Shown here: piece by piece, positions 1 through 64,000 of the stretch
Layout of the letters: every line of letters begins with the position of its first letter
How positions within the stretch are numbered: position 1 is the stretch's first letter
DNA from: Escherichia phage AV117
Reading direction: 5' to 3' (one strand)
Length of the DNA stretch: 64,000 nucleotides
Sequence record: OR352947.1
The notes under the pieces: model-generated
The model's database searches: none
What the model was told of the DNA's origin: nothing
What the model saw: the letters and a program-made list of their open reading frames with translations, nothing else
Program-made: the position numbers and the translations under genes

Positions 1-342
1 GTGTTGAAGTTTGCAGGCAAAGCATCTGATTTCGGTTTAGAAATAAATTTAGCGACGTTAGGATATGCCTTAAATGCTTCTTCTGCATCAGTACCACCAG
101 AAATCATAAATTTCCAGAAATCTTCAGCATATTCATAAGAGATGCGATTAATACGTGGGTCGGTCATTTTGAATGATGAAGGGGTATCAACAACTACTGT
201 CATAGACCCAATTTCATTACAACGTCCAATACGAGAATCAGTAACGAACTGTGGATTTTCTAAAATTTCACGATTGACAGCTTTAAATGCGGATTGAAAA
301 TCTTCGGCTTTAATATATTTCATTGTGTTATGTTTTCCCATG
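1..342 (-). CDS. hypothetical protein, N-terminal fragment (gene continues past window edge)
   Basis: ATG at 342..340 on minus strand, frame open to position 1 (114 codons, MGKHNTMKYIKAEDF...); only weak DxRxG/VVDTP resemblance to thymidylate-synthase-like dNMP hydroxymethylase N-termini. Confidence 0.4.
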
Positions 343-579
343 TTTACCTCAATACAGTTATTATATACTCAATTCATAAAGCTTATTTGAATTTCTTAGC
401 GATGTTGATATAACGTAGAGCTTCGGCTTAGTATTCCAATTGAACAGGTCCTTTAATCACTTTAGCCGCTTTAGTTTCAAAAAGGCCCTTATGGGCCTTT
501 TTAAGAATTTGTTCGTTGCTGTTAATTTTAATAGTCAAAATCTCTTCGTTAAGTTGGTGGTTAAAAGTTTTTCTAGAAA

Positions 580-1740
580 TCATTCTGGGTACCTCAAAGC
601 GTCATCAGAGTTAGTTATATCAATAATAGATATAGAGTTTTCTGATAACCCATTTTTAGATAACTGACGTTTATAATATCTTTCACAATATGTACACGTC
701 GTCCCACAGATTTCATTAGCACAATCGAAATCTGGATGTTTGAACCACCTTTTTTCTAAAAAGCCGTCTAACAAAGAGGTTTCAATATTTACCGTATGTG
801 AAAACTCAGTCTCATTTTCAAGAGTGAAAATGGTCTCTAAAGGCTTCCACAATTCCAACAAATTACCTTCAAATTTTTCAGAAGCATAAGCTTCAAGAAC
901 TTTCAAAATGTAGTCTGTGCTACCTGTACGTCCTGAAACTTTGAATTGAGTGATACCAATATCATTATAAAGTTTCAAATCTTGAGGACGAACAAAACGA
1001 GTTCTCAACCAGTTAAATGGGTCTGTATCACGAGCTTTAATACAGTGTTGCATTGGATATCCATTTAAGGATTTGGCATCATCTACTGTAACGTCAGTGC
1101 TATGGAAAATATAGCAAGAGTCACGATAGCTACAATGTGTTGTATACCCTTTACCAGCATTAGAACAGAACTCATTTACAAGAACTTCAAATATTATATT
1201 GTTCTTATTACAAAACTCTGCTGCACGTTTCAGGAAAGAAACTGAACGGTTCTTATGAATTCCACAGCAGACCTTTTTGATATTATATTGGTCATGCAAG
1301 TATTTGATTTGAGTTACAGCATCGACATGTAGAATTGTTGAAACTTCAATCTCAATGTCTTTATTGACTTCACGAACAATTTCCATAACAACAGGGTTAG
1401 CGATAGTAATACGCCATACGCCTATTGACCAAAGATACTGAACATAATCCTGAATAGCTTTCTTCTTCCACTCAACTAGTTCTCTTTTTGAACCAGGATT
1501 TATCGTGTTGAGTGTATAGTTAAAGCAAATACCTAATTCGTTACAACGTTTAACGTAATCTTCTAACATCTTTTTGTCAACGTCAGGAAGCCTAAAATCA
1601 GGTCTGGCTGCTACAAAAGCCATTTCTCTTGTAGAGCCGTATACTTCGTTTATCAAGCTATTAGGATAAGTTTTATTGAGCTCTACGATTTTATCAAGAA
1701 GAGCTAAATCAAAATTCGTTCCGATTTTAAAAGTATTCAT
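580..1740 (-). CDS. peptidase U32-family protein (Fe-S, RlhA/TrhP/UbiU-like fold)
   Basis: 386 aa; U32 blocks ITIANPVVMEIVREV...IEVSTILHV, Cys-rich EFCSNAGKGYTTHCSY signature region with four Cys, KVSGRTGSTDY motif. Confidence 0.75.
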   Translation of the reverse strand: MNTFKIGTNFDLALLDKIVELNKTYPNSLINEVYGSTREMAFVAARPDFRLPDVDKKMLEDYVKRCNELGICFNYTLNTINPGSKRELVEWKKKAIQDYVQYLWSIGVWRITIANPVVMEIVREVNKDIEIEVSTILHVDAVTQIKYLHDQYNIKKVCCGIHKNRSVSFLKRAAEFCNKNNIIFEVLVNEFCSNAGKGYTTHCSYRDSCYIFHSTDVTVDDAKSLNGYPMQHCIKARDTDPFNWLRTRFVRPQDLKLYNDIGITQFKVSGRTGSTDYILKVLEAYASEKFEGNLLELWKPLETIFTLENETEFSHTVNIETSLLDGFLEKRWFKHPDFDCANEICGTTCTYCERYYKRQLSKNGLSENSISIIDITNSDDALRYPE

Positions 1741-1800
1741 TTTTTTTTTTGCATCCCACGTTAATTGATGCGATGGTTTTTGCAGGTCTTACTTAAATTA

Positions 1801-2202
1801 TTATAGATTCGGTTTATATGATTTAAATGTTTCGAATTCGCCTTTATTCATAAGAGCTTTGAATTCGTCAGGACGCATAGCTTTGTCGTCGATAATCCAA
1901 TCATATACTGGTTTATGTGTTAGCAAATTATGGTACTTCAATCCAATGTTTGCCAAGTTCTGAATCAGACTTGGGAGAATGTCAATTGCTATACGACCAG
2001 GACCGACTGACTTCATACCGCGAGCAGTGTAAAGCGTTATGGTATGCCCTGCATCATACAGGGCATTAATGGCAGACACCATTTCGACGTCTGGTTTGAA
2101 GTTCACGTAATCACGATTGTTATTCCACTCTGTTATACAATCATCGACATCAAAACAAAGATTAAGCATGTTTTCTACACGGTGCATTAGATTCGTTCCC
2201 AT
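1801..2202 (-). CDS. HAD-superfamily phosphatase (small, KdsC-like)
   Basis: 133 aa; HAD motif I LCFDVDDCIT near N-terminus and C-terminal WIIDDK acidic motif; start overlaps 3' end of upstream kinase/NTase gene. Confidence 0.6.
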   Translation of the reverse strand: MGTNLMHRVENMLNLCFDVDDCITEWNNNRDYVNFKPDVEMVSAINALYDAGHTITLYTARGMKSVGPGRIAIDILPSLIQNLANIGLKYHNLLTHKPVYDWIIDDKAMRPDEFKALMNKGEFETFKSYKPNL

Positions 2203-3872
2203 TGATGAGTGATATCGCCACCGATTGGACGATAAGAAACACCGGTTTCTTTATCAGTTAGTACCCATTTACCAGGATTTTTTGTAATCAGAGTAGCCGT
2301 TACAGGTTCTGCTACGTCATAACTAATAGAGCCGTCCTGAAGTACACGGCCCATGTTACGTAATTGCTTAGTCAGAAGTTCCATACCTTTATAATATGCG
2401 GCTACCGCTTTAAGTGGATTATTCTTGAAATAACCACCTAATGCAATCCAGATAATTGCCGCTGCCAAATGATGATACTCGTTAAACGAACTCATCTTTC
2501 CATATTTGTAAACTAATGGATTGATGTTAATAGACACATTACAAGTTGTTTCATCGATAGTAAACTGTCCCCAGGTCGGATTAGCATTGAATTCATCATA
2601 ACCTGAAACAGCGTAAAGCACTTTAGCTTCATCATACAATTTTGGGCCGTAAATCTTGGTTTCGCCAAAATATCCACGAGGGTCGATAAACTTGACTTCG
2701 CCGTTATCAGTAATCATAGTATTACTGAAGTTCGGGTCACCATGAATAACAGAGTACTGTCCCTGAGAACGGTTATGATAACGAATAAGGTGTTCTAAAG
2801 CTTGTTTCAGCATTGGTTTCAGACGCCCAATCTTAGTGTAGTTCACATGTGTGATTTTACCAAATGAATCAATCAATGGTTGAATACTTTCACAACGATC
2901 AATGACTTTAGTATAGAATTCTTTAGTGAAATCACGACGAACAGTTTCAGGACTTACAAAATAAGTGTCTGTGCTGAATTTCAGTGCGTCTAAAATTGCA
3001 TCAACAATTTGTGGACGAGCAAGACTCGATTTGGATTTAATATATTCAAATGCTGGCTTACCTTTAATGCGTTCCATTTCAAAGTTATTTTCATTAACAG
3101 AAACTAACTGAGGAACTGAATCTGATTTCACTTTAAGATACCATGAAATCTCATCTTTCTGAAGAGCTCGACCCTGTTCGGTTAATGCGAATTTAGTTAC
3201 AGTTTCTTCACCAATTTCAACTGCATTAAAACTACGATTAAGTTCACGAACTTCATGAGCTTTTTCAAGTTTAGGCATATCACCTAAATCAATTAGATTC
3301 ATAAGCTCTGATTTATTGAATGCGCTGCCGTAAAGGAATTCTACGAAATCGCGTCCTTTGCAGTATTCATGAATTTCCTCATCAGTAGAACCCATATAGA
3401 ATTCCCAGTCTTTGAACTGATAAATTCCTACAACATTACCACCTGTTGAACCTACGTTAGTGATATTTTCACCGTCGAAATTATATCGACATTCGTCACC
3501 CTTAACATAGATTGCGTTAACATTCCAAGACCATGAACCAAAATCAGGAATAATATCACACCAGTTAACAATTACATTATGGCCGTCTAAATCTTTGTGC
3601 AATTTAGCAAGAGCATAAGCAGAACCATACGCTTCATCAACTGTACGAATAGTCACATTGAACCCTTCTTGCTCACAATAAGCTCGAACAGTTTCAGCAA
3701 ATTTTGAATGAACTACTACAATAATTTCATCTGCGCCAAGGTCAGAATAAATTGTATACAAATTGCTCAGAATAGTGTCTTGTTTATAATTAACAAGCAC
3801 CTTAGGAATATGATGCGTTATTGGATACAAACGAGTTGCCAGTCCAGCACCAAGAATAACAGCTTTTTTCAT
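2187..3872 (-). CDS. bifunctional sugar nucleotidyltransferase / sugar 1-kinase (NDP-sugar synthesis)
   Basis: 561 aa; N-terminal MKKAVILGAGLATRLYPIT is the GxGxR NTP-transferase signature (RmlA/GlmU-like); C-terminal HGDPNFSN and DPRGYFG resemble the catalytic loop of APH/choline-kinase-like kinases. Confidence 0.75.
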   Translation of the reverse strand: MKKAVILGAGLATRLYPITHHIPKVLVNYKQDTILSNLYTIYSDLGADEIIVVVHSKFAETVRAYCEQEGFNVTIRTVDEAYGSAYALAKLHKDLDGHNVIVNWCDIIPDFGSWSWNVNAIYVKGDECRYNFDGENITNVGSTGGNVVGIYQFKDWEFYMGSTDEEIHEYCKGRDFVEFLYGSAFNKSELMNLIDLGDMPKLEKAHEVRELNRSFNAVEIGEETVTKFALTEQGRALQKDEISWYLKVKSDSVPQLVSVNENNFEMERIKGKPAFEYIKSKSSLARPQIVDAILDALKFSTDTYFVSPETVRRDFTKEFYTKVIDRCESIQPLIDSFGKITHVNYTKIGRLKPMLKQALEHLIRYHNRSQGQYSVIHGDPNFSNTMITDNGEVKFIDPRGYFGETKIYGPKLYDEAKVLYAVSGYDEFNANPTWGQFTIDETTCNVSININPLVYKYGKMSSFNEYHHLAAAIIWIALGGYFKNNPLKAVAAYYKGMELLTKQLRNMGRVLQDGSISYDVAEPVTATLITKNPGKWVLTDKETGVSYRPIGGDITHQWERI

Positions 3873-3913
3873 GTTGTGGTCCTCATTGGTAAGTAGGAGT
3901 ATTGTACACTATT

Positions 3914-4057
3914 CTAGTTAAAGCATTCATACTTTGCTTGTAGTCCAATCATAATCCATCCGATTATAAGAGTCGGAACCATTACTGGAGCCGTTAAGCT
4001 CCAGTAGATAGTCATGACAAGCATCAATAGTAAAAGTCCTATTGTTATTGCTTTCAT
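3914..4057 (-). CDS. small hydrophobic membrane peptide (47 aa)
   Basis: ATG overlaps stop of upstream SIS gene (ATGA); MKAITIGLLLLMLVMTIYWSLTAPVMVPTLIIGWIMIGLQAKYECFN, two hydrophobic segments; below ORF-track size cutoff. Confidence 0.4.
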   Translation of the reverse strand: MKAITIGLLLLMLVMTIYWSLTAPVMVPTLIIGWIMIGLQAKYECFN

Positions 4058-4689
4058 TGTTCGCCTCGTAACATGGCACCTAGTGCACCGCCAGGGTGGA
4101 ACTTAAGGAAGTCATTAGAGGTAAATCCACGCTCAGACGAAAGGTTGATAGCAAACGTATCGATAAGCGCTAACAACAATGTAGTGGACATAGTCGGAGC
4201 CAGAGAATTCTCATCAACCTCTACTGCGATGCCTGTACAGAAAGAGTAATCAAAAAGGGCTTCATTTTCTTGTGGAATGTCTGGGTTACAATGCAACAGA
4301 ATCTGTTTGACGTTAGGACGAATCATTTTAAGATGCTTAGCCACGCCTATCATTTCTTCAGTTTTACCAGAACGACTAATATGAATCAACACATCATTAG
4401 GCGCAATGAATCCTGCATCACCGTGAGAATAATGCCCAGTGTTCAAGTACATACTCGGGATACCGAGTGAAGCAAATGTCTCAGAAGCTTTAGTTGCAAT
4501 ATTAGCATTCTTACCAACACCCGTAATAATTACTCGGCTTTCATAATTACTAAGTCCAGGGCGTCGAAGAGTTTCTAGAATAGCATTATAACGAGCAGGG
4601 TTTTGACTAATTACTTTGGCCATAGCGGCCAAAGAAGAAGCTTGTTTTATGATTGCGTCAATAGCGATAGTAATAGGAGTAGTTTTCAT
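4054..4689 (-). CDS. SIS-domain D-arabinose-5-phosphate isomerase (KdsD/KpsF-type, no CBS domains)
   Basis: 211 aa; ITGVGKNANIATK and LIHISRSGKTEE SIS motifs; C-terminal APTMSTT...RGFTSNDF...HPGGALG matches KdsD SIS domain. Confidence 0.8.
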   Translation of the reverse strand: MKTTPITIAIDAIIKQASSLAAMAKVISQNPARYNAILETLRRPGLSNYESRVIITGVGKNANIATKASETFASLGIPSMYLNTGHYSHGDAGFIAPNDVLIHISRSGKTEEMIGVAKHLKMIRPNVKQILLHCNPDIPQENEALFDYSFCTGIAVEVDENSLAPTMSTTLLLALIDTFAINLSSERGFTSNDFLKFHPGGALGAMLRGEQ

Positions 4690-4729
4690 ATTTCTCTCAT
4701 TTAATTAGTTTACCGTCCATGACATTATA

Positions 4730-7441
4730 TCAAAAATCGAACATATCGAACAGAGATGCTTTCTTCTCGTAATCGAGTTTCGCTGCTGATGTGAATCCTT
4801 CAAGTGGTTTAATAAATGTCTTCTCAAGGAGAACAGTGTAGTCCATCCAATGAAGTACGTCGTCTTTAATTAAATCTGTGATTTCAGTACCAGAAGGCCA
4901 TGCGATACATTTATCACCGAATGGGTTTCCTTCACGTAAAGGCAGAACATATACTTTTTCACCTTCTACAACTTGCGGTGCATCGATATTACCTTTGATA
5001 GCCCGGTTATACGTCAGAATTCCACGAATATGGAATGGACATTTAGGACCAGGGAATCCACCTACATCATATTTAGCAATGTTATTCGCAGAAGATACCG
5101 ACGCGATGCTAATATAATTCAATTGACGGAATTCTTTTTCAAACTCTTTAAAATATTCTTGTAATGATTCTTCACCTTCTTGAAGCATACGACGAATACA
5201 TTCTTTAAGAGCTTTCTGTACTGCTTTAGGAGTCGAAGATTTCTGAGTCTCTAGACCCATGATTTTGAGTTTAGGCTCAGCGTAACGAGTACCTTCCATA
5301 TCCCACACGTTTAATGCATAACGTTTCTTACCAGTCCAGAATCCGCCAATACCTTTAGAACCAAGCGGAGGCCCAGCGATAGCTTCTCGGTCCATGAACA
5401 TTAAGTGTTGTTTATTGTTCATGTATTCACACATTTCACGGAAACCTCTATCAATAGCTGGTTCCATACGTTCACGTGCAAACTTATCTAAGAAGTCTAC
5501 CCAATGGTTGGTATCACGGAATTTAGATTCACCAACCTTATCGATAATTTTATCAGCAGATACGTAAATAGAGTCTGTATCACCGTAAAGAACGAAAGCT
5601 TCACCTTCTGTGCCACAAACTTCATTCAGATATTCATTAACTTTACGTTCAATCCACTGTAAAGCCATTTGACCAAATGTTGTGATTGCAGTAGCATTAC
5701 GCAAATCATAATAACGGAACCAAACGTTTCCAAGTGCACCATAAAGTGAGTTGATAAGCAATTTACGGTTAATTTGGGCAGTCATACCTGCAACTTCAGT
5801 ACGTTGAGCTCTAAACAACATTTCATTAAGAGATTTAGCAGACAACTTTTTAATCTTTTCTTTAATCTCATCACTGAAGTCGAAACGATAATCAACATCT
5901 AATGGTTCGTCAACAGAAAGATTAGGATTATGCAATGCCTCTTTAATTATTTCACCATTACGTTGAGCTGCAAGCATGTAACCTTTATGTTCTTTACGTT
6001 GATTAAAGACCTTAGTGATTTCGGTTGGAACTACACCGTCACGGTCTTTATAATACATCATGCCGTTAGGAGAACAACTGTACACATCAGAAGGACGCTC
6101 AGCGATTGCGTTAATATAATCATGCAGTGGAGCTACTTTAAACGTTCCTGCTATTGTTTCTGGGCTAATATTCACTTGGCGAATAATACTTGGATACAGA
6201 GATGTAAGGTCGAAACTCATTACATATTTGTATCGATTTGGAATAGGTTCCTTAACAAAAGCGCCAGGATAAGGTTGAACCGGGTGAGAACGACCTTGTG
6301 GAATCACCTTGTTCTGCTCTTTAAGGCTATTAAAAATAATAGCATCCCATGTTTTAATTGGACTAAACACAGATTGAATCTGTATCTTAGCATAATAACC
6401 CATGTCCAAGCTCAAGTTAATGAACTGACGTTTACCATCAATTTGCAATACACGATACACGTCGATAATGTTATAAGAAATATATCGTTGGTGATTGCTT
6501 TCACGAAGCTTAGAAATAGGGCCGTCATATTTCAGTTTACCAACGTTCAATTCAAATTCTGAAATGTAATCCAGAGAATATGATGGTTGATTGGTAAAAG
6601 AGAATTTTTTGTAAAGGTCAATGTAATCAAGAACAGAGATACCGAACAATGTAATGATTTCACGAGAACCATACATGTTTTCGATAACTTTAACACGAGT
6701 TTTACGATGTGGTGACAACCGTTTTGCTGTGGATTCGCCAAAAATATTCTTGATTCGGTTATACACATATGGAATATCAAATGACTCAACGTTCCATCCA
6801 GTCAAAATGACAGGAGTTTTCTGTTGCCAGAAGTTGAGATATTCCATCAACAATTCTTTTTCGTTATCGAACGGCATATAAATGATTTTATCGATAATTT
6901 CGGATGGAACTTCATCACCACCTTGTTCTTGAAGCTTAGCCGCAATTTCGATAGACCATTCTTCTACATTACCATATGGAGAATTCAATAGATCAAATAC
7001 GTAGAACCTGTCGTCAATTGAGTCATAATGGGTGATAGCATCAATCGGATGTTTTGCTTGTGACGGCTCAGGGAACCCGTCCGGAGATGTTACTTCGATG
7101 TCGAAGTTAGCCACACGAATTTTTGTATGGTCGTATTTGATTTCATAGTTATAAGTGTCAGACAAATACGCTAATTTGAAATCGTCCATGCCAAGTGCTT
7201 CAAGTCCGATATCTTCCATGCGTTTAATCCATTGGGAGGCATCACGCATATTGGCGAACAACTTACGAGTACACGGCTTACCGTAGATATCGAAATATTT
7301 CGTAGCCTGACTTTCTGGACAATGAGCAAACAGTGATGGTTTATATTCTACTTCACGAGTACGTTCACGGCCATTAGAATCGATGTAACGTTCAAAAATT
7401 GAATCACCAATCTGTTCAACCGTTAAGTAAAATTCTTTCAT
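4730..7441 (-). CDS. 43: DNA polymerase gp43 (family B with 3'-5' exonuclease)
   Basis: 903 aa; exo motifs FDIEV and YNIIDV, pol motifs DLTSLYPSII, KLLINSLYGALG, YGDTDS; sequence reads as RB69-type gp43. Confidence 0.97.
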   Translation of the reverse strand: MKEFYLTVEQIGDSIFERYIDSNGRERTREVEYKPSLFAHCPESQATKYFDIYGKPCTRKLFANMRDASQWIKRMEDIGLEALGMDDFKLAYLSDTYNYEIKYDHTKIRVANFDIEVTSPDGFPEPSQAKHPIDAITHYDSIDDRFYVFDLLNSPYGNVEEWSIEIAAKLQEQGGDEVPSEIIDKIIYMPFDNEKELLMEYLNFWQQKTPVILTGWNVESFDIPYVYNRIKNIFGESTAKRLSPHRKTRVKVIENMYGSREIITLFGISVLDYIDLYKKFSFTNQPSYSLDYISEFELNVGKLKYDGPISKLRESNHQRYISYNIIDVYRVLQIDGKRQFINLSLDMGYYAKIQIQSVFSPIKTWDAIIFNSLKEQNKVIPQGRSHPVQPYPGAFVKEPIPNRYKYVMSFDLTSLYPSIIRQVNISPETIAGTFKVAPLHDYINAIAERPSDVYSCSPNGMMYYKDRDGVVPTEITKVFNQRKEHKGYMLAAQRNGEIIKEALHNPNLSVDEPLDVDYRFDFSDEIKEKIKKLSAKSLNEMLFRAQRTEVAGMTAQINRKLLINSLYGALGNVWFRYYDLRNATAITTFGQMALQWIERKVNEYLNEVCGTEGEAFVLYGDTDSIYVSADKIIDKVGESKFRDTNHWVDFLDKFARERMEPAIDRGFREMCEYMNNKQHLMFMDREAIAGPPLGSKGIGGFWTGKKRYALNVWDMEGTRYAEPKLKIMGLETQKSSTPKAVQKALKECIRRMLQEGEESLQEYFKEFEKEFRQLNYISIASVSSANNIAKYDVGGFPGPKCPFHIRGILTYNRAIKGNIDAPQVVEGEKVYVLPLREGNPFGDKCIAWPSGTEITDLIKDDVLHWMDYTVLLEKTFIKPLEGFTSAAKLDYEKKASLFDMFDF

Positions 7442-7453
7442 TTAATTTCCTTT

Positions 7454-7469
7454 AGACGAGTTATTGTCT
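7454..7469 (-). promoter_or_regulatory. putative gene 43 translational operator hairpin
   Basis: mRNA AGAC-AAUAACUC-GUCU hairpin immediately upstream of the AAAGGAAA Shine-Dalgarno of gene 43; loop matches the T4 gene 43 operator loop as recalled. Confidence 0.5.
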
Positions 7470-7488
7470 TTTGTTTGTTGATGAACTT

Positions 7489-7518
7489 ATTATACTCCAA
7501 ATGGGACCGAAGTCCCAT
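7489..7518 (-). promoter_or_regulatory. intercistronic GGGAC-UUCG-GUCCC stem-loop followed by TATAAT
   Basis: minus-strand AUGGGAC-UUCG-GUCCCAU hairpin (7501..7518) then TATAAT (7489..7494) between regA and gene 43. Confidence 0.45.
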
Positions 7519-7522
7519 TGCT

Positions 7523-7891
7523 TTAATTACCAATTGTATATTTTGCTTTCAAAGTCCAGTCATCTTTCTGTTTAAAAGAGATAACACGGAAGTTATTAGT
7601 CAAGCCAAACAGATCTTCACGAGCAGAGTCTTCAATAACAATCAATCCCCAGTCTTCAAGCAACTGAGCAATCGAATCACGTCGCTGATAGTCTTCACCG
7701 TCAATATCAACCAGACGTCCGTCCATACGCAGCATTTCTTTAAAGTGGACGATGTAATATTTACCTTGCTTTTGGAGGATATGACAAGACTGGTAAAGGA
7801 CTTTATCCTTGTTATTAGCGATGCCCATACGGGTCAAAGTCTCTTTGACTTTCAGAAAATCTTCAGGGTTCTTCAATTTAATTTCAATCAT
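7523..7891 (-). CDS. regA: translational repressor RegA
   Basis: 122 aa from MIEIKLKNPEDFLKVKETLTRMGIANNKDKVLYQSCHIL, matching T4 RegA; position between 62 and 43. Confidence 0.9.
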   Translation of the reverse strand: MIEIKLKNPEDFLKVKETLTRMGIANNKDKVLYQSCHILQKQGKYYIVHFKEMLRMDGRLVDIDGEDYQRRDSIAQLLEDWGLIVIEDSAREDLFGLTNNFRVISFKQKDDWTLKAKYTIGN

Positions 7892-7893
7892 TT

Positions 7894-8457
7894 TTACCAT
7901 TCCAATGCTAATTTTTTAAATTGTTTTTGTTCTTTCACATTTTTTGTAACTTCTTTGAGAAACTCATCAGTGACCATGGCCTTCAGTTCTTTAAGGACTA
8001 TTGGCAACTTGTTATTTTTTTCAAGGAGCCGCTTATACTCAGTAGCATCATTCATGTTGATTGTGTAATGTTTCATCAACAGTTTGATAACTAGTAACTC
8101 TGAAGTGTCTTCGACTAGTTTAGCCCATTTAGAGAATCGACGACCACGAGGAATTGCCGCCATCATATAGTTGAAGTGCGCTTCATCACTTAATTCAGAA
8201 CCGACTAAGTTCATCATGTAAACAGCTGGCATACATTCTGGGAACTGGGATAATGAGTTCTCAACCATAAATTTTGAGTAGTCGACCTGAGCAATTGACA
8301 TAGATTTCTTTTCATTAATAGCATTAATGATTTTAAAGAATTCATTCTCAGGTTTTTCTTTAAACATATCAGCACATTTTTGAATCGCATCAGCGTCATT
8401 AGACTTCCATGCAATTTGGTGCTCGTTAAGCCGGACGTCATCATCGAATAAGTTCAT
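7894..8457 (-). CDS. 62: clamp loader small subunit gp62
   Basis: 187 aa, same length and position as T4 gp62 between 44 and regA. Confidence 0.85.
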
Positions 8458-8458
8458 A

Positions 8459-9421
8459 TTATTTCCAAGTCAGTTCGCAGGTCAGTTGAAGAAGCATATA
8501 CATAACATGTAATTCAATATTACTTGCTAATCCATGAAACTTATTGTTTTCGCCTGCAATTTCATAAAGCGAAATAATACTTTTACCAGGTGCAACTTGG
8601 TCATAACATTCTGAAACTAATTTATCGATGAACCATGAATAATCTGCGGCATATTTTGGAGCTAATGCACGAAGCTGTTTGATATCTTTGTTCTTCATTG
8701 CTTCGATAACATCAGAGACTGTGCCACGGTCATTAGTTACGATAGACAAAATACCCGCATCAAGAACACCTTTAGACGAGTACTGGTCTAATTGACCAAT
8801 TGTGCGACGAAAGTCTGGGAAGTTCTTTTTAACCAGAGCTGCAACAACTTTCATATCAGCGATTTCGATATTTTCATTCTTACAGATTTCAACCATACGA
8901 TGAATCATTTTCTTCATCATCGAGATTTTATCTTCTTCGGTTGGACGTCCGAATTCGATAACTCGACAACGACTACGTAATGGTTCAATAATTCCATCGA
9001 TGTTGTTAGCAGTAATAATAATAGAACAGTTACTAGAGAATTCTTCCATAAACGTACGAAGGTGTCGTTGTGATTCGGCGAGGCCACTACGGTCAAATTC
9101 ATCAATAACAATAACTTTAGGCTTGCCTTCCATTGAGACTGAACGAGCGAATGCGGTTAACGGACCCCGCACAAAATCAATCTTACAATCAGAACCGTTG
9201 ACGAACATCATTTCGGCATTGATATCATTACATAATGCTTTTGCTACGGTTGTTTTACCTGTACCAGGAGAAGGAGAGTGCAAAATAATATGAGGAAGTT
9301 TTCCTTTAGATACTAAAGACTTGAATGTTTCATGGTCATACGCAGGCAGAATACATTCGTCAATGGAAGAAGGACGATATTTCTGTTCTAGAATGTGTTC
9401 TTTGGAATTGATAGTAATCAT
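8459..9421 (-). CDS. 44: clamp loader ATPase gp44
   Basis: 320 aa; Walker [11 protein letters not shown], Walker B VIVIDEFD; T4 gp44 position. Confidence 0.92.
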
Positions 9422-9496
9422 GTAATTTTCCTCATTATCATTAAACTGGAGGATTTCTCCTCCATAATCGTATCACAATAAACGTAAAGCTTTAAC

Positions 9497-10183
9497 TTAA
9501 AAGTCGTGAGTAGAATCGGCTTCCATCGCAATAACATAACTTACTTGAGAGCTTTCAAACTTGGCTGCAACTTTATCACCAGCTCCCCACAGCATTACTT
9601 TATAGTTACCTGGCTGGATTTTCATATTAGCCATATTGATTACGAAGTTAAAATTGTTAGAACCATCATAATCGGTAAGAGTCAAAGAATACTTAGGACG
9701 GGTTAGTCCAGAATCTTCAACTTTATTATAGCCATTGATAACAATTTTACCATCTTTATTTGTAATAGCAATTGTATCAATCTGAAGACCACGTGAAACT
9801 CGAAGCAATTGTTGAAGGTCTTCAGCTTTAATTTCAGTAATCACAGAAGCCACTGGGAATTGAATTGGCTTATTAGGAAAAACAATGGTGCTCTTGTCAG
9901 CGGCAGGCCAATAAACCGTGGAACGTGTATCTGCAATTTTAATATTGCCATCGGTGTGCATTGAAATTTCAGCATCATCAGACACTAAACTCAAAATGCT
10001 TAAGAAGCTATTCAAATCATAAAGTGCTACGTCAAAATCAATTTCATCAGAGATATTTGCTTCCGCATAAGTGGTGCCATTAACTGCACGAGTCATAATA
10101 AATTTACCTTGACTCAGCAGAATACCGGAGTTAATAGAGGCAAAGTTTTTCAGAATAGCGATAGTATCTTTAGACAGTTTCAT
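9497..10183 (-). CDS. 45: sliding clamp gp45
   Basis: 228 aa from MKLSKDTIAILKNFASINSGI; C-terminal EADSTHDF as in T4 gp45; start moved to internal ATG. Confidence 0.92.
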   Translation of the reverse strand: MKLSKDTIAILKNFASINSGILLSQGKFIMTRAVNGTTYAEANISDEIDFDVALYDLNSFLSILSLVSDDAEISMHTDGNIKIADTRSTVYWPAADKSTIVFPNKPIQFPVASVITEIKAEDLQQLLRVSRGLQIDTIAITNKDGKIVINGYNKVEDSGLTRPKYSLTLTDYDGSNNFNFVINMANMKIQPGNYKVMLWGAGDKVAAKFESSQVSYVIAMEADSTHDF

Positions 10184-10225
10184 TTTATTTCCTTTCAAGA
10201 CAATTCAAAGTTTATAACAAATTTA

Positions 10226-10642
10226 TTATGCAGCAACCATTTGCTTTTTAATAGCTTCAGGCAGTGATTCAATATATTCTGGAATTTTAGAAGCAACAAT
10301 TTCGCCAGCTGCAATTAGTTGTTCGTCGGCATCAACACAGTAGAGATCTTCCAGACGCTCAGAACCATCTTTATCAAGAACGATTTTTCCGCCGGCTTCA
10401 ATAGAATCTTTATAGTGCTTACGCATCAGATGAATCCACATATCAGATACATCGTTATCAATAAAACCATAAATCATAAAACGAGTTTCTTGTGGCAAAG
10501 ATTGGAGTTTTTTAGCACTTGCGTCATCACAATGCAGGACCCATGCTTTACGAACACGATTATGGTTATGTGGGTTAGCGTCAGTACGGATAGAAGTAAC
10601 TTTCAGATCAGCAGCAGTGAAACCTTTAGCAGTAGTAAACAT
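10226..10642 (-). CDS. rpbA: RNA polymerase binding protein RpbA
   Basis: 138 aa ORF in the T4 rpbA position between 46 and 45. Confidence 0.65.
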   Translation of the reverse strand: MFTTAKGFTAADLKVTSIRTDANPHNHNRVRKAWVLHCDDASAKKLQSLPQETRFMIYGFIDNDVSDMWIHLMRKHYKDSIEAGGKIVLDKDGSERLEDLYCVDADEQLIAAGEIVASKIPEYIESLPEAIKKQMVAA

Positions 10643-10654
10643 ATTATTTCTCTC

Positions 10655-10855
10655 TTATTCGTAGAAGTCGGTAACTGTCCATGCGGAATTGCGATTAGAC
10701 ATTATTTTATTATACTCATCTTTAAAAGCAGATTTGAGCATTTGTTCAGTAACAATATGTTCTTCGCCTGAAAACGTATTGGTCAAAACATATTTTTTAA
10801 TTTCAGGGACAACTAGAAGATGTTGTCCGGTTGAATACTCCATGTTGTTCTCCAT
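10655..10855 (-). CDS. hypothetical protein (45.2 position)
   Basis: 66 aa ORF tightly packed between gene 46 and rpbA. Confidence 0.5.
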   Translation of the reverse strand: MENNMEYSTGQHLLVVPEIKKYVLTNTFSGEEHIVTEQMLKSAFKDEYNKIMSNRNSAWTVTDFYE

Positions 10856-10897
10856 TTAATTTGATGTGGTCATTATAACCACATCGTGTTAAAGCGT

Positions 10898-12586
10898 TTA
10901 TGAAACAGTCATTACCGTAAATCGTCCAACTTTGCTCATCTGAAGATGTTGTCCGTACCGTTGAGGGTCATGGTCTCGATGGGAGATAATGAACACATTA
11001 GTATTTTGTAAACTTCCAAGGATGGTATCTATAGCCTTAACAGCCTCAGAATCGACAGCACCATCAAAAACCTCATCAAGAATCAGAGTGTTGATTTTAA
11101 CACCAGAGACCTTTTCAGCAATATCTCGCCATGTAAACAACAATGCGATATCGATACGTGCCTTTTCACCTTGACTAAATGAAGCATAACTAAAATCTTC
11201 ACGACCACGTGATTTTATAGATTCATTGAATTCTTCGTCAATAGAAAACACGTAATCAGCTTCCATGATTTTAAGATAATGGTTAATCTGCTTGTTGAAC
11301 AGAGGCACATATTTTTTAATGATAGCACCTTTAATACCAGAATCTTTTAACATATCTGTGATAATACCACGATGGTATTTTTCAAGAACGATATCTGATT
11401 TTGTTTTAATGATTTTATCAAGTTCTTTTTGAAGCAAAGCTATCTCATCGGCATGGTCGATAAATTCAGCTGAGGCTTGTTCTATTGCAGCTTTAACTTT
11501 CTTAGCTTTATCAATAGTGGCAATCATTGCTTGTTTCTTAGTACGAATATCAGATGCAAGGTCCTGTTTAGTCTTAACATTAGCTCTATATTCGTCAACT
11601 AGGACACTCAGATTATCTCTGTGACATGTAAGTTGCTCGAATGAGTGATTACATTCGTGAAGCTTATCGGTAATCTTAGAGACAATAGGGTCACCCTGGT
11701 GCAACTGTGATGCGCAAGTAGGACATGTACCACCATCATGATACATCTTAATAACTTTATTATATGAGTCAATTTTAGATTTAATCAAGAATGCTTCTTG
11801 TCCTATCTTGTTGAATGCCTCAGTAGGGTCTTCATCAAGAACGATATTAAGTAGTCGCTCATTAGCTTCTTCGATTTCTGCTTTTAATGAACGAGCTTCT
11901 TTGGCTAGGTCGTCATACATATTCTGTAGACGCGCTACATTATCACCAGATAATTTCTTTTGACGTTCGATATTCTCGTTATAAATCTTAATTTGTTGGA
12001 TAATACCATCTTTCTTGGCATCGAGAACTTGTCCCTGGGAATTAAGTTCTCGAACTTGAGACTTATTGATTTTATCCATTTCAGCGAGTGTGCCGACTTC
12101 TAAAAGGTCTTCGACAAGTTTTCTGCGAGCAGGGGTGCTAAGAGCCATGAAAGGGGTATACCCTGCCGTCCCAAGCACAACGATTTGTTTAAAAGACGCG
12201 TATGACATTCCGATGCTACGTTCAAATTCTTCTTGGAAGTCACGACTGCTGGCAGATTCATCAAGACGAACACCGTCAACGGAGATTTCGAAAATATTGG
12301 GTTTTTGGCCACGTTTAATGAAGTATTTTTTACCATCGAATTCCATCCAAAGCTCAACTAAGAGCTCTTTCTTGTTCGTGCTATTAATGATTTGCCCTTT
12401 CTTAACATCACGAAATGGTTTACCGAAAAGTCCGAAAGTAATGGCTTCTAACATCGTAGATTTACCACCACCATTTTTACCAGTGATTAATGTCTTTTGG
12501 ACTTTATCTAATTGGATGTCAATAGGATTCCCACCTACCGACATGATGTTTTGATAACGAACACGATTTAATTTAAATGATTTCAT
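10898..12586 (-). CDS. 46: recombination endonuclease subunit gp46 (Rad50/SbcC-like ATPase)
   Basis: 562 aa; Walker A GKNGGGKST, central coiled coil, C-terminal LILDEVFD; T4 gp46 is 560 aa. Confidence 0.93.
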   Translation of the reverse strand: MKSFKLNRVRYQNIMSVGGNPIDIQLDKVQKTLITGKNGGGKSTMLEAITFGLFGKPFRDVKKGQIINSTNKKELLVELWMEFDGKKYFIKRGQKPNIFEISVDGVRLDESASSRDFQEEFERSIGMSYASFKQIVVLGTAGYTPFMALSTPARRKLVEDLLEVGTLAEMDKINKSQVRELNSQGQVLDAKKDGIIQQIKIYNENIERQKKLSGDNVARLQNMYDDLAKEARSLKAEIEEANERLLNIVLDEDPTEAFNKIGQEAFLIKSKIDSYNKVIKMYHDGGTCPTCASQLHQGDPIVSKITDKLHECNHSFEQLTCHRDNLSVLVDEYRANVKTKQDLASDIRTKKQAMIATIDKAKKVKAAIEQASAEFIDHADEIALLQKELDKIIKTKSDIVLEKYHRGIITDMLKDSGIKGAIIKKYVPLFNKQINHYLKIMEADYVFSIDEEFNESIKSRGREDFSYASFSQGEKARIDIALLFTWRDIAEKVSGVKINTLILDEVFDGAVDSEAVKAIDTILGSLQNTNVFIISHRDHDPQRYGQHLQMSKVGRFTVMTVS

Positions 12587-12837
12587 ATGTATTCTCTTCG
12601 AATGAAGTCCTCTACATATTTTAACATGTCATCTCTATCAGCAAAATATTCATCTAGTTCTGCATACATAACAACACCTGGTGCGTACTCACAGGTAACG
12701 TACATTGTTCCAAAGAAACGAGGAGTTGATTCCTCGTAATTCTCAGTCCATTCAACGATACCAATATAACCATCACCAATACTAAACTCATGACGATGGA
12801 TTTCATAATCTGTCTTAGTCATTATATGCATCCTCAA
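12583..12837 (-). CDS. hypothetical protein (46.1 position)
   Basis: 84 aa ORF, start overlaps upstream gene, stop overlaps gene 46 start. Confidence 0.5.
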   Translation of the reverse strand: MRMHIMTKTDYEIHRHEFSIGDGYIGIVEWTENYEESTPRFFGTMYVTCEYAPGVVMYAELDEYFADRDDMLKYVEDFIRREYI

Positions 12838-13066
12838 TACACGCTTCAGCCATTTTAAGAATAGAGCCAGGAGTATCGTTGTCCATTATATTAAAGCTAA
12901 ATTCAATAGCCCAGTCGGTGCAGACATGAACTGCTTTAACTTCATTGCCTTCAACGCGTAATGGCTCAATCCAATACTTGATAGTGTTCTCGAATCCATC
13001 GTCATCTTTAACGTCCATTTCAACTTCAAGGTTGAGTCCAGCATTGTTAAATTCATCTAAAGTCAT
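12815..13066 (-). CDS. hypothetical protein (46.2 position)
   Basis: 83 aa ORF between 47 and 46, overlapping junctions. Confidence 0.5.
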   Translation of the reverse strand: MTLDEFNNAGLNLEVEMDVKDDDGFENTIKYWIEPLRVEGNEVKAVHVCTDWAIEFSFNIMDNDTPGSILKMAEACIEDAYND

Positions 13067-14082
13067 TGTGTTGCCTCAATATAAAGTTCGTTGGAATATT
13101 TGACCAGCGCTTCTCTGTCTTCGTCTGAGATATCTGGAATCGCGTCAATATATTCTTTAATGATATCTTGAAGTGATTTAATCTCGATTTCCTGGTCGTC
13201 ATCAGATTCAACACTGTTATCAACTTTAGAAACCATACGAAGAGAGTGAACTACTTTTTCAAGTTCAGATTCAAACTTAGTCAACTCTGAATCAATTTCT
13301 GATACTATAACACGTACGGCTAGATTAGTATAATCAGAATAATTGATTTTGCCTTTAAACGGATAAGTGATTCGTCGATGCCATGTTGTTTCATTAGGAA
13401 TAAATTCCATACGTTCAACATCGGTGTCAAATACCCAGAATCCTCGAGGGTCGTTTTCATCACCTGCAGTAAGGGTCCATGGTGTCCCAATATATTTGAC
13501 GTTAGCAGCTTCAGAGATTGTGTGGAAGTGGCCGGACCAGACTTGTTTATAGGTCTTTAAGAAATCAGGTTCAAGCCCATGAGACTTCATTCCTTTATAG
13601 AAATAAAAGCCATTCAGTTCCCAGTGCCCAACACAAAAAGAAGCAGATGAAGTTTTGATATGTTCAAGAATTTCACCAGTATTTTCTTCGCACATCCAAG
13701 GAATTAAATCAATCAAACATCCGTCAAAATCTACTGTAGTAGGCTTATCATATACTTTAACATTAGGATATTTAGCTAAAAGCTCAGTAGAAGCGTTTGG
13801 AGTTAAAGTATTTTTAAAGTGCATATCATGGTTTCCTACAACAGTATGTAGGGTAATACCAGCATCATCAAGCATTTGAACTATTTCACGTGCGAACTCC
13901 ATAGTTTTATGCGTGATTGCTTTTCGCACATCAAAAATATCACCGTATTGAATCCATGTAGTAATTCCATTTTTCTTGGAATATTCTATCGCCTGCTTAA
14001 TTCCATCCAACTGAATGGATTGAACCCACTCATCATCGGCTTTAACACCTAAATGCCAATCACCTAAATTTAAAATTTTCAT
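13063..14082 (-). CDS. 47: recombination endonuclease subunit gp47 (Mre11/SbcD-like nuclease)
   Basis: 339 aa; phosphoesterase motifs LGDWHLG, GDIFD, VVGNHD, GHFH; same length as T4 gp47. Confidence 0.93.
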   Translation of the reverse strand: MKILNLGDWHLGVKADDEWVQSIQLDGIKQAIEYSKKNGITTWIQYGDIFDVRKAITHKTMEFAREIVQMLDDAGITLHTVVGNHDMHFKNTLTPNASTELLAKYPNVKVYDKPTTVDFDGCLIDLIPWMCEENTGEILEHIKTSSASFCVGHWELNGFYFYKGMKSHGLEPDFLKTYKQVWSGHFHTISEAANVKYIGTPWTLTAGDENDPRGFWVFDTDVERMEFIPNETTWHRRITYPFKGKINYSDYTNLAVRVIVSEIDSELTKFESELEKVVHSLRMVSKVDNSVESDDDQEIEIKSLQDIIKEYIDAIPDISDEDREALVKYSNELYIEATQ

Positions 14083-14128
14083 ATTATTTCCTCATTAGTT
14101 AATTCATTCTATCATCCGTTTATAAAGC

Positions 14129-14153
14129 AAAAAAAGGAACTCCGAAGAGTTCC
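14129..14153 (-). terminator. rho-independent terminator
   Basis: minus-strand GGAACUC-UUCG-GAGUUCC hairpin followed by U7. Confidence 0.6.
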
Positions 14154-14329
14154 TATCCACATAGTACACCGTACAGAGGCTCATTTGAACTTTTAAATCG
14201 AATGGGCTTGTATGTAATAGTTCCTTCTGCTTTAGCTTTATCATGAGACTCTTTAAAACGTCTCATCATTTCTACTTTAGAGGAACGAATTTTATTATAA
14301 TCTATTTCAGAAGTCGGGATGTTCGTCAT
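14153..14329 (-). CDS. hypothetical small protein (58 aa)
   Basis: ATG at 14329, MTNIPTSEIDYNKIRSSKVEMMRRFKESHDKAKAEG...; ends at terminator hairpin; below ORF-track cutoff. Confidence 0.35.
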   Translation of the reverse strand: MTNIPTSEIDYNKIRSSKVEMMRRFKESHDKAKAEGTITYKPIRFKSSNEPLYGVLCG

Positions 14330-14368
14330 GCATAAGCACCTCTCAGAAAATGCCTAAATCAATTTCTC

Positions 14369-14575
14369 TCATCGTTTCCACCATTTCTTAACTTGAAATG
14401 AATCAACCCACACGAGTTGTTTTGGGTCTGCCTTTACAATAGGCGGACAAATTTCTGTAATAGAACCGTCGTGATATTCCTTTTCAGAGATTTTAACACA
14501 AAGAGGACCTCCCAATTTAAGGGTGAATCCTGCGTTCAGATTAAGACGTTTAAACTTTGTTTGAACTAGCGCCAT
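14369..14575 (-). CDS. hypothetical protein
   Basis: ORF in 47-55 interval; start set at internal ATG. Confidence 0.4.
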   Translation of the reverse strand: MALVQTKFKRLNLNAGFTLKLGGPLCVKISEKEYHDGSITEICPPIVKADPKQLVWVDSFQVKKWWKR

Positions 14576-14873
14576 TAATGATGTCCTCAATAGCCTGACG
14601 AGTAGTAACCCACTGGATTTTAATTAACTTGTCATTATATGGTTGTCGTAGAATATCCCGAGATTTCTTAATAGCATATTCGTAAGCTTCGAAGTTGTTT
14701 TGAATTGCTGCTTCTTGAGCATGAGCATAAAGACGGTTTAGTTCAAAACGATTCTTTTTAAGAATCTTTTCGGATTTTTTACGTGCTTCAGCTTCATTTT
14801 TCTTTTGGATTTCTTGTAGCATTTTAGCTACTGCATCTTCTGCTTCTTTATTTTCAATAATCTCGGTAGTCAT
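14550..14873 (-). CDS. hypothetical protein
   Basis: 107 aa lysine/glutamate-rich helical ORF in 47-55 interval. Confidence 0.5.
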   Translation of the reverse strand: MTTEIIENKEAEDAVAKMLQEIQKKNEAEARKKSEKILKKNRFELNRLYAHAQEAAIQNNFEAYEYAIKKSRDILRQPYNDKLIKIQWVTTRQAIEDIINGASSNKV

Positions 14874-14874
14874 A

Positions 14875-15084
14875 TTATCTCATTAAATTAAAATAAAAAC
14901 GTCCATCCTCTTCAATACAGAACTCATACTCGACCGGAGTCCCATTTATCGAAAATGACACGTCATGTGGGTTCAAAGGGTCGATGTCAAAATTAATTTT
15001 AAATTCACGACCCAACAGTTTTATCAAATAAGGGATTGCTTCGTCAAAAGGTTCTTCTAAGTAGTTAGAGATGTCAATTGTCAT
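14875..15084 (-). CDS. hypothetical protein
   Basis: ORF immediately downstream of gene 55; start set at internal ATG 15084 to limit overlap with gene 55. Confidence 0.45.
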
Positions 15085-15631
15085 CCTCATATAAAAAATC
15101 CAAACTAGGCGAATCGCTAACAACTTCCTTCTTTTCAGCCCCAGGAGCTTTATAAGCGGATTCTTCATAATGCGTCATTTTATCGTAGATGTCTTGAATA
15201 AACGTTTCATCTACCAACGCTACCATATCATCGTCATGACTGTCGTAGACGTTATGAACGAAGTAACTATATTTCTTTGCAACTTCCTTACGTTCTTTTT
15301 TGATACGTTGGACAAAAGCATTAAAACAAGCTCGAGTTATGTATGCATGTGGGTTATTGTACTTAGTTTCGTCGAAATTATGAAGTCCCTTAATAGAGGC
15401 TTCAATCCCATCTGCAATCATCTCCTGCTTCCAAGACTGGGTATATCCTGAAAAGTTGAAACGTTTGGACAGGCCTTCGGCGATAAGCATAATTGCTAAA
15501 CCGATGGTATCATTCTGACGAATAATTTTGTTTGGGTCTTTATTATTTAAGAGCTCCTTTTTCCACTCGATTATAGCGGCGAGAAGCTCTTTATTATTCA
15601 CATAGTTATTTTTAGGTTTTTGTTCAGTCAT
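15074..15631 (-). CDS. 55: late-transcription sigma factor gp55
   Basis: 185 aa; [20 protein letters not shown]...[45 protein letters not shown] matches T4 gp55 nearly throughout. Confidence 0.95.
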
Positions 15632-15703
15632 AAGTACCTCTTAGCTCAATTCATAGGTCTATTATATCATAATATTTAGAGACCTATCTTAAAGCACGAG
15701 ATA

Positions 15704-15973
15704 CTATCGGAGCAAACAATAAGCCTGAAACACTTTTTCCATTAAACGTTTGAACTCATGGATATCGATATAAAGCTCAGTAAGACCGGCATTATAAAGA
15801 AAATCTAAAAAGTTCTCATGTGTTTCGTTATAGTCGCCTTCGTTTAATTGAGATACATGAGTTTCCCAAAAACCAACACCTTTAACGAATGGAAAATACG
15901 TGACTTTCATGTATTCGTCAACATAAAATTCGCCCAGCTTTTCTTCAGTTATACTGATTCGAGTTAATTTCAT
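15704..15973 (-). CDS. hypothetical protein
   Basis: 89 aa ORF, stop-start overlap with neighbour. Confidence 0.5.
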   Translation of the reverse strand: MKLTRISITEEKLGEFYVDEYMKVTYFPFVKGVGFWETHVSQLNEGDYNETHENFLDFLYNAGLTELYIDIHEFKRLMEKVFQAYCLLR

Positions 15974-16197
15974 TCTAGTTCCTTTGCTGCTTCAAGAGCA
16001 TCATCCAACGAATCAAATTGGTCAACGAAATCGATATTCAACGCATCGTCAGCCGTAGCATATAGCCACCATTGTTTGAATTCATATTCTAGGATAAATC
16101 CAAGCCCTTCAATCTGAGAAAGACCTAGGCTATTTGTACCAACTTCGTAACCAGCTAGACGCAGGTCATTAATCAAAGATTCTGTTAATACGCTCAT
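15970..16197 (-). CDS. hypothetical protein
   Basis: 75 aa acidic ORF, overlapping junctions. Confidence 0.5.
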   Translation of the reverse strand: MSVLTESLINDLRLAGYEVGTNSLGLSQIEGLGFILEYEFKQWWLYATADDALNIDFVDQFDSLDDALEAAKELE

Positions 16198-16526
16198 TTT
16201 ACCGCCTTAACAATTTTCAGGTCAACGAATTTTTTCTTACGTTGATTTTTCATACGACGGATAGTCTTTTCAGAGATTTCATGTTTCTGATAAGCTTTAG
16301 ATTCAACACCAAATGCAGCAACGTCAAATTCAGAAAGAATATATTGTACTAGAATTTCACGAATAGAATTACGTCCAATTTTCTGGTCGTGTTTTTGCAT
16401 GATTTCATAAAGACGGAATTCCCATGCGTCAAGGACTTGAGGAGTAACAATATTGCCGGATTCCAGAAGAGCAACAACTTTATCGAAAGCGAAAGAATTA
16501 ACTACGTTTTTGATTTTAGTAGACAT
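16194..16526 (-). CDS. hypothetical protein
   Basis: start set at ATG 16526 (MSTKIKNVV) downstream of promoter -10 at 16564..16569. Confidence 0.5.
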   Translation of the reverse strand: MSTKIKNVVNSFAFDKVVALLESGNIVTPQVLDAWEFRLYEIMQKHDQKIGRNSIREILVQYILSEFDVAAFGVESKAYQKHEISEKTIRRMKNQRKKKFVDLKIVKAVK

Positions 16527-16544
16527 ATTATTTTCCTCGGTTAT

Positions 16545-16596
16545 TTTATTATCCAATGAGAGCATTATACTCTGCTCTCAAGAGTTTGTGCATTAT
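16545..16596 (-). repeat. 52-bp promoter-containing repeat, copy A
   Basis: tttattatccaa-gagagcattatactctgctctcaagagtttgt-attatt; 3 mismatches to copy at 46810..46861. Confidence 0.8.
16564..16592 (-). promoter_or_regulatory. early-type promoter (TATAAT -10, weak -35)
   Basis: minus-strand TGCACA-N17-TATAAT inside repeat copy A. Confidence 0.4.
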
Positions 16597-16832
16597 TCCG
16601 TGATAAGATAATGTAAATAGTTTGCTTGACGAACACTGATATCAACACCCATATCAAAGATACCTTTATAGAACGGGTATTTGTTTTCAGTAGAATCTAG
16701 ACTAAAAGCCTTTCCACCACAACTAACGGTAATAGCATCAGTTAAAGTGTCATATACAAACTTAATAGTTGAGCCATTCACTACGACTTCAAGACGTTTT
16801 TTCGATGTAATAACGTCTAATTCTTGTTCCAT
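16593..16832 (-). CDS. hypothetical protein
   Basis: 79 aa ORF. Confidence 0.45.
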   Translation of the reverse strand: MEQELDVITSKKRLEVVVNGSTIKFVYDTLTDAITVSCGGKAFSLDSTENKYPFYKGIFDMGVDISVRQANYLHYLITE

Positions 16833-16895
16833 GATATTTTCCTCATTTTAAGACGATAGGAAGATAATAACACGTCTTCCTATCGTTGTACATTA

Positions 16896-17096
16896 TTAAC
16901 CGAACTTTTTAGCGCCTTTCCAGCCTTCATACATAGCTGCACAAGTCAGTAGTACAGCGTGCTGGCATTCTTTGTATTTGTAAATCCAGAACCAACGTAA
17001 AAAGTCTTCGTCCTCAACGCCGTTGAGTTTCATATTGGCAAAGAATTCGGCACGTTCTTCACGAAGTTGCCATGACACAATATTTTCAGGATTCAT
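16896..17096 (-). CDS. hypothetical protein
   Basis: start set at ATG overlapping upstream stop (AAAATGA). Confidence 0.45.
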   Translation of the reverse strand: MNPENIVSWQLREERAEFFANMKLNGVEDEDFLRWFWIYKYKECQHAVLLTCAAMYEGWKGAKKFG

Positions 17097-17227
17097 TTTG
17101 TGTTCCACGTCCCATTTTCATCGATGAACTTAATCCAGTCATTTACAGACCATTTAGTTGTATCACCCTTTGGATTAACATTTAAAGTATATAATCCCTG
17201 CTTAAAAAGCATTCGTTTGATATTCAT
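17093..17227 (-). CDS. hypothetical small protein
   Basis: start at ATG 17227 preceded by GAGGAAATT; 44 aa. Confidence 0.35.
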   Translation of the reverse strand: MNIKRMLFKQGLYTLNVNPKGDTTKWSVNDWIKFIDENGTWNTK

Positions 17228-17234
17228 AATTTCC

Positions 17235-17555
17235 TCAACTGTAACGATAACATTCATTAGCTTTACGTTTGGCTTCAGTATGAGAAGTATTATAATCATA
17301 ATCTTCTTTACTGTAAACATCTTTTTTCAACTTACGAACTTCTTTGCGGAGTTGTCGATTCATTTCGTTCTTGACTTCGGAATCAACGCCTTTCATACGT
17401 TTCCATTTATCTGAGCGGAAAATGTTTTCAACCATGTCTTTGTGGCTAACACCGTCAGGAGCTTTACGTTTACCAAAATAGTCGTAATCACGAACTTTCA
17501 AATCTTTACGACGATACGTTTTACCCATAAGTACCTCAGAGGTTGATTGATACAA
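17235..17555 (-). CDS. hypothetical basic protein
   Basis: 106 aa, lysine/arginine-rich. Confidence 0.5.
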   Translation of the reverse strand: MYQSTSEVLMGKTYRRKDLKVRDYDYFGKRKAPDGVSHKDMVENIFRSDKWKRMKGVDSEVKNEMNRQLRKEVRKLKKDVYSKEDYDYNTSHTEAKRKANECYRYS

Positions 17556-17784
17556 TGCGTTTGATAAAATTCATTTCACTTACTGAAAGGTCTTTAAGAC
17601 CGATTGATTCTAAACGCTGAGTAAGCGTCAACATTGGGATATAGTCCCATTGTGTTTTAGACGTTTGATAAGTACGGACGCCATTAGCAATTTCAACATG
17701 CAAATCGGAAATGGTAACGAATACTGGACGTTCGTTGTTTACATTAAGAGTTAGAACAACTTTCTTTGAATCTAAACTAATCAT
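17536..17784 (-). CDS. hypothetical protein
   Basis: 82 aa ORF. Confidence 0.45.
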   Translation of the reverse strand: MISLDSKKVVLTLNVNNERPVFVTISDLHVEIANGVRTYQTSKTQWDYIPMLTLTQRLESIGLKDLSVSEMNFIKRIVSINL

Positions 17785-18083
17785 GGCTTAATTTCCTTCG
17801 CAATTGAACAGAAGATACCACGGTCACAAAGCATTTCACCAATTTCTGGATATTTGATTGAACGGTACCAAACATCCAGGCTTGAAACTCTGGTTATCTG
17901 TATTGCATTACCATTGACAGAATAGTACTGGTCGACCTTAATTTCTTTATCTTCAATTGTCATTTTATTTTCCTCTATAGTAGATGGTTTAATCTTAACA
18001 CATCTATTGAGGATGTAAACTGTTTTATGAAAATATTTTCGATTTGAGAGGGGCACAAGGAGATAGTGAAGTGAAGATTCCAA
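17781..18083 (-). CDS. hypothetical protein
   Basis: 100 aa ORF. Confidence 0.45.
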   Translation of the reverse strand: MESSLHYLLVPLSNRKYFHKTVYILNRCVKIKPSTIEENKMTIEDKEIKVDQYYSVNGNAIQITRVSSLDVWYRSIKYPEIGEMLCDRGIFCSIAKEIKP

Positions 18084-18099
18084 TGGATTATATTAGAAA

Positions 18100-18130
18100 T
18101 GAGATAAAGAAGACCAGGCGGCACCTGGTC
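18100..18130 (-). terminator. candidate terminator hairpin
   Basis: GACCAGG-N5-CCUGGUC perfect 7-bp stem overlapping stop of upstream gene, then U-rich tract. Confidence 0.4.
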
Positions 18131-18452
18131 AATCTTCTATGATATCAGAGTCATATCCTAATGAAATCAAGGACTTTTTAAACTCTGCAATATTCTTTTG
18201 TTTCTTATCATTTAAAAATATGACAGGATAACGAATATTAAGTGAAGTGAATCCTGCACGTTTAGCAAGAGATACGATTAAAGGACGGTCATATTCAATC
18301 TTACCATTATTAGTGAGGACTTTATAAAATGTATAAGGAGCATTGAGCTCCTTTAAAAGTTTTGTAACAGTATAACATCCCGGACAACGTCCTACTTCTT
18401 CAGGGATGCCATAAATTTCAATCTTGTTCTTTAAGTTCGAGTTTTGTTCCAC
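18129..18452 (-). CDS. thioredoxin/glutaredoxin-like protein (NrdH-like)
   Basis: CPGC redox motif in EIYGIPEEVGRCPGCYTVTKLL; start tentatively GTG 18452 after AAGGAA. Confidence 0.45.
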   Translation of the reverse strand: MEQNSNLKNKIEIYGIPEEVGRCPGCYTVTKLLKELNAPYTFYKVLTNNGKIEYDRPLIVSLAKRAGFTSLNIRYPVIFLNDKKQKNIAEFKKSLISLGYDSDIIED

Positions 18453-18735
18453 GAGAAATAATTCCTTGGTAAGCCCAATAAGGAGGATTAACAGAATCCT
18501 CGCCAGAGTTTTCTTCAGGAAAATAAACCTGGATAACAAATCCAGATGCATCAAAGGTAAAATAAACCGTAGGCAGTTCACCTAACAATTCGGCGCGAGC
18601 ATTAATTTCTTCGAGATCTCGTTCACGTCCAGCCCAAAAACTAGGATTTAGACTACATTCATAGAAATAATAGTCATTACCGAACATATCAAAACCTTTC
18701 CAACTCTCTACCACATACTGCTCAAAACTAATCAT
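18418..18735 (-). CDS. hypothetical protein
   Basis: 105 aa ORF. Confidence 0.45.
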   Translation of the reverse strand: MISFEQYVVESWKGFDMFGNDYYFYECSLNPSFWAGRERDLEEINARAELLGELPTVYFTFDASGFVIQVYFPEENSGEDSVNPPYWAYQGIISRGTKLELKEQD

Positions 18736-18737
18736 AA

Positions 18738-18977
18738 TTAAGCCTTTTTATCAAGAACAGAATTCAGTTTATTAGTAATTTTGTCCAAACGTTCATTGAA
18801 TTCGCTGGAGGATAAACCCTTTTCCGGAGAAATTAAACTAATCACGAAAAATACACCAGTAAAAGGAATAAGAAAAATAGCTCCAACTGCCATAAACAAA
18901 AAGAACGTTACAGTTGTAAGAAAATCAGCTAAACCTTTACGAAATTTATACATATTTACCCTTAATTGATTAACCAA
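18738..18977 (-). CDS. hypothetical membrane protein
   Basis: 79 aa with hydrophobic segment FLFMAVGAIFLIPFTGVFFVISLI. Confidence 0.5.
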   Translation of the reverse strand: MVNQLRVNMYKFRKGLADFLTTVTFFLFMAVGAIFLIPFTGVFFVISLISPEKGLSSSEFNERLDKITNKLNSVLDKKA

Positions 18978-19067
18978 ACATTGATAAACACTAAACTATA
19001 TTGCGAATAAAATTCTGGACCAAAACGAAAAATCATATCATTTATAGTATCCATAGTGTAATTCAAT

Positions 19068-19538
19068 TTAATCATGTTTCCACACCCCATCGGTATTTGA
19101 CCAAAGTCGCTGATTATCTGATCCTCGCCACAGTTTTTTGGTCGGAAGATTTTTCTCATACTTCCCATCAATAATAACATCAACATATTTAAGCATTTCT
19201 AGTTGTTTAATATCTTCAAACTTGTACCCTGTCCACAACCAAATGCTTTTATTGGGATAAAGATTTTTTACTGTTTGAGCAATGCAATGAACAACATCTC
19301 TGTTATCAGGATAAAGAGGGTCTCCTCCAGTTATAGTTAATCCTTCTATATAATCATTATTCAAACATTCAATTAATTGCTCTAGTGTTTCACCAGTGAA
19401 TGGAATACCATTTCTAGCGTTCCATGTTGATTTATTATAACACCCTTCACATTTATGCAAACAACCTGTAACGAAAAGAACGACCCTGCATCCAGGGCCA
19501 TTCACAAAATCACAGGGATAAAATCTATCATAATTCAT
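19068..19538 (-). CDS. nrdG: anaerobic ribonucleotide reductase activating protein NrdG (radical SAM)
   Basis: 156 aa; CLHKCEGC radical-SAM cysteine triad; same length as T4 NrdG. Confidence 0.92.
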   Translation of the reverse strand: MNYDRFYPCDFVNGPGCRVVLFVTGCLHKCEGCYNKSTWNARNGIPFTGETLEQLIECLNNDYIEGLTITGGDPLYPDNRDVVHCIAQTVKNLYPNKSIWLWTGYKFEDIKQLEMLKYVDVIIDGKYEKNLPTKKLWRGSDNQRLWSNTDGVWKHD

Positions 19539-21352
19539 TGGTGTTTAACCCTATGCATGATTTCTTTATTTTTGCCGAGATTAAATCCACGTTCATTCGG
19601 ATTTCCAAGATAACCGCATGTTCTTCTTATTGTGTTCATCTTTTTAGGATCAGTTTCTCCACAAATAGAACAAACAAATCCGTTTTCGGTAGGAGTCATT
19701 TCATGGGTACTTCCACACGTAAAACATTTATCTACTGGCATATTAACACCAAAATAATCTAAATGTTGCGCAGCATAATCCCAGACAGCCTCAAGACCTT
19801 TTAGGTTATTTTTCATATCAGGAAGTTCAACATAAGAAATGTGTCCACCGGTCGCAATGAAATGATATGGGGCTTCGCGAGAAATCTTTTCAAACGGAGT
19901 AATATTTTCTTCTACTGAAACGTGGAAACTATTAGTGTACCAGCCTTTATCAGTAACATCTTTTACACTTCCATATTTTTCGATATCAAGTTTACAGAAG
20001 CGATAGCACAGGTTTTCAGCAGGTGTAGAATACAAGCTAAAAGCAAAACCGGTTCTTTCGGTCCACTGCTTAAGACGAGCATTCATTTTAGTTAAAATTT
20101 CCTTTCCAATATCACGACCGACAAGAATATTCAATTCGTGAATACCAATGTATCCTAAGGACACTGAACTTCTACCGTTTTTAAATAACTCAATTATATC
20201 GTCCTCAGGTTTAAGACGAACCCCGAATGCACCTTCTTGGTAAAGAATAGGAGCAACAGTAGCTTTAACTCCTTTTAAGGAACTAATTCTACACATCAAA
20301 GCTTCAAAACACAGATCCATTCGTTCATTAAATAGCTCAACAAATTTCTGTTCATTGAATTGTGTTCCAATATAAGAATCTAACGCAATACGAGGAAGAT
20401 TCAGTGTTACAACACCAAGATTATTACGTCCATCAAGAATTTCATTACCGGTCGAATCTTTCCATACGCTCAAGAAACTACGGCAACCCATTGGAGAAAC
20501 AGGAACAGATGAACCGGTGATAGCTTTATTATTCTTAACTGAAATAATATCAGGATACATTCTTTTGCTTGCGCATTCTAAAGCAAGCTGCTTAATATCA
20601 TAGTTCGGGTCGTCTTTATAAAGATTGACACCCTCTTCAACGAACATAACAAGTTTAGGGAAAATAGGAGTTATTCCATCACGACCAAGACCTTTGATAC
20701 GATTTTTCAGAATTGCTTTCTGAATCATTCGTTCAGTCCAGTCAGTTCCCGTGCCAAATGTAATTGTTACAAAAGGCGTTTGTCCGTTTGAACTAAAGAG
20801 AGTATTTACTTCGTATTCATACGCTTGGAATGCATCGTATACGTCTTTTTCTGTTTTAGATTGGGCATAATTCAACGCATCAGCGATTTGCCATTTTTCT
20901 GCATCCTCAATATGTTTTGCATAGGTGCGTTTAACATAAGGAGAAAGTACTTTATCTACATTAGCAAAAGTCGTTCCGCCGTACTGATGTGAAGCAACTT
21001 GTGCAGTAATTTGTGCCATAATTGCAGTAGCAACGCCGATTGATTTAGGAGTTTCAATTTGAGCATTGCCTAATTTAAATCCATTCTCAAGCATCCCCTT
21101 TAAATCGACTAAACAGCAATTAGTAAATGGAAGAGCAGGAGAATAATCAATATCATGGAAATGGATAATTCCGCTTTCATGTGCTTTCATAATAAAAGAC
21201 GGGACCATATTTTTGGCAATGTGCTTAGACACAATACCAGCCATAAGGTCCCGTTGAGTTGGAAAAACACGAGAATCTTTATTAGCATTCTCGTTCAAAA
21301 GATCTTTATTAGTTTTATGAATTAATCCTTCAATTTCTTTTTCAATTTTCAT
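19535..21352 (-). CDS. nrdD: anaerobic ribonucleoside-triphosphate reductase NrdD
   Basis: 605 aa; C-terminal glycyl-radical motif RTCGYLG and Zn ribbon CFTCGS...CSICG; uninterrupted (no intron). Confidence 0.95.
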   Translation of the reverse strand: MKIEKEIEGLIHKTNKDLLNENANKDSRVFPTQRDLMAGIVSKHIAKNMVPSFIMKAHESGIIHFHDIDYSPALPFTNCCLVDLKGMLENGFKLGNAQIETPKSIGVATAIMAQITAQVASHQYGGTTFANVDKVLSPYVKRTYAKHIEDAEKWQIADALNYAQSKTEKDVYDAFQAYEYEVNTLFSSNGQTPFVTITFGTGTDWTERMIQKAILKNRIKGLGRDGITPIFPKLVMFVEEGVNLYKDDPNYDIKQLALECASKRMYPDIISVKNNKAITGSSVPVSPMGCRSFLSVWKDSTGNEILDGRNNLGVVTLNLPRIALDSYIGTQFNEQKFVELFNERMDLCFEALMCRISSLKGVKATVAPILYQEGAFGVRLKPEDDIIELFKNGRSSVSLGYIGIHELNILVGRDIGKEILTKMNARLKQWTERTGFAFSLYSTPAENLCYRFCKLDIEKYGSVKDVTDKGWYTNSFHVSVEENITPFEKISREAPYHFIATGGHISYVELPDMKNNLKGLEAVWDYAAQHLDYFGVNMPVDKCFTCGSTHEMTPTENGFVCSICGETDPKKMNTIRRTCGYLGNPNERGFNLGKNKEIMHRVKHQ

Positions 21353-21822
21353 TTTAAACTCTTTCTAAGCTGCTTTTTGAATGAAGCTATTAATTGTGTT
21401 TTGGTATCAGATTCATTATATTCAAATCCTCTTTGAAGCATCTCAGCCATCATTTCCTCTTTACCTAGTCTTGAGAACTCTTTAGTTTTGTCTGGAACAA
21501 AATTAGGATGGATATTATTATCAGAATAATCTTGTTTCAAATAAGCAAGAAGAGCTTCAAGCCATTCGAGGTAGTCGACATCACGTCCTTTAAGACCGGA
21601 ACGGTTGAACTTATGCTTCATTTGACCTTCTGCTGCGTTGCACAGATTACAGAGTAACCCACGAACTCTACCGGCTTGTGGCCCGTTTAATTCGTGGTCG
21701 TGGTCAAGGTGGTTACCTTGAACATCAGGGTCTAATTCACGGTGGCAAATAGGACACTTACCGTTCTGTGCATCATAAAATTTTTGTTTTTCTTCTTTAT
21801 ATTTTGCGCCTGATAATAACAT
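21349..21822 (-). CDS. 49: endonuclease VII (Holliday junction resolvase) gp49
   Basis: 157 aa; CPICHREL...HLDHDHELNG...CNLCNAAEG; near-identical to T4 gp49 over the C-terminal half. Confidence 0.95.
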   Translation of the reverse strand: MLLSGAKYKEEKQKFYDAQNGKCPICHRELDPDVQGNHLDHDHELNGPQAGRVRGLLCNLCNAAEGQMKHKFNRSGLKGRDVDYLEWLEALLAYLKQDYSDNNIHPNFVPDKTKEFSRLGKEEMMAEMLQRGFEYNESDTKTQLIASFKKQLRKSLK

Positions 21823-21861
21823 GATAAACCCTTACCTTAAATAGATAAGGGTATTTATAAT

Positions 21862-22041
21862 TTAGTAAACGTTATAAAAGTCTCGATGAAAACGTTTATA
21901 TTGGCGAATCATTCTTTTAGTAGGACGTGTTACCGAAATGATTGAAGTCCTCATGTTCGGATTGTTTGGAGCACCAATTATAACAAATTTCCAAGATTTT
22001 TGACCGTTTGTTCTTTCGCCAAAAAATAATGCAGTTTTCAT
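21862..22041 (-). CDS. hypothetical small basic protein (paralog of 22466..22663)
   Basis: 59 aa MKTALFFGERTNGQKSWKFVIIGAPNNPNMRTSIISVTRPTKRMIRQYKRFHRDFYNVY; shares VxRPTKR...KR.HR.FY tail with 22466..22663. Confidence 0.45.
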   Translation of the reverse strand: MKTALFFGERTNGQKSWKFVIIGAPNNPNMRTSIISVTRPTKRMIRQYKRFHRDFYNVY

Positions 22042-22050
22042 AATAAGCCC

Positions 22051-22464
22051 TTAACTTAAACGTCTTTCTAAATATTCAATGTATTCCGCTGCGGCTTGCA
22101 TCAGATTACCTTCATAACCGTCATTATTTTCTTGGGCGGCTAATTTAGCTAAAGCATAAGAAATACGTTCACCTTCGAATTCGCCAAGTCCACCATCACA
22201 AACTACTTGGTCAATTTCTTCGAGTTCATCTATTGAATGGGATTCCCAGAAGCACCAAAGAGAAGTATCACGGTCATAGATGCAAAGTTTCTCACCTGTG
22301 TTCAACATCACTTCGATAATGCCATGGTCGCCATAACCATCTTCGGCAGTAGTACCAATTACCTTGATGATCGTATCTTTCTTTAATTCGGGAAACTTAT
22401 CTTGGAGTTCTTCGTCTTCTTTAACAATCTTGAACCATTTACCGCGAGTTTCAGAAATATTCAT
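22051..22464 (-). CDS. hypothetical acidic protein
   Basis: 137 aa ORF flanked by two paralogous small basic ORFs. Confidence 0.55.
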   Translation of the reverse strand: MNISETRGKWFKIVKEDEELQDKFPELKKDTIIKVIGTTAEDGYGDHGIIEVMLNTGEKLCIYDRDTSLWCFWESHSIDELEEIDQVVCDGGLGEFEGERISYALAKLAAQENNDGYEGNLMQAAAEYIEYLERRLS

Positions 22465-22465
22465 A

Positions 22466-22663
22466 TCAATATTCTCTATAAAAGTTACGATGAGAACGTT
22501 TAGCTTTGCGAAGCTGACGTTTAGTAGGACGAACTGTAAATGGTTGTCCAGAGAAAAAATTTGGTTCAGTTTTAATCAACACATACCAATCGTGTTCGCC
22601 GCTTTTTAATAAACGATATAACAATTTAACTTGCATAATAATCTCTTCCAATTTCCAAATCAA
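22466..22663 (-). CDS. hypothetical small basic protein (paralog of 21862..22041)
   Basis: 65 aa; C-terminal FTVRPTKRQLRKAKRSHRNFYREY. Confidence 0.5.
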   Translation of the reverse strand: MIWKLEEIIMQVKLLYRLLKSGEHDWYVLIKTEPNFFSGQPFTVRPTKRQLRKAKRSHRNFYREY

Positions 22664-22764
22664 TCATATCGTTTACTGTAGGTTCATCATAACACGTTTC
22701 TTCGTCGTTGTAAACTGTTTCGACGTCTGGCTCGACAGTTTCCCATCGAGCCGAATACCATGGT

Positions 22765-23121
22765 TTAACCCCGGAGTTTATTGAGCTCTTCATAATCAAT
22801 CCAGGATTCTAGCCCTGACGGCAGGTCACATTCAATGTTCCACAGAAGCTCTTCAACGGCTTGCAGGCGATTATATTCTTCAACGGTAATGGTAACCATT
22901 GGTGCAACCGGTTCCGCCTTTTTAACCATCATATCGTTCATCAGGACGTAAAGGTCATCACGAACGACGGTGTCGTTCCAACCCCATGATTTGGCTTCGT
23001 AAGCTAATGATGAAGGGAGCACATTTAAAACTTCAATAATAGTTGGAGCATCAGGACCAAGTTCATTGGCACAAACTTCGTATACATCTTGGAAATCTTT
23101 AAGATTTAATGAATATGTCAT
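22765..23121 (-). CDS. hypothetical protein
   Basis: 118 aa ORF; stop overlaps nrdC start region. Confidence 0.5.
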   Translation of the reverse strand: MTYSLNLKDFQDVYEVCANELGPDAPTIIEVLNVLPSSLAYEAKSWGWNDTVVRDDLYVLMNDMMVKKAEPVAPMVTITVEEYNRLQAVEELLWNIECDLPSGLESWIDYEELNKLRG

Positions 23122-23396
23122 TTAAAATATTCTCGCAGTTGGTCAAATCCACCAATATGACTTCCATCAGGAGCAAACACTTGAGGCATAGTCAATCCGA
23201 CTTGTGATTCACGTCCAAGCTTAACCAGAAGCTCAGCAATTTTCTCATCATCAAAAACACCTTTTTCTGGCATAACATTAATGAATTCGAATGGCTGTTT
23301 CTTAACAGTCAGCAATCGTTTCGCATTATCACAATAAATGCATTTATGAATAGTAGAGTCATACCCGTACACTTTAAACATTATTTTTCCTTTCAT
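23118..23396 (-). CDS. nrdC: thioredoxin/glutaredoxin NrdC
   Basis: CIYC active site; MFKVYGYDS...HKCIYCDNAKRLLTVKKQPFEFIN matches T4 thioredoxin closely. Confidence 0.92.
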   Translation of the reverse strand: MKGKIMFKVYGYDSTIHKCIYCDNAKRLLTVKKQPFEFINVMPEKGVFDDEKIAELLVKLGRESQVGLTMPQVFAPDGSHIGGFDQLREYFK

Positions 23397-23787
23397 CGAT
23401 TAAATATGTAATGCCAAATACAATACATGTAATAAAACCTGTGATACAGATAGAAACCAACAACACTGTACCAAAGAACCAAATCAAGTTATCTTTAGTA
23501 GTTTGTTTGATATCCATCTCACGAATTTCTATAGCTATCGTATCACCTTTATTCAGAAGCGTATAAAACGACGGTGATACATGCCTGTCAAAAACACGGC
23601 CTTGTTCATCTTTATAAACTGCAATAAATTCCAATTTAGAATATTTTCCTGTAGATTGGCCTGAGATTAATTCCACTACCTCCACAGGAATTACTTTAGT
23701 TTCCATGTAAGTATTCTGGCTGTTCCAAATGAATGGAATAATAGCAAAAACTAAAGCTGCGATAAAACAACGAAGGCTATATCTCAT
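23374..23787 (-). CDS. hypothetical membrane protein
   Basis: 137 aa; N-terminal and C-terminal hydrophobic segments. Confidence 0.5.
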   Translation of the reverse strand: MRYSLRCFIAALVFAIIPFIWNSQNTYMETKVIPVEVVELISGQSTGKYSKLEFIAVYKDEQGRVFDRHVSPSFYTLLNKGDTIAIEIREMDIKQTTKDNLIWFFGTVLLVSICITGFITCIVFGITYLIDERKNNV

Positions 23788-24092
23788 TATAATGTTCTCT
23801 CAAATTTGTGGAAGCATTTACGGCATTTCAATTTCAAGTTATCAGTGGTCCAGTTAACCAGTTGGACTTGGATAGTTCCACATTCCGGGCACGGATGTTT
23901 TGCTGCCGTTTTGGCAGCATTTTCACGTCGTTCAACCATTTTCATTATTTCGTTCCATGCCGGAGGAACGAACTCTCCTTCACCGTGGATTTTATCTCGC
24001 TGAACAAATTCAATCTTTGAACTATCGTCAATAAACTTAACCAAGCCGTGATTAGTGCTCATATCAATATCCTCTAAAAGACGTAGTTTCAT
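23787..24092 (-). CDS. hypothetical zinc-ribbon protein
   Basis: 101 aa; CPECG...CRKC four-Cys motif. Confidence 0.5.
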   Translation of the reverse strand: MKLRLLEDIDMSTNHGLVKFIDDSSKIEFVQRDKIHGEGEFVPPAWNEIMKMVERRENAAKTAAKHPCPECGTIQVQLVNWTTDNLKLKCRKCFHKFERTL

Positions 24093-25036
24093 TATAAAAC
24101 CTCAATGGCATTTCGTAAACCATCAGCTTTTGCATTCAGAGCTTTTAATGATTTAGTTTGTTCTGCAATCTGGGCTTCGACTTCTTTCAGGCGAGATTTG
24201 AGATATTCGCGTTCTTCTCTTAAGTTATCAACTTTTTCTGCTTTAGGCTCTTTAATAGGCTTATACTCGTTAGGGTTCTTCAACTTAATTTGAATGCGAG
24301 AACTGTATAACATTGAACCATTATCTTCGGTTTCATCATACATTTCTACCACGTCCATGATTCTTAACATCATGCGAAGTTTATAAGACAGCGAACGAAT
24401 GGTTTTGTTGTGCTTATTAATTTCTTCGGCTTTCATGGTACCGAGATTACGTGAGTAGTAATAAGGAACCTGGATATCAATTGATAATGATGCGGTACCA
24501 TTACCTGTTGGTTTGAACACTGCAGTAACCCAATCTTTAGCATGAACTGTATTTGTACGATCATCGCCACCTGTGAATAATTTACGTGAATGTTTAAAAA
24601 GCATATTCACTTGGTTATTGAATTCACAAGCAAATTTATCAGCAAATTTAGTTTCAGGAATGGTAGTTAACCAATCAGCCAAATGAGTCTTTTTAACATC
24701 ATTAACAATAGTGAATTCAACCAAATCGGTTTTAGATGTCACAGATTTAATAAAGCTCGGCTTCATAAAGTTTTTAATGTTATCGCGAGCTACAGTAGAA
24801 GATAATAAACGAGAACGTTTGAACCATTGAAGCAGTGTCCCTAATGAATGAGAATACGCATTCTGAGTATCTTTACAGATATGATTTTCTTGGCCTGTGT
24901 ATGTACCAAAATCGCGAAGAATACCACTTACTACATCTCGGTGTGGAACATCAAATCCTAGTGCACCAGTAGCGCGCTGAGCATGAACGTTAGCGATAAG
25001 ACCTGCAAAATAATCAATGTAATGTGAACGTGTCAT
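24092..25036 (-). CDS. hypothetical protein with C-terminal coiled coil (paralog family member 1)
   Basis: 314 aa; C-terminal heptad-rich tail; own upstream early promoter. Confidence 0.55.
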   Translation of the reverse strand: MTRSHYIDYFAGLIANVHAQRATGALGFDVPHRDVVSGILRDFGTYTGQENHICKDTQNAYSHSLGTLLQWFKRSRLLSSTVARDNIKNFMKPSFIKSVTSKTDLVEFTIVNDVKKTHLADWLTTIPETKFADKFACEFNNQVNMLFKHSRKLFTGGDDRTNTVHAKDWVTAVFKPTGNGTASLSIDIQVPYYYSRNLGTMKAEEINKHNKTIRSLSYKLRMMLRIMDVVEMYDETEDNGSMLYSSRIQIKLKNPNEYKPIKEPKAEKVDNLREEREYLKSRLKEVEAQIAEQTKSLKALNAKADGLRNAIEVL

Positions 25037-25064
25037 AATATTTTCCTCTCGTTAAGATAGAAAG

Positions 25065-25094
25065 ATTATACTCCAACCATCCTTGGTTGTAAAC
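25065..25094 (-). promoter_or_regulatory. early-type promoter
   Basis: minus-strand GTTTAC-N18-TATAAT with embedded CAACCA/TGGTTG inverted repeat. Confidence 0.5.
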
Positions 25095-25098
25095 TGAT

Positions 25099-26031
25099 TT
25101 ATGATTTTAATGCATTCATTGCGTTAAAAAGTTTAGAGTACTGCAACTGGAGCTTGGTAACTACTTGTTGAGCATCACGAAGCTTAGCTTGTGCTTTGTC
25201 AAGTTCAACAGACAGTTGGTCCGCAGTGGCTTTGATTTGATTATAATAGTAATCTTCGGCAGGAAGAAGACCGTTAGAGATTTCCAGTTTAGTCGACGGT
25301 GTGCCATTAAACATAACAGGTTGTGCTGAAGCCGCATTAATCTTACCGATAGTCGGGGCGACAATAATTGACGCTTCGAACGTTGCATTTTCCTTTTTAA
25401 GATTTTTATAATATTCAGAGTCTTTGTGCCACCATGGCGCAGGAACCTTTTTACCAATAGATACACGAGCCTGGATAGCGATATGGCCCTTATTCTTGAT
25501 AACGTCGATAATATTAAGCTCACGAGAATAAATTGCTTTAATCTGGTAAATATTATCACCTAACACTTCCAACGCTTGGTGGAATACACGAGCAACGTTA
25601 TCATTCTTAGGTTTATACGTAAGAGTGAACTCGTTCTCACTGATAACCATGATTTCTAACTTATCGTAAGTATATTTCAAATGTTTCATGTTAATTGCTT
25701 GAGGACGAATACGAGAAGCAATGGCCATCAGATTGTTAAGGTTATTTCTGAACTGTTTAGCAAAATATTGTCCTTCACCGCCAATACAAAAATTACGAAG
25801 TTTCTGTTTGGCTAATAAACGACTGAACTCGCCATTTTTAATGAACTCTTTAACTGGTGTGTTAGTAACGCATTCAAATTGAGTAAACTTACGAGAAGTA
25901 ATCCCATAATATGAACAGATTTCCTCAATCTCTTCAGGAGTCTTTACAGGCATACGGATAGGATTAGGTCCTGGGGTATATGCGTTCGAGGTAAATTCTT
26001 TGATAAGTTCTCTACGTGTAATAAAAGCCAT
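25099..26031 (-). CDS. hypothetical protein with C-terminal coiled coil (paralog family member 2)
   Basis: 310 aa; NNLMAIASRIR block resembles FMAVSARLQ of 26087..27082. Confidence 0.55.
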   Translation of the reverse strand: MAFITRRELIKEFTSNAYTPGPNPIRMPVKTPEEIEEICSYYGITSRKFTQFECVTNTPVKEFIKNGEFSRLLAKQKLRNFCIGGEGQYFAKQFRNNLNNLMAIASRIRPQAINMKHLKYTYDKLEIMVISENEFTLTYKPKNDNVARVFHQALEVLGDNIYQIKAIYSRELNIIDVIKNKGHIAIQARVSIGKKVPAPWWHKDSEYYKNLKKENATFEASIIVAPTIGKINAASAQPVMFNGTPSTKLEISNGLLPAEDYYYNQIKATADQLSVELDKAQAKLRDAQQVVTKLQLQYSKLFNAMNALKS

Positions 26032-26057
26032 TTTATATTCCTCATGTTGAAAAATTT

Positions 26058-26087
26058 ATTATACTCCAACCATCCCTGGTTGTACAT
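26058..26087 (-). promoter_or_regulatory. early-type promoter (variant -35)
   Basis: near-copy of the 25065 cassette (ttatactccaaccatccctggttgtaca). Confidence 0.45.
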
Positions 26088-27082
26088 CATTCCTTAAGAA
26101 GTTTTACTACTTGAATAAGATTAGCTCGTTCCGTTTTATTTTTACCATTTAAGCCTGCTAATCGTGAGATTTCATCATCAGTCTGTTGAATAGTTACATT
26201 AAGTTCGTTAATCAAAGCTTCAAAGTATTTGATTTGCTCAGCATGTTTTGATTCAAATTTCTGAACCGGAATAACGTCTTGGTTCAGTTCATCAATAAGG
26301 TCTTTAAGAGCATCTTCTTGGTTGATATCATATTCAACTTCTTTTATTTCTTCAACGAGCTCGTCTTTATATCTAACGTCTTTTAGTCCTGGTGCTGGTC
26401 CTGAAATCTCTTCTTTAAGAGTACAAACATATCCAATACGGTATCCAATGCCGTCTCGCTTGATATCAACTTCGTCAATAAATCCACAATGTTTAAGACC
26501 AGAGCCGATTAGGTCAAAATATCCTTGACGTCGTCCTTCAAACGTTACACGAACTACTAAGACAGTTTTACCTGCAACCTTTTGAAGCTCACATTTATAA
26601 AAGTTTGTTGAACCTGAATACCGTGGATGAGTTTTAAAGTTCATCTGACGATCTAGGCCCATTTGTAAGCGTGCTGATACGGCCATAAAACGTGTTTGGT
26701 TCTCGTTAAGATGAGCAACAATCCATTTCAAAGGCATTTTACACTGTTCACGACCGAACAAATCAGTACGTCCTAGATTACGCAGAATGTTGTTAGAGTT
26801 AATCATCGACAGAACGTTAAGTTTATTCAGCGCGCTGAAGATTCCATCAGCCATTGATTTTCCGTAACCTTTACACGCTTTAATAAGCGCTCGCGGTAGA
26901 TTAGTATAAATTTCAGACGGCATATGAAAATCAAATTTACTAGTCAGTAATTGATGAACTTGGATAGCAATTTGCTCATAATTAAGTGCTCTGCGATCAT
27001 TATGGTCTTTAAACCACACTTTAATCTGTGAAGCACATAAACCGTTAATTTCATGTTTTACCGCATCAGATGTAATGCTCAT
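26087..27082 (-). CDS. hypothetical protein with C-terminal coiled coil (paralog family member 3)
   Basis: 331 aa; C-terminal heptad-rich tail. Confidence 0.55.
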   Translation of the reverse strand: MSITSDAVKHEINGLCASQIKVWFKDHNDRRALNYEQIAIQVHQLLTSKFDFHMPSEIYTNLPRALIKACKGYGKSMADGIFSALNKLNVLSMINSNNILRNLGRTDLFGREQCKMPLKWIVAHLNENQTRFMAVSARLQMGLDRQMNFKTHPRYSGSTNFYKCELQKVAGKTVLVVRVTFEGRRQGYFDLIGSGLKHCGFIDEVDIKRDGIGYRIGYVCTLKEEISGPAPGLKDVRYKDELVEEIKEVEYDINQEDALKDLIDELNQDVIPVQKFESKHAEQIKYFEALINELNVTIQQTDDEISRLAGLNGKNKTERANLIQVVKLLKE

Positions 27083-27144
27083 AACTATTTCCTCAGATTG
27101 AATTGGAACTCAAAACCATTATAACCCGTCCTTGGGTAAAGCGT

Positions 27145-27672
27145 TTATGCGTGAACCGTCTTTAAACGTTCTTCAAATTTCCGAAGAGTACTAATACGTT
27201 CTGCTTTCTGTTTTGTATAGTTTGCAATACGTTCTGAAGTGAGAGCGTATCGTTCATTTACTGTTTCTTTCATGAAGTCAGGGATTTCACGAGAAGCTTT
27301 AATTTCATCAAACTTATCGAGTACTGCCTGGTCTTCAGCGATTAAATTTTCGTACATCTCGATATCTTTCTTGATAAACTCGATATCTTCCTGGGTTACT
27401 TTGGATAAACGAGATGCTTTATCCTTTTTGTACTGCTCGTTAGTTTCACGAGACCAGAATAATGTACGTTTTTTGTTAGTGTTTTTGTAGACTTCCACAA
27501 TTCCAACTGAATCGATGATAGCAATCCAATTCCAGCGAGATTTGAAAATCTGACCTCCGTCTACGGTAATCTCGTTACCATAAGCAACGTCATTAAAGAA
27601 CTTGCTTTGTGCTTCAGATTTAAATTTACCGTCGTTATAATTTACCAGGTTGAAAATATCTTTAGCGTTCAT
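27145..27672 (-). CDS. hypothetical protein
   Basis: 175 aa ORF with helical C-terminus. Confidence 0.5.
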   Translation of the reverse strand: MNAKDIFNLVNYNDGKFKSEAQSKFFNDVAYGNEITVDGGQIFKSRWNWIAIIDSVGIVEVYKNTNKKRTLFWSRETNEQYKKDKASRLSKVTQEDIEFIKKDIEMYENLIAEDQAVLDKFDEIKASREIPDFMKETVNERYALTSERIANYTKQKAERISTLRKFEERLKTVHA

Positions 27673-27699
27673 GTTTTACCTCCAGTAGTTGATAGGTCT

Positions 27700-27728
27700 A
27701 TAATAACATAACCATAGACCTTGTAAAC
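27700..27728 (-). promoter_or_regulatory. early-type promoter
   Basis: minus-strand GTTTAC-N17-TATTAT; AGGTCTAT/ATAGACCT inverted repeat spans the -10. Confidence 0.55.
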
Positions 27729-27730
27729 AA

Positions 27731-28018
27731 CTAAAAGAAACTTTTTTCGGTATTTTTTCCACTGAACCAAACCGATTTCGGAATTTTCTGTAATTTTTCA
27801 GATTTAAGTTTCTCTTCCTGTTCTTTCTTATATGCATCCTTGTCGTACTGGAACAACTCTAGGGCATTCTTTTGCAAACGATCTAAGGTAATTAAGGCTT
27901 TAGTTTTTCCTTTCAAGGAAGAGTCCTGGCGAACCTCCTCGCTGTATTGCATCGTAGAACTAACCATACGATGAGCATACAGTTCGACTGCGGCTTTAAT
28001 TTTTTGCATAAAATCCAT
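27731..28018 (-). CDS. hypothetical protein
   Basis: 95 aa ORF. Confidence 0.45.
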   Translation of the reverse strand: MDFMQKIKAAVELYAHRMVSSTMQYSEEVRQDSSLKGKTKALITLDRLQKNALELFQYDKDAYKKEQEEKLKSEKLQKIPKSVWFSGKNTEKSFF

Positions 28019-28156
28019 AACATATCCTCTTTGATTTGTATACCATTATTTTTAAATATTTCTATGCCCTCAGTAGGTTCCTGGTGTCCTTCTTTGAGGT
28101 AAGCCATATGATTATTCATCTTTATGGCTTTTGTTACCTCAGAACTTCCTATAAGC

Positions 28157-29158
28157 TTATTTCAGTAAAGTTACTTCAGAGATTTCCTCCCAACCATCTT
28201 TATCAGTTGAAATAAAATCTGCTACATAAAGAGCCGTACGTAATGATACATTGCGAAGACGAGATACGTTGGCCTTCATCCAGGACAATGCTTTATACGT
28301 TTCTGCATCTGTCAGACCACGTTTCTGCATCATGTCAGTAGATAATATTACATCTTCAACTCGAACCATAATCTCTTCATTAGAGTGTACTCCGAGGTCG
28401 AGATACACTGAACGAGATACTAAAGCTTGAAGGTGTGGGGCAAGTTTCGAACCGCGTTCTAACTCTTTATCGATATCAACGTTTGTAATGAAAACGATAG
28501 TACCTTCAAACTCAAATTCTTTATCAATACCCTTATCATCGAGATAAGATGACGCAGTGCTCCAGCAAACTTTGCGTTTATCTCCAGTATCTAATGCTGC
28601 TTTAAGAAGGTTCAAGATGTCCATATCCGAGAATACGTCAACGTCGTCGATTAAGAGAACGCTGTCTGCATCACGGTTGAGCCAAAGTTGTTCGTAAAGG
28701 CCAATACCAGAGATTTTACCATTAATGCTTTTGTATTTGATGAAACCATTATCATTAGCATTATTAAGTGCTTTATCCAGAGAATACGTCTTACCAATAC
28801 CAGCTGCACCTGAAATAATGAGTGAACGAATTTTGCCATCGATAATGCCATTCGTCATCATGTTCATTACTTTAAAGCGTTTGTTGATACGAGTTTTCAT
28901 ATCTTCAGTGCTTTCAACAACTGCAACTGGTGATGTCTCAACTCCTTCCATTACGATGTCTGATTTGAAGACCCATACTCCACGTTCAGAACCATCAATC
29001 ATAACGAAAATTTTACCATCACCTAAGTGGGAACATTCAGGATTAAGCTTTGCCGGGAACCATGTCTTTGTGGCAACATAAGAACCAGAGATTTCGTTAT
29101 TACGATAGATACCTTTTTTGATTTGAACGTTGAACATTTTATTCTCCAATTTACTCAT
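28157..29158 (-). CDS. AAA+/P-loop ATPase
   Basis: 333 aa; Walker A GAAGIGKT, Walker B VLLIDDVD. Confidence 0.65.
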   Translation of the reverse strand: MSKLENKMFNVQIKKGIYRNNEISGSYVATKTWFPAKLNPECSHLGDGKIFVMIDGSERGVWVFKSDIVMEGVETSPVAVVESTEDMKTRINKRFKVMNMMTNGIIDGKIRSLIISGAAGIGKTYSLDKALNNANDNGFIKYKSINGKISGIGLYEQLWLNRDADSVLLIDDVDVFSDMDILNLLKAALDTGDKRKVCWSTASSYLDDKGIDKEFEFEGTIVFITNVDIDKELERGSKLAPHLQALVSRSVYLDLGVHSNEEIMVRVEDVILSTDMMQKRGLTDAETYKALSWMKANVSRLRNVSLRTALYVADFISTDKDGWEEISEVTLLK

Positions 29159-29175
29159 TTCGTTTCGATAGGTCT

Positions 29176-29204
29176 ATAATAACATATCCTAAAAGCATGT
29201 ACAC
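29176..29204 (-). promoter_or_regulatory. early-type promoter
   Basis: minus-strand GTGTAC-N17-TATTAT upstream of the ATPase gene. Confidence 0.45.
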
Positions 29205-29235
29205 TACTTTTTTAAAAATATTTTAACCCCCTAAA

Positions 29236-29251
29236 GGGACCCGAAGGTCCC
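29236..29251 (-). repeat. GGGACC-UUCG-GGUCCC stem-loop (copy of 47735..47750 element)
   Basis: cccccctaaagggacccgaaggtcccc shared with 47726..47751; lies 3' of upstream gene and 5' of a promoter. Confidence 0.6.
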
Positions 29252-29256
29252 CACAT

Positions 29257-29520
29257 TTACTTATCGCACTTAGCAACATAATTAGGCATATCACAGAATA
29301 CGGAGCGAGTAACTACTCGGCCCTTTGACCATGCTTCAGTTGCTTGTCCGGCTGTGCTATTAATATAGCTTGATCTAATGTTCTCAATACCCTGAGAATG
29401 TGATGCATTTACAGAACCATTAGAAGTCCCAGAAGACTGGTTACTACCAGCTGCACCCGTGGTAGCACCAACAGAGAATGCCATCATTACTGCGAATAAA
29501 CCAATTACTAATTTTTTCAT
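29257..29520 (-). CDS. hypothetical secreted protein
   Basis: 87 aa; N-terminal signal-like MKKLVIGLFAVMMAFSVGA; Ser/Gly/Asn-rich. Confidence 0.5.
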   Translation of the reverse strand: MKKLVIGLFAVMMAFSVGATTGAAGSNQSSGTSNGSVNASHSQGIENIRSSYINSTAGQATEAWSKGRVVTRSVFCDMPNYVAKCDK

Positions 29521-29551
29521 ATTTACCTCAAGTTAATGGTTATTTATCTAC

Positions 29552-30541
29552 TTATTTATAGTAAGAATTATGATTTTCGAGATAGACTTGTTCAAGGAAG
29601 TCATCCCAGAAACTCATATCTACTTTTTGTTGCATACCGTTCTTGGCAGCTTGTTCTGACGCATGTTCAACTTGGTCAACGATATCTTCTAGGAATTCTT
29701 GAACAGTTTTAAACGTATGTTTACCAAGCTTAACATCGAGAATAAATGGAGCATCCTGAAGTGGGTAAACCAGGTCGCCTGTTTTGTAAATTTCCAATAA
29801 TTGAAGTCCACCACGACATGCATGACTCAATGCTTTCCAGTCAATACCTTCGTTAGCTTCTGCCTTACGAGCACGTTCACCATAGTTCTCTTCCAGTTTA
29901 ACCAGGATGGCATTGAACTCTTTATTGGTTAACGTGTCTTGGAATTTACGGTCTAACAGATTATAGAATGTTTGCTTACCTGTTTTCTCGTTTTCAGTTT
30001 CAACCCACGAAGCAAATTCACCTACAGGCAGAACATTCTTCATATGTGATAAACGAATTACCGCACCATTATCAAAGTATTGTCCCCATTCATTAGAACG
30101 TTTAAGGGCTTGACGAAGAACAGCCAGTCGAGAACCCTTGACACCGTATTTAGAAGCTTGCTTACGGACATACCCTAAATAAGATTTCATGTTAGTGGTA
30201 TAGAAACGAGACCTGTTATCTTGAATATACTTCCATACATCAGGCAAATCAGATTTAACTACTAAACTTGGTGGAGTGTGAAGCATATCTAATGCGACGG
30301 TTTCACCATCCGCCGCTAATTTAAAGAAATATTTGAGACTATACAACTCATGGTCTACGTCGTCTTTTGTGTTCTTAGAAGATGTGTTATTCGTGTTCTT
30401 GCTCATGTGTTCTTTAACGTTACCGGTCAAGATATCACGAGCGTGAGGGACATAAATTTCTTTAAAATCGACGTCAGATTCAGGAGTAGACGTTCCGTAA
30501 AGGTGGCTACCAAAGTAGCCTTTCATAATTGTTTTCATCAT
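29552..30541 (-). CDS. Pol-beta-superfamily nucleotidyltransferase
   Basis: 329 aa; N-terminal GSHLYGTSTPESDVDF fits G[GS]-x(9-13)-DxD NTase motif; ATGA overlap with upstream membrane-protein gene. Confidence 0.55.
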   Translation of the reverse strand: MMKTIMKGYFGSHLYGTSTPESDVDFKEIYVPHARDILTGNVKEHMSKNTNNTSSKNTKDDVDHELYSLKYFFKLAADGETVALDMLHTPPSLVVKSDLPDVWKYIQDNRSRFYTTNMKSYLGYVRKQASKYGVKGSRLAVLRQALKRSNEWGQYFDNGAVIRLSHMKNVLPVGEFASWVETENEKTGKQTFYNLLDRKFQDTLTNKEFNAILVKLEENYGERARKAEANEGIDWKALSHACRGGLQLLEIYKTGDLVYPLQDAPFILDVKLGKHTFKTVQEFLEDIVDQVEHASEQAAKNGMQQKVDMSFWDDFLEQVYLENHNSYYK

Positions 30542-31011
30542 TTAGCCTTATATTCAAGAGTAGGACAGATTTTTTCTTTACGAGCTTTAAGGTATTCACC
30601 TATTAATGATTTCTTACGTTCAATAGGTTCAAGTCCGTTTTTAATTCGTTCTTGGTTTTGCGCAATGAGCTCAATTTCTTTATAATATTTTCTGTCGTTA
30701 TATTTGTCTAACAACCAAGACGGACCAATTACCAACCCGGCAGAAATAAAAGCCATGACTGCTACCATTAAAATGCCTACACCAATTGAGGCCGGAACTA
30801 ATGTCCATAGACTGCTAAAAACAAAGAATCTAGTTAAAATTTCTTGGCCAATGATTGTTACTGCTGCTAAAATCGCAAATCCAATAATTGAAACAGCCAA
30901 TACCGGGATTAACGTTTTCCAAAAATAAGCACACAACGTTTTCGGACGATTCCATGTACTATTGAACGCGGCATAAATTTTAAAGTGCCAAGAGTTTTCA
31001 TTGATAATCAT
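30538..31011 (-). CDS. hypothetical membrane protein
   Basis: 157 aa; two long hydrophobic segments then basic C-terminus; translationally coupled to NTase gene. Confidence 0.55.
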   Translation of the reverse strand: MIINENSWHFKIYAAFNSTWNRPKTLCAYFWKTLIPVLAVSIIGFAILAAVTIIGQEILTRFFVFSSLWTLVPASIGVGILMVAVMAFISAGLVIGPSWLLDKYNDRKYYKEIELIAQNQERIKNGLEPIERKKSLIGEYLKARKEKICPTLEYKAK

Positions 31012-31020
31012 AATAATTCC

Positions 31021-31563
31021 TTATTTCAAAGTCGGGATAATAGAATCAAGATAAGCTTTAAGAGCAACTGCTTCATCTTTGTCTAATGTAACGATATGTT
31101 GACGAAGGTCATCAATTTGACGAATAACTACGACATCACCATCTTCATAAGAAGGATTAACGCCTAGGACTGTTGTATAGTCAGGGCGGTCCTGATTTGT
31201 AATAAAAGCATTACGGCATTTAGCCCATTGAAGTTTGGCCTTTTTGGCTGTTTCAGATTCCATGAATTCTTTCACTTTAGCGACGAATGTTTTCCAATTA
31301 TTAATAGAAAAACATTCGTCTTCAGTTTCGATATTAACCCCACTATAAAGTCCATGATAAAAACGAACTTGAAGGTCTTCGTTAATGTTAATTACAGATG
31401 CATGACCCGGTGGATTGAGTTTCAAAATCTTGTCTAGTTCCATAGGAAGAATAGTAGCAGCATCATCTTCTTGTGTCAGAACATACACATAACCACGTTT
31501 TTCGATACATAAATCACCAAACAACTCGGTTGTTTCAATTACAGTTTTCATATTATTCACCAA
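31021..31563 (-). CDS. hypothetical protein
   Basis: 180 aa ORF. Confidence 0.5.
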   Translation of the reverse strand: MVNNMKTVIETTELFGDLCIEKRGYVYVLTQEDDAATILPMELDKILKLNPPGHASVININEDLQVRFYHGLYSGVNIETEDECFSINNWKTFVAKVKEFMESETAKKAKLQWAKCRNAFITNQDRPDYTTVLGVNPSYEDGDVVVIRQIDDLRQHIVTLDKDEAVALKAYLDSIIPTLK

Positions 31564-31732
31564 TTAAAGTTTCAACAAAATTCACCAAAGCATTCTGACA
31601 AGCATCAACCTGATTTTCATAAAAGTCTACATTATCATTTACCGCATGATAAGCTACATCATTCAAATCTGAATCGGCTTCACGTAAGTCACGGATAAGG
31701 TCCATCAATTTATTAGCTTGTTCACGGGTCAT
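31553..31732 (-). CDS. hypothetical small acidic protein (59 aa)
   Basis: ATG 31732, MTREQANKLMDLIRDLREADSDLNDVAYH...; below ORF-track cutoff. Confidence 0.3.
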   Translation of the reverse strand: MTREQANKLMDLIRDLREADSDLNDVAYHAVNDNVDFYENQVDACQNALVNFVETLIGE

Positions 31733-31867
31733 TTTACCATACTCGTTTCAATAAGATTCACTATGCCGTTTACCATGTTATAAGTAAACATCGGATAATT
31801 GTATTGTACTACAACATAAGCGATAAGCAAAAGTTTCATTTTGTTCTCCATTTGTTTTGGTAGGACT

Positions 31868-31897
31868 ACTATAACATAGTCCTACCAAGACGTAAAC
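31868..31897 (-). promoter_or_regulatory. early-type promoter with perfect palindrome
   Basis: GTTTAC-N18-TATAGT; GGTAGGACTA-ctataacat-AGTCCTACC palindrome 31859..31886. Confidence 0.55.
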
Positions 31898-32157
31898 TAC
31901 CGATTGTGTTTTAAATGTTGATAAAGCTCTTCAACTTGTTTGGGGTCCAAAACAATTAAGTCATTTTCTTGGCGAAGATAAATCCATCCCTTATCCCCAG
32001 GGCCATTTTTACAAAACATCACCACCACCATATCATCATCTTCAGCGCTTTCAGGTAAAAGTTCAAGTACACCGTCTTCAGATTTTCCAGTATAATCGTA
32101 AAGCATAATATCCTCACATAATCTCGTTAACATACATTTGCAATTCGGTGTGGGCAT
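31897..32157 (-). CDS. hypothetical protein
   Basis: 86 aa ORF. Confidence 0.45.
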   Translation of the reverse strand: MPTPNCKCMLTRLCEDIMLYDYTGKSEDGVLELLPESAEDDDMVVVMFCKNGPGDKGWIYLRQENDLIVLDPKQVEELYQHLKHNR

Positions 32158-32293
32158 CGGCCATCTTTTTCATAGCTCTGTTAATGTCGATGTCTCCATC
32201 TTCGCAACCATGAGCATTTTCCCAATCAGATACCGCATTAGCGTACTCTTCAATCAAAAACATTAACTTAGAAATTTTTTCTTTACGTGACAT
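32114..32293 (-). CDS. hypothetical small protein
   Basis: start set at ATG 32293 (MSRKEKISKL) after GAGGAG, downstream of promoter 32321..32349. Confidence 0.4.
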   Translation of the reverse strand: MSRKEKISKLMFLIEEYANAVSDWENAHGCEDGDIDINRAMKKMADAHTELQMYVNEIM

Positions 32294-32320
32294 AACGTTC
32301 TCCTCTAGTAAGTAAAGACT

Positions 32321-32349
32321 ACTATAACACAACCTGAGGAGAAGTAAAC
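32321..32349 (-). promoter_or_regulatory. early-type promoter
   Basis: minus-strand GTTTAC-N17-TATAGT. Confidence 0.5.
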
Positions 32350-32359
32350 TGCTAAATGC

Positions 32360-32388
32360 AAAAAAGCCCCAACCGTAAGGAAGGGGCT
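32360..32388 (-). terminator. rho-independent terminator
   Basis: minus-strand GCCCC-N12-GGGGC hairpin followed by U6. Confidence 0.6.
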
Positions 32389-32394
32389 AGTAAA

Positions 32395-32697
32395 TTAGAT
32401 AGATGTAGGCTCTAATTTTATTTTCATGAACTCGGCAAATTGTCTGGCAGTTTTTATGCCTTGTTCATGACATTCAAATGCATCATCACAGGGGCTATTT
32501 TTGTAATGCTTTGCCATATACTTATAGAATTTTTCAGAATTCTCGACATTTTGAATTTCAAACAAAGTATATACGTTTTTAATCCCTGATTCCATAAAGT
32601 TGTCAAAATATGGGTCAGTATACGCAGTACCAACGATAGGAGTTGTTGCTGCAAAAAACCCCAGCATCGCCATGACAGCTATCGCTCTTAAGGCCAT
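32395..32697 (-). CDS. rI: lysis inhibition regulator RI
   Basis: 100 aa; signal-anchor MALRAIAVMAMLGFFAA then DPYFDNFMESGIKNVYTLFE...NSPCDDAFEC matching T4 RI. Confidence 0.85.
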   Translation of the reverse strand: MALRAIAVMAMLGFFAATTPIVGTAYTDPYFDNFMESGIKNVYTLFEIQNVENSEKFYKYMAKHYKNSPCDDAFECHEQGIKTARQFAEFMKIKLEPTSI

Positions 32698-32709
32698 ATA
32701 GGCCTCCTG

Positions 32710-32922
32710 TTAATTTTGGCCAGTATTTATTTTTCGCCTTTGGACGGCCTTAACATCTGTGAGGTATTTTTCCAGCTTGCGCTTGCGTGTATAATCAGCT
32801 TTAGAACCAGTTTGACGGATATCCTCGTTTAAATGAGAAATAGAATGTCCTAATTCTCTTCGGATTTCATCCAATTGGGTTACAGTAAGATTACGAAGTT
32901 GTCTTTCGTTTAATTGCTGCAT
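32710..32922 (-). CDS. hypothetical protein (rI.1 position)
   Basis: 70 aa basic ORF between tk and rI. Confidence 0.5.
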
Positions 32923-32949
32923 ATATACCTCTTGGTTAGATATTAGTAT

Positions 32950-33531
32950 TTATAACAACCCTGTCAAATCATTCCAATGCTTCCGGCATAATGACACATA
33001 TCTATCGGTATCACCAATTTCAATTTGACTGCCATCCGTAATTGGAAGTCCGTCTTCCGTGACTCTAGCTACCATTGTGGCCTTTTTACCACAATGACAG
33101 ACACCTTTAAGTTCAACAAGCTTATCGGCAATAGCCATTAATGCTTGAGAACCTTCAAATAGATTACCTTTAAAATCTGTTCGTAGTCCATATGCCATTA
33201 CTGGCACATTGTATACGTCAACAATACGACTAAGTTGATACACCTTTTCAGTAGTTAAGAACTGAGCTTCGTCAACAAATACACAATGAATATCCTTTTG
33301 TGCTGCAGCCCATTTATAGAATTCAAAGATATCCATGTCTTTTGTAATTATATTGGCGTCCTGACGAATACCAATACGGGAGACTATTTCACCTTTTGAA
33401 TCGCGAGTATCAATAGCCGGTTTAAGAACTAATACACCCATGCCACGTTCTTTATAGTTATGTGCGGCAGTAAGTAATGAAGCAGACTTACCAGCGTTCA
33501 TAGCGGCATATGTAAAAATTAAACTAGCCAT
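32950..33531 (-). CDS. tk: thymidine kinase
   Basis: 193 aa; P-loop AMNAGKS, Zn site CHCGKKA...C; same length as T4 Tk. Confidence 0.93.
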   Translation of the reverse strand: MASLIFTYAAMNAGKSASLLTAAHNYKERGMGVLVLKPAIDTRDSKGEIVSRIGIRQDANIITKDMDIFEFYKWAAAQKDIHCVFVDEAQFLTTEKVYQLSRIVDVYNVPVMAYGLRTDFKGNLFEGSQALMAIADKLVELKGVCHCGKKATMVARVTEDGLPITDGSQIEIGDTDRYVSLCRKHWNDLTGLL

Positions 33532-33540
33532 AAGAGTCCC

Positions 33541-33723
33541 TTATAGTGAATTCACGTAGTCAATGAGTTCTTGTTCTTTCCTGTCAAATGATTCCAACAA
33601 TGCTTGATATTCTTCATCTGTTAAAGGAGCATATTCATCGTACGCATTGGTGGCTGCTTGCTCATCCAATAGGTCATGGATAAGTTCGAACAGTTTAGCT
33701 TTCTCTTCTTTAGTTAATTTCAT
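33541..33723 (-). CDS. hypothetical protein
   Basis: 60 aa acidic ORF. Confidence 0.4.
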   Translation of the reverse strand: MKLTKEEKAKLFELIHDLLDEQAATNAYDEYAPLTDEEYQALLESFDRKEQELIDYVNSL

Positions 33724-33947
33724 TTAGGTTCACCTTCTTTAACGAAATCCGGGTAAGGGTAAAATCCTGAGTAAAACCCTTCACCTTTATGATTGCTACA
33801 ACCTTTGTTCGAACAGTAACACCAATAATCAAAATCACAAGCCATTTCGTCATTGCATAAAGCAAAAACTACAGGCCATTCGCATTTTTCGCATTTAGCA
33901 CCTGTAAGAATTTTTGTTTGACTCATAGCCATGTCACCTTTAAGCAA
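33720..33947 (-). CDS. hypothetical Cys-rich protein
   Basis: 75 aa with CEKCEW...C...C..C..C pattern. Confidence 0.45.
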   Translation of the reverse strand: MLKGDMAMSQTKILTGAKCEKCEWPVVFALCNDEMACDFDYWCYCSNKGCSNHKGEGFYSGFYPYPDFVKEGEPK

Positions 33948-34150
33948 TATTCTTCTATATGTTGTTTACGGCCTTTCTTATCAATAAAGGTATATTCAAC
34001 GAATGTTCCGATGTAGTCTTTATCTACATCATGTGGACTATTAATTGGACATTTGGTACGACAAATGCGTTCCCATTGACGAATAATTACTGCCTTATTC
34101 TTTGGGTCATATGGATGTGGATAATGTATATTCATAATAATGGTTCCCAA
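33923..34150 (-). CDS. hypothetical protein
   Basis: 75 aa ORF. Confidence 0.45.
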   Translation of the reverse strand: MGTIIMNIHYPHPYDPKNKAVIIRQWERICRTKCPINSPHDVDKDYIGTFVEYTFIDKKGRKQHIEEYCLKVTWL

Positions 34151-34629
34151 TCAACAATCACAATTTCTAGTTTAGTGGAATACGTATCTAAAATCTCTTC
34201 GATGACATCCCAGTTTCCACCACCAATACCTGCACCAATTCTTGGCATATAAATTACAGGCTTTGTTATCTTATTCTTTCCGAATTCATTTAATTCTATT
34301 ATACAATTCATTAAAGCAGAGTACTCAAAATTAGGTCCCGGCTCAAACTGTGTATAAAGATTAAAGCAATAAGCTTTATGGGTCTTAAAATATTTTTCAT
34401 AAACCGAATAAGTCCCGAGTTTAGACTCGTCTCCAAATTCGGTTTGAAGTTTATCGGCTTCCAGAATTTTTGGATAAGCCTTTGCTAATTGTCCTGCCAC
34501 GCCAGCGCCCATTGTATGAAAACAATTACACCCATGAGCGATATTATTACCTTTAGAAAACAGGGCGACAATATCGCCCTTGATATAGTTTTTAATCACT
34601 TGCTGCAAGTCCTCTATTATAAGAGTCAA
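34132..34629 (-). CDS. macro-domain-like protein (ADP-ribose binding/processing fold)
   Basis: 165 aa; glycine-rich HGCNCFHTMGAGVAGQLAKAYP and RIGAGIGGGNWD loops typical of macro domains. Confidence 0.55.
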   Translation of the reverse strand: MTLIIEDLQQVIKNYIKGDIVALFSKGNNIAHGCNCFHTMGAGVAGQLAKAYPKILEADKLQTEFGDESKLGTYSVYEKYFKTHKAYCFNLYTQFEPGPNFEYSALMNCIIELNEFGKNKITKPVIYMPRIGAGIGGGNWDVIEEILDTYSTKLEIVIVDWEPLL

Positions 34630-34939
34630 CTAGACGGTCCACCATAGAATTGCATGCTGCCTTATCTTTAGGTTCCGCCACCGAGCATTCTAATATTTGC
34701 CATTTTTTATAGTATCTTTTAATTAAGGTAGACGCCTTGAACCTACTAGACGCCCCATCTTTTTCTCCGTCTTTATACGCATATAACAATTTTTGTGAAA
34801 AATCTACTTTACACTCTTGACTTTTACCACAATAATCAGACGCTGTTCTGTTTGTATACTCCGTTACATCAGTATATGTAGTATTAGCAAGAGCGTTAAA
34901 TGAAACCAAGCCAACTATTAAAGCCAACATTTTGGTCAT
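34592..34939 (-). CDS. hypothetical secreted protein (vs position)
   Basis: 115 aa; signal-like MTKMLALIVGLVSFNALA; four Cys. Confidence 0.5.
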   Translation of the reverse strand: MTKMLALIVGLVSFNALANTTYTDVTEYTNRTASDYCGKSQECKVDFSQKLLYAYKDGEKDGASSRFKASTLIKRYYKKWQILECSVAEPKDKAACNSMVDRLVDSYNRGLAASD

Positions 34940-35478
34940 TCTTTTATTTCCAGTAGTTTGTTTGATTTAAGGTAATTAGCCTTTTCTAGGACTTCAGAAG
35001 CATATTTACTTCCAGCACTTGTCTTCCATCCCGCATTATATGAGGATATAGCTTTTCTTATATCCCCGTTATGTATATTTAACCAATAAGAAAATTCGAT
35101 ATAAGCCCATCTGGCTGAATTAGACCGCTTAGATAGCATTTTCTTAATTTGGGCATCAGACATATTATAACCAAGCTGGTTAATTCTTGCCCTCATTGTT
35201 GGTAGATAATTTTGGAACATTCCATACGCATGGTGACCTTTCTTATCTTTAAGATTAATACCGGCAGATGATTCCTGCCATAGTATTGCGGCCATTATGT
35301 ATCCAAGTCCTTTCTTATGCATATTTTCATGCGTTTTAAATTTTCCGTCCTTAGAAAACTGTTCCCCAAACTGATAAGCATAATTCAAGTTATCGAGTTG
35401 GACATTACTAAAAGTATGCTCGGAGCTATGTGCTGATAATGAAAGAGCAAATAGACCAGCGAGTAGTGCTTTTCTCAT
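34936..35478 (-). CDS. periplasmic lytic transglycosylase-like protein (SLT domain)
   Basis: 180 aa; signal peptide; ILWQESSAG catalytic Glu-Ser motif, AYGMFQ, YNAG. Confidence 0.6.
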   Translation of the reverse strand: MRKALLAGLFALSLSAHSSEHTFSNVQLDNLNYAYQFGEQFSKDGKFKTHENMHKKGLGYIMAAILWQESSAGINLKDKKGHHAYGMFQNYLPTMRARINQLGYNMSDAQIKKMLSKRSNSARWAYIEFSYWLNIHNGDIRKAISSYNAGWKTSAGSKYASEVLEKANYLKSNKLLEIKE

Positions 35479-35486
35479 GTTTACCT

Positions 35487-35945
35487 CTAGATTTTAATCA
35501 CTGCTTTAGAAGCTTTTCCTGGTAGTCGTTTACTGTTAATAATAGCCATTCTGCATTGAAGAGTCTTCATTTTGAATGCTGGATTTTCGCGACAAACTGT
35601 AAGTCCTAACCAAAGATTTCCGTCAGTTATTTCTAAACGGCCTGGGCGATATTCGACACCTTCGACAAAATCTTCATCAACATCTGGACGTGCCGGCATT
35701 GATAAAAATTCTGCAACTTCTTTAACATGATTTTTTACTTTACGAAATAATTCAAAAACGTAGTTCTCATCTATTTCTCTCTGGATGGCACGATCTAAGA
35801 GATGTTGAGAATACTTGATATGAAAGCCTGGTAATCCAAGAGACTTTGCAGCATCTTTTATACTGGCATTTATTTTGCGGAACTCCGTTTCAAAGATTCG
35901 ACGGAGTTTATTACGGCGGATAAAAACGTCTGAATTGATAGTCAT
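35487..35945 (-). CDS. regB: site-specific endoribonuclease RegB
   Basis: 152 aa; position and length match T4 RegB (153 aa); sequence recognised from memory. Confidence 0.8.
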   Translation of the reverse strand: MTINSDVFIRRNKLRRIFETEFRKINASIKDAAKSLGLPGFHIKYSQHLLDRAIQREIDENYVFELFRKVKNHVKEVAEFLSMPARPDVDEDFVEGVEYRPGRLEITDGNLWLGLTVCRENPAFKMKTLQCRMAIINSKRLPGKASKAVIKI

Positions 35946-35973
35946 TTTGATTTCTCCTCTAGTTGACAGGTCT

Positions 35974-36002
35974 ATAGTAACACATCTAGAGGAGAAGTAA
36001 AC
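35974..36002 (-). promoter_or_regulatory. early-type promoter (regB)
   Basis: minus-strand GTTTAC-N17-TACTAT. Confidence 0.55.
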
Positions 36003-36301
36003 TACTCTTTGAAAGGAATTAACTTTTTAACTGCTTTAGATACTTCGTCACGAACCTGGTGGAAGTTCTTGAGCTGTTCAAGGCGTTGTTCGTAATACGC
36101 AATCTCATCTTCTTCAAGACAATCGTCAGCGTCTTCTTTCAGATATGCCTTGTACTCATTAAAGAGGGCCCATAGGCGATTCTCAAAGTCATCAAGGCTT
36201 TGAATTTTCTTGTGCTTCGGAACAAGGCCAAAAGGATTGCTTTCAGTTATGCGTCGAGATGCTTCATAATGAGTTCCAAAGCCTGATAGGATTTGAGCCA
36301 T
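36002..36301 (-). CDS. hypothetical protein
   Basis: start set at ATG overlapping upstream stop (TAATG). Confidence 0.45.
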
Positions 36302-36546
36302 TAGTATTTTTCCTCTGGTTGAAATACCGCACGACAAGCCCACATACTAGCTTCCTTTAGGCGTTCTTTAGCACAGTTCAATTGGGACAAAGCAGTCAGA
36401 GCTTCAGGAGTATTTGCTGATAATGCTTCTTCTGCCAGGGCGTCTAGAATAAGTCCTAAACGAACTTCGGCATCTTTAATAGCGTTCACTTTACCGATTT
36501 TATCATCGGTATGCGGTTTGTAGCCTTTGATGTCTTCAATCGACAT
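36301..36546 (-). CDS. hypothetical protein
   Basis: start set at ATG 36546 preceded by GAGGAAA inside 3' end of upstream gene. Confidence 0.45.
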
Positions 36547-36760
36547 AAGGAATTTCCTCATCTGTGGCAAGGTCATATTCGACCAATTGGATAGGCTCAT
36601 TAATACCATATCCGCGTACAGTGATATCAGTTGTCGGATAGTTTCCAGTAATATCACCCGTTCTAAATGCTTCAATGAATGATTGCTCGCCTGAGCAACT
36701 AAACCAGGCGGCAAAACATTTTAAAACATCTTCAGACCCTTCTATAATCAATTTAGCCAT
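36536..36760 (-). CDS. hypothetical acidic protein
   Basis: 74 aa ORF directly downstream of GrcA-like gene. Confidence 0.45.
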   Translation of the reverse strand: MAKLIIEGSEDVLKCFAAWFSCSGEQSFIEAFRTGDITGNYPTTDITVRGYGINEPIQLVEYDLATDEEIPYVD

Positions 36761-37122
36761 TATAGACTCTCAGTAAAGGTACGAGCGATAACATCGCGCT
36801 GCTGTTCCGGAGTCAGAGAGTTAAAGCGAACTGCATAACCTGATACACGGATGGTCAGCTGCGGATATTTTTCCGGATGCTTAACTGCATCTTCCAGAGT
36901 TTCACGACGCAGAACGTTAACGTTCAGGTGTTGACCACCTTCAATTTTAACTTTAGGTTGATGTTCAATTTCAATTTCACGAGCATTCAAACCGTAGAAA
37001 ATTTCTGGGTCTACAATAGCGTCTTCTTTAAAAGTCTTAGAGACAATAATCCGGGCTTGAGTACCGTCTTCAAAATAAATAGTGCCTTTATGTTCACCTT
37101 CAAGAATTTGATATGCTTTCAT
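36760..37122 (-). CDS. autonomous glycyl-radical cofactor (GrcA/YfiD-like, T4 Y06I-type)
   Basis: 120 aa; glycyl-radical motif RVSGYAV; C-terminal ~60 aa ([59 protein letters not shown]) identical to E. coli GrcA as recalled. Confidence 0.85.
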
Positions 37123-37128
37123 ATAACC

Positions 37129-37437
37129 TCAATTAGAAAATAAATTTATCCAAGATTTTTCTTTAATCAAAAATGGGTCGGAATTAAACGCCATTAAACT
37201 TTGAGTGATTAATCCCTTAAATGGCCCATCAATAAATTCCATTTTGAAATGCGGAATACTAGTCATCAACCGTGCATTAGGAGCAGTACAAAGAACCTGC
37301 TGCCCTGCGAACGGACCTTTAGTCAAACGATATCGTTTAGGTTTAAAATGGTAAATCTCGTAATTTTCTACAAGAGCCCTTTTATTGCATACTTGGCTGT
37401 TATAACAATACTCAAAAACTTCAATAGTGGTCATCAT
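37129..37437 (-). CDS. hypothetical protein
   Basis: start set at ATG overlapping upstream stop. Confidence 0.45.
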   Translation of the reverse strand: MMTTIEVFEYCYNSQVCNKRALVENYEIYHFKPKRYRLTKGPFAGQQVLCTAPNARLMTSIPHFKMEFIDGPFKGLITQSLMAFNSDPFLIKEKSWINLFSN

Positions 37438-37973
37438 TGCATTCCAATCACAAAAAATTGAGGACGAGCAATACCGCCGATGCAATATTTACTTTTGCAG
37501 CAGTGCTGTACTGTTTTAATATGGACATTGTAAATCTTATCCATATCAGGAGCTTTAATAGGCTCATCAATTATATACAGAATACGAGAAAGCGTTAATC
37601 CACGGAATTTAGAACCTTCATTGCCAATAAAACTACGGACAGAATCAGTAAATAAACGGAATCGAATATCGTCGCTAGAATAACGTGAAAATTCTTTTTC
37701 AATGTTGCCAGCAGAAATTTTAGCATAAGCTGAAGTATTAGAAAGAACAATAACTGTTCCACCGTCATACAGCCAATTAGCAGCAAAGTTAGTCACAGCA
37801 ATTGATTTACCTGATTGTCTGCCACCGTCTAAACGAAGTGTACAGTACTGCTTGAGTACGTCTTCAAATGGTGGGACATAACCGTTCTTACAAATTTCTT
37901 CTACTCTAGCATCAGAATGGTGTGTAAAAGCATTCATCAGGGATAGATAAGGTCCAGTTAAAAATGTTCTCAT
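37434..37973 (-). CDS. hypothetical P-loop protein
   Basis: start at ATG 37973 (MRTFLTG); Walker-A-like GGRQSGKS. Confidence 0.5.
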   Translation of the reverse strand: MRTFLTGPYLSLMNAFTHHSDARVEEICKNGYVPPFEDVLKQYCTLRLDGGRQSGKSIAVTNFAANWLYDGGTVIVLSNTSAYAKISAGNIEKEFSRYSSDDIRFRLFTDSVRSFIGNEGSKFRGLTLSRILYIIDEPIKAPDMDKIYNVHIKTVQHCCKSKYCIGGIARPQFFVIGMQ

Positions 37974-38246
37974 ATTATTTCTCTTAAGGTTTGGGCCATT
38001 CCGTGGCACATGAATTGTCCATTTCTGTATTTACCCATTACCGCACTTGGGCTCGACCTTATTACAGGTTGGCGGGAATCCCTCATAGAATCATGAGGTC
38101 CAGGTTGTTCCCATGTTATTTGAATGTAAATATTTTTGCCGTAATACTTATACTAGTGTGGCTTCATTAAAATTTTTTCATCGAGTCATTTCACCTCTCC
38201 AAGTAATTATGAATATACTATCACAATTTTAGGAGAAAGTAAACTG

Positions 38247-38549
38247 TTATTTACCTTTAATTACTTTAGCTGCTTCGATAGCCGCTTGCTGAAGGTCATC
38301 CATAGACATACCGAATTTAGAAGCAAAGTTATCAATTTTCCTTTCGACAGCATTCAAAGGCTTGGCCTGTTTACCTTCATTAGCGCCAGGAAGAGCGAGA
38401 ATACGCTCTTTGTCAATATAAAGGCTTACAAGTTTCTTACGGTCTTTATCGGACAAATCATGAAATGAATGGGCCTTTTTATTTATAGCGGCTTCTAATT
38501 TACCTGCACTCACTCGCGCTTCAGTAATAAATTCTTGATATGTTTTCAT
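38247..38549 (-). CDS. internal (capsid-packaged) protein with CTS
   Basis: 100 aa; N-terminal MKTYQEFITEA capsid-targeting sequence characteristic of T4 IP proteins. Confidence 0.7.
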   Translation of the reverse strand: MKTYQEFITEARVSAGKLEAAINKKAHSFHDLSDKDRKKLVSLYIDKERILALPGANEGKQAKPLNAVERKIDNFASKFGMSMDDLQQAAIEAAKVIKGK

Positions 38550-38575
38550 TTTTGTTCCTATTGGTTTAATTTATG

Positions 38576-38890
38576 TTATTCTTTAGGGAAGTTTTTAGAG
38601 TATGCATCATAAAGTTTATTACCGATGCGACGGAAGACTTTAGCTGCAAAACGGTTTTCAGGGTTTTTAATCATGATTTGCATCATGTAAGTTCCTGCAT
38701 CCGAAAGAGCTTCTTCATAGTACCCATTAATTTCTTTAAGGGTTCTACGTTTACCACCAGGTCCATCAACAGTAATTTTCCATTTACCTGTAGAAGTGCG
38801 GCTCGGTGGTTCAACTTGTTCAATCCAAATATAACCGCCTTCAACGCGTTGGTTGGCGGATTCTGCAATAAATTCTTTATACGTTTTCAT
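38576..38890 (-). CDS. internal (capsid-packaged) protein with CTS
   Basis: 104 aa; N-terminal MKTYKEFIAESA. Confidence 0.7.
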   Translation of the reverse strand: MKTYKEFIAESANQRVEGGYIWIEQVEPPSRTSTGKWKITVDGPGGKRRTLKEINGYYEEALSDAGTYMMQIMIKNPENRFAAKVFRRIGNKLYDAYSKNFPKE

Positions 38891-38953
38891 TTTTGTTTCC
38901 TTGTTTGTTTTGATAGAGTAATTATACCATATTAATACTTAAGCGTAAACAAT

Positions 38954-39214
38954 TTAAGCTTTACCGCCAGAAATAATTCCGAAGTTGTTAAAATCGTATC
39001 CAATATCGTCAACATCTACTTTAGGGCTTGCTACAACATAAGCAATTTCACTACGTTTTGCATAGGTGTTGATTTCTTTACCATCGTCACCTAAGAAAGA
39101 ATACCCATTACGTTTTAATGAGCCAAAGTCTTCCGCATCACCAATGAAAGCTTTAACTTTAAATTTAGGACCTTTGGCATCTGCGTCAATGATAAATTCT
39201 TGATACATTTTCAT
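38954..39214 (-). CDS. internal (capsid-packaged) protein with CTS
   Basis: 86 aa; N-terminal MKMYQEFIIDA. Confidence 0.65.
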   Translation of the reverse strand: MKMYQEFIIDADAKGPKFKVKAFIGDAEDFGSLKRNGYSFLGDDGKEINTYAKRSEIAYVVASPKVDVDDIGYDFNNFGIISGGKA

Positions 39215-39220
39215 TTTTCC

Positions 39221-39634
39221 TTAGTAAATTGATTTACCATAGTATTTGTACCAAGTCGGACGTTGAGCAATTTTTTCATCTAAGCGTGCTTGACTTATCG
39301 CAATGGACGCTTCGGACGGGACATAATTATTACGAAATTCGGCAGGGATGTCGGAAATATCCTGGACTGTCGTGTCCTTGATTTTGAAACCACGTTTCAA
39401 ACATTCAGCGATTAGCTCGATTTGTCGTAAACGTAAAAATTCGAGTTTGTCGTAAAAGAATGTTACGTGACCTGTGCCTAAGATAAATGTTGGAGAGATT
39501 TTAAAATCCTTTACACGTTTACCGTTTTGAACATGTTTACGGACTGCACCAAATACGCGTGGTAATTCACGATACTCAGCCATAAGATGTTGGTCGGTCA
39601 GTTCAGAAACAAGTGTTAAATTGATACGAGTCAT
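39221..39634 (-). CDS. denV: endonuclease V (pyrimidine dimer DNA glycosylase) DenV
   Basis: 138 aa from [35 protein letters not shown]; near-identical to T4 DenV. Confidence 0.95.
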
Positions 39635-39661
39635 AATTTCCTCCAAGTAGTTGATGAATGT

Positions 39662-39691
39662 ATAGTATCAAAACCCTTGGAGGAAGTAAAC
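39662..39691 (-). promoter_or_regulatory. early-type promoter (denV)
   Basis: minus-strand GTTTAC-N18-TACTAT. Confidence 0.5.
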
Positions 39692-39692
39692 A

Positions 39693-39974
39693 CTATTTTT
39701 CTGAAGCGCCCGAAATATATTTTTCAAGACGTTGTTTCATCAGCGAGCCGTTCTTAGCGATTTCTTCCGGTTTATCGCACATGCGCAACAAGGCTTCAAG
39801 CTTAACGATATCACTGGTACGTTCAAATTTGCGAGTATCTATCTTACTAGCAAGTTCAGAAATACGTGCTAATAGACTTTCAGCTTCAACCAAAGCTGCA
39901 CCTAGCTTAGTCGCAAATGTGTCAGTAGCTTCGTTAAGAATAGATTCTGATAAAAATTCACTATATGTTTTCAT
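39693..39974 (-). CDS. internal (capsid-packaged) protein with CTS
   Basis: start at ATG 39974 giving [11 protein letters not shown]; ATGA overlap with lysozyme stop. Confidence 0.65.
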
Positions 39975-40459
39975 ATATACGCTTTCCAAGTTCCTGTTTT
40001 AAATGTTGAGATTACGCGTTTCGCTCGATTAGGTGTCTGACGATACCATTTAGATTGGGCTAGATTTACTGCCGCTTCATCCCAACGTTTCTGTTGAAGC
40101 ATACGAAGAGAATTAGTAAAACCAGCGACGCCTGCTACACCCATTTGGAAGACCATATTGACCAATGCACATCGACGAACTGCATCTAAAGAATCATATA
40201 CCGGTTTAAGTTTAGCATTACCCAAGATTCCGCGAACAGCTTTATCAACGTCTTCATTAAATAACTTTTCAGCCTCATCAAGGGTAATTGTACCGTTGCA
40301 TTTACGTCCGATCATTCTGTCAAGTTCAGCTTTAGCTACGGTTAAAGACGGGTTCTTTGTTACTAAATGACCTATGCCAATCGTCCAAAAGCCTTCAGTG
40401 TCTTTGTATAAAGACAGTCTAAGACCTTCGTCATTACGAAGCATTTCAAATATATTCAT
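39971..40459 (-). CDS. e: lysozyme (endolysin) e
   Basis: [31 protein letters not shown] with catalytic E11/D20/T26 context; T4 lysozyme homolog. Confidence 0.95.
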
Positions 40460-40493
40460 AATACCTCCCACGTTTATAGGAGGTATTTATTAC

Positions 40494-40967
40494 TTATAGG
40501 ATGGTAGTGAGCACCTTATATAATGATTTGCCCATTACATATTCCCATTGAGAAGGTTTAATTAAAGCGAATGCATCAAATTCAGGAATCTGTCGTCCGT
40601 CTTGGAACGTATGATAGGAATTACAAACACTGTTTCTGAATTGCTCGTGCTCTACAGGGATGGTATATAGGAACAGATGAATATTCTTATTGTCTGAGTA
40701 ACGATGTTCACCTAGGTCTTTCAGGAAGGCAGGGTCATATTGTGTAAACCCAGTTTCTTCTTCGCATTCACGAATAGCGGCTTCGATAGGAGATTCACCT
40801 GGCTCGACACGGCCTTTAGGAATATCCCACCGATGAGCTAAAGAACCTTTAGGACGAGAACCAGTTACACGCCCCATGAATAATTCTTTATCTTCGGTAA
40901 GGAAAATAATACCGGCTGATAGTTCTTTCACTTTATTTTTCTTACTCATCATCTCAAATTCCTGCAT
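40494..40967 (-). CDS. nudE: Nudix hydrolase NudE
   Basis: Nudix box GRVEPGESPIEAAIRECEEETG; true start may be an internal ATG (MSKK). Confidence 0.88.
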   Translation of the reverse strand: MQEFEMMSKKNKVKELSAGIIFLTEDKELFMGRVTGSRPKGSLAHRWDIPKGRVEPGESPIEAAIRECEEETGFTQYDPAFLKDLGEHRYSDNKNIHLFLYTIPVEHEQFRNSVCNSYHTFQDGRQIPEFDAFALIKPSQWEYVMGKSLYKVLTTIL

Positions 40968-41440
40968 TCGGTAATAAAACGTTCAACTTCATTATTCTTG
41001 GCCTTTATCTTGTCTTTACGTTCCTGTAAACTACTTTTAACAAGATTAATAATGATGGCGGCGGTACCGCCGCCAATGATGCCACCAACAACACTTATGA
41101 TACTAGATGCTAATAAGATAGCAATAATATCAACAAAACCGAAAGAACTCACCTTAGTACTGAAAAACCATATAGATGGTACAAATATAATCCATCCTGT
41201 TATCCATTGGCACTTATTGAAAAACCTTTCAAGCTCAGCTTGAGTTGTTCGTATTACTTCATCGATAGGTTGATATCCATTAATGTATCTGTTCACGATA
41301 ATACCTGCTGGCTGGTCGATTTTAAATTCTTGGCAAATATGTTTCACTAAGTAGGATGGACAGGATGTCCAATCTACTGAATAGTATGAAATACCTTCAT
41401 TGCCATCGTCTATATTAGACCAATATGTTTTGTTAATCAT
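40949..41440 (-). CDS. hypothetical membrane protein (C-terminal ERFITECR motif)
   Basis: 163 aa; hydrophobic core, Gly-rich TM, C-terminus carries motif overlapping downstream RBS. Confidence 0.5.
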   Translation of the reverse strand: MINKTYWSNIDDGNEGISYYSVDWTSCPSYLVKHICQEFKIDQPAGIIVNRYINGYQPIDEVIRTTQAELERFFNKCQWITGWIIFVPSIWFFSTKVSSFGFVDIIAILLASSIISVVGGIIGGGTAAIIINLVKSSLQERKDKIKAKNNEVERFITECRNLR

Positions 41441-42126
41441 TACCAGCCTTCCATAGGGAATTCCAGATAAACTTGAGCATTGACACGAATTTCATTGGTA
41501 ATCTTTTTAACTCGGTCTGTATTACGAGATACACGTCCGAACCAACGCCATCCATTACTAATTGCACGAGAACCAGTGTGCCATGTTTGCCAATCAAACT
41601 GAAGAAGAGTACGATCTGGAGCTTCCCATTTCTCTAGTTCACCTTTTTCGATTTTTTCGAGGACTTCTTTGTGCCACTGGCGATAGATAAGTTCGCCATC
41701 AGGAATCTGACTGAACTCTGCAGTTCCTGTTGCAAAATGAGTAGGACACACATCAGCGTTAACAAGACCAAGAATATGTTCAGAATGGTAACGAGGGTTG
41801 TCATAGTCAGGTTGTCCTGCAGTAATAAAGTGTTGACCAACTGGAATATCAGGGCGTGGTACGTCATCATGGTGATAGCCTGGGATTGCAGGATACCAAC
41901 CAGGCATCAGCATGTGGACTCGTGAATCAAATACAACCTGGTCGGTGTTCCAATCATCCGGCAAGTTCATAATGAAAGAGCGAGTAATAGGACCGCCATT
42001 ATTATAAGCAAATTCTAAACTACAGTTGAAGAACATAGGCTCGTTCTTGATTTTATCATTAGAAATACCGCCAGCAAAACCACCTACTGCACGAGCTTGA
42101 CTATTAAACACTTTAGAACTATTCAT
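41440..42126 (-). CDS. hypothetical protein
   Basis: 228 aa; His-rich GYHHDD...H segment (possible metal site, unverified). Confidence 0.5.
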   Translation of the reverse strand: MNSSKVFNSQARAVGGFAGGISNDKIKNEPMFFNCSLEFAYNNGGPITRSFIMNLPDDWNTDQVVFDSRVHMLMPGWYPAIPGYHHDDVPRPDIPVGQHFITAGQPDYDNPRYHSEHILGLVNADVCPTHFATGTAEFSQIPDGELIYRQWHKEVLEKIEKGELEKWEAPDRTLLQFDWQTWHTGSRAISNGWRWFGRVSRNTDRVKKITNEIRVNAQVYLEFPMEGW

Positions 42127-42127
42127 A

Positions 42128-42433
42128 TTATTTTCCTCGACATTCTTTAATGAAATTTTCTAGATTGGTAGATTCAATAGCTTTTTTACGAGCTTCTGCG
42201 TGTTCTTCTTCGGACAATTTACGTTTATAATTGACCCAGACATTATGGTCGAAACCAGTCGTGGCATATAATAACAATGCTCCAACGAATAGCAAAAACG
42301 GCGATAAGAATACAAAACCAGGAACACCATCCATATCGTAAGCCTTTTGTAATACTGCAACAGAAAGAGCTACGTAAAAAGGTGATGCAAGTATTGTTAA
42401 AAGACCAATTCGGTTGGTTTCTGTTAATTTCAT
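42128..42433 (-). CDS. hypothetical membrane protein (C-terminal ENFIKECR motif)
   Basis: 101 aa; two TM segments; C-terminal ENFIKECRGK. Confidence 0.5.
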   Translation of the reverse strand: MKLTETNRIGLLTILASPFYVALSVAVLQKAYDMDGVPGFVFLSPFLLFVGALLLYATTGFDHNVWVNYKRKLSEEEHAEARKKAIESTNLENFIKECRGK

Positions 42434-42459
42434 AATATTCTCCTCAAGTTGATAGGACT

Positions 42460-42487
42460 ACTATAACATAGCCCTATCAGTTTGTAC
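42460..42487 (-). promoter_or_regulatory. early-type promoter with palindrome
   Basis: GATAGGACTA-ctataacat-AGCCCTATC around -10; variant -35. Confidence 0.45.
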
Positions 42488-42489
42488 AC

Positions 42490-42690
42490 TTATTTTGACA
42501 TTTCTTCGATGTCACGACGATACCCATCACGAACTTCACGAAGAGCTTCAAGGCCACACATAGGCTCGATACCAGTAATGTGAACTTGATTAATCTGATA
42601 CTCTACATCTTCTAACTGAGCGAAAACATAACGACGTTCTGCTGCACAACCAGGTTTAGCTTTACCGAAACGTTTATTCAAAGTAGTCAT
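42490..42690 (-). CDS. hypothetical protein
   Basis: start set at ATG 42690 (MTTLNKRF) downstream of promoter. Confidence 0.4.
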   Translation of the reverse strand: MTTLNKRFGKAKPGCAAERRYVFAQLEDVEYQINQVHITGIEPMCGLEALREVRDGYRRDIEEMSK

Positions 42691-42728
42691 TTTTATATCT
42701 CCATTCACTCATTTGTTTTGATAGGTCT

Positions 42729-42758
42729 ATAGTATCAACAACTACAGACCTTGTAAAC
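42729..42758 (-). promoter_or_regulatory. early-type promoter
   Basis: minus-strand GTTTAC-N18-TACTAT; AGGTCT/AGACCT inverted repeat. Confidence 0.5.
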
Positions 42759-42771
42759 AGTTTTTGCGAAA

Positions 42772-43728
42772 TTATTTGAAAGGTTTTACCATATGAAAGT
42801 TTTGTTTGAAACGCTTGACGTAATCGTCATGTCCTAAGCTTTGGTACATACTTACTACTTTGCTATAATTTTCCCAAGCGAACTCACGGAACCAACCGGA
42901 GGTGATGCTTGTGCAGACTTTTTCTAATGCCATCATGAAACTGGCTTCAGGGTTAATTTCAAAGTTATTAGGAATCTGAGAACGTTCTAACGCTAGTACA
43001 CATGATTCTTCGTATACACCGGCCAATTTGACCATTTCTGGTAACGATTCGAACTTCTCGCGTGAGGTCATGACTTCAGAACCGTCTTTCATGTAAAACG
43101 TATATGCTGGACGGTCTGTTAGTGCAATGGCTTCATGAATAGTATCATGGTCATATGTATAGATATCATCTTTAAAGAACGCACTTTTAGAAGTGTCAAG
43201 AACTGGGTGAGCATAGTTCAAGGTTTCTTTCTGGCGTTTCAGCATAATTTCAGTAAGTTCATCGTTCAGTATAACACCTTTACCACGAAGATACTGAATA
43301 TGGTTCATAGTCTTTAAAAAGAATGGATTATTTTTCTTGAAACGATGAGACATCTTAATTGCAAGGCACATCTCAGGAGTTGCCCAGTAAAACCCGTTCA
43401 AACGGTCTTTAGTCAAATTTTTCTTGGCGTATTTTAAAAGGTCATAAGAAGACGTGAAATCTTCAGGAGTGAGTTCACCGACCAATTCACGGACATTAGT
43501 GATTGCCGGAACAATATATGCTTCAAAATGAGTTTCGCGTCCATTATGGAAGCATTTGAAAACTTGGACATCAGGGTTATCTTGATGAACATATACACCC
43601 ATCATTTGATTTTTAAATGCATTCCAAGAACTTTGGTCTGCAATAAAGTCCCAATCACTATTTTTGATAGCGTTAGAATCAATAAGACCGTGATAGTGAA
43701 GTGCACGAGAACCAATAACTAACATCAT
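42772..43728 (-). CDS. hypothetical protein with weak nucleotidyltransferase-like N-terminus
   Basis: 318 aa; IGSRALHYHG...SDWDF loosely fits GS...DxD. Confidence 0.45.
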   Translation of the reverse strand: MMLVIGSRALHYHGLIDSNAIKNSDWDFIADQSSWNAFKNQMMGVYVHQDNPDVQVFKCFHNGRETHFEAYIVPAITNVRELVGELTPEDFTSSYDLLKYAKKNLTKDRLNGFYWATPEMCLAIKMSHRFKKNNPFFLKTMNHIQYLRGKGVILNDELTEIMLKRQKETLNYAHPVLDTSKSAFFKDDIYTYDHDTIHEAIALTDRPAYTFYMKDGSEVMTSREKFESLPEMVKLAGVYEESCVLALERSQIPNNFEINPEASFMMALEKVCTSITSGWFREFAWENYSKVVSMYQSLGHDDYVKRFKQNFHMVKPFK

Positions 43729-43752
43729 AATATTTTCCTCGGATTAATTAAC

Positions 43753-43992
43753 TTAAATTTCACGACATGCGATATTATATTCATCCCAGAGGTCATCGTG
43801 TGAAGCCTCTACCAATGGAACGATTGTACCATTTATATCTTCATTATAAGGGCAAATTGTACAATGTGCATCTTCGAATCGGATGCCTTTGTGTTCAGAT
43901 TTTTTATAACGCATATCGAATATCTTTGCAAACTTTTCACGAGTAATGGTTTTAGCAACCACTTCGGTTCCAACACTTTCATAATAAATCAT
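43753..43992 (-). CDS. hypothetical protein
   Basis: start set at ATG 43992; C-terminal NIACREI. Confidence 0.45.
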   Translation of the reverse strand: MIYYESVGTEVVAKTITREKFAKIFDMRYKKSEHKGIRFEDAHCTICPYNEDINGTIVPLVEASHDDLWDEYNIACREI

Positions 43993-44020
43993 TGTGGACT
44001 CCATTTAATTTGATAGGACT

Positions 44021-44050
44021 ACTATAACATAGTCCTATCTTGTTGTAAAC
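44021..44050 (-). promoter_or_regulatory. early-type promoter with perfect palindrome
   Basis: GTTTAC-N18-TATAGT; GATAGGACTA-ctataacat-AGTCCTATC identical to cassette at 50742..50769. Confidence 0.55.
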
Positions 44051-44054
44051 TGTT

Positions 44055-44252
44055 TTAGCAAGAATAACTAGATGATACCCAGCCTTGAACAGTGATACTA
44101 TTGTGGGATAATGAGATCGCGTCCTGGAGATTCAGACCTGCGTTATCTTCAATCCATAACGTAACTTCTTCGCGTTCTTCTGTTGCAATTTGGAACAGGT
44201 TTTCCAGAGCAGCTACTGCCGTACGTACAGCACAATCTAATTCACGAGACAT
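44055..44252 (-). CDS. hypothetical protein, SSxxC-tail family member
   Basis: 65 aa; C-terminal QGWVSSSYSC. Confidence 0.5.
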   Translation of the reverse strand: MSRELDCAVRTAVAALENLFQIATEEREEVTLWIEDNAGLNLQDAISLSHNSITVQGWVSSSYSC

Positions 44253-44261
44253 ATGGTTTCC

Positions 44262-44534
44262 TTAACAAGTGTGAGAAGATGCGATCCAACCACCAGTTTC
44301 GAGGCTCAGGTTGTAGTCGTATTGGTAAACGTCGGCCCATTCAGCATAGCCATTTTTTGTACAACGTTCAAGATCGGCTTTAAGTTGTCCGGGTGAATGA
44401 TAGGTTCCACCCATACCATAAGCTGGACACAAGTCGAATGATGTGTTTTGTTTATCAGCAATTTCTTTGGCAGCCTCAATAGCTGCATAGATTTTTGCTA
44501 CAGCTTCAGCCAGTTCGGTTTGTTCTTTAGACAT
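44262..44534 (-). CDS. hypothetical protein, SSxxC-tail family member
   Basis: 90 aa; C-terminal GGWIASSHTC. Confidence 0.5.
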   Translation of the reverse strand: MSKEQTELAEAVAKIYAAIEAAKEIADKQNTSFDLCPAYGMGGTYHSPGQLKADLERCTKNGYAEWADVYQYDYNLSLETGGWIASSHTC

Positions 44535-44543
44535 AGTGATTCC

Positions 44544-44849
44544 TTAGCACAACGCAGAAGACGAAACCCAAGCACCTTCAGTAATAATGTAACCATTACC
44601 TTCACGCTTAACATCGCCACCATTATTTTCAATTTCATCTTTCATCCACTGGGATACGATTTCACCCTTAGGATAATAAGTACGACCACTACCATAATCA
44701 CCTACAGAAAATGATACGGCATATTGGTCTGCGATCTTTGTTGCTTCTTCTTCGATACGTTCAGCTTGATTCAGAAGTTTATAAATTGCATCTGAAGCGG
44801 ATTTGGCATCATTAAACTCTGGTACTTTAATTTCAATAATCTTACTCAT
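44544..44849 (-). CDS. hypothetical protein, SSxxC-tail family member
   Basis: 101 aa; C-terminal GAWVSSSALC; ATGA overlap with upstream gene. Confidence 0.5.
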   Translation of the reverse strand: MSKIIEIKVPEFNDAKSASDAIYKLLNQAERIEEEATKIADQYAVSFSVGDYGSGRTYYPKGEIVSQWMKDEIENNGGDVKREGNGYIITEGAWVSSSALC

Positions 44850-45205
44850 TTTCTACATTCCTTAATAAAGTTTTCGATTGTTTCATTTTCACGTCTAGCT
44901 AGGAGTTCATTATAACTAATCATTTGAGAAGCGTAAACCTTTTTATTTTTCTTGTTATGGTTTATAAAATCGTAGTAAAAATAGACTACAGTACAAAATG
45001 ATGCGATGGATGCAAAGGCTTGTGTATACCGTAAGTCCTGCCATTGGTCTGTGAATCCGCCAGTGTTCCCTATAAATCCTAACACAACGCCGTCAATAAG
45101 AAATCCAACTAATCCAAAGGCAAATCCCATGCCAATACTCATAATAAAAATTAGAATGTTCTCACCAAGAGAAGGCCATACGGTTAAGAGTTGAGGCTTT
45201 TGCAT
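44846..45205 (-). CDS. hypothetical membrane protein (C-terminal ENFIKECR motif)
   Basis: 119 aa; three hydrophobic segments; C-terminal ENFIKECRK. Confidence 0.5.
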   Translation of the reverse strand: MQKPQLLTVWPSLGENILIFIMSIGMGFAFGLVGFLIDGVVLGFIGNTGGFTDQWQDLRYTQAFASIASFCTVVYFYYDFINHNKKNKKVYASQMISYNELLARRENETIENFIKECRK

Positions 45206-45579
45206 CTTATTTCCTTAACGAATTCCATAGCTTCTTCATATTCATACTTTTTAACAGCTTCATCATACTGAGCTTGGGCTTTTGCGCACTGAACTTTCCA
45301 CTCACGAACTCGAGCTCTGTGATGACGGCCTTGGTGCCAATATCCTGCCCAATTAATAGGCATTAATAAAAACGGTACAATAAGTGGTGCGACGAACATT
45401 AATGAAAACGCTGCATCAGACGATATAACTTTATTGGAATCTAAAACAGCTCCTATAATCATAAAGATTAAAAACGCTAAAGCTAAAATAGGGCCAAATA
45501 GTACTTCATTTGGGATTAATTTACGTTTGTATTCGTATGCCCAGGGCTTAATTGGCATGTACAGGGTTGGCTTTGACAT
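45184..45579 (-). CDS. hypothetical membrane protein
   Basis: start set at ATG 45579; TM segment; C-terminal EFVKEIRCK. Confidence 0.45.
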   Translation of the reverse strand: MSKPTLYMPIKPWAYEYKRKLIPNEVLFGPILALAFLIFMIIGAVLDSNKVISSDAAFSLMFVAPLIVPFLLMPINWAGYWHQGRHHRARVREWKVQCAKAQAQYDEAVKKYEYEEAMEFVKEIRCKSLNS

Positions 45580-46144
45580 ATTCTCTACATTCCATAATAA
45601 ATTGCTCAAGGATTAAATTGTTAGTGAAATTAGGACTAACAACCATGGTTTCATAAAGCGCATCAATAGCACTTAAAGCATCAACTCTTTTAAGCAAAGG
45701 CTTGCCTTCATACATAGTTTCAGAATCGACGATTAACGTAAAGTAATATTTTTTATTATCGACTAGAACTTCAGTATCGATATAAAACATGTTAGACCTT
45801 AAAAGCTTGTCTCTAAAGCCTAAGTAATCATCTGAACGTTCACTGATATAGTCCCATTCAGTGTTTAAACAACAAACAGACCACGTAGGAGCAACGAAAT
45901 CAGTGAATCTAATATCATGGTCTGCAACTAGTTTAGCAATAGCTCCGATATCATGAATCATAATACCTGGGGCTAATAAAGATTTTCGGTTATTTGCATA
46001 TTCAGTTGTCTCATAAGAAGACGACCAGTACCATTTACGTCCAGTTGCAACATATCGTAATGAATCAACTAAAGACGTAGGTGGATTTACCTTATTTCGG
46101 AACTCTTCGAACATTGAGTCAATATCATTATTTTGGTTTCGCAT
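45548..46144 (-). CDS. hypothetical protein
   Basis: start set at ATG 46144; contains EQFIMECRE near C-terminus. Confidence 0.45.
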   Translation of the reverse strand: MRNQNNDIDSMFEEFRNKVNPPTSLVDSLRYVATGRKWYWSSSYETTEYANNRKSLLAPGIMIHDIGAIAKLVADHDIRFTDFVAPTWSVCCLNTEWDYISERSDDYLGFRDKLLRSNMFYIDTEVLVDNKKYYFTLIVDSETMYEGKPLLKRVDALSAIDALYETMVVSPNFTNNLILEQFIMECREYVKANPVHAN

Positions 46145-46159
46145 GTTAACTCCTTTATT

Positions 46160-46185
46160 ATCCAAAAGGAGGACCGGAGTCCTCC
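46160..46185 (-). terminator. candidate terminator hairpin
   Basis: GGAGGAC-N4-GUCCUCC hairpin with U4 (minus) and U-rich tract (plus); possibly bidirectional. Confidence 0.45.
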
Positions 46186-46193
46186 GTATTATT

Positions 46194-46802
46194 TTATTTC
46201 AAAGAGTTAATATATTCTTGTACATCGGCAGAAGTGGTTTCGACACCGGTTGGAGTGCCATTGAACGTTTCAACACGAGTCAGAGTGTCTTCGATATCAA
46301 CCTTAGTTAGTGCAGCGATTTCAATTACATCATCGGCCGTAGAGATACCAAGGGCATTGGCTGCTCGAGTTTCACGAATGTATTCGAGTTTGATTGCCAG
46401 ATTCTGACGAGCATCATCAAGTTCAACCACCTTACGAGCAATTTCAATTCGCATAGCGGCATACCCGTCAGCTTTTGTATTAAGTTGTTCGGCAGTTCGA
46501 CGATACAGAAGACCAAGCTTAGCATGCATGGTAACATCTTGTCCTTCAGCCAGGAGCTTACGAATTTCACGTTCCTTAGAAGCTGCTTGCTTGTTCTTTT
46601 CATTAACAAGTTCGCGAATACGTTTTTCTTCATTAATAGATTTAACAGAAGCCGTTTTTAGTTCTTTGATTTGGGTAATCAACTTATCTGCAGCTGCGTT
46701 ATACTGTTCTTCGACAGTCAGATTTTTAGCCATAGCAGTACCCAGTTTAGTGCGGATGAATTCAACAAGTTTCTTCAGTGTGTTCATATTATTACCTTTC
46801 AA
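46194..46802 (-). CDS. coiled-coil protein, PspA/IM30-like pattern
   Basis: 202 aa; continuous heptad-type helices resembling phage-shock protein A; no enzymatic motif. Confidence 0.5.
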
Positions 46803-46809
46803 TTGGTGG

Positions 46810-46861
46810 TTTATTATCCAACGAGAGCATTATACTCTGCTCTCAAGAGTTTGTAAATTAT
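46810..46861 (-). repeat. 52-bp promoter-containing repeat, copy B
   Basis: matches 16545..16596 with 3 mismatches. Confidence 0.8.
46829..46857 (-). promoter_or_regulatory. early-type promoter
   Basis: minus-strand TTTACA-N17-TATAAT inside repeat copy B. Confidence 0.55.
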
Positions 46862-47085
46862 TTTTTAATCAAATTGACATAAAACTCGGCGTCTTCTGGG
46901 TGCATGCCTTCGCAGTATTCTTCAACCATGAACTTCTTAACAGCTTCATAAGGACCGCTCAGATTAAGCTCAGTTGTCCAGAATTTGGAATCTTGGACTG
47001 AATCGATACGAACTTCAGGGTGACGGTTGCGAATAACTTCTTCGGTGTATTCATAATCAACGACATCAATACTAACTGTAGCCAT
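46858..47085 (-). CDS. hypothetical protein
   Basis: 75 aa acidic ORF. Confidence 0.45.
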   Translation of the reverse strand: MATVSIDVVDYEYTEEVIRNRHPEVRIDSVQDSKFWTTELNLSGPYEAVKKFMVEEYCEGMHPEDAEFYVNLIKK

Positions 47086-47114
47086 TTTGTTTCTCCTCTG
47101 TAGTTGATAAGTCT

Positions 47115-47143
47115 ATAGTATCACCATCCTTGGTGTTTGTACA
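47115..47143 (-). promoter_or_regulatory. early-type promoter (variant -35)
   Basis: TGTACA-N17-TACTAT; shares ccatccttgg core with 25065 cassette. Confidence 0.45.
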
Positions 47144-47647
47144 TCATTTATTTTTAATTTTGCAAATTTTTTCTGCTTCAACAATTGCAGCGTCAATGAT
47201 GCTTTGTGCAATTTTATTACTAGTTGACCTGGCAATCACACTAAGAACAATTTCTTTTTCTTCACCACCCCAACCCCAAGTCCTTTGTTCGTGGGTACCT
47301 TTAACTACAGCTGAAACTTCAACAGAACGTCCACCATCAGAAGTTTTAACATCTACAACCCAATCACCATCTTTCTCTTCTACCCTTGATTTATCCCAAG
47401 AAATACTAATATATGATTCGCTATCAATAGAAGTCGCCGGGTTTTTCTCTACCGTAAGACCTTCACTTTCCAGCCATTCAATAGTATTTGCGCATAAATC
47501 TGAAGAACACCTAATCGGAAACCGGCAAGATTTTTCACCTTTAGCTGCAGCGTTATACATCTTTTCTAAAATACGCTTTTGCACGTTTTTAAAAATAGTT
47601 TCAGCAGATTCTTCAGATTTTTTATTCAGTTCAGTGTAAAGACTCAT
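47144..47647 (-). CDS. hypothetical protein
   Basis: 167 aa ORF. Confidence 0.5.
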   Translation of the reverse strand: MSLYTELNKKSEESAETIFKNVQKRILEKMYNAAAKGEKSCRFPIRCSSDLCANTIEWLESEGLTVEKNPATSIDSESYISISWDKSRVEEKDGDWVVDVKTSDGGRSVEVSAVVKGTHEQRTWGWGGEEKEIVLSVIARSTSNKIAQSIIDAAIVEAEKICKIKNK

Positions 47648-47674
47648 AATATTCTCCCCATGTTTTGATAGGTC

Positions 47675-47703
47675 TATAGTAACACATCTAGGGAAGAAGT
47701 AAA
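47675..47703 (-). promoter_or_regulatory. early-type promoter
   Basis: minus-strand GTTTAC-N17-TACTAT. Confidence 0.55.
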
Positions 47704-47734
47704 CAACTTTTTCAGTAAGTTATAGACCCCCTAA

Positions 47735-47750
47735 AGGGACCCGAAGGTCC
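47735..47750 (-). repeat. GGGACC-UUCG-GGUCCC stem-loop (copy of 29236..29251 element)
   Basis: 26-nt ccccctaaagggacccgaaggtcccc identical to 29226..29251. Confidence 0.6.
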
Positions 47751-47757
47751 CCATTCT

Positions 47758-48384
47758 TTACTTACGAGTTTTTGCATACTGAGCAGCGTCAGCAGCCAAA
47801 CGACCTGCCTGACGAAGTTTTTCTTTAATCGCATCGTGAAGTGGTTGAGTATACTTCAAACCTTCGATAGTCAAATAAAGACGATAAAGGTCTGGGGTAT
47901 CAAGGTTGTTGATATGTTGGCCATTGCGAAGAATATTGAATTCACGAACGAGTGAAGATGTATCGGATTCAATATCGCGAACAAGCGAAGATAGTTGTTT
48001 ATATTTTTTTTCCAGGCTAGAAGTATCAAACTTAAGAGCAGGAGCTTTAGGAGTTGCTTTTACTTCCGGCTTAGGCTCAGGTTTTGCTATTGCTTTAGGG
48101 GTCGCAGGTTTAGGAATGGTAGGAGCAGGTTTTACTTTAGGCGAACCCGATTTAGCAGAAACACCACCACTAACAATATCTTTGAATGCTTTAGAAGCTC
48201 TGTAATATTCTTTTTGGCTGGAAGTGTCGATACCGTACATGGCTTGAACGTTTTTGAAAAACTCTGTACTAGTTTTTGTACCAGAAATAGCATCGTAAGC
48301 AGCTTGCCATTTCTCTTTTGTCATACGTATACCGGCTTCGGTGATTACTTCCGTTTCGGCTAAAAATTCATTAAAAGTATACAT
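47758..48384 (-). CDS. internal-protein-like protein with variant CTS and Pro/Lys-rich linker
   Basis: 208 aa; N-terminal MYTFNEFLAETE resembles MKTYxEFIxE CTS; central PKVKPAPTIPKPATPKAIAKPEPKPEVKATPK repeats. Confidence 0.55.
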   Translation of the reverse strand: MYTFNEFLAETEVITEAGIRMTKEKWQAAYDAISGTKTSTEFFKNVQAMYGIDTSSQKEYYRASKAFKDIVSGGVSAKSGSPKVKPAPTIPKPATPKAIAKPEPKPEVKATPKAPALKFDTSSLEKKYKQLSSLVRDIESDTSSLVREFNILRNGQHINNLDTPDLYRLYLTIEGLKYTQPLHDAIKEKLRQAGRLAADAAQYAKTRK

Positions 48385-48428
48385 TGATGGTCCTTAGAAA
48401 GTAGGTTTATTGTTTACTATATTTATAC

Positions 48429-48456
48429 AAAAAAGCCCCAACCTTTCGGAAGGGGC
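48429..48456 (-). terminator. rho-independent terminator
   Basis: minus-strand GCCCC-N12-GGGGC hairpin followed by U6; near-copy of 32360..32388 terminator. Confidence 0.6.
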
Positions 48457-48499
48457 TATATACCTTGTCGGGGTTTCCACCTACTAGGTAAGTGTTTTT

Positions 48500-48657
48500 A
48501 CGAAACGCCGGGATTCGAACCCGGTTATTAAGCAGTTGACGCTACTCAATATTTTTAAAAGGCCATATCTCGACCATATCCGAACGTTCCGTCAAAAACG
48601 CTACTCGGCTTACGGCAAAGATATTTCCTCGAATCGATAATTCTGTGCGCCGTTTCT
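48500..48657 (-). ncRNA. candidate tRNA-like small stable RNA
   Basis: minus-strand CCGGG-UUCGAAU-CCCGG T-arm with adjacent CGUUUCG acceptor strand and distal complementary GAAACG; about 158 nt, too long for a canonical tRNA. Confidence 0.25.
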
Positions 48658-48759
48658 GCTGTGATGTAAGGGGGTATTAACAAATCGTAAAGATTTATTA
48701 AGACCAGTCCTTACTCAGGGAACATCAGTCCGACGTCTTGCCGGTAGCGACCCGGCTTC

Positions 48760-49104
48760 TTATTTTGGCATATCATCAATTTGCTCTCGACGCCGACGCC
48801 ATAGATTAATCGCTTCATAAACACATTCAGCATTTGGTATATGGCGACAATAGTATAGTGATTCGCGTTTCTGGAACCGATGTTGTAATGGAATTTCGTT
48901 TAAAAGGTCTTTACGGTCAAAGTATTCAAAACTAGTTAACCCGGAACGGTTTTTAAGAAACTTCCAATGTCCGAATTCATTTTGAAAATAAACGTAATCA
49001 GCGTGTTGATATAACGAATTAATCAACCGGTCGGAAATAACTGTATCCTGTTCGTTAAAATAAAACGTTAAATCATGAACTACCAAATAAATATTGCCTT
49101 TCAT
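48760..49104 (-). CDS. hypothetical protein
   Basis: start set at ATG 49104 (MKGNIYLVVHDL) after GAGGAAAA, avoiding overlap with tRNA. Confidence 0.5.
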   Translation of the reverse strand: MKGNIYLVVHDLTFYFNEQDTVISDRLINSLYQHADYVYFQNEFGHWKFLKNRSGLTSFEYFDRKDLLNEIPLQHRFQKRESLYYCRHIPNAECVYEAINLWRRRREQIDDMPK

Positions 49105-49122
49105 ATTTTCCTCACTTGAAGT

Positions 49123-49199
<77 letters not shown>

Positions 49200-49202
49200 G
49201 AT

Positions 49203-49277
49203 TGGTGACCCTGGCTGGTTTCGATCCAGCTACCTATCAGTTATGAGCTGACAGCTCTCCCATTGAGCTACAGGGCC
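49203..49277 (-). tRNA. tRNA with CAU anticodon (Met or lysidine-type Ile)
   Basis: 75 nt cloverleaf: acceptor GGCCCUG/CAGGGUC, anticodon loop CUCAUAA, T-arm GCUGG-AUCGAAA-CCAGC, encoded CCA. Confidence 0.7.
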
Positions 49278-49356
49278 TTAATAACTTTCTATTATGAAAG
49301 GCACTTTAGAGCACCTTTGGTAATAGAGGGTATGAATTAATAATAACACATAATTC

Positions 49357-49872
49357 TTAAAGCAAATCAACCATTTTAACGGTTGGCAAAACAATTTCTT
49401 TTTCAATATAAGCAAATTCGACACGTTCAACTACACGCAAGAAATCGTAATCATAGTATTCAGAAGCATAACCAAGAATATCAATAAGACCTTGAGATAT
49501 CTCATCGCCTTTCACAAAGAACAGGTCGAATACACGTGATTCATCTTCTTCAGATTTATTACCGAGGTCGACTTCAATATCAAAGACCTTTTTAATAAAT
49601 TCCGGATAAAGCTGGTCTGAGAACAGCCCTTCAACCAAGTATTCATAGATTAAAAGCGAGCAATCACTGAATGGTGTATTACCACAATAACGTTCGGCTT
49701 TGGTGCTAGAATGACGGCTCTTAAATTTCTTCAAGAGATATTTAAACTGTTGGAGCTCATGCTCTTCCACTTCAAACAATGTTTTGGTTTTATAGTTGTC
49801 ACCATCATTTTCATAGGTAGTGACATCAATTACGTAACCCTTAGGAATTGTACTGCCTAAACAAATATTCAT
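49357..49872 (-). CDS. hypothetical protein
   Basis: 171 aa ORF. Confidence 0.5.
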   Translation of the reverse strand: MNICLGSTIPKGYVIDVTTYENDGDNYKTKTLFEVEEHELQQFKYLLKKFKSRHSSTKAERYCGNTPFSDCSLLIYEYLVEGLFSDQLYPEFIKKVFDIEVDLGNKSEEDESRVFDLFFVKGDEISQGLIDILGYASEYYDYDFLRVVERVEFAYIEKEIVLPTVKMVDLL

Positions 49873-49876
49873 TTAC

Positions 49877-50167
49877 TCACCGTACCATATTAATGTAATT
49901 ATATTCAATGCAACGTAATTTCAAAGGATTCTTGAAAATATCATATTCAAGAGGACCTTTTTCTGTTTCAATAAAGAAATCAAAGTTCACACTATTAAAT
50001 TTGCGGTCTTCCCAAAGTAATTTAACCTGTGAAGATGAACGGTCGACGTAAACCTTTTCAACTTCAAAGTGGGTCAAAATACCATAGTAATCGACTAGTG
50101 CTTTAGCTGCAGCTCGGTCGCTTTCATATCCATTCTCAACGGATTTTACCTTAGCATAAAGAATCAT
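49877..50167 (-). CDS. hypothetical protein
   Basis: 96 aa ORF. Confidence 0.45.
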   Translation of the reverse strand: MILYAKVKSVENGYESDRAAAKALVDYYGILTHFEVEKVYVDRSSSQVKLLWEDRKFNSVNFDFFIETEKGPLEYDIFKNPLKLRCIEYNYINMVR

Positions 50168-50526
50168 GAATGTTCCACCATTTCAAAGGTATGAGCATCA
50201 ACAATATGATACCAGTCAAAATTTTCTTCTGCGTTTTTATAAATTTCGCGAAGAGCCTCAACAGTTTTTCCTGTAGCAACAAGGTCGTCAATACCACCAA
50301 GAGGATAACAGTCATAACCAGCAAACAGAAGGAAATTAATAGTTTCTGTAGGTTCTGGATGCAGAACTCCGTTATCGTCTACCACTTCAAAGAAAGTGTA
50401 AGAAGGAGTACAAGTTTTAATCCAGGCCCATGCTTGAGCTGCTGAATCAAACGGATTACGGAATAAACGACAATCAGGGTCTTTAGAAGGATTTGCTTCA
50501 AAATCAGCATATACATGATATTTCAT
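50164..50526 (-). CDS. hypothetical protein
   Basis: start set at ATG 50526 (MKYHVYADF). Confidence 0.45.
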   Translation of the reverse strand: MKYHVYADFEANPSKDPDCRLFRNPFDSAAQAWAWIKTCTPSYTFFEVVDDNGVLHPEPTETINFLLFAGYDCYPLGGIDDLVATGKTVEALREIYKNAEENFDWYHIVDAHTFEMVEHS

Positions 50527-50527
50527 T

Positions 50528-50734
50528 TTACTCACCTTTTGCAATTTTATCCATAACGATAGCGATTAAGCCGATTAGAAATGCTACTACCAATGAGATA
50601 GAGTTTTCAGTTGTTGTCAGTAGTCCACAAATGAATCCTACAAACATCGAAAAACTAAAAGCCATTGAAGCAATTACTACAGCAACATTACGAATCAGTT
50701 CAGCGCGTTTCATTTTATTTCTCCATTTACTCAT
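50528..50734 (-). CDS. hypothetical membrane protein
   Basis: 68 aa; two hydrophobic segments. Confidence 0.45.
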   Translation of the reverse strand: MSKWRNKMKRAELIRNVAVVIASMAFSFSMFVGFICGLLTTTENSISLVVAFLIGLIAIVMDKIAKGE

Positions 50735-50750
50735 TTGATTTGATAGGACT

Positions 50751-50780
50751 ACTATAACATAGTCCTATCGTGTTGTAAAC
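50751..50780 (-). promoter_or_regulatory. early-type promoter with perfect palindrome
   Basis: GTTTAC-N18-TATAGT; cassette identical to 44012..44050. Confidence 0.55.
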
Positions 50781-50783
50781 TAC

Positions 50784-51071
50784 TTACAGAAGAGTTTTTG
50801 CAATAATTTTAAGCTGAGCTACAGAAATATGCTTAGCTTTAAACAGTGCAGTCTCTTCAGCCGGAGAGATAACAATAGTAGCGCCATCTTTCTTAGCAGA
50901 CCATCCATCCCCTAAGTAAACAGTACCTTTTACTTCTTCGCCGTCAACCAGACTAATCATTGGTTTACCCTCACGTCCTTTATTTGCTTTAATAACTTCG
51001 GAAGTAAGGGTTGCTTCAGTCAGAGTAGAAACGTTAGCAACAGGTGATATAAATTCTTTATAGGTTTTCAT
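50784..51071 (-). CDS. ipI: internal protein I-like (capsid-packaged, CTS)
   Basis: 95 aa; N-terminal MKTYKEFISPVA; sits next to 57B as ipI does in T4. Confidence 0.7.
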   Translation of the reverse strand: MKTYKEFISPVANVSTLTEATLTSEVIKANKGREGKPMISLVDGEEVKGTVYLGDGWSAKKDGATIVISPAEETALFKAKHISVAQLKIIAKTLL

Positions 51072-51105
51072 TTTATTTCCTTGAGGTCGTTTATTTGATA
51101 GGATG

Positions 51106-51135
51106 ATAGTATCACGCCATCATCCTTATGTAAAC
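51106..51135 (-). promoter_or_regulatory. early-type promoter
   Basis: GTTTAC-N18-TACTAT with AGGATGAT/ATCATCCT inverted repeat. Confidence 0.5.
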
Positions 51136-51147
51136 TGTTTTGTGAAA

Positions 51148-51833
<686 letters not shown>

Positions 51834-51837
51834 TTTA

Positions 51838-52572
51838 TTACCTTAAGATTGTTTCAATTTTAGAATAAAGCTCTTCTAAAGAGCCGTCGTTTGTAATAAC
51901 TAAATCGCCTTCTTCAATAGGCAATCCAGCTTCTGTAATATGTTTATCGGTGGATTCCGTACCAGAGCGAACCACATGAATAACTGTAGCACCCATCGCT
52001 CTAGCGGTTTCCATTTCATGGACTTGGCGTGTATCGGTTACAACATAGTAATCGAAATCACTTCCAATATAATCCATATAGTTTAATGCAAAAAGTTTAA
52101 CCCAATACATACGGTCAAATAAATTAACGACAACATCCGTACCGAGGGCTTGCATAAGACGGCGGATTGACCATGTGTCGTTGATATTATTTATAGCTTC
52201 ACGCAGGGCTTCATATGGTTTAATATCTAGATATGAATACCCACCTTCTAATGATGATAATACTTTAACATTATTAATTGGTAAATATTGGCTTTGTAAA
52301 TAAATTAGCGTTTCTTCCATTAATTCAATAACATCCAACTTATTGATATTTAATGGTGTTTCACGGTCGTATCCAACACCTTCAAAGTATTCATATTTCA
52401 ACTCGGTGAATACATCAGGGTTTTCGGCGTGTTTACGCTCCCAAGCTATTGCTAGAGCGTCTTTAATCGGATATGCCAATTGGTATTTTACGGATTTAAA
52501 GTTTGAATTGATGTAATCAGCAGTAGTGTCTTTACCACTACGTTTGATGCCGCTTAAAAAGATTAGCTCCAT
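51838..52572 (-). CDS. 1: deoxynucleoside monophosphate kinase gp1
   Basis: 244 aa; P-loop GIKRSGKDTTADYI; ...MGATVIHVVR...GLPIEEGDLVITNDGSLEEL as in T4 gp1. Confidence 0.93.
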   Translation of the reverse strand: MELIFLSGIKRSGKDTTADYINSNFKSVKYQLAYPIKDALAIAWERKHAENPDVFTELKYEYFEGVGYDRETPLNINKLDVIELMEETLIYLQSQYLPINNVKVLSSLEGGYSYLDIKPYEALREAINNINDTWSIRRLMQALGTDVVVNLFDRMYWVKLFALNYMDYIGSDFDYYVVTDTRQVHEMETARAMGATVIHVVRSGTESTDKHITEAGLPIEEGDLVITNDGSLEELYSKIETILR

Positions 52573-52625
52573 AGGTTTTCCTCATATAATTTATGAGTGA
52601 TTATAACATACGGAGCTAGAAGCGA

Positions 52626-53210
52626 TTATCGCAAGGAAGGGTGTCTAGAAATGGATTTAGATTCGACTGCTTGACGTGGTTGTTGAGATACAATGACTTC
52701 GCCATCCTTTTCTATTGTCATATACGCGTAGTGAATAGTTGCTACGCACGTAACGGCAGGGTCAGAGTCTTCAGTGTAACTAAATTCAATTTCACTCAAA
52801 TCAGAAATCCATGGTTTATAGAAATTTGCCGTCAAAACTACTTCGGTCTTATTGTTGTTTAAAATGTGCAAAGTCACAAACTCAGGACCATCTGAGTGGG
52901 CCGTATTATGTCCGGTTATATAGTTATTAGTGCTGAGCATCCATTTATACATGTTCATCCAGGACGTCATGTCTTCATCAACTATAAATCGTACAATAAA
53001 AGGGTCATATTCAAATGTGGTGCCTGCGCGCATTGCACGTCCTAACCCCATTGTGCCTGTCACAGTTTCAACAACAGGAATTCTCACACCTGGCAATGGT
53101 GCCGTTTGGGCATTGAGCACAAAACCTGAAGTTCGTGTACTATCTGGGATATCCACAACAAAGTTTGTTATATTTGTTTGGTTAAAAATCTGTCTCGCTG
53201 GACGAGTCAT
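52626..53210 (-). CDS. 3: tail completion / sheath stabiliser gp3
   Basis: start set at ATG 53210 preceded by GAGGTG; T4 gene 3 position. Confidence 0.8.
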   Translation of the reverse strand: MTRPARQIFNQTNITNFVVDIPDSTRTSGFVLNAQTAPLPGVRIPVVETVTGTMGLGRAMRAGTTFEYDPFIVRFIVDEDMTSWMNMYKWMLSTNNYITGHNTAHSDGPEFVTLHILNNNKTEVVLTANFYKPWISDLSEIEFSYTEDSDPAVTCVATIHYAYMTIEKDGEVIVSQQPRQAVESKSISRHPSLR

Positions 53211-53312
53211 AAGCACCTCAAAAACGCTTTAATAAAAATGCAGTATAATGGTTTTAGGTCTCTTCCATTAATCCGGTTCAACAGAATATCAGAAGAACGG
53301 AAGAGAATAGAA

Positions 53313-54134
53313 TTAAGATTTCCAAACAGTATTCGCAGAGAAACGTTTTCCTTTTGACATAAACTGTTGAGTAGGTAACATGATTATGTTAGCCCAGTCT
53401 TTAGGAGCTATTTCTGTTATTGTTCCTCTAATGTGGCCTGGCAGGTATGCTTTAATCATTTTGTCAGCACCTTGAAATCCTTTCACCTTGCTCCAGTCTA
53501 TCTTCAACTTTGTGTTATTAGTAATAGTAGTTGTGCTAGCATATTGCTTCAGCAATTCTTCAAGAAACTGTTGTCGTGCTTTAGGCGGGATATAGTGCAA
53601 GTTTAACCCATACATCAAATTATGTTTACCTAATCCTAAATAAATAATCAAAGGATATCGGTCCCAATACGGCAGAGTATCTTTATGTTTAGCATCATAC
53701 ACGTAAGTATAAATTTTGCCTGGCGTAGGCTTGACTACTTTATGACCTTTTACACTTTTCTTAATTGTTTCAACAAACCATTTAGATGATTTGTTGTTTA
53801 CTGCTGCGCCTTCATTTCTAATCTTTTCTCGTATTGAACTGCGAAACGAGTTTATCATCAGAAGTTGACGTTCTTGCTTATTGAGTTTATTTTTAGGTTT
53901 AGATTCAAGCGTTTCAATTTTCTGTGCAGTCTTAATAGATGATGCATATCTAGACATTGCAGATGTAAACGACGAGTATTTTATTCCTTTTGATTCTGCA
54001 AATGCTTTTGCCGTGATTCCTTTCTCTTTAGCTTTCTTGTATTCTAATCCTATCTCAATCCATTTTCTTTCATTCATAGACTGAGCAATCTTAGGGGCTT
54101 GTACGCCTTCAGATATAATTTGGAATATGCTCAT
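53313..54134 (-). CDS. 2: DNA end protector gp2
   Basis: 273 aa; T4 gp2 is 274 aa; position between 3 and 4. Confidence 0.85.
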
Positions 54135-54136
54135 AA

Positions 54137-54586
54137 TTACCCCTTGTATCCGAGTTTTCTAAGACCATCTTCGGTTAGAACTCGGAATTTTATATTTCTC
54201 TTTTCAGCAACAGCTGAGGCAGCTTTCCATTTGTCACAGTTCACAGACCAGGTATATATTTCATTCATATAACGTTTCTTTGCTGCAGTCGTAAGATTTG
54301 CAGGCTTAATAGGTGGTTGAGTTTCTTTCTTTGGTTTTATTTCTACAAAGAACTCTTGACCTGATGCATCTTTCATCCATATGTCCATATAGTATCGACG
54401 TTTCTTACCTTCAGCATTACAAAAATATGGAATTACTGCTGTTTCACTACCCCATGCAATAATTTCTGGATTTTTATCCAACCATTCGAAAAAGAATTTT
54501 TCCCAGTTTGAACGATACGTTATTTTGGTATGGTCTCCACGGTATTTTTTTAAATTTTTTGGGACCCATTTACCAGAGTAGGCCAT
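54137..54586 (-). CDS. 4: head completion protein gp4
   Basis: 150 aa from [40 protein letters not shown] matching T4 gp4. Confidence 0.88.
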
Positions 54587-54597
54587 GTTGTCCTCCT

Positions 54598-54605
54598 TAT
54601 AAATA
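54598..54605 (+). promoter_or_regulatory. late promoter TATAAATA (gene 53)
   Basis: exact T4 late-promoter octamer 43 nt upstream of gene 53 start. Confidence 0.6.
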
Positions 54606-54612
54606 GTATTAT

Positions 54613-54620
54613 TATTTATA
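54613..54620 (-). promoter_or_regulatory. late promoter TATAAATA (gene 4, divergent)
   Basis: minus-strand TATAAATA 27 nt upstream of gene 4 start codon. Confidence 0.5.
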
Positions 54621-54647
54621 CCAATTTCATATTGGAAGGAGACTATC

Positions 54648-55223
54648 TTGTTATTTACATTCTTCGACCCAATAGGATATAGTGCTAAAACAGTTGATAA
54701 GAATGCACCTACTATTCCTATGACAGACATATTTCGTAACTATAAAGAGTACTTTAAGCGTGTTGCTGCCAATTATAGATTACGTTCTTATTATATTAAA
54801 GGCTCTCCGCGTCCTGAAGAACTAGCAAACATAATTTATGGCAACCCTCAATTATACTGGGTCCTTTTGATGTGTAATGATAACTACGATCCGTATTATG
54901 GTTGGATTACATCTCAGGAAGCAGCGTATCAAGCTTCTATTCAGAAATATGCTAATGCTGGTGGCGACCAAGTTCTTTATCATATTAATGAAAATCGTGA
55001 GAAATTTTACAATTTGGTTTCATATCCGGACGAGCCTTTAGTGTGGTACGATAAAGGTGATGAAGCTCGTAAGTATCCGCAATATAAAGGACCTTTAGCT
55101 GCAGTGGATACTTATGAAGCGGCAGTATTAGATAATGAAAAACTTCGTAAAATAAAAATTGTTGCAAAAGAAGATATAAACTCGTTTATCACAGATTTGA
55201 TTCGTGAGATGGAGATTGCATAA
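54648..55223 (+). CDS. 53: baseplate wedge protein gp53
   Basis: 191 aa MLFTFFDPIGYSAKTV...; apparent TTG start after GGAAGGAG; T4 gp53 position. Confidence 0.85.
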   Translation: MLFTFFDPIGYSAKTVDKNAPTIPMTDIFRNYKEYFKRVAANYRLRSYYIKGSPRPEELANIIYGNPQLYWVLLMCNDNYDPYYGWITSQEAAYQASIQKYANAGGDQVLYHINENREKFYNLVSYPDEPLVWYDKGDEARKYPQYKGPLAAVDTYEAAVLDNEKLRKIKIVAKEDINSFITDLIREMEIA

Positions 55224-56956
55224 TGGAAATGATTAGCAGTAGCCTTAATTGGTTCGTGGGTGTTGTCGAGGACAGAATGGACCCATTAAAACAAGGGCGA
55301 GTTCGAGTTCGAGTCGTTGGTCTTCATCCGGCACAGAGAGCACAAGGTGATGTACAAGGTATTCCTACAGAAAAACTTCCATGGATGACTGTTATTCAAC
55401 CTATTACGTCTGCATCAATGTCAGGTATTGGCGGTTCTGTTACAGGTCCTGTTGAAGGAACTCGAGTATATGGTCATTTCTTAGACAAATGGAAAACAAA
55501 CGGGATTGTACTTGGTACATACGGCGGAATAGTACGTGAAAAGCCTAATAGACTTGAAGGTTTTTCAGACCCGACAGGCCAGTATCCGCGACGTTTAGGT
55601 AGTGATACTAACGTATTAAACCAAGGTGGTGAAGCTGGTTATTATTCAAACTCTAACGTAATTCAAGATAACAACTTGGATTATGGTATAAACCCAGACG
55701 ACACAGATTTAGCAAATATTCCAGAAGATGATGACCCTAATTTTACAATAACGGAAATGTTACGTCGTGACGAAGGTCTTCGTGATAAAGTGTATTGGGA
55801 CCATCTCGGATATCCTACAGTAGGTATTGGACACCTTATCGTAATGGAAAAGACCCGAGATATGTCTCGAATTAATAAATTGTTATCTGATCAAGTAGGG
55901 CGTGAAGTAACAGGAAATCCGGGAACTATTACATTAGAAGAAGCAACAGCGTTATTTGAGAAGGACCTTGCTAAGATGCAGAAAGACATTCGTTCTAATT
56001 CTAAAGTAGGTCCTGTTTATGCTAAAATGAACAGATCTCGCCAAATGGCATTAGAAAACATGTGCTTCCAGATGGGCGTCGGCGGTGTAGCAAAATTCAA
56101 TACTATGCTTAAAGCAATGGCCACAGGCGATTGGAAAACCGCATACAAATCTGGGCGTGATTCGTTATGGTTCCAACAGACTAAAGGGCGTGCTTCACGT
56201 GTAACAACAATTATTTTAACTGGTAACATGGAATCATATGGCGTTCCTGTTAAAACACCACCTTCACCAGGAGTTGGTGCCGATTTAGTTACTAGAAATA
56301 CTGATCCAGAAGACCCAGCTGGTCCTCCTGTTCCGTTAGATTCACGTATCCTTTTTAAAGAACCTGAATCAAGTTATCGTGGTGAGTATCCATACGTTCA
56401 TGCTATGGAAACAGAAAGTGGTCATATCCAAGAATTTGACGATACTCCAGGTAATGAACGTTATCGCTTAGTTCATCCAACAGGGTCATATGAGGAAGTT
56501 TCTCCGTCTGGGCGTCGTACTCGTAAAACTGTAGAAGACCTTTTTGACATCACTAATGGCGACGGGAACTTCTTGATTTCTGGCGATAAGCTTGTTAACG
56601 TTGGTGCTAATGAAATATATTATAACATGGCAGACCGCCTCCATCAAATAGACGGCAATGATACAATCTTTATTCGTGGTAACCAATCTAAAACTGTTGA
56701 AGGCGATGGAACTCTTTACGTTAAGGGCAATATCAAAATAGTCGTTGACGGAAATGCAGATATTCTTGTTAAAGGCGATGCTAAAACTCAGGTCGAAGGG
56801 AATCATGATTACACCGTAAACGGAAACGTTAAATGGACTGTTAATGGTAATGTTGATATGACTGTTGCTGGGGATTGGGCAGAAACAATGTCTACAATGA
56901 GCTCAGTAGCTTCAGGACAATACACTGTTGACGGATCTCGTATTGATATTGGGTAA
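55223..56956 (+). CDS. 5: baseplate hub and tail lysozyme gp5
   Basis: 577 aa; N-terminal OB domain, internal T4-lysozyme-like MLRRDEGLRDKVYWDHLGYPTVGIGHL, C-terminal VxGxxxx beta-helix repeats. Confidence 0.95.
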   Translation: MEMISSSLNWFVGVVEDRMDPLKQGRVRVRVVGLHPAQRAQGDVQGIPTEKLPWMTVIQPITSASMSGIGGSVTGPVEGTRVYGHFLDKWKTNGIVLGTYGGIVREKPNRLEGFSDPTGQYPRRLGSDTNVLNQGGEAGYYSNSNVIQDNNLDYGINPDDTDLANIPEDDDPNFTITEMLRRDEGLRDKVYWDHLGYPTVGIGHLIVMEKTRDMSRINKLLSDQVGREVTGNPGTITLEEATALFEKDLAKMQKDIRSNSKVGPVYAKMNRSRQMALENMCFQMGVGGVAKFNTMLKAMATGDWKTAYKSGRDSLWFQQTKGRASRVTTIILTGNMESYGVPVKTPPSPGVGADLVTRNTDPEDPAGPPVPLDSRILFKEPESSYRGEYPYVHAMETESGHIQEFDDTPGNERYRLVHPTGSYEEVSPSGRRTRKTVEDLFDITNGDGNFLISGDKLVNVGANEIYYNMADRLHQIDGNDTIFIRGNQSKTVEGDGTLYVKGNIKIVVDGNADILVKGDAKTQVEGNHDYTVNGNVKWTVNGNVDMTVAGDWAETMSTMSSVASGQYTVDGSRIDIG

Positions 56957-56959
56957 TAT

Positions 56960-57475
56960 ATGGCACAAATACTTCCTTTAAATACCGACTTAGGAGAAGA
57001 CATGGAAGGGGCGTCTATTGACGTCCTTTTTACTCCACAGTTAGAACCAACCGAAACTTTAGTGTCAATAAATATAACAGATTATGAACCGACACAAGGC
57101 ATTACGGTAGATGGTAATCGTTTATATGGAACATATGAAAGCGTGTTTAGCTTTTCTTCGGATGCATTGAAATACCGATTAAATGATGATTTTGAAACCG
57201 CATCTTCATGGGATGATTTACCAAAAGATGAATCCACACAGTTATATTTGTGGAGAGCTCCTCAGAATCTTCGTAAAGTGTTTAGTTATACGGTTGAAAT
57301 GATTTATAACTACCAAGAAGAAAGTTCATCAGGCGGTTCTAGAAGTGACTCTGGTACAGAACCTCCACCGGCTCCAGTACAAAAAACTCTTACTAAGGTT
57401 TATACAAAAACTATAGTAGGAAATTGGAGCAAATGGGCTCAACAATTACGAAACTATGTTTATGTGAGGCCGTGA
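56960..57475 (+). CDS. hypothetical protein downstream of gene 5 (5.1 position)
   Basis: 171 aa ORF. Confidence 0.6.
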
Positions 57476-57477
57476 AA

Positions 57478-57771
57478 ATGTCTGGCTTAAGTTACGACAA
57501 GTGCGTTACAACAGGTCATGAAGCATGGCCTCCTACTGTAATAAATGCTTCCCAATCTAAAGTGTTCACCGGTGGTATTCCTGTTCTTGTGGCAGGAGAC
57601 CAAATAACACCTCATACAGAAATTAAAAAACCATACGAGACTCATGGAGGTGTTACTGAACCTCGTACATCCAAAGTATACGTCACCGGTAAAAAGGCCG
57701 TTCAAATGGCCGACCCAATTTCATGCGGGGATACTGTTTCTCAGGCCTCGTCAAAAGTCTTTATAAAATAG
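57478..57771 (+). CDS. 5.4: PAAR-repeat spike tip protein gp5.4
   Basis: 97 aa from [14 protein letters not shown]; start set at ATG 57478 just after upstream stop. Confidence 0.8.
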
Positions 57772-57779
57772 GAATTAAA

Positions 57780-59753
57780 ATGGCAAACACTCCTGTAAAT
57801 TATCAATTAACACGAACAGCGAATGCTATTCCCGAGATTTTTATCGGGGGCACATTTGCCGAAATCAAACAGAACATTATCGAATGGCTCAATGGACAGA
57901 ATGAATTTCTTGATTATGATTTTGAAGGTTCGCGTTTAAACGTATTATGTGACCTTTTAGCATATAACACTCTTTACATCCAACAGTTTAGTAATAGTGC
58001 AGTGTATGAAAGTTTTATGCGTACTGCAAACTTGCGTAGTTCTGTTGTACAAGCGGCTCAAGATAACGGATATCTGCCTTCATCTAAATCAGCAGCACAA
58101 ACAGAAATTATGCTCACATGTACGGATGCATTAAATAGAAACTATATCACCATTCCACGTGGCACTCGTTTCTTAGCATACGCTAAAGATACTTCTGTTA
58201 ACCCGTATAACTTTGTTTCTACTGAAGATGTCATTGTAGTTAAAGACAAAAATAACCAATATTTTCCACGTCTTCGATTAGCTCAAGGACGTATTGTTCG
58301 CACTGAATTAACATTTGATAGATTAAAACCTATCATTATTCGTGATAAGAATATTGACCGTAATTTGGTTAAGTTGTATGTTGACGGAGCAGAATGGATT
58401 AACTGGACTCGTAAGTCGATGGTTCACGCTGGTTCTACGTCAACAATCTATTATATGCGTGAAACAGTTGATGGGAACACCGAATTTTATTTTGGTGAAG
58501 GCGAAATCTCTATTAACACATCAGAAGGTGCGTTAACATCTAACTATATTGGTGGCCTTAAACCTGTTCAGGGTTCTAAAATCGTAATTGAGTATATTTC
58601 TACTAACGGCGCAGATGCTAACGGTGCTGTAGGATTTTCTTATGCCGATACATTAGCTAATATCACGGTAATCGGTATTAACGAGAACCCTAGCAATAAC
58701 CCAGACTTTGTTGGGGCTGATGGTGGTGGCGACCCTGAAGATATTGAACGTATCCGCGAATTAGGCACAATTAAACGCGAAACTCAACAACGTTGTGTAA
58801 CAGCTTCCGACTATGACACATTCGTCTCTGAGCGGTTTGGCTCTATTATTCAAGCGGTTCAAACATTCACAGATTCATCTAAACCAGGGTACGCATTTAT
58901 TGCTGCTAAACCTAAGTCTGGGTTGTATTTGACTTCTGTTCAACGTGATGATATCAAAAACTATTTAAATGATTATAACTTAGGGACTATTACACCTGTT
59001 GTTATTTCACCTGATTATTTGTTTATCAAAATGAATATCAAAGTCACATACGCGTTGAATAAACTCCAAGAATCAGAACAATATCTTGAAGGGCAGATTA
59101 TTAATAAAATAGACCGTTATTATATTGAAGATGTAGAAATTTTTAACTCATCGTTTGCAAAATCTAAAATGCTAACTTATGTCGATGATGCAGATATTTC
59201 TATTATTGGTTCTTCAGCTACTATTCAAATGGTTCGCGAAGTACAAAACTTCTATAAAACGCCTGAGGCCGGTATTAAATACAATAATCAGATTAAAGAT
59301 AGATCGATGGAATCTAATATATTCTCGTTTGATTCGCACAGACCTAATCCAGAAAATGCAAACGAAACTATTAAATATGGTGTTCGCATAGTATCTTCTG
59401 ACCGTAATGACCGTGGCATAGGTCAAGTTATTATTGGTCCATTTGCAGACGGTGATGTTGTTGAAAACGAAAATATACAACCTTATACAGGTAATGATTT
59501 TAATAAACTTACTGTTACTGACGGACGAAACAAATACTATTCAATTGGTGAAGTGAATTATCCTGCCGATTCGATTTATTGGAACATTGCTAAAATTGAC
59601 CTCACTTCAGACCGTTTTGAAGTTCAAACAATTGAACTTTATTCCGACCCTGCAGATGATATTATTTTTACAAAGGATGGTTCTTTAATCGTATTCGAAA
59701 ATGACTTACGCCCTCAGTACTTAACTATAGATTTGGAGCCTATTTCACAATGA
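57780..59753 (+). CDS. 6: baseplate wedge protein gp6
   Basis: 657 aa from MANTPVNYQL; AGGAA RBS; T4 gp6 is 660 aa. Confidence 0.88.
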   Translation: MANTPVNYQLTRTANAIPEIFIGGTFAEIKQNIIEWLNGQNEFLDYDFEGSRLNVLCDLLAYNTLYIQQFSNSAVYESFMRTANLRSSVVQAAQDNGYLPSSKSAAQTEIMLTCTDALNRNYITIPRGTRFLAYAKDTSVNPYNFVSTEDVIVVKDKNNQYFPRLRLAQGRIVRTELTFDRLKPIIIRDKNIDRNLVKLYVDGAEWINWTRKSMVHAGSTSTIYYMRETVDGNTEFYFGEGEISINTSEGALTSNYIGGLKPVQGSKIVIEYISTNGADANGAVGFSYADTLANITVIGINENPSNNPDFVGADGGGDPEDIERIRELGTIKRETQQRCVTASDYDTFVSERFGSIIQAVQTFTDSSKPGYAFIAAKPKSGLYLTSVQRDDIKNYLNDYNLGTITPVVISPDYLFIKMNIKVTYALNKLQESEQYLEGQIINKIDRYYIEDVEIFNSSFAKSKMLTYVDDADISIIGSSATIQMVREVQNFYKTPEAGIKYNNQIKDRSMESNIFSFDSHRPNPENANETIKYGVRIVSSDRNDRGIGQVIIGPFADGDVVENENIQPYTGNDFNKLTVTDGRNKYYSIGEVNYPADSIYWNIAKIDLTSDRFEVQTIELYSDPADDIIFTKDGSLIVFENDLRPQYLTIDLEPISQ

Positions 59754-62700
59754 CAGTAAAAGCGCCAGCAGTCACAAGTCTCAGAATATCCAAGTTGTCC
59801 GCTAACCAAGTTCAAATACGCTGGGATGACGTTGGTGCTAATTTCTACTATTTCGTAGAAATCGCTGAGACTAAAACGGCAGACGGGGAAATAATTCCCC
59901 CTGCCAGCTACAGATGGACAAATTTAGGATATACTCCTAATAGCGACTGGTTCGAAAGTAGCTTAGACCCATTAACTTCTTATATTATTCGTGTATCAAC
60001 TGCCGCCGAAGGCTTCGAGAGATCTGATTGGGTATATACCGAAATATTTGAATCATTTCAGACCAACGCGTATACATTTCAACATATGATTGAAATGCAA
60101 TTGGCTAACACTTTTATTAGAGAAAAATTTACAAATAACAACATGGCTTATGTCGATTTTAATAACGACACTATAATGGCAGCTCTAATGAATGAATCGT
60201 TCCAATTTAGCCCTGCTTATGCTGATATTTCATCTATTAAAAATTTCATTATTGGCGAAAATGAGTATCATGAAATTCAAGGTTCGATTCAACAGGTGTG
60301 TCATGATATAAACCGTGTTTATTTGATGGAATCTGAAGGAATTCTTTATTTGTTTGAACGGTATCAGCCTGTGGTTAAAGTCTCTAATGATAAGGGACAA
60401 ACCTGGAAATCGGTTAAATTGTTTAATGACCGTGTAGGGTACCCTGTATCAAGAACAGTGTATTACCAGACAGATCACACCACATATGTTCTTGGGTATG
60501 ATAAATTATTTTACGGCCGTAAATCAACAGACGTTCGTTGGTCTGCTGATGATGTGAGATTTAGTTCTCAAGATATAACATTTGCTAAAATTGGCGACCA
60601 ATTAAATTTAGGATTTGATGTAGAAATATTTGGTAACTACGCATCATTACCTGCTAACGTATCGCGTATTGCAGAAGCTATCGTTTGCAATGACGATTAT
60701 GTATACGTTGCTGCTCGAGATAAAGTTCGTTTTATTAAAACTAGTAATGCCCCTATTGATTCGGACCCATTATCTCCGACATATTCCGAACGTTTGTTTG
60801 AACAAGAAACATTTAACATCACAGGTAACCCTAAGGCAGTTTGCTATAAAATGGATTCTGTCGGTGGTAAAATATTTGCACTGATTATCGGTGAAGTTGT
60901 TAATCTTAATGACGACCCGAGGACCACTCCTATTGTTGATTCTGTTGATAAGGGTGTTTACGTTCTAGACCATGATGCTGGCACATTTAAACGTGTGTTT
61001 GGTAATACTGAAGAAGAACGCCGTCGTATTGAACCTGGGTACACCAGTATGTCTACTGATGGTGTTGAGTTATCTATTTCATCTAGTAATTTTAAATTTT
61101 TAGAATCAGATATTGTTGATGACCCAAAAACACAAGCCAAGTACGGTTTAATCGGTGCTGTTAAATACGAGTATCCTCGAGAATGGTTGGCTGATAAACA
61201 TTATCATATGATGTCATTTATTTCAACCGAAGACTCTCAATGGGAATCGTTCACTCCCCAACCGATGGAATACTATGCTGAGCCATTCTTTAGTTATTCT
61301 AGAAAGTCTGGTACTCGTTGTTGGATTAATAACTCAGACAAGGTCGTTGTAATTTATTCTGATTTACTTTACACTAAGGTTATTGAGAGTCATCCACTTA
61401 GTTCTCCAGACCGTGAAGTTCATGAATATTGGAAGGACGGTGACTGTACAATAGTGATGCCTAACGTAGATTTCACCGGATTTAAAAAATATGCATCCGG
61501 CATGATTTTCTATAAAGCATCAGGTGAGATTATTTCTTATTATGATTTTAGTTACCGTGTTAGAGATAATGTTTCTATAATTTGGAAGCCTACTAATGTA
61601 TTCTTAACAGCATCGTTACAAAACCAAGAAAAAGATACCACATGGTCTCCTGTGGAAGAGAACGGTATTGCGGACCCAGATTTACGACCATTGCTCACTA
61701 CAATGATGCCGGAGTCTTATCTTTTAGATAATACAAACTTCGAAGCATTCTGCGAGGCCTATATTCAGTATCTTTCTGACGGTTATGGGACCCATTATAA
61801 CAACCTTTTAAATCTTATTAAAAATCAATATCCGCGAGAAGAACATGCGTGGGAATATTTATGGTCTGAGATTTATAAACGAAACATTTACTTAAACGCC
61901 GAAAAACGCGATTTAGTGTCTCGTTTCTTTGAATCAAGAAGTTATGACTTCTATTCAACTAAAGGAACTGAAGCATCATATAAATTCTTGTTTAAAGTGC
62001 TTTATAATGAAGATGTTGAAATTGAAATTGAATCTAGTTCCGGGACCGAATATGATATCATCATTGAATCTGATTCGTTGACAGAAGATTTGGTCGGACA
62101 AACTATATACACCGCGACAGGACGTTGTAATGTGACGTATATCGAGAGAAGTTACTCTAAAGGTAAATTACAATGGGCTGTAACAATTCACAACCTCTTA
62201 GGTCGTTTAATCCAAGGACAGGAAGTTAAAGCTGAAAGACTCCCTGGTTTTGAAGGTGAAATTGTTCGTGGTATTAAAGGTAAAGAGCTTTCTCAGAACA
62301 ACATCGATTACATAAATCGTGGTAGAGCATACTACGTAATGAAGATTAAATCTAAACTTCCATCATCTCGTTGGAAATCAGACGTATTACGTTTTGTTCA
62401 TCCGGTTGGATTTGGATTTATCGCAATTACCCTTCTCACAATGTTTATTAACACCGGATTAACACTTAAACATGTTGAAACCATTATTAATAAATACAAA
62501 AACTATAAGTGGGATTCTGGATTACCAACTAAATATGCAGACCGAGTGGCTAAATTAGACCCACAAGGAAATGTTGAGTTTGACCCTATTACAGGTGAAG
62601 CGATATATGAAATAGGCCCTATGGCTGGTCAAGATTATCCATTGCCTGAAGATTATAACGCTGAAAACAATAACTCCATATTTCAAGGTCAACTTCCATC

Positions 62701-62848
62701 GGAACGACGTAAACTGATGAGCCCATTATTTGATGCGTCCGGAACAACATTCTCTAGATTTAGAGATTTGGTTGAACAGCGGTTAATCGATAATGTAGGA
62801 AATCCAAGAGACCCCGTGAATCCACCACAGGTTAAATTAGATGAATGA
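59750..62848 (+). CDS. 7: baseplate wedge initiator gp7
   Basis: 1032 aa, same length as T4 gp7; ATGA overlap with gp6 stop. Confidence 0.9.
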   Translation: MTVKAPAVTSLRISKLSANQVQIRWDDVGANFYYFVEIAETKTADGEIIPPASYRWTNLGYTPNSDWFESSLDPLTSYIIRVSTAAEGFERSDWVYTEIFESFQTNAYTFQHMIEMQLANTFIREKFTNNNMAYVDFNNDTIMAALMNESFQFSPAYADISSIKNFIIGENEYHEIQGSIQQVCHDINRVYLMESEGILYLFERYQPVVKVSNDKGQTWKSVKLFNDRVGYPVSRTVYYQTDHTTYVLGYDKLFYGRKSTDVRWSADDVRFSSQDITFAKIGDQLNLGFDVEIFGNYASLPANVSRIAEAIVCNDDYVYVAARDKVRFIKTSNAPIDSDPLSPTYSERLFEQETFNITGNPKAVCYKMDSVGGKIFALIIGEVVNLNDDPRTTPIVDSVDKGVYVLDHDAGTFKRVFGNTEEERRRIEPGYTSMSTDGVELSISSSNFKFLESDIVDDPKTQAKYGLIGAVKYEYPREWLADKHYHMMSFISTEDSQWESFTPQPMEYYAEPFFSYSRKSGTRCWINNSDKVVVIYSDLLYTKVIESHPLSSPDREVHEYWKDGDCTIVMPNVDFTGFKKYASGMIFYKASGEIISYYDFSYRVRDNVSIIWKPTNVFLTASLQNQEKDTTWSPVEENGIADPDLRPLLTTMMPESYLLDNTNFEAFCEAYIQYLSDGYGTHYNNLLNLIKNQYPREEHAWEYLWSEIYKRNIYLNAEKRDLVSRFFESRSYDFYSTKGTEASYKFLFKVLYNEDVEIEIESSSGTEYDIIIESDSLTEDLVGQTIYTATGRCNVTYIERSYSKGKLQWAVTIHNLLGRLIQGQEVKAERLPGFEGEIVRGIKGKELSQNNIDYINRGRAYYVMKIKSKLPSSRWKSDVLRFVHPVGFGFIAITLLTMFINTGLTLKHVETIINKYKNYKWDSGLPTKYADRVAKLDPQGNVEFDPITGEAIYEIGPMAGQDYPLPEDYNAENNNSIFQGQLPSERRKLMSPLFDASGTTFSRFRDLVEQRLIDNVGNPRDPVNPPQVKLDE

Positions 62849-63845
62849 TTCAAGTGTTATCTATCGTGCAATAGTTACATCAAAATTTAGAACAGAGAAA
62901 ATGCTGAATTTTTATAATTCAGTTGGGGATGGAGATGATAAGAACTCCATTTATATTACGTTTGGACGTTCAGAGCCTTGGGCGTCAAATGAAAATGAGG
63001 TGGGCTTCGCCCCACCTTATCCTACAGATTCTGTTCTTGGTGTTACTGATATGTGGACCCATATGATGGGTATCGTTAAAGTTTTACCTTCAATGTTAGA
63101 TTCTGTTATTCCTAGACGTGATTGGGGAGATGTGCGATATCCAGACCCTTACACGTTTAGAATTAACGATATAGTCGCATGTAATACTGCTCCGTACAAC
63201 GCGACAGAAGTTGGAGCTGGTTGGTTAATTTACCGTTGTTTAGATGTCCCTGACGTAGGGCTCTGTTCAATAGAATCTTTAGATAATAAAGATGAATGTC
63301 TTAAATTAGGTGGTAAATGGACTCCGTCTGTTCGTTCTATGTCTCCTCCTGAAGGCAGAGGCGATGCTAATGGGGTTATCGAAACCGGTGATGGGTATAT
63401 TTGGGAATACCTTTATGAGATTCCTGCCGATGTGTCAATTAACCGTTGCACTAATGAATATCTTGTAGTTCCATGGCCGGAAGAAATTAAAGAAGACCCC
63501 ACCCGTTGGGGATATGAAAATAACTTAACTTGGCAACAAGATGACTACGGCTTGATTTACCGTGTTAAAGCTAATACGATGCGGTTTAAAGCATATTTTG
63601 ATTCTGTTTATTTCCCTGAGGCAGCTTTGCCTGGTAACAAGGGTTTTAGACAGATATCAATTATCGCAAACCCGTTAGAAGCTAAGAAAAATCCAAATGA
63701 CCCTAATGTTAAAGCAGAAAAGGATTATTATGACCCTAGAGACCTGCAGCGTCATTCCGGTGAAATGATTTATATGGAAAACCGACCACCTGTTATTATG
63801 GCAATGGACCAAACAGAAGAAATTAACATTTTGTTTATGTTTTAA
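62841..63845 (+). CDS. 8: baseplate wedge protein gp8
   Basis: 334 aa, same length as T4 gp8. Confidence 0.88.
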   Translation: MNDSSVIYRAIVTSKFRTEKMLNFYNSVGDGDDKNSIYITFGRSEPWASNENEVGFAPPYPTDSVLGVTDMWTHMMGIVKVLPSMLDSVIPRRDWGDVRYPDPYTFRINDIVACNTAPYNATEVGAGWLIYRCLDVPDVGLCSIESLDNKDECLKLGGKWTPSVRSMSPPEGRGDANGVIETGDGYIWEYLYEIPADVSINRCTNEYLVVPWPEEIKEDPTRWGYENNLTWQQDDYGLIYRVKANTMRFKAYFDSVYFPEAALPGNKGFRQISIIANPLEAKKNPNDPNVKAEKDYYDPRDLQRHSGEMIYMENRPPVIMAMDQTEEINILFMF

Positions 63846-63848
63846 TTA

Positions 63849-63874
63849 GGGAGCCTTCGGGCTCCCATTTTTGT
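63849..63874 (+). terminator. rho-independent terminator
   Basis: GGGAGCC-UUCG-GGCUCCC hairpin then U-rich tract after gene 8. Confidence 0.6.
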
Positions 63875-63877
63875 ATC

Positions 63878-63885
63878 TATAAATA
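63878..63885 (+). promoter_or_regulatory. late promoter TATAAATA (gene 9)
   Basis: exact octamer 33 nt upstream of gene 9 ATG. Confidence 0.6.
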
Positions 63886-63917
63886 GAATATAATATAGGA
63901 CAACAAAAGGCAGAATT

Positions 63918-64000
63918 ATGGCATTTTTTAAGCAAACTCCTAAACAATTAATCGATACCGGCGAAATCGGTAATGCCTCAACAGGTGATATCTTATTCGA
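63918..64000 (+). CDS. 9: baseplate wedge / long tail fiber connector gp9 (5' fragment)
   Basis: MAFFKQTPKQLIDTGEIGNASTGDILF matches T4 gp9 N-terminus; runs off window end. Confidence 0.85.
   Translation, partial: MAFFKQTPKQLIDTGEIGNASTGDILF

Follow-up and report, generated by a model that had tools for sequence, protein, structure and literature searches.

A U32-family protein encoded in the arabinosyl-5-hydroxycytosine cluster of RB69-like phages is a candidate oxygen-independent pyrimidine hydroxylase

RB69-like phages encode a U32-family protein that we propose, with modest confidence, to hydroxylate C5 of a pyrimidine deoxynucleotide without O2 and with the use of prephenate, and thereby to provide a second route to 5-hydroxycytosine. 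The gene was analysed in a 64,000-nucleotide stretch of DNA from Escherichia phage AV117 (OR352947.1), referred to here as the window. The source is an RB69-like coliphage, and the reading frame at 580..1740 is a genuine U32-family gene. The genus of the phage is Mosigvirus. The original prediction saw no obvious role for the gene, a view that is now outdated since RB69-type DNA carries arabinosyl-5-hydroxycytosine (also arabosyl-5-hydroxycytosine; arabinosyl-5hoC) (Lee et al. 2026, PMC13326640) and the U32 protein RlhA makes 5-hydroxycytosine (ho5C) (PMC5727448). In RNA, U32 enzymes carry out just this reaction, C5 hydroxylation of a pyrimidine. Our literature search found no assigned role and no biochemical or genetic test for an RB69 gp50-type protein, and no link of U32, prephenate or chorismate mutase to phage DNA modification. 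The U32 gene goes unmentioned in the Thanatos, RB69-2018 and Durham papers.

The U32 gene has a conserved position in the DNA modification cluster

Features of the window are listed in Table 1. The U32 gene had been described as co-oriented with an NDP-sugar module and close to the replication genes, and both statements hold: the HAD-like, nucleotidyltransferase-kinase and SIS genes occupy 1801..4689, and the polymerase gene lies beyond them. Over its 113 aa, the truncated ThyA-like product shares 97% identity with the HX01 'thymidylate synthase'. Its RB69 counterpart, the 5hodCMP synthase gp48, takes up 18O from O2 and binds FMN (PMC13326640), and O2 was confirmed in vitro as its oxygen source (He et al., as cited in PMC13326640). 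At all 19 T4-like loci, U32 lies inside the arabinosyl-5-hydroxycytosine cluster (RB69 gp45-55, or Afh genes), co-oriented and in a conserved position. HX01, LC53 and Entb_45 have it flanked by the HAD and ThyA-like genes, and Thanatos-2 has it beside the kinase.

Table 1. Coordinates of the U32 gene, its putative metal sites and its neighbours in the window.
Feature	Position	Strand	Description
ThyA-like 5-hydroxy-dCMP synthase, RB69 gp48 homologue	1..341	(-)	5' part (113 codons), cut by window edge
51-aa ORF	428..583	(-)	start overlaps U32 stop by 4 nt; phrog_8601
U32-family gene, RB69 gp50 homologue	580..1740	(-)	386 aa; proposed O2-independent, prephenate-dependent pyrimidine C5 hydroxylase
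C-terminal CX4CX3CX2C (C340, C345, C349, C352)	685..723	(-)	possible second Fe-S or Zn site
Putative first metal site, C192/C203/C209/C233 (CX10CX5CX23C)	1042..1167	(-)	codons for residues 192-233
HAD-like phosphatase (RB69 gp51 / AfhF-like)	1801..2202	(-)	UDP-arabinofuranose pathway; phrog_1238, E 5e-43; assignment from PMC13326640
Bifunctional nucleotidyltransferase + kinase (RB69 gp52:53 / AfhE-like)	2187..3872	(-)	Pfam NTP_transferase E 8e-10, weak kinase-family matches; assignment from PMC13326640
SIS-domain arabinose-5-phosphate isomerase, RB69 gp55 homologue	4054..4689	(-)	Pfam SIS E 1e-10; HX01 annotation arabinose 5-phosphate isomerase
DNA polymerase gp43	4730..7441		after SIS isomerase gene

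The 51-aa ORF, which is restricted to Mosigvirus (153 records) and has no Pfam match, occupies the slot held by chorismate mutase in other genera. Its interpretation as a decayed chorismate mutase was rejected: it scores 1.4 bits against a phage chorismate mutase HMM, and shuffled copies reach 8.7.

Databases also name the U32 protein 'peptidase', 'putative protease' or 'collagenase-like protease', and on that footing it could be a collagenase-like peptidase, or else a passenger gene in decay that contributes nothing to the pathway. We find this hardly credible. In each of the 221 phage records with the gene, it is full length. Its product keeps 82-100% identity over 10 or more host genera, above the 76-81% of the neighbouring ThyA-like enzyme. 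Gene order is kept, the reading frames overlap in a way that suggests coupled translation, and 127 distant family members share invariant Cys and Arg residues. The 'peptidase' label of the U32 family is itself historical and unsupported for characterised members (PMC6747719).

The phage protein forms a distant U32 subfamily with its own cysteine pattern

The phage protein matches Pfam PF01136 (Peptidase U32) over residues 94-286 with 42.4 bits against a cut-off of 22.4 (E 6.3e-11), and hhalign against UbiU, TrhP and RlhA gives a probability of 96.9% (E 1.5e-10). It has the TIM-barrel fold of the solved U32 protein. The two profile methods thus agree with the original assignment to the U32 family as kin of RlhA, TrhP and UbiU/UbiV, and a search for homology to a different TIM-barrel family left the placement in U32. 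Mk0906, a U32 protein of 247 residues from Methanopyrus kandleri (PDB 5d88), compares at 14% identity and is without the C-terminal four-Cys extension.

The relationship to characterised enzymes is remote. Pairwise BLAST against E. coli RlhA, TrhP, UbiU and UbiV gave nothing significant, so that only profile methods connect them, and a sequence search of the PDB gave no meaningful match. The sole NCBIfam match is to UbiU, at 19.4 bits against an equivalog cut-off of 440. In view of the low NCBIfam score, the lack of a significant BLAST match and the absence of the additional RlhA and TrhP domains, the protein is not an ortholog of RlhA, TrhP, UbiU or UbiV; judged from sequence, it is a separate subfamily very distant from all four, comprising 465 clusters at E<=1e-30. 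Its best profile alignment is to the UbiU/UbiV group. Those proteins share the U32 fold, hold a [4Fe-4S] cluster on four cysteines with family-specific spacing, and are an anaerobic alternative to the flavin monooxygenases UbiI/H/F. They differ in forming a heterodimer that needs UbiT and acts on a lipid quinone, whereas the phage U32 is a single gene.

Known four-Cys motifs of the family are CX6CX15CX3/4C, with CX6CX16CX38C in UbiU and CXnCX12CX3C in UbiV (PMC6747719). The canonical CX6CX15CX3/4C spacing is missing from the phage family, which has CX10CX5C/HX23C instead. Ten cysteines are invariant among 45 relatives, including those of the CX4CX3CX2C motif. In 127 diverse, more distant members, C192, C203 and C233 are 100% conserved, position 209 is Cys in 74 and His in 52, and C340, C345, C349 and C352 are about 94% conserved. 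R271 is strictly conserved and belongs to a G-R-T motif that aligns with the U32 'EGR' motif. The [4Fe-4S] ligands of UbiU include C169 and C176 (PMC6747719); hhalign aligns the C203/C209 pair with these two residues, and the correspondence between cysteines of the phage protein and those of characterised U32 enzymes differs between MAFFT and hhalign. RlhA has essential cysteines both in its U32 region and near its C-terminus, where they are also required (PMC5727448), and the phage protein has conserved cysteines in both places. Binding of Fe-S is plausible on this pattern, and the protein is probably a diverged TIM-barrel metalloprotein with a [4Fe-4S] cluster.

U32 is linked to chorismate mutase and DAHP synthase

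In other T4-like genera, the gene for chorismate mutase, an enzyme of prephenate synthesis, and U32 move, appear and disappear as a pair. The U32 reading frame ends in an overlap with a CM_2 gene in Serratia LC53 and Enterobacter Entb_45, and in Shewanella Thanatos-2 the chorismate mutase-U32 pair stands at a different place in the cluster. Kosakonia phage 305 has neither gene; the congeneric Entb_45 has both. This chorismate mutase is present in 51 phage records, in every case beside U32 or the ThyA-like gene, and it adjoins or overlaps U32 at 16 of the 19 T4-like loci and at 10 of 30 uncultivated ones. In uncultivated phages, DAHP-synthase/chorismate-mutase fusions adjoin U32 (L040-42, L051) or DAHP synthase occurs alone (L030). 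An Erysipelotrichales MAG carries U32 with chorismate mutase, a kinase and a glycosyltransferase. Chorismate mutase is absent from Mosigvirus, the genus of the window, and from Marfavirus.

These neighbours lend indirect support to a prephenate requirement for the phage U32 protein, and the lack of chorismate mutase in the window genus speaks against one. Formation of ho5C by RlhA depends genetically on both prephenate and Fe-S, and supplying nothing but chorismate mutase activity is enough for rescue (PMC5727448); the counterpart of that dependence in the sister phages would be the adjacent chorismate mutase genes. Direct catalysis by RlhA and TrhP and the role of prephenate remain unproven (PMC6599085).

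Distribution of U32 and of its neighbours

U32 was found in 221 phage records, all from phages of Enterobacterales or Shewanella. These records, like the 19 T4-like loci, all carry the ThyA-like gene as well. The converse does not hold: U32 occurs in none of 57 Acinetobacter and none of 20 Rhizobium phage records with a ThyA-like gene, and it is absent from DLP3 gp76-83 (PMC13326640). In Acinetobacter phage Melin, HAD is joined directly to the ThyA-like gene. Two enterobacterial phages, Dhakavirus dhaeg and Kosakonia phage 305, also have the ThyA-like enzyme and no U32, so U32 must be dispensable under some conditions at least. Together with the Acinetobacter phages, these absences mark U32 as accessory and not core; it is an accessory insertion that is absent from phages of strict aerobes.

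The strict co-occurrence bears on whether U32 might be unrelated to DNA modification and instead hydroxylate host or phage RNA, at a site like rRNA C2501 or tRNA U34, to tune translation. RlhA and TrhP offer precedent within the family, and T4-like phages carry many translation-related accessory genes. We regard this as very unlikely, as U32 is never found in T4-like phages that lack the 5hoC pathway, its place inside DNA-modification clusters is conserved across phages with 44-58% identity, and the host already owns RlhA and TrhP.

The 44-58% identity range covers 21 diverged U32 lineages, in which the neighbours are an Aat1-like DNA glycosyltransferase (14 of the 21), Tmk-like kinases, dCMP deaminase and dUTPase_2; further recurrent neighbours are NT5C, dNK and guanylate-kinase fusions. 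A ThyA-like gene lies within 8 kb of U32 at none of the 30 uncultivated loci versus 19 of 19 T4-like loci, as counted in these flanks. With DNA glycosyltransferase and kinase neighbours and no ThyA-like gene within that distance, U32 therefore occupies the place of T4 gp42.

The same neighbours bear on the substrate. An enzyme with the same chemistry could act after replication on cytosine in DNA, or on dC or dCTP in place of dCMP, and so mop up unmodified cytosine. The nucleic-acid U32 enzymes characterised so far all have RNA polymers as substrates, and the second four-Cys motif could be a zinc-ribbon-like nucleic-acid-binding element. Against this, the recurrent neighbours are mononucleotide enzymes, and the phage protein is without the additional C-terminal domains found in RlhA (653 aa) and TrhP (453 aa); we consider such an activity rather unlikely.

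Existing annotations point to the sugar branch of the pathway, where U32 would act on arabinose phosphate or UDP-arabinose. It is labelled 'sugar or heterocycle reductase' in Table 1 of Lee et al. 2026 (PMC13326640) and in the record of phage ChristianSchoenbein, and BASEL annotates it as an enzyme of UDP-arabinose synthesis. It adjoins the HAD, nucleotidyltransferase-kinase and SIS genes in the window, and AfhE/SIS/HAD sugar genes co-occur with it in 8 of the 21 diverged lineages. Even so, Acinetobacter phages carry these sugar genes but lack U32 and still produce mono- to tri-arabinosyl-5hoC, and AfhE plus AfhF are enough to convert Ara5P to UDP-arabinose, as summarised in PMC13326640. Conversely, uncultivated phages of about 45 kb (L013, L032, L036, L037, L043, L054) have U32 with glycosyltransferase, Tmk and dUTPase but without SIS, nucleotidyltransferase-kinase or HAD. 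Pentose chemistry offers no use for a link to chorismate mutase or DAHP synthase, and sugars are not a known substrate of any U32 enzyme. A role in the sugar branch is unlikely. Among the three options in the original prediction, modification of a base is better backed by the data than modification of the sugar donor or unrelated cargo.

A scan of GTDB species genomes returned seven loci, from Erysipelotrichales, Lachnospiraceae, two Romboutsia, Bacillota, Phocaeicola and BRC1. Cellular carriers belong almost entirely to anaerobe lineages, a host association drawn from few independent lineages and from databases in which gut metagenomes are over-represented. These carriers, the absence of U32 from phages of strict aerobes with the O2-dependent enzyme and its position as sole candidate hydroxylase in phage clusters that have no ThyA-like gene lend indirect support to an activity without O2.

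A proposed anaerobic route to 5-hydroxycytosine

Under the proposed C5 hydroxylase function, the likeliest reaction in the window phage would be dCMP to 5-hydroxy-dCMP. Prephenate would serve as hydroxyl donor or cofactor, as in RlhA (rRNA ho5C), TrhP (tRNA ho5U) and UbiU/UbiV, and the 5-hydroxycytosine nucleotide would then be phosphorylated, polymerised and arabinosylated. UbiU and UbiV are O2-independent [4Fe-4S] hydroxylases (PMC6747719). RlhA (YdcP), the synthase of ho5C at C2501 of E. coli 23S rRNA, shares with the phage protein the U32 domain and the proposed cytosine C5 hydroxylation. It differs in its duplicated or extra domains, its Cys spacing and its ribosome-precursor substrate; the phage protein is encoded among deoxynucleotide enzymes.

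The ThyA-like synthase (RB69 gp48, DLP3 gp80, the HY126 homologue) is encoded next to U32 and is predicted to share its substrate and product, so that both would feed arabinosyl-5hoC. It has an unrelated fold, depends on flavin and O2, and no arabinosyl-5hoC phage lacks it; U32, by contrast, is an accessory gene of T4-like phages and occurs by itself in uncultivated phages of anaerobes. We suggest that U32 takes over from the ThyA-like synthase when infection of a facultatively anaerobic host proceeds under anoxic conditions such as those of the gut, and that phages of strict anaerobes would have no other hydroxylase. The arrangement has a parallel in tRNA, where ho5U at position 34 can be made redundantly, by TrhP with prephenate or by TrhO with O2, such that an O2-dependent and a prephenate-dependent U32 route together serve at any O2 level (PMC6599085). 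TrhO is a rhodanese, whereas the O2-dependent partner in the phage is a flavin-binding thymidylate-synthase homologue; there the substrate is a DNA precursor and redundancy is predicted.

More tentatively, as something possible rather than probable, the subfamily may constitute a new class of Fe-S, prephenate-dependent, O2-independent deoxypyrimidine-nucleotide C5 hydroxylases. These would be the anaerobic counterpart of thymidylate-synthase-like hydroxylases, and many uncultivated gut phages, jumbo phages among them, would draw the hydroxypyrimidine of their glycosylated DNA from this enzyme alone. Such enzymes might give rise to methoxy derivatives too, and the DAHP synthase and chorismate mutase of some of these phages could redirect shikimate flux in the host to supply U32, which would give these two auxiliary metabolic genes a rationale.

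If correct, the proposal would explain how phages that replace all their cytosine with O2-derived 5-hydroxycytosine replicate in the anoxic gut, and would set a second, unrelated enzyme family beside the thymidylate-synthase paradigm of pre-replicative pyrimidine modification. An in vitro assay for U32 hydroxylases has long been missing (PMC6747719, PMC6599085); a small soluble substrate system of dCMP and prephenate would make their mechanism directly testable. Some 465 to 1,100 protein clusters would then flag unexplored hypermodified DNA, the loci examined being mostly from uncultivated phages and anaerobe-associated contigs. Markers of hypermodified DNA bear on restriction evasion, phage therapy and sequencing artefacts.

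Regulatory and defence context

FNR-type sites number 4 in the window against 7.5 expected and none is near the U32 gene, so there is no sign of O2-responsive U32 expression. Scans for sigma-70 promoters and terminators were not above chance, and PADLOC assigned neither U32 nor its cellular cassette partners to a defence system. The window also encodes the anaerobic ribonucleotide reductase NrdD/NrdG, and the phage is therefore built to replicate without O2.

Gene order and family identity

The phage belongs to the RB69 group (Mosigvirus) of T4-type coliphages. Over its first 4800 bases (1-4800) the window is 98.5% identical to phage HX01, and 152 phage records each cover 80% or more of this part. 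Coordinates of the module and of features at the compared loci (L-numbers) are given in the table. The 16-nt and 4-nt gene overlaps listed there suggest translational coupling along the module.

The 386-residue ORF scores 42.4 bits against Pfam PF01136 (cut-off 22.4), matches PHROG 5757, and aligns with UbiU/TrhP/RlhA by profile-profile comparison (E 1.5e-10). These matches and the gene order on the minus strand bear out the original prediction of a U32-family protein within a sugar-nucleotide module; a check for placement in another TIM-barrel family found none, and homology gives U32. BLAST against E. coli RlhA, TrhP, UbiU and UbiV returned nothing significant, and NCBIfam gave a single match, UbiU, whose 19 bits fall far short of the cut-off (440). 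Judged by these comparisons, the phage protein is far from the characterized enzymes despite its family membership.

Coordinates of features in the window and at compared loci
Sequence	Feature	Coordinates	Strand	Remarks
Window	DNA polymerase gp43	4730..7441	-	first in transcription order
Window	SIS isomerase	4054..4689	-	after gp43
Window	Nucleotidyltransferase-kinase	2187..3872	-	after SIS isomerase
Window	Gene overlap	2187-2202		16 nt shared by nucleotidyltransferase-kinase and HAD genes
Window	HAD-like protein	1801..2202	-	after nucleotidyltransferase-kinase
Window	U32 gene	580..1740	-	386 aa; after HAD-like gene
Window	51-aa ORF	428..583	-	after U32; start overlaps U32 stop codon (ATGA) by 4 nt
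Window	Thymidylate-synthase homologue, first 113 codons	341..1	-	97% identical to HX01 counterpart
Window	NrdD and NrdG	within 19068-21352	-	
L001	Misleading cluster annotation	5726-6625		
L002 (Serratia phage LC53)	Homing-endonuclease gene	4854-5492		
L011 (Kosakonia phage 305)	Homing-endonuclease gene	6737-7396		
L030	DAHP synthase alone	9080-9826		
L040	DAHP-synthase/chorismate-mutase fusion	6411-7433		
L042	DAHP-synthase/chorismate-mutase fusion	6321-7376		
L051	DAHP-synthase/chorismate-mutase fusion	9079-10197		
L038 (uncultivated phage)	Glycosyltransferase-kinase fusion	2594-4411		605 aa
L063 (Phocaeicola faecalis)	Cellular cassette	2996-7089		
L062 (BRC1 MAG)	Cellular cassette	2929-7086		
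L008 (Bacillota MAG)	Cellular cassette	5135-9098		= L059
L008 (Bacillota MAG)	Genes downstream of cassette	9116-15428		

Database annotations of this cluster, in L001 and in many GenBank records, are often misleading. U32 is labelled 'peptidase' or 'collagenase', the Aat1 arabinosyltransferase 'RNA polymerase binding protein', the HAD phosphatase 'phosphoheptose isomerase' or 'capsule biosynthesis protein', and the 5-hydroxy-dCMP synthase 'thymidylate synthase' or 'dCMP hydroxymethylase'.

Candidate metal sites

Ten cysteines are invariant among 45 aligned relatives. Across 127 diverse representatives, C192, C203, C233 and R271 are 100% conserved and C340, C345, C349 and C352 (CX4CX3CX2C) approximately 94% conserved; at position 209, 74 sequences have Cys and 52 have His, a type of exchange that is typical of metal ligands. 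The canonical Cys spacing of characterized U32 enzymes is not kept in the phage protein. The C203/C209 pair falls on the UbiU cluster ligands C169/C176 (PMC6747719) in hhalign, whereas MAFFT places C192 on C169 and C233 on C232, and this disagreement makes the correspondence to UbiU uncertain. The conservation pattern suggests that the phage protein likely binds an Fe-S cluster.

The wider subfamily and its neighbours

Metagenomes contain hundreds of relatives at 44-58% identity, and a profile search of 1.84 billion cluster representatives recovered 465 clusters at E<=1e-30 and 1668 at E<=1e-3. By profile, the phage protein represents a distinct subfamily, well apart from the very large canonical U32 groups. 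We gathered 30 non-T4 loci, representing 21 lineages at 80% U32 identity, and called and clustered their ORFs. Most lie on phage contigs of 8 to 466 kb, whose other genes include holin, terminase, PolIII-alpha, RecA and DnaG. Counting neighbours up to 8 kb from U32, a homologue of Aat1, the DNA arabinosyltransferase of RB69, is present in 14 of the 21 lineages (full-length alignment, E 8e-10), an AfhE-like nucleotidyltransferase-kinase in 8, SIS in 6, HAD in 9, dCMP deaminase in 5 and dUTPase_2 in 4; Tmk-like dNMP kinases are also recurrent neighbours. The ThyA-like hydroxylase was detected by HMM at 19 of 19 T4-like loci and, within 8 kb of U32, at none of the 30 non-T4 loci. We consider it very probable that U32 belongs to the DNA-modification pathway.

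A group of ~45-kb phages has the gene order dUTPase_2, Tmk, glycosyltransferase, U32, PolIII-alpha. Compared with the T4 scheme of dCTPase, gp42, kinase and glucosyltransferase, U32 stands where T4 has gp42. This is the strongest argument that U32 creates a hydroxyl handle on a mononucleotide. An alternative that we considered is that U32 hydroxylates DNA after replication. The uncultivated phage at L038 encodes an Aat1-like DNA glycosyltransferase fused to a Tmk-like P-loop kinase, physically linking the two activities.

A chorismate mutase partner

In Serratia phage LC53 and Enterobacter phage Entb_45, U32 and the ThyA-like gene are bridged by a small gene that overlaps the stop of the former and the start of the latter; it encodes a chorismate mutase of type II (PF01817, E 1.7e-11 and 2.4e-10, respectively). 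The product of chorismate mutase is prephenate. Shewanella phage Thanatos-2 carries U32 elsewhere in the cluster, after a Tmk-like kinase, and here too a chorismate mutase gene (E 8e-8) comes next and overlaps U32. By tblastn, 51 phage records contain this mutase, all from T4-like phages of Enterobacterales or Shewanella, and in every one it adjoins U32 or the ThyA-like gene. Neither U32 nor the mutase is present in Kosakonia phage 305; the congeneric Entb_45 has both. Since in these phages the two genes are present or missing jointly, also at a different site in the cluster, they behave as a cassette. The HAD gene directly abuts the ThyA-like gene in Acinetobacter phage Melin, which implies that the cassette is an insertion at exactly that junction. 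Homing-endonuclease genes have inserted into the modification cluster beside U32 or ThyA-like genes in LC53 (NUMOD3, E 1e-14) and Kosakonia phage 305, and are a possible vehicle for cassette gain and loss. We also considered that U32 might be a protease or a passenger gene.

No chorismate mutase was found in Mosigvirus, the genus of the window. The slot is held there by the 51-aa ORF (phrog_8601), which is present in all 153 Mosigvirus records, and only there, at 80-98% identity; it has no detectable homology to chorismate mutase.

Among the 30 non-T4 loci, 10 match the chorismate mutase HMM, and one jumbo-phage lineage shows the same overlap of this ORF with the U32 stop that T4-like phages have. 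In uncultivated phages, the neighbour at L040-L042 and L051 is a DAHP-synthase/chorismate-mutase fusion (PF00793, E 2.5e-36; PF01817, E 8e-18), and at L030 DAHP synthase alone follows U32. Such proteins would be auxiliary genes for the entry step and the branch-point step of the route from shikimate to prephenate.

Prephenate is genetically required by RlhA (ho5C) and TrhP (ho5U), and a PheA variant with chorismate mutase activity alone rescues both modifications (PMC5727448, PMC6599085), although the catalytic roles of the U32 proteins and of prephenate are unproven even there (PMC6599085). We considered that the phage protein might likewise hydroxylate RNA. Use of prephenate by the phage protein is likely. 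A role in the sugar branch, among whose genes U32 lies, is the alternative weakened most: Acinetobacter phages arabinosylate without U32 (the DLP3 cluster, gp76-83, has no such gene; PMC13326640), the ~45-kb phages carry U32 without sugar genes, and pentose chemistry offers no place for a link to prephenate.

Hosts and oxygen

RB69 DNA contains mono- and di-arabinosylated 5-hydroxycytosine rather than hydroxymethylcytosine (Lee et al. 2026, PMC13326640). The enzyme producing the 5-hydroxy-dCMP is gp48, a thymidylate-synthase homologue that binds FMN and incorporates 18O from O2 (PMC13326640); as cited there, in vitro work by He et al. 2026 confirmed that the oxygen comes from O2. RB69 gp50, the U32 homologue, appears only in Table 1 of that study, as 'sugar or heterocycle reductase' with a 5d88 hit and without discussion. 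Within the literature covered by our search, nothing connects U32, prephenate or chorismate mutase with DNA modification in phages; He 2026 and Mahler 2025 may address gp50.

The window encodes both NrdD, an anaerobic ribonucleotide reductase of 605 aa (E 3e-171), and NrdG, its 156-aa radical-SAM activase. The phage is thus equipped for anaerobic DNA synthesis, yet O2 is required by the sole route published so far to the cytosine substitute that is obligatory for it. HX01 has a further annotation, elsewhere in the region matching the window, for a GrcA-like glycyl-radical spare part. No O2-responsive promoter signal for U32 was found in the window.

U32 occurs in 221 of 50,697 phage records (153 Mosigvirus at >=95% identity, 68 at 80-90%, none lower), every one of them from a phage that infects Enterobacterales or Shewanella, hosts that are facultatively anaerobic. 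For the ThyA-like gene the count is 373 records, including 57 from Acinetobacter and 20 from Rhizobium phages. Genus counts place all but 12 of the 221, and those 12 carry other enterobacterial and Shewanella phage names; by this tally no Acinetobacter or Rhizobium ThyA-like record has U32. Dhakavirus dhaeg and Kosakonia phage 305 are enterobacterial phages without it. The host correlation rests on few independent clades in gut-biased databases.

A proposed oxygen-independent route

In the mechanism that we propose, phage dCTPase would supply dCMP, which the flavin-dependent ThyA-like enzyme would convert to 5-hydroxy-dCMP when O2 is present. Without O2, U32 would form the same product instead, via an Fe-S cluster and prephenate. 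Where a phage encodes chorismate mutase, this enzyme would provide the prephenate; elsewhere host PheA/TyrA would do so, and Mosigvirus, lacking the mutase, would rely on these host enzymes. Phage dNMP kinase and polymerase would then incorporate the 5-hydroxy nucleotide, and Aat transferases would arabinosylate it. The proposed pair parallels the known O2-dependent and O2-independent pairs TrhO/TrhP, UbiIHF/UbiUV and NrdAB/NrdDG. That U32 is the base hydroxylase seems reasonably likely; for the full scheme, oxygen-independent synthesis of 5-hydroxy-dCMP with Fe-S and prephenate for arabinosylation, the genomic evidence tips the balance only slightly in favour. Our preferred reading is that the protein represents a new subfamily of putative U32 hydroxylases, carried by phages and acting on DNA precursors, to which the literature searched assigns no role. 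The proposed function is specific and readily testable, and its reach extends well beyond this phage.

Cellular loci

When 100,044 species genomes were scanned with a sequence pattern, the subfamily turned up at 7 loci, in Erysipelotrichales, Lachnospiraceae, two Romboutsia, one Bacillota MAG, a MAG of BRC1 and an isolate of Phocaeicola faecalis. Those carriers that are gut taxa are obligate anaerobes, and none of the 7 loci has a ThyA-like gene. The Erysipelotrichales locus combines U32 with chorismate mutase, a kinase and a glycosyltransferase.

A second, cellular context is a cassette conserved in three phyla, with the order GP88 (PF17338), a methyltransferase-containing protein, an unknown protein of ~270 aa, and U32. 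The methyltransferase protein is a guanylate-kinase/SAM-methyltransferase fusion in L062 and L063; methyltransferase domains alone are recorded in L008. PADLOC gave no match for the cassette, which might hydroxylate, O-methylate and phosphorylate a nucleotide. The downstream genes in L008 encode NT5C, a PnuC-like transporter, a deoxynucleoside kinase, an AlaX-like protein, a radical SAM-SPASM protein, a more distant U32 paralogue (377 aa) and a nucleoside 2-deoxyribosyltransferase, and together form a nucleoside salvage or modification island.

What the first reader, a model, noticed from the sequence alone, without database searches (positions are those of the whole stretch)
1801..4689. Sugar-activation module (isomerase, phosphatase, kinase/nucleotidyltransferase) replaces imm downstream of gene 43: candidate DNA arabinosylation donor pathway
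Three adjacent genes give a chemically complete route from ribulose-5-P to an NDP-arabinose: a KdsD-type SIS arabinose-5-phosphate isomerase (4054..4689), a small HAD phosphatase (1801..2202) and a fused sugar-1-kinase/NTP-transferase (2187..3872). T4 has imm at this locus. T-even relatives such as RB69 are reported to carry arabinosyl-hmC instead of glucosyl-hmC. No glycosyltransferase is recognisable inside the window, so the transfer step is not accounted for here.
Basis: partly seen in the sequence, partly recalled or inferred. Interest (0 to 1): 0.9.

Follow-up and report, generated by a model that had tools for sequence, protein, structure and literature searches.

The report
Phage UDP-arabinose pathway for DNA modification
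These three genes are the already-published pathway by which RB69-type phages make the activated arabinose sugar that they attach to cytosines in their DNA; the finding is real but known, while the conserved gene next door may be an unrecognised oxygen-independent way to make the modified base.

Summary
On the minus strand downstream of gene 43 lie a SIS isomerase (4054-4689), a 561-aa protein with an N-terminal sugar-1-phosphate nucleotidyltransferase and a C-terminal kinase (2187-3872), and a small HAD phosphatase (1801-2187; the ORF runs to 2202). The window is an RB69-group Mosigvirus. Its proteins are 97-100% identical to RB69 gp55, gp52:53 and gp51 and to phage HY126. The HAD is identical to PDB 9IQW.

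Two corrections apply:
- The modified base is arabinosyl-5-hydroxycytosine, not arabinosyl-hmC.
- The reported order is isomerase, kinase (arabinose-1,5-bisphosphate), phosphatase, then uridylyltransferase.

Both known arabinosyltransferases lie outside the window.

A lead beside the finding: the adjacent U32-family gene (580-1740) is more conserved than the DNA polymerase and keeps the Fe-S cysteines of the U32 hydroxylases RlhA, TrhP and UbiU. In 51 related phage records a chorismate mutase gene sits in this cluster, directly after the U32 gene wherever inspected. It may be an oxygen-independent, prephenate-dependent cytosine 5-hydroxylase. That is untested, and I could not read two key papers.

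The parts
4054..4689 (-). Single-domain SIS arabinose-5-phosphate isomerase (ortholog of RB69 gp55): ribulose-5-P to arabinose-5-P
   Evidence: Pfam SIS 41.9 bits. NCBIfam KpsF/GutQ 112.9 bits and KdsD 107.7 bits, both below the full-length cut-offs. PDB 3ETN E 2.6e-25, 5UQI, 2XHZ. 36% identical to E. coli KdsD, with K59, H88, E152 and H193 equivalents conserved and E111 replaced by K. 99-100% identical to HY126 and RB69.
3914..4057 (-). 47-aa hydrophobic ORF, start overlapping the SIS stop (ATGA); function unknown
   Evidence: Matches an unannotated ORF in the T4 gap between genes 42 and imm (57% identity over 30 aa, E 6e-11). No Pfam or NCBIfam hit.
3258..3872 (-). N-terminal domain (about aa 1-205) of the bifunctional enzyme: sugar-1-phosphate nucleotidyltransferase, arabinofuranose-1-P + UTP to UDP-arabinofuranose
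   Evidence: Pfam NTP_transferase 39.1 bits. G8-A-G-L-A-T-R14 motif; G10, R14 and K24 invariant in 38 homologs. Foldseek hits to RmlA, MurU, HddC and LicC. Domain limits taken from the model's secondary structure.
2352..3227 (-). C-terminal kinase domain (about aa 216-507) of the same protein: APH/protein-kinase-like fold, reported to phosphorylate arabinose-5-P at C1
   Evidence: Sub-threshold Pfam hits to APH, fructosamine kinase and EcKL. H377-G-D-x4-N384 and D397 are invariant. Foldseek hit to APH(2'')-IIa 3HAM. The activity is as reported for HY126 AfhE in PMC13326640.
2187..3872 (-). Whole bifunctional gene (561 aa), ortholog of RB69 ORF53_52c and HY126 AfhE
   Evidence: 99.8% identical to HX01 and 97.0% to HY126. 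Split in the RB69 GenBank record by a sequencing error. Model pLDDT 93.4.
1801..2187 (-). Small HAD phosphatase (128 aa from the likely start), ortholog of RB69 gp51 and HY126 AfhF: removes the 5-phosphate from arabinose-1,5-bisphosphate
   Evidence: Identical to PDB 9IQW over residues 5-133 of the long ORF. NCBIfam TIGR01689 capsule phosphatase 49.3 bits, below cut-off. D13-V-D15 motif I. TAATG overlap with the upstream gene.
580..1740 (-). U32-family Fe-S protein (RB69 gp50), same gene string; proposed here as a prephenate-dependent, O2-independent pyrimidine C5 hydroxylase (inferred)
   Evidence: Pfam Peptidase_U32 42.4 bits. 80-87% identical across distant phages. Invariant Cys set. Closest E. 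coli paralog is RlhA. Fold match to 5D88. Chorismate mutase lies directly after the U32 gene in 4 inspected loci and in this cluster in 51 phage records.
428..583 (-). 51-aa ORF overlapping the U32 stop (ATGA); shortened relative to RB69 gp49 (79 aa); function unknown
   Evidence: 39-nt deletion relative to RB69, and a different frameshift in HY126. No family hit. No similarity to the phage chorismate mutases.
1..341 (-). N-terminal 113 aa of the thymidylate-synthase-like 5-hydroxy-dCMP synthase (RB69 gp48), cut by the window edge
   Evidence: 112 of 114 residues identical to PDB 9IQC/9IR2. Function shown for RB69 gp48 in PMC13326640.

Best explanation
The three genes encode the phage's own supply line for UDP-D-arabinofuranose, the sugar donor used to arabinosylate 5-hydroxycytosine in the phage DNA.

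1. The SIS protein converts the host pentose-phosphate intermediate ribulose-5-phosphate into arabinose-5-phosphate. This step is inferred from homology and conserved catalytic residues.
2. The C-terminal kinase domain of the 561-aa protein phosphorylates C1 to give arabinofuranose-1,5-bisphosphate. This is reported for the 97%-identical HY126 AfhE.
3. The small HAD phosphatase removes the 5-phosphate to give arabinofuranose-1-phosphate. This is reported for HY126 AfhF, whose structure 9IQW has the same sequence as the window's protein.
4. The N-terminal nucleotidyltransferase domain couples the product to UTP to give UDP-arabinofuranose (reported for AfhE).
5. Two GT-B transferases encoded outside the window (orthologs of RB69 gp46:47 and gp3) then add one or two arabinoses to 5-hydroxycytosine. 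That base is made as 5-hydroxy-dCMP by the thymidylate-synthase-like enzyme whose gene is cut by the window's left edge.

The logic mirrors the bacterial ADP-heptose pathway: isomerase, bifunctional kinase/nucleotidyltransferase, bisphosphate phosphatase.
For: - Orthology and synteny: the region is 97.6-98.5% identical to RB69 and HX01. Proteins are 97-100% identical to RB69 and HY126.
- Literature: Thomas 2018 proposed ORF055c and ORF53_52c for UDP-arabinose synthesis. Lee 2026 assigns gp51, gp52:53 and gp55 to the route from Ru5P to NDP-Araf and summarises the HY126 AfhE/AfhF biochemistry. UDP-Araf was the active donor for DLP3 transferases in vitro.
- Solved structures: 9IQW matches the HAD, and 9IQC/9IR2 match the neighbouring hydroxylase.
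- Own tests: KdsD residues K59, H88, E152 and H193 are conserved. Nucleotidyltransferase and kinase motifs are invariant in 38 homologs. The model has pLDDT 93.4 with RmlA/MurU and APH(2'') fold matches.
- Gene fusion: proteins of 900-955 aa with the order HAD, SIS, NTP-transferase, kinase.
- Distribution: the module is present in 373 phage records.
- Overlapping stop and start codons within the gene string.
Against: - No enzymology could be done here, and I could not read He 2026 or Mahler 2025 directly. The step order rests on Lee 2026's summary. Their Table 1 still lists the older order, with the phosphatase acting first.
- The SIS scores below NCBIfam's full-length KpsF and KdsD cut-offs, lacks CBS domains and has K in place of KdsD E111.
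- The kinase and HAD score below curated family cut-offs.
- IME08, Thanatos-2 and PhiKpNIH-6 gave no tblastn match to the SIS in the fetched stretch of about 19 kb around the module. The isomerase may therefore not be obligatory there.
- The DNA of this particular phage has not been analysed.
Confidence: 0.9

Rival explanations
1. Same enzymes but in the order the first reader implied. The HAD first dephosphorylates arabinose-5-P to free arabinose, the kinase then acts as an anomeric sugar-1-kinase on free arabinose, and the nucleotidyltransferase finishes.
For: Lee 2026's Table 1 lists exactly these roles ('dephosphorylates Araf5p to Ara', 'phosphorylates Ara to Araf1p'). APH-fold anomeric sugar kinases such as AmgK and NahK act on free sugars (my own knowledge of those families).
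Against: The text of the same paper, updated with He 2026, says AfhE phosphorylates Araf5P to the 1,5-bisphosphate and AfhF then removes one phosphate. The bisphosphate route matches the ADP-heptose pathway (established knowledge) and avoids releasing a free sugar.
Confidence: 0.07
2. The module makes an activated sugar for something other than DNA, for example to alter host capsule, LPS or Kdo supply, and is only coincidentally near the DNA-modification genes.
For: The best family names are capsule-related: KpsF, and the EcbF-BcbF capsule phosphatase. 9IQW is deposited as 'Capsule biosynthesis protein'.
Against: In every phage locus examined that carries the module, it lies next to the 5-hydroxy-dCMP synthase and a transferase gene or RB69 gp47 homolog, close to the DNA polymerase gene. 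RB69 and relatives carry arabinose on their DNA. NDP-arabinose is not a known enterobacterial metabolite.
Confidence: 0.02
3. The nucleotide carrier or the sugar differs in this phage, for example a CDP- or GDP-pentose or UDP-xylose, so the product is not UDP-arabinofuranose.
For: Fold matches include cytidylyl-, guanylyl- and thymidylyltransferases alongside MurU. The Thanatos paper reports UDP-xylose pyrophosphorylase activity for one of that phage's enzymes.
Against: The window's enzyme is 97% identical to HY126 AfhE, reported as a UDP-D-arabinose pyrophosphorylase. UDP-Araf is the donor that worked in vitro on RB69 DNA.
Confidence: 0.03

Closest known systems
RB69 gp55 / gp52:53 / gp51 and HY126 AfhE / AfhF (phage arabinosyl-5-hydroxycytosine pathway; Thomas 2018, Lee 2026, He 2026, Mahler 2025)
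   Same: Orthologs in the same order and place, 97-100% identical. The HAD has the same sequence as PDB 9IQW.
   Different: Nothing substantive. The window is a different isolate, closest to HX01 at 98.5% DNA identity. It has a shorter small ORF at 428-583 and a longer A-run before the U32 gene.
Bacterial ADP-heptose pathway (GmhA isomerase, HldE kinase/adenylyltransferase, GmhB bisphosphate phosphatase)
   Same: The same four-step logic: ketose-phosphate isomerase, C1 kinase giving a bisphosphate, phosphatase removing the distal phosphate, then nucleotidyl transfer. Kinase and transferase are fused in one protein. GmhA is a SIS protein and GmhB a HAD protein, as here (established knowledge of that pathway; steps as).
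   Different: HldE's kinase is ribokinase-like and its transferase cytidylyltransferase-like (my knowledge, not tested here). Here the kinase has the APH/protein-kinase-like fold and the transferase is RmlA/MurU-like. The domain order is reversed, the sugar is a pentose and the carrier is UDP. This is an analogue, not a family member.
AmgK-MurU (MurNAc anomeric kinase plus MurNAc-1-P uridylyltransferase) of Pseudomonas
   Same: An APH-fold sugar kinase paired with a minimal RmlA-like uridylyltransferase. MurU structures (4Y7T, 4Y7U, 4Y7V) are among the best fold matches.
   Different: AmgK and MurU are separate proteins that act on a free amino sugar and need no phosphatase step (my knowledge).
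KdsD/GutQ/KpsF arabinose-5-phosphate isomerases, especially the single-domain Bacteroides fragilis enzyme (PDB 3ETN)
   Same: SIS fold, 36% identity to KdsD, and four of five catalytic residues conserved. The best PDB match is 3ETN.
   Different: No CBS domain pair. K replaces KdsD E111, and 3ETN also has K at the aligned position. The product feeds a nucleotide-sugar pathway rather than Kdo synthesis.
T4 hmC glucosylation (gene 42, alpha-gt, beta-gt)
   Same: The same genomic neighbourhood (43 to uvsX) and the same strategy: a thymidylate-synthase-like enzyme modifies dCMP and the sugar is added afterwards.
   Different: T4 uses host UDP-glucose and needs no donor pathway. T4's base is hmC, whereas here it is 5-hydroxycytosine. 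T4 has imm.1 and imm where this phage has the SIS gene.
U32-family hydroxylation factors RlhA, TrhP, UbiU/UbiV (for the neighbouring gene 580-1740)
   Same: Pfam U32 above threshold. The Glu and Cys residues shown to be essential in TrhP and RlhA have conserved equivalents, and there is a C-terminal Cys cluster as in RlhA. The best profile match among E. coli paralogs is RlhA. Prephenate-pathway genes are adjacent in relatives.
   Different: Only about 18-19% identical to the E. coli paralogs. Only about 204 profile columns align with the first 260 residues of the 653-residue RlhA, so RlhA's large extra region has no counterpart. The presumed substrate would be dCMP or DNA, not RNA or a quinone. 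No activity has been shown.

Membership tests
Phage arabinosyl-5-hydroxycytosine donor module (RB69 gp51, gp52:53, gp55; HY126 AfhE, AfhF) | Orthologous proteins in conserved order between gene 43 and the thymidylate-synthase-like gene | tested here: met
   97-100% protein identity to RB69, HX01 and HY126 with the same gene order.
Phage arabinosyl-5-hydroxycytosine donor module (RB69 gp51, gp52:53, gp55; HY126 AfhE, AfhF) | Adjacent 5-hydroxy-dCMP synthase (thymidylate synthase homolog) | tested here: met
   Window 1-341 (minus strand) encodes the N-terminal 113 aa, with 112 of 114 residues identical to PDB 9IQC. The diagnostic D169N position lies outside the window.
Phage arabinosyl-5-hydroxycytosine donor module (RB69 gp51, gp52:53, gp55; HY126 AfhE, AfhF) | Conversion of arabinose-5-P to UDP-arabinofuranose by the kinase/transferase and the phosphatase | not testable with these tools
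   Reported for HY126 AfhE and AfhF by He 2026, as summarised in PMC13326640. I could not read the primary paper.
Phage arabinosyl-5-hydroxycytosine donor module (RB69 gp51, gp52:53, gp55; HY126 AfhE, AfhF) | Virion DNA carries mono- and di-arabosyl, that is arabinosyl, 5-hydroxycytosine | not testable with these tools
   Shown for RB69 and the Mosigvirus NP, not for the phage in this window.
KdsD/GutQ/KpsF arabinose-5-phosphate isomerase | SIS domain | tested here: met
   Pfam PF01380, 41.9 bits against a 25-bit cut-off.
KdsD/GutQ/KpsF arabinose-5-phosphate isomerase | Score above NCBIfam's curated cut-off for KpsF/GutQ or KdsD | tested here: not met
   TIGR00393 112.9 bits against 203.7; KdsD NF008141 107.7 bits against 505. 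The match covers only the SIS half of those models.
KdsD/GutQ/KpsF arabinose-5-phosphate isomerase | Catalytic residues of E. coli KdsD (K59, H88, E111, E152, H193; residue list from my knowledge of the KdsD literature) | tested here: met
   K59, H88, E152 and H193 align with identical residues. E111 aligns with K, and 3ETN also has K there.
KdsD/GutQ/KpsF arabinose-5-phosphate isomerase | C-terminal tandem CBS domains | tested here: not met
   The protein ends at residue 211, directly after the HPGGALG motif. It is a single-domain type like 3ETN.
Sugar-1-phosphate nucleotidyltransferase (Pfam NTP_transferase; RmlA/MurU type) | Family score above cut-off, G-x-G-x-x-T-R signature, and RmlA-like fold | tested here: met
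   39.1 bits against 21.2. G8AGLATR14 present, with G10, R14 and K24 invariant. Foldseek probability 1.00 to RmlA, MurU, HddC and LicC.
APH / protein-kinase-like small-molecule kinases | Pfam APH score above cut-off | tested here: not met
   PF01636 14.4 bits against 23.2. Related families are also sub-threshold. Some homologs do carry PF01636 in the precomputed annotation.
APH / protein-kinase-like small-molecule kinases | Catalytic loop H-x-D-x4-N, downstream Mg-binding Asp, and the bilobal fold | tested here: met
   H377GDPNFSN384 and D397 are present and invariant. Foldseek match to APH(2'')-IIa 3HAM, E 1.6e-7.
HAD-superfamily phosphatase | Motif I D-x-D and a family match | tested here: met
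   D13-V-D15 present. TIGR01689 49.3 bits, below the 162-bit subfamily cut-off. PDB 1XPJ E 5e-10, and identity to 9IQW. No Pfam hit.
ADP-heptose pathway enzymes (GmhA, HldE, GmhB) | Family-level match to GmhA, HldE or GmhB | tested here: not met
   No NCBIfam hit to GmhA, HldE or GmhB for any of the three proteins. The kinase and transferase folds found here are APH-like and RmlA-like. The resemblance is in pathway logic only.
U32 prephenate-dependent hydroxylases (RlhA, TrhP, UbiU/V), for gene 580-1740 | Peptidase_U32 motif with the essential Glu and Cys residues | tested here: met
   PF01136 42.4 bits against 22.4. E185, C192, C203 and C209 align with the E/C/C residues essential in TrhP and RlhA. 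C192, C203, C209 and C233 are invariant in 34 family members.
U32 prephenate-dependent hydroxylases (RlhA, TrhP, UbiU/V), for gene 580-1740 | Functional link to prephenate | tested here: inconclusive
   A chorismate mutase above the Pfam cut-off lies directly after, or two small ORFs after, the U32 gene in Entb_45, PhiKpNIH-6, Thanatos-2 and phiP4-3, and in this cluster in 51 records overall. A DAHP synthase follows a metagenomic homolog. The window itself has no chorismate mutase.
U32 prephenate-dependent hydroxylases (RlhA, TrhP, UbiU/V), for gene 580-1740 | Hydroxylation activity independent of O2 | not testable with these tools
Direct activity has not been shown in vitro even for RlhA and TrhP.

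The most novel reading that the evidence does not exclude
The gene next to the finding (580-1740, RB69 gp50) may be a virus-encoded Fe-S hydroxylase of the U32 family. It would use prephenate rather than O2 as the oxygen donor to make 5-hydroxycytosine, as 5-hydroxy-dCMP or on DNA. That would let these phages build arabinosylated DNA in the anoxic gut, where the O2- and flavin-dependent thymidylate-synthase-like hydroxylase cannot work.

This parallels the paired aerobic and anaerobic routes TrhO/TrhP and UbiIHF/UbiUV. Related phages carry their own chorismate mutase beside the U32 gene to supply prephenate.

The accessible literature calls gp50 only a 'sugar or heterocycle reductase' or a 'putative enzyme involved in UDP-arabinose biosynthesis'. 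I could not check He 2026 or Mahler 2025.
Probability: 0.35. Interest if true: 0.75.

Novelty: already known. Interest (0 to 1): 0.2.

Why it matters
The sugar-donor module explains how RB69-type phages obtain a nucleotide sugar that their enterobacterial hosts are not known to make. It underlies a DNA hypermodification that blocks many restriction enzymes and shapes sensitivity to defence systems. That is already established, so this finding adds another isolate and some independent support: the gene-fusion evidence and the residue checks.

The more useful outcome is the lead on the neighbouring U32 gene. If it is an oxygen-independent cytosine hydroxylase, it would be the first DNA-directed member of the prephenate-dependent hydroxylase family. 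It would also be a small, soluble, highly conserved enzyme on which to test the still unreconstituted U32 chemistry. And it would explain how an O2-requiring DNA modification can be maintained by phages of gut bacteria.

Tried and rejected
- **Promoter and terminator scan of 1-7600:** counts were no better than shuffled sequence (28 against 27.1, and 4 against 3.7), so no operon boundaries are claimed from it.
- **Small ORF 428-583 as a decayed chorismate mutase:** rejected. Neither it nor the intact 79-aa RB69 gp49 hits CM_2, and a profile of four phage chorismate mutases shows no similarity to gp49 (probability 0.04%).
- **Sequence search of the PDB with the U32 protein:** no hit. Only the fold search found 5D88.
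- **Profile comparison of the phage U32 family with UbiU and TrhP:** weak (E 0.0088 and 0.0045). Only RlhA gave a usable match (84.6%, E 6.8e-6). These used single-sequence templates, so 'closest to RlhA' is tentative.
- **Search for imm, imm.1, beta-gt, gp46:47 and ORF003c in the window:** nothing better than E = 0.1.
- **'U32 is present in all phages of facultative anaerobes':** rejected as a strict rule. The E. coli Dhakavirus IME08 has the sugar and hydroxylase genes but no U32 in the fetched region.
- **Primary papers:** attempts to read He 2026 and Mahler 2025 failed because they are not held.

Full report
**What the window is.** The 7.5 kb at the left end of the window matches 154 phage records at 95-99% identity. 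The best is Escherichia phage HX01 (98.5%), and RB69 matches at 97.6%. The neighbouring 903-aa ORF corresponds to the gene annotated as gp43 DNA polymerase in RB69. The window therefore comes from an RB69-group T-even phage (genus Mosigvirus).

**The observation.** All three ORFs are present on the minus strand as described.
- ORF 4054-4689 (211 aa) carries a SIS domain above Pfam's cut-off. It is most similar to the KpsF/GutQ/KdsD arabinose-5-phosphate isomerases.
- ORF 2187-3872 (561 aa) has an N-terminal NTP_transferase domain above cut-off. Weak matches to APH, fructosamine kinase, EcKL and RIO kinases fall at residues 308-409.
- ORF 1801-2202 gives only sub-threshold HAD-family hits, the best being the 'capsule biosynthesis phosphatase' subfamily.
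- The HAD's true start is probably the ATG at 2187, which overlaps the upstream stop codon as TAATG. The RB69 and HY126 annotations (387 nt) and the crystallised construct all begin there.
- The SIS stop overlaps the start of a 47-aa hydrophobic ORF as ATGA.
- T4 has imm.1 and imm between genes 43 and 42, so the positional remark is right.
- A tblastn of both published RB69 arabinosyltransferases, T4 beta-gt, imm and imm.1 against the whole window found nothing better than E = 0.1. In RB69 and HX01 the first transferase lies just beyond the gene that the window's left edge cuts.

**What is already published.**
- Thomas et al. 2018 found arabinose in RB69 DNA. They showed that ORF053c and ORF052c are one 561-aa gene split by a sequencing error, and they proposed that it and ORF055c make UDP-arabinose.
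- Lee et al. 2026 revised the chemistry. RB69 DNA contains mono- and di-arabinosylated 5-hydroxycytosine, with the sugar joined directly to C5 through an ether oxygen. The 5-hydroxy-dCMP is made by the thymidylate-synthase homolog gp48.
- Lee et al. assign gp55, gp52:53 and gp51 to the route from ribulose-5-phosphate to NDP-arabinofuranose.
- Citing He et al. 2026, they state that HY126 AfhE is both an arabinose-5-phosphate kinase and a UDP-arabinose pyrophosphorylase. They state that AfhF is the Mg-dependent phosphatase that trims the 1,5-bisphosphate.
- UDP-arabinofuranose was the donor that worked in vitro on RB69 DNA.
- An independent 2026 study of the Mosigvirus NP reports the same modification and states that the earlier 'hydroxymethyl' assignment for RB69 was erroneous.

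**How close the window is to the studied proteins.** A local tblastn gave the following identities.

| Protein | HY126 | RB69 |
|---|---|---|
| SIS | 99.1% | 100% |
| Bifunctional enzyme | 97.0% | 99.1% over the first reading frame of the split record |
| HAD | 100% | 99.2% |

The HAD is identical over residues 5-133 to PDB 9IQW. The truncated gene at the left edge matches PDB 9IQC/9IR2 at 112 of 114 residues. The published biochemistry therefore transfers directly.

**Independent checks.**
- Aligned with E. coli KdsD (36% identity), the SIS protein keeps the equivalents of K59, H88, E152 and H193. It has K in place of E111 and stops before the CBS domains. Its best solved relative is the single-domain Bacteroides enzyme 3ETN, which has K at the same aligned position.
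- In an alignment of 38 homologs down to 29% identity, the invariant residues include G10, R14 and K24 of the nucleotidyltransferase signature. They also include H377, G378, D379, N384 and D397 of a kinase catalytic loop and metal site.
- The AlphaFold model is confident (pLDDT 93.4). Its N-terminal domain matches RmlA, MurU, HddC and LicC, and its C-terminal domain matches APH(2'')-IIa. This agrees with Lee et al.'s Table 1.
- The homolog search found proteins of 900-955 aa from metagenomes and one eukaryotic transcriptome. In these, HAD, SIS, NTP-transferase and kinase domains follow one another in a single chain. This gene-fusion evidence supports one pathway. Their HAD belongs to a different HAD subfamily from the phage's.
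- The bifunctional gene occurs in 373 phage records across many host genera.

**Mechanism and caveats.** The most likely mechanism is the published one:
1. Ru5P to A5P (SIS; inferred).
2. A5P to arabinofuranose-1,5-bisphosphate (kinase domain; reported).
3. Removal of the 5-phosphate (HAD; reported).
4. Uridylyl transfer to give UDP-arabinofuranose (N-terminal domain; reported).
5. Transfer to 5-hydroxycytosine by enzymes encoded outside the window.

The logic is that of the ADP-heptose pathway (GmhA, HldE, GmhB). The kinase and transferase folds found here are APH-like and RmlA-like, so it is an analogue and not a member.

Caveats:
- I could not read He 2026 or Mahler 2025.
- Lee et al.'s table still shows the alternative order with the phosphatase first.
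- IME08, Thanatos-2 and PhiKpNIH-6 gave no match to the SIS gene in the stretches fetched. E. coli has its own KdsD, so hosts may supply arabinose-5-phosphate and the isomerase may only boost supply (inference).
- IME08 keeps imm next to gene 43 together with the module, so the module does not have to displace imm.
- The 47-aa ORF between the SIS gene and the bifunctional gene matches an unannotated ORF in T4's gap between genes 42 and imm (E 6e-11). This suggests that the SIS gene sits in the imm.1/imm slot and the remaining genes were inserted between that small ORF and the gene-42 homolog.

**The neighbouring U32 gene: conservation and family features.** The 386-aa ORF at 580-1740 (RB69 gp50) scores above Pfam's cut-off for Peptidase_U32.
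- It is strikingly conserved. All 221 phage records with a match are at least 80% identical.
- Across Enterobacter, Shewanella, Klebsiella and Proteus phages it is 80-87% identical. The DNA polymerase is 65-79% identical in the same phages and the bifunctional enzyme 44-71%.
- U32 is the family of RlhA, TrhP and UbiU/UbiV. RlhA is required for 5-hydroxycytidine 2501 in 23S rRNA. TrhP is required for O2-independent 5-hydroxyuridine in tRNA. UbiU/UbiV carry out O2-independent ubiquinone hydroxylation.
- All of these depend on Fe-S clusters and prephenate, and prephenate has been shown to be the oxygen donor for UbiU/V.
- The phage protein keeps equivalents of the Glu and two Cys residues shown to be essential in TrhP and RlhA (E185, C192, C203/C209). 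It also has a further invariant Cys (C233) and an invariant C-terminal C-x4-C-x3-C-x2-C cluster.
- Among the E. coli paralogs its profile matches RlhA best (probability 84.6%, E 6.8e-6, 204 columns). TrhP and UbiU match only weakly.
- Its model (pLDDT 91.1) matches the U32 structure 5D88.

**The neighbouring U32 gene: genomic context.**
- In Entb_45, PhiKpNIH-6 and Thanatos-2 the gene directly after the U32 gene is a type II chorismate mutase above Pfam's cut-off. In Proteus phiP4-3 two small ORFs intervene.
- 51 phage records carry this chorismate mutase in the same cluster. Its invariant residues have the spacing I recall for the E. coli chorismate mutase catalytic residues (the comparison is from memory).
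- In Thanatos-2 the U32 and mutase genes sit together at a different place in the cluster, which suggests they move as a pair.
- More distant homologs (46-58% identity) lie on phage-like metagenomic contigs among nucleotide-metabolism genes. One overlaps a dCMP deaminase gene, and another is separated from one by a short gap. One is followed by a Bacillus-type DAHP synthase, the first shikimate-pathway enzyme. One sits among NT5C, deoxynucleoside kinase and a second U32 gene.
- Acinetobacter is not among the organism names listed for U32-carrying phages, although 57 Acinetobacter phage records carry the sugar module. The DLP1 locus has no U32 match. Acinetobacter is a strict aerobe (my knowledge).

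**The U32 proposal.** I propose that gp50 is an O2-independent, prephenate-dependent route to 5-hydroxycytosine that backs up the O2- and flavin-dependent gp48.

Evidence against:
- The window, RB69 and HY126 have no recognisable chorismate mutase. The small ORF in that position is variably truncated and unrelated to the mutases.
- IME08 infects E. coli yet lacks a U32 gene in the fetched region.
- gp48 with a nucleotide kinase suffices aerobically.
- There is no biochemistry for gp50.

In the held literature no paper links U32 proteins with these phage modifications. Lee et al. mention the two RNA hydroxylation pathways only to say that they do not use homologs of the synthase. They label gp50 a 'sugar or heterocycle reductase'.

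**Verdict.** The finding is real and its interpretation essentially correct, but it is already known in detail, so it scores low on novelty and interest. The U32 lead is the part that may be new. I give it about one chance in three.

Noticed in passing
window 580-1740 (minus strand): A U32-family Fe-S protein (RB69 gp50) in the same gene string is more conserved across distant phages (80-87%) than the DNA polymerase (65-79%). It keeps the essential Glu/Cys motif of RlhA and TrhP. A chorismate mutase lies beside it in relatives (51 records carry one in this cluster). It is a possible O2-independent cytosine 5-hydroxylase.
   Followed up: yes
window 428-583 (minus strand); RB69 L001:3384-3623; HY126 L005:7158-7280: The small ORF overlapping the U32 stop differs among near-identical phages: 79 aa in RB69, 51 aa here (39-nt deletion creating a stop) and 40 aa in HY126 (one extra T). 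It has no family hit and no similarity to the chorismate mutases that occupy this position in other genera. It looks like a gene in decay.
   Followed up: yes
window 1741-1751 (minus strand, immediately 5' of the U32 ATG): The homopolymer A run between the likely ribosome-binding site and the U32 start codon varies in length among close relatives: 11 here, 8 in HX01, 6 in RB69 and 5 in HY126. It might tune translation of the U32 gene.
   Followed up: partly
window 3914-4057 (minus strand); T4 L002:4231-4320: A 47-aa hydrophobic ORF whose start overlaps the SIS stop is conserved with an unannotated ORF in T4's gap between genes 42 and imm (57% identity over 30 aa, E 6e-11). This is a likely small membrane protein missing from the T4 annotation.
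   Followed up: partly
P0204, P0208, P0209, P0211, P0212, P0215, P0229 (homologs of window 2187-3872): Proteins of 900-955 aa from metagenomes, and one from a eukaryotic transcriptome set, carry HAD, SIS, NTP-transferase and kinase domains in one chain (order checked for P0204, P0209, P0211 and P0212). The same pathway may therefore exist as a single polypeptide outside phages. Their organisms and the fate of the sugar are unknown.
   Followed up: partly
L014-L018 (metagenomic contigs up to 466 kb carrying U32 homologs): The gp50-like U32 subfamily is widespread on large phage-like contigs next to dCMP deaminase, UDG, DNA polymerase III alpha, NT5C, deoxynucleoside kinase and, once, a DAHP synthase. 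This hints at other hydroxylated pyrimidines in uncultured viruses.
   Followed up: partly
HX01 NC_018855 (L003) and other RefSeq records matching window 1-7500: RefSeq product names look misleading when set against Lee 2026's assignments for the RB69 orthologs. The HAD phosphatase is named 'phosphoheptose isomerase', the ortholog of the first arabinosyltransferase 'RNA polymerase binding protein', the U32 protein 'peptidase', and the 5-hydroxy-dCMP synthase 'thymidylate synthase'.
   Followed up: no
IME08 L010, Thanatos-2 L006, PhiKpNIH-6 L007: In the stretches fetched, these phages carry the kinase/transferase, HAD, hydroxylase homolog and transferase-position genes but gave no match to the SIS isomerase. 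IME08 also keeps imm beside gene 43. The isomerase therefore appears optional, and the module does not have to displace imm.
   Followed up: partly

Follow-up and report, generated by a model that had tools for sequence, protein, structure and literature searches.

The element described here lies between regA and gene 43 in a stretch of 64,000 nucleotides from Escherichia phage AV117 (the window). Gene 43 (4730..7441, minus strand) encodes an RB69-type family B DNA polymerase of 903 aa, an assignment based on its translation and on structure matches, since gp43 matches RB69 DNA polymerase structures full-length (1clq, 1ig9 and others) with more than 2000 bits. On the other side of the spacer, regA (7523..7900, minus strand) encodes the 125-aa translational repressor RegA, as judged from the open reading frame (ORF), its translation, and the RB69 annotation of the homologous region. 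A 197-aa ORF with a TTG start on the plus strand (7475..8068), antisense to regA, was unsupported and was discarded. Over the 401 nt of 7300..7700, identity to RB69 and to some 100 further Mosigvirus genomes is 99.8%. Across 44-62-regA-43, the window and the RB69 reference differ at 68 positions in 3400 nt, none of them in the leader, and the first 547 aa of gp43 carry two substitutions, A336G and V446I. By these sequence comparisons, the window belongs to an RB69-type Mosigvirus, a close relative of RB69 that is distinct from the reference strain.

The spacer between the two genes measures 81 nt on the minus strand and reads, from 5' to 3' in the mRNA, UAA (the regA stop) AGC AAUGGGAC-UUCG-GUCCCAUU U GGAG UAUAAU AAGUUCAUCAACAAACAAA AGAC-AAUAACUC-GUCU A AAGGA AAUUAA AUG. 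All of its features are on the minus strand. The regA stop codon (7525..7523) lies 3 nt upstream of a C(UUCG)G hairpin of 8 bp (7500..7519, with a G+C core at 7517..7502), which is composed of AAUGGGAC (7519..7512), the UUCG tetraloop (7511..7508), and GUCCCAUU (7507..7500). Next come a U and a GGAG (7495..7499, with GGAG at 7498..7495), the latter a partial match to the RegB consensus, and a -10-like TATAAT hexamer (7489..7494) that lacks a recognisable -35. A 19-nt A/C-rich spacer, AAGUUCAUCAACAAACAAA (7470..7488), separates this -10 box from the gene 43 translational operator hairpin, AGAC-AAUAACUC-GUCU (7454..7469), with its 4-bp stem (AGAC at 7469..7466, GUCU at 7457..7454) and 8-nt loop (7465..7458), which has a UAAC core. 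Finally, the ribosome-binding region (7439..7453) consists of an A, the Shine-Dalgarno (SD) sequence AAGGA (7452..7448), which starts 2 nt past the operator stem, AAUUAA, and the AUG (7441..7439) that opens the 903-aa gp43 ORF. An operator-like hairpin abutting the gene 43 SD had been proposed earlier from the sequence (the original prediction), and its coordinates and sequence are correct; the second hairpin, with its UUCG loop, had been placed 30 nt further upstream, and the interval is exactly 30 nt (7499..7470).

Both hairpins are present in the minimum free energy (MFE) and centroid folds of the 95-nt leader (-15.9 kcal/mol, z = -2.2), in which the A/C-rich spacer is unpaired; in the predicted fold, the operator stem leaves the SD unsequestered. 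Taken alone, the operator hairpin is weak (-2.2 kcal/mol), with 12 of 200 shuffles folding equally well, and the same count is obtained when it is considered within a 37-nt context. The loop octamer AAUAACUC has 5 matches in the window against 3.7 expected and is not over-represented. On this single sequence, the operator hairpin would not exceed chance, and nothing in one sequence proves function. Because neither the 4-bp hairpin nor the octamer goes beyond chance by itself, the argument for an operator depends on comparative data and on published work.

Autogenous control of translation through the gp43 operator is a textbook example, and the first SELEX experiment was directed at this operator; its RB69 version has been examined by binding, crosslinking, and SELEX. 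The primary work on the RB69 gene 43 operator is said to be that of Wang, Pavlov and Karam in 1997 and of Petrov and Karam in 2002; Wang et al. reportedly found in 1997 that T4 gp43 is specific for its own operator and that RB69 gp43 binds both. T4 gp43 is an autoregulatory translational repressor, and its operator comprises a hairpin and a sequence overlapping the ribosome-binding site (RBS) (PMC3014915). The hairpin measures 18 nt in T4 against 16 nt in RB69, with shared loop nucleotides, and in RB69 gp43 it is the palm domain that crosslinks to the RB69 operator RNA (PMC3014915). RB69 gp43 binds the RB69 operator and represses its own translation (PMC3014915, PMC535899). The operator specificities of T4 and RB69 gp43 differ (PMC535899), and autoregulation is absent in some T4 relatives (PMC3014915).

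RB69 (AY303349) is matched with 100% identity over the 122 nt that precede the gene 43 AUG, and locus L001 (positions 1598–1922, covering the leader and the first ~55 codons of gene 43) shows zero differences from the window. Given a fully identical leader and a hairpin of 4 + 8 + 4 = 16 nt, the element is the gene 43 translational operator that was published for RB69, an identification that rests on two reviews and on sequence identity. The whole regA-43 intercistronic region is identical to that of RB69, with the 16-nt hairpin, the loop AAUAACUC, and the same polymerase downstream; the element is without difference from the RB69 reference, whereas the flanking genes have ~2% nucleotide divergence and gp43 carries the two substitutions given above. 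It is an already known element, with its cognate polymerase gene present in cis. The original prediction had proposed gel shift or RNA footprinting with purified gp43 as a check, and this has largely been done already, because the sequence has been characterised experimentally in RB69.

The T4 operator occupies the same position in the leader and has the same loop, and the order of features (UUCG hairpin, U-tract, GGAGTATAAT, hairpin, AAGGA, AUG) is also shared. The stem is 5 bp long in T4 (AGCCU/GGGCU, closed by U.G, -5.2 kcal/mol), compared with 4 bp in RB69 (AGAC/GUCU, closed by C-G, -2.2 kcal/mol). The distance from the hairpin to the AUG is 18 nt in T4 versus 12 nt here, and that from the -10 box to the hairpin 8 nt versus 19 nt. 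A review gives the T4 and RB69 hairpins as identical in their top 10 bases (PMC3014915), against 9 contiguous identical bases (AAUAACUCG) in our count, because the 5' base that closes the loop is a C in RB69 and a U in T4. The comparison with the two published operators thus bears out the original prediction on both of its structural points: the loop is that of the T4 gp43 operator (AAUAACUC, identical to T4), and the stem is shorter than its T4 counterpart (4 bp versus the 5 bp of AGCCU/GGGCU), in a leader that is identical to RB69. That prediction would also have been refuted by a lack of conservation in close relatives, and there the operator hairpin is kept, with covariation.

To extend the comparison, leaders were collected from T4, from representatives of the Dhaka-, Gapriver-, Karam-, Jiaoda-, and Muldoonvirus genera, from unclassified Klebsiella phages, and from IMG/VR contigs, the latter found by the gp43 N-terminus (10 loci) and additionally by tblastn and a pattern scan. 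The pattern scan was anchored on GGAGTATAAT and the first gene 43 codons only and conditions on neither hairpin; at its six chance matches to unrelated genes, no operator-like hairpin was present. The comparison covers about 10 lineages of Tevenvirinae, and 14 non-redundant leaders from about 9 genera were aligned with MAFFT. The layout common to all Tevenvirinae-type leaders consists of a stop codon, a C(UNCG)G hairpin, a short U-tract, (G)GAGTATAAT, 5-21 nt, a hairpin with the loop AAU-N-ACUC, 10-22 nt containing AAGGA, and the AUG.

In this alignment, 94% of the cells of the two helices are paired, and 8 of the 11 pairs show changes in both partners. Their covariation score of 0.68 compares with 0.23 ± 0.03 in shuffles (0 of 500 reach 0.68) and drops to 0.02-0.07 when the 3' partners are slid by 1-3 columns. 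The upstream helix (helix 1) is 100% paired in the 14 sequences, with four of its six pairs changed on both sides. The operator helix (helix 2) has four of its five pairs changed on both sides, and its four inner pairs are 100% paired. Among 19 distinct types of hairpin-bearing leader, nine variants of the operator stem were found (AGAC/GUCU, AGUC/GACU, AGGC/GUCU, AGCCU/GGGCU, AGACU/GGUCU, AGACC/GGUCU, AGUCC/GGACU, UGUCU/GGACA, and GACC/GGUC), all of them complementary.

By contrast with the stem, the operator loop reads AAU[A/C/U]ACUC in all 19 leader types, position 4 being the sole variable site. This position is an A (AAUAACUC) in Tequatro-, Mosig-, and Jiaodavirus, a C (AAUCACUC) in Dhaka-, Gapriver-, and Karamvirus and in the L040 group, and a U (AAUUACUC) in the Biddle, L015, and L016 lineages, in Serratia phage WSPA, and in several Klebsiella and Serratia phages. 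None of these natural loops equals the SELEX variant loop AGCAACCU raised in a review (PMC3014915). At the level of sequence comparison, such a combination of a strictly conserved loop with a stem that covaries freely is what marks a hairpin bound by a protein in a sequence-specific manner.

A covariance model built from the leaders gives 82 bits at 7439..7527 (minus strand), with the next match in the window at 28 bits; since the leaders used for training necessarily match the model, its information lies in the one strong match in the window and in the absences. Upstream of gene 43, the model found nothing above 21 bits in Krischvirus JSE, Slopekvirus BL02, Acinetobacter phages 133 and Konradin, and three Aeromonas phages. 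The element is thus missing from the Krischvirus, Slopekvirus, Acinetobacter, and Aeromonas relatives examined. An Rfam covariance-model scan of 7300..7700 at E<=10 returned noise only, with no family match.

In the mechanism that the literature on T4 and RB69 suggests, gp43 that is off primer-template DNA would bind the operator RNA. It would recognise the AAUAACUC loop on its short stem together with the 3' flank, including the SD. By analogy with T4, bound gp43 would occlude the RBS to 7439 and compete with the 30S subunit; with 30S binding blocked, no more polymerase would therefore be made than replication requires. Once gp43 is engaged on DNA, repression would be lifted, as described for T4 and RB69. 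Under this operator reading, a loop change from AAUAACUC to AAUAAGAG, or an uncompensated disruption of the stem, would affect gp43 synthesis.

The upstream hairpin, to which the original prediction gave no function, is of a different kind. Alone, it folds with -11.1 kcal/mol, and 0 of 200 shuffles do equally well. More than 10 stem variants occur across the lineages, and the loop is UUCG everywhere except in one lineage with UACG. The hairpin has the attributes of the UNCG type, namely a C-G-closed tetraloop, a G+C-rich stem, sense-strand orientation, and an intergenic position. It shares these, as well as its location right after a stop codon, with the C(UUCG)G hairpins of T4 intercistronic regions, which Tuerk et al. 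reportedly described in 1988, and no substantive difference from them was found apart from the one related lineage with UACG. That lineage is represented by three IMG/VR contigs (L040, L048, and L057), in which the upstream hairpin reads AGGAGCC-UACG-GGCUCCU and the operator has the stem AGUCC/GGACU and the loop AAUCACUC; the UNCG class and every pairing are preserved in it.

CTTCGG occurs 32 times in the window against 16.8 ± 3.6 expected, a twofold excess, and hairpin-forming CTTCGG sites show a sense-strand bias in T4 (PMC7165471). Four further C(UUCG)G hairpins with stems of at least 7 bp are found in the window, at 14154..14135 (minus strand), 29252..29235 (minus strand), 47752..47735 (minus strand), and 63849..63866 (plus strand). 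All four are on the sense strand and intergenic, three of them, all but the one at 14154..14135, start 4-6 nt past a stop codon, and several precede promoter-like boxes.

At the regA-43 hairpin, the U at 7499 and the UU that ends the stem form a short U-tract, AUUU, and the sense tail AUUUGGAG falls below the level of a canonical Rho-independent terminator (>=5 U in the 8 nt after the hairpin). A terminator scan did not call the hairpin in either orientation in T4 and KP179, and in the window it called the hairpin on the antisense (plus) strand but not on the sense strand. This antisense call was dismissed as meaningless, because no plus-strand gene runs into the hairpin. The homologous hairpin in vB_EcoM_G50 is annotated, in silico, as a 'putative transcriptional terminator'; the T4 GenBank and RefSeq records contain no annotated promoter or terminator features. 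The UUCG hairpin lies outside the operator and most likely acts as an attenuator and 3'-end stabiliser that closes the 45-44-62-regA unit. A leaky attenuator or stabiliser is preferred over a strong terminator because the sense U-tract is short and the scan makes no sense-strand call. As such, the hairpin would serve the 45-44-62-regA transcripts as a leaky terminator and shield them from 3' exonucleases.

Between the two hairpins, GTATAAT is kept in 13 of the 14 aligned leaders, and the distance from this -10 box to the operator hairpin ranges from 5 to 21 nt across lineages. The surrounding block GGAGTATAAT has exactly three copies in the window, all on the minus strand, and the other two are located 17 bp downstream of GTTTACA/GATGTACA early-promoter -35 boxes. 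Since GGAGTATAAT is shared with two early-type promoters, it is a genuine -10 context in this phage. A sigma-70 scan of the minus strand found no -35 partner for the TATAAT at gene 43, because the UUCG hairpin occupies the -35 position. We infer that gene 43 has a proximal promoter at this TATAAT. From the -35-less box, its proximal transcripts would then start ~12 nt upstream of the operator hairpin. In WSPA and L016, the -10 box is only 5 nt from the operator stem, and transcripts starting there might therefore lack an intact hairpin.

The two early-type promoters themselves, at 25065..25110 and 26058..26100 (both minus strand), have the structure GTTTACA/GATGTACA-N17-TATAAT with a shared extended block, ACC(A/G)GGATGGTTGGAGTATAAT, and precede ORFs 24092..25036 and 25099..26031.

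T4 gene 43 RNA is strongly MotA-dependent (PMC6024815), and a promoter name for the regA-43 site was not found in that paper. A MotA box, (a/t)(a/t)(a/t)TGCTT(t/c)A, was sought by eye in the tetraloop region. The -30 region, GACTTCGGT, matches 4 of the 7 core positions; the T4 equivalent, GCTTCG, is located 15 bp from the -10 box, outside the usual MotA spacing of 11-13 bp. With a spacing of 13 bp in RB69 but 15 bp in T4, the candidate failed to convince.

The combination of a hairpin with a -10 box is reminiscent of the PeSL (promoter-early stem-loop) cassettes of T4-type phages, whose stem-loop stops transcription arriving from upstream and can share bases with the -35 (Arbiol et al. 2010, PMC2839356). 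The phages in which PeSL function was demonstrated are phi1/RB49, and the JS98 g43 locus also contains PeSL-like sequences (PMC2839356). The present spacer likewise has an intergenic G+C-rich stem-loop that overlaps the -35 position, followed by a sigma-70-type -10, an SD, and a start codon, and in other genera an ORF is inserted between regA and the cassette. Unlike PeSL, the -35 hexamer is unrecognisable here, and the cassette belongs to the conserved replication core, not to a hyperplastic region.

The inserted ORF is small and lies between regA and the UUCG hairpin in Dhakavirus EcoM_005, Gaprivervirus VR7, Karamvirus CC31 (where it is named '43.1'), and Tequatrovirus G50; the corresponding loci are L003 (505..640), L004 (530..745), L020 (136..297), and L030 (439..675). 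The window, RB69, T4, and NC-G are without it. Since the ORF is present in some genera, the hairpin/-10 cassette flags a site of variable insertion.

Upstream of gene 43 in Krischvirus JSE (L022), no AAUNACUC hairpin was found; a GGGG...CCCC stem-loop is present instead, which encloses a consensus TTGACA located 17 bp upstream of a TATAAT and is of the PeSL type. The RB49 operator has a UAAA loop (PMC3014915), which was not found in JSE.

Taking these elements together, the SD-proximal hairpin and the RBS very probably constitute an RB69-type operator, and the UUCG hairpin a leaky attenuator or stabiliser fused to a -35-less TATAAT. The block between the hairpins, GGAGUAUAAU, could also be read at the RNA level, as a site for the RegB/S1 endoribonuclease instead of, or besides, a -10 box. 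RegB cuts intergenic GGAG, with a strong-site consensus of GG*AGRAYARAA (PMC3014915). The leader sequence GGAGUAUAAUA fits this consensus at 9 of 11 positions, and its GGAG is unpaired in the predicted fold and kept in most lineages. A cut at GG/AG would split read-through regA-43 transcripts and create the 5' end of gene 43 mRNA. However, GGAG is changed to GUAG, AGAG, or GGGG in Gaprivervirus, L008, WSPA, and L016, with TATAAT retained, a pattern that suggests selection on the -10 hexamer. The presence of the same GGAGTATAAT block in two clear early promoters also argues against a RegB site, and RegB is reported to spare most middle transcripts (PMC3014915). RegB cleavage is therefore considered unlikely and is kept as a minor rival or an additional role, since GGAG is less conserved than TATAAT.

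A more speculative proposal, to which we likewise assign a low probability, would make the regA-43 spacer a three-in-one switch, conserved in the Tevenvirinae, that combines UNCG attenuation, RegB processing at GGAG, and a TATAAT start near the operator, and thereby chooses which class of gene 43 mRNA is autorepressed. In parallel, the natural variation of loop position 4 might follow a lineage-specific RNA specificity of gp43. In such a switch, the UNCG hairpin would attenuate read-through from the clamp-loader/regA unit, and transcripts from the TATAAT would carry the operator at or near their 5' end.

It is far less probable that gp43 also binds the UUCG hairpin as a second element, or that this hairpin assists the operator within a bipartite unit, for example by stabilising the weak 4-bp hairpin or recruiting the polymerase. 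Both hairpins do always co-occur in operator-bearing lineages and are both absent where the operator is absent, and the RB69 operator stem, being weaker than that of T4, might call for help. Yet the spacing between the hairpins varies widely, from about 24 to 43 nt, and the predicted fold contains no interaction between them. Transcripts from a promoter at the conserved TATAAT, which lies between the two, would lack the UUCG hairpin altogether. Moreover, three of the other C(UUCG)G hairpins of the window are located 4-6 nt past unrelated stop codons and the fourth is intergenic, with no operator nearby, and the published operator consists of one hairpin plus the RBS region (PMC3014915). Least credible of all is a chance 4-bp stem-loop at the SD, or a protein-free cis structure that modulates ribosome access: the stem is indeed short and weak (-2.2 kcal/mol, equalled by 12 of 200 shuffles) and the octamer at chance frequency in the window, but four of five operator pairs are compensated, the stem leaves the SD free, gp43 binding to this RB69 RNA is published (PMC3014915, PMC535899), and the loop is invariant at 7 of 8 positions across genera with ~60-78% gp43 N-terminal identity, a conservation of sequence so strict that it argues for sequence-specific recognition and not mere structure.

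The discovery value of the locus is small, as the RB69 operator is known and is found here in a close relative of RB69. Its comparative value is modest: the operator and the UNCG hairpin/-10 module covary cleanly across many genera of Tevenvirinae, and conservation extends to Klebsiella, Serratia, and Enterobacter phages. As the operator is without an Rfam family, the present alignment could seed one.

Some additional observations concern other sites in the window. The covariance model gives a weak match at 46126..46194 (minus strand, 27 bits, E ~1e-4), between the minus-strand ORFs 46194..46787 and 45548..46144, and no CTTCGG hairpin was detected in it. The hairpins at 29235..29252 and 47735..47752 (both minus strand) are identical 18-nt C(UUCG)G hairpins, GGGGACCUUCGGGUCCCU, with a shared tail, UUAGGGGGU; they are located 5-6 nt past an ORF stop and give weak covariance-model matches of 22-28 bits. 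This repeat of GGGGACCUUCGGGUCCCU and UUAGGGGGU looks like a terminator or regulatory cassette. The two remaining hairpins, at 14135..14154 (minus strand) and 63849..63866 (plus strand), have good U-tracts, UUUUUUGC and AUUUUUGU, respectively. Late-promoter-like boxes follow them, UUUAUAAAC after the former and CUAUAAAUA after the latter, in the same hairpin-then-promoter order as between regA and gene 43.
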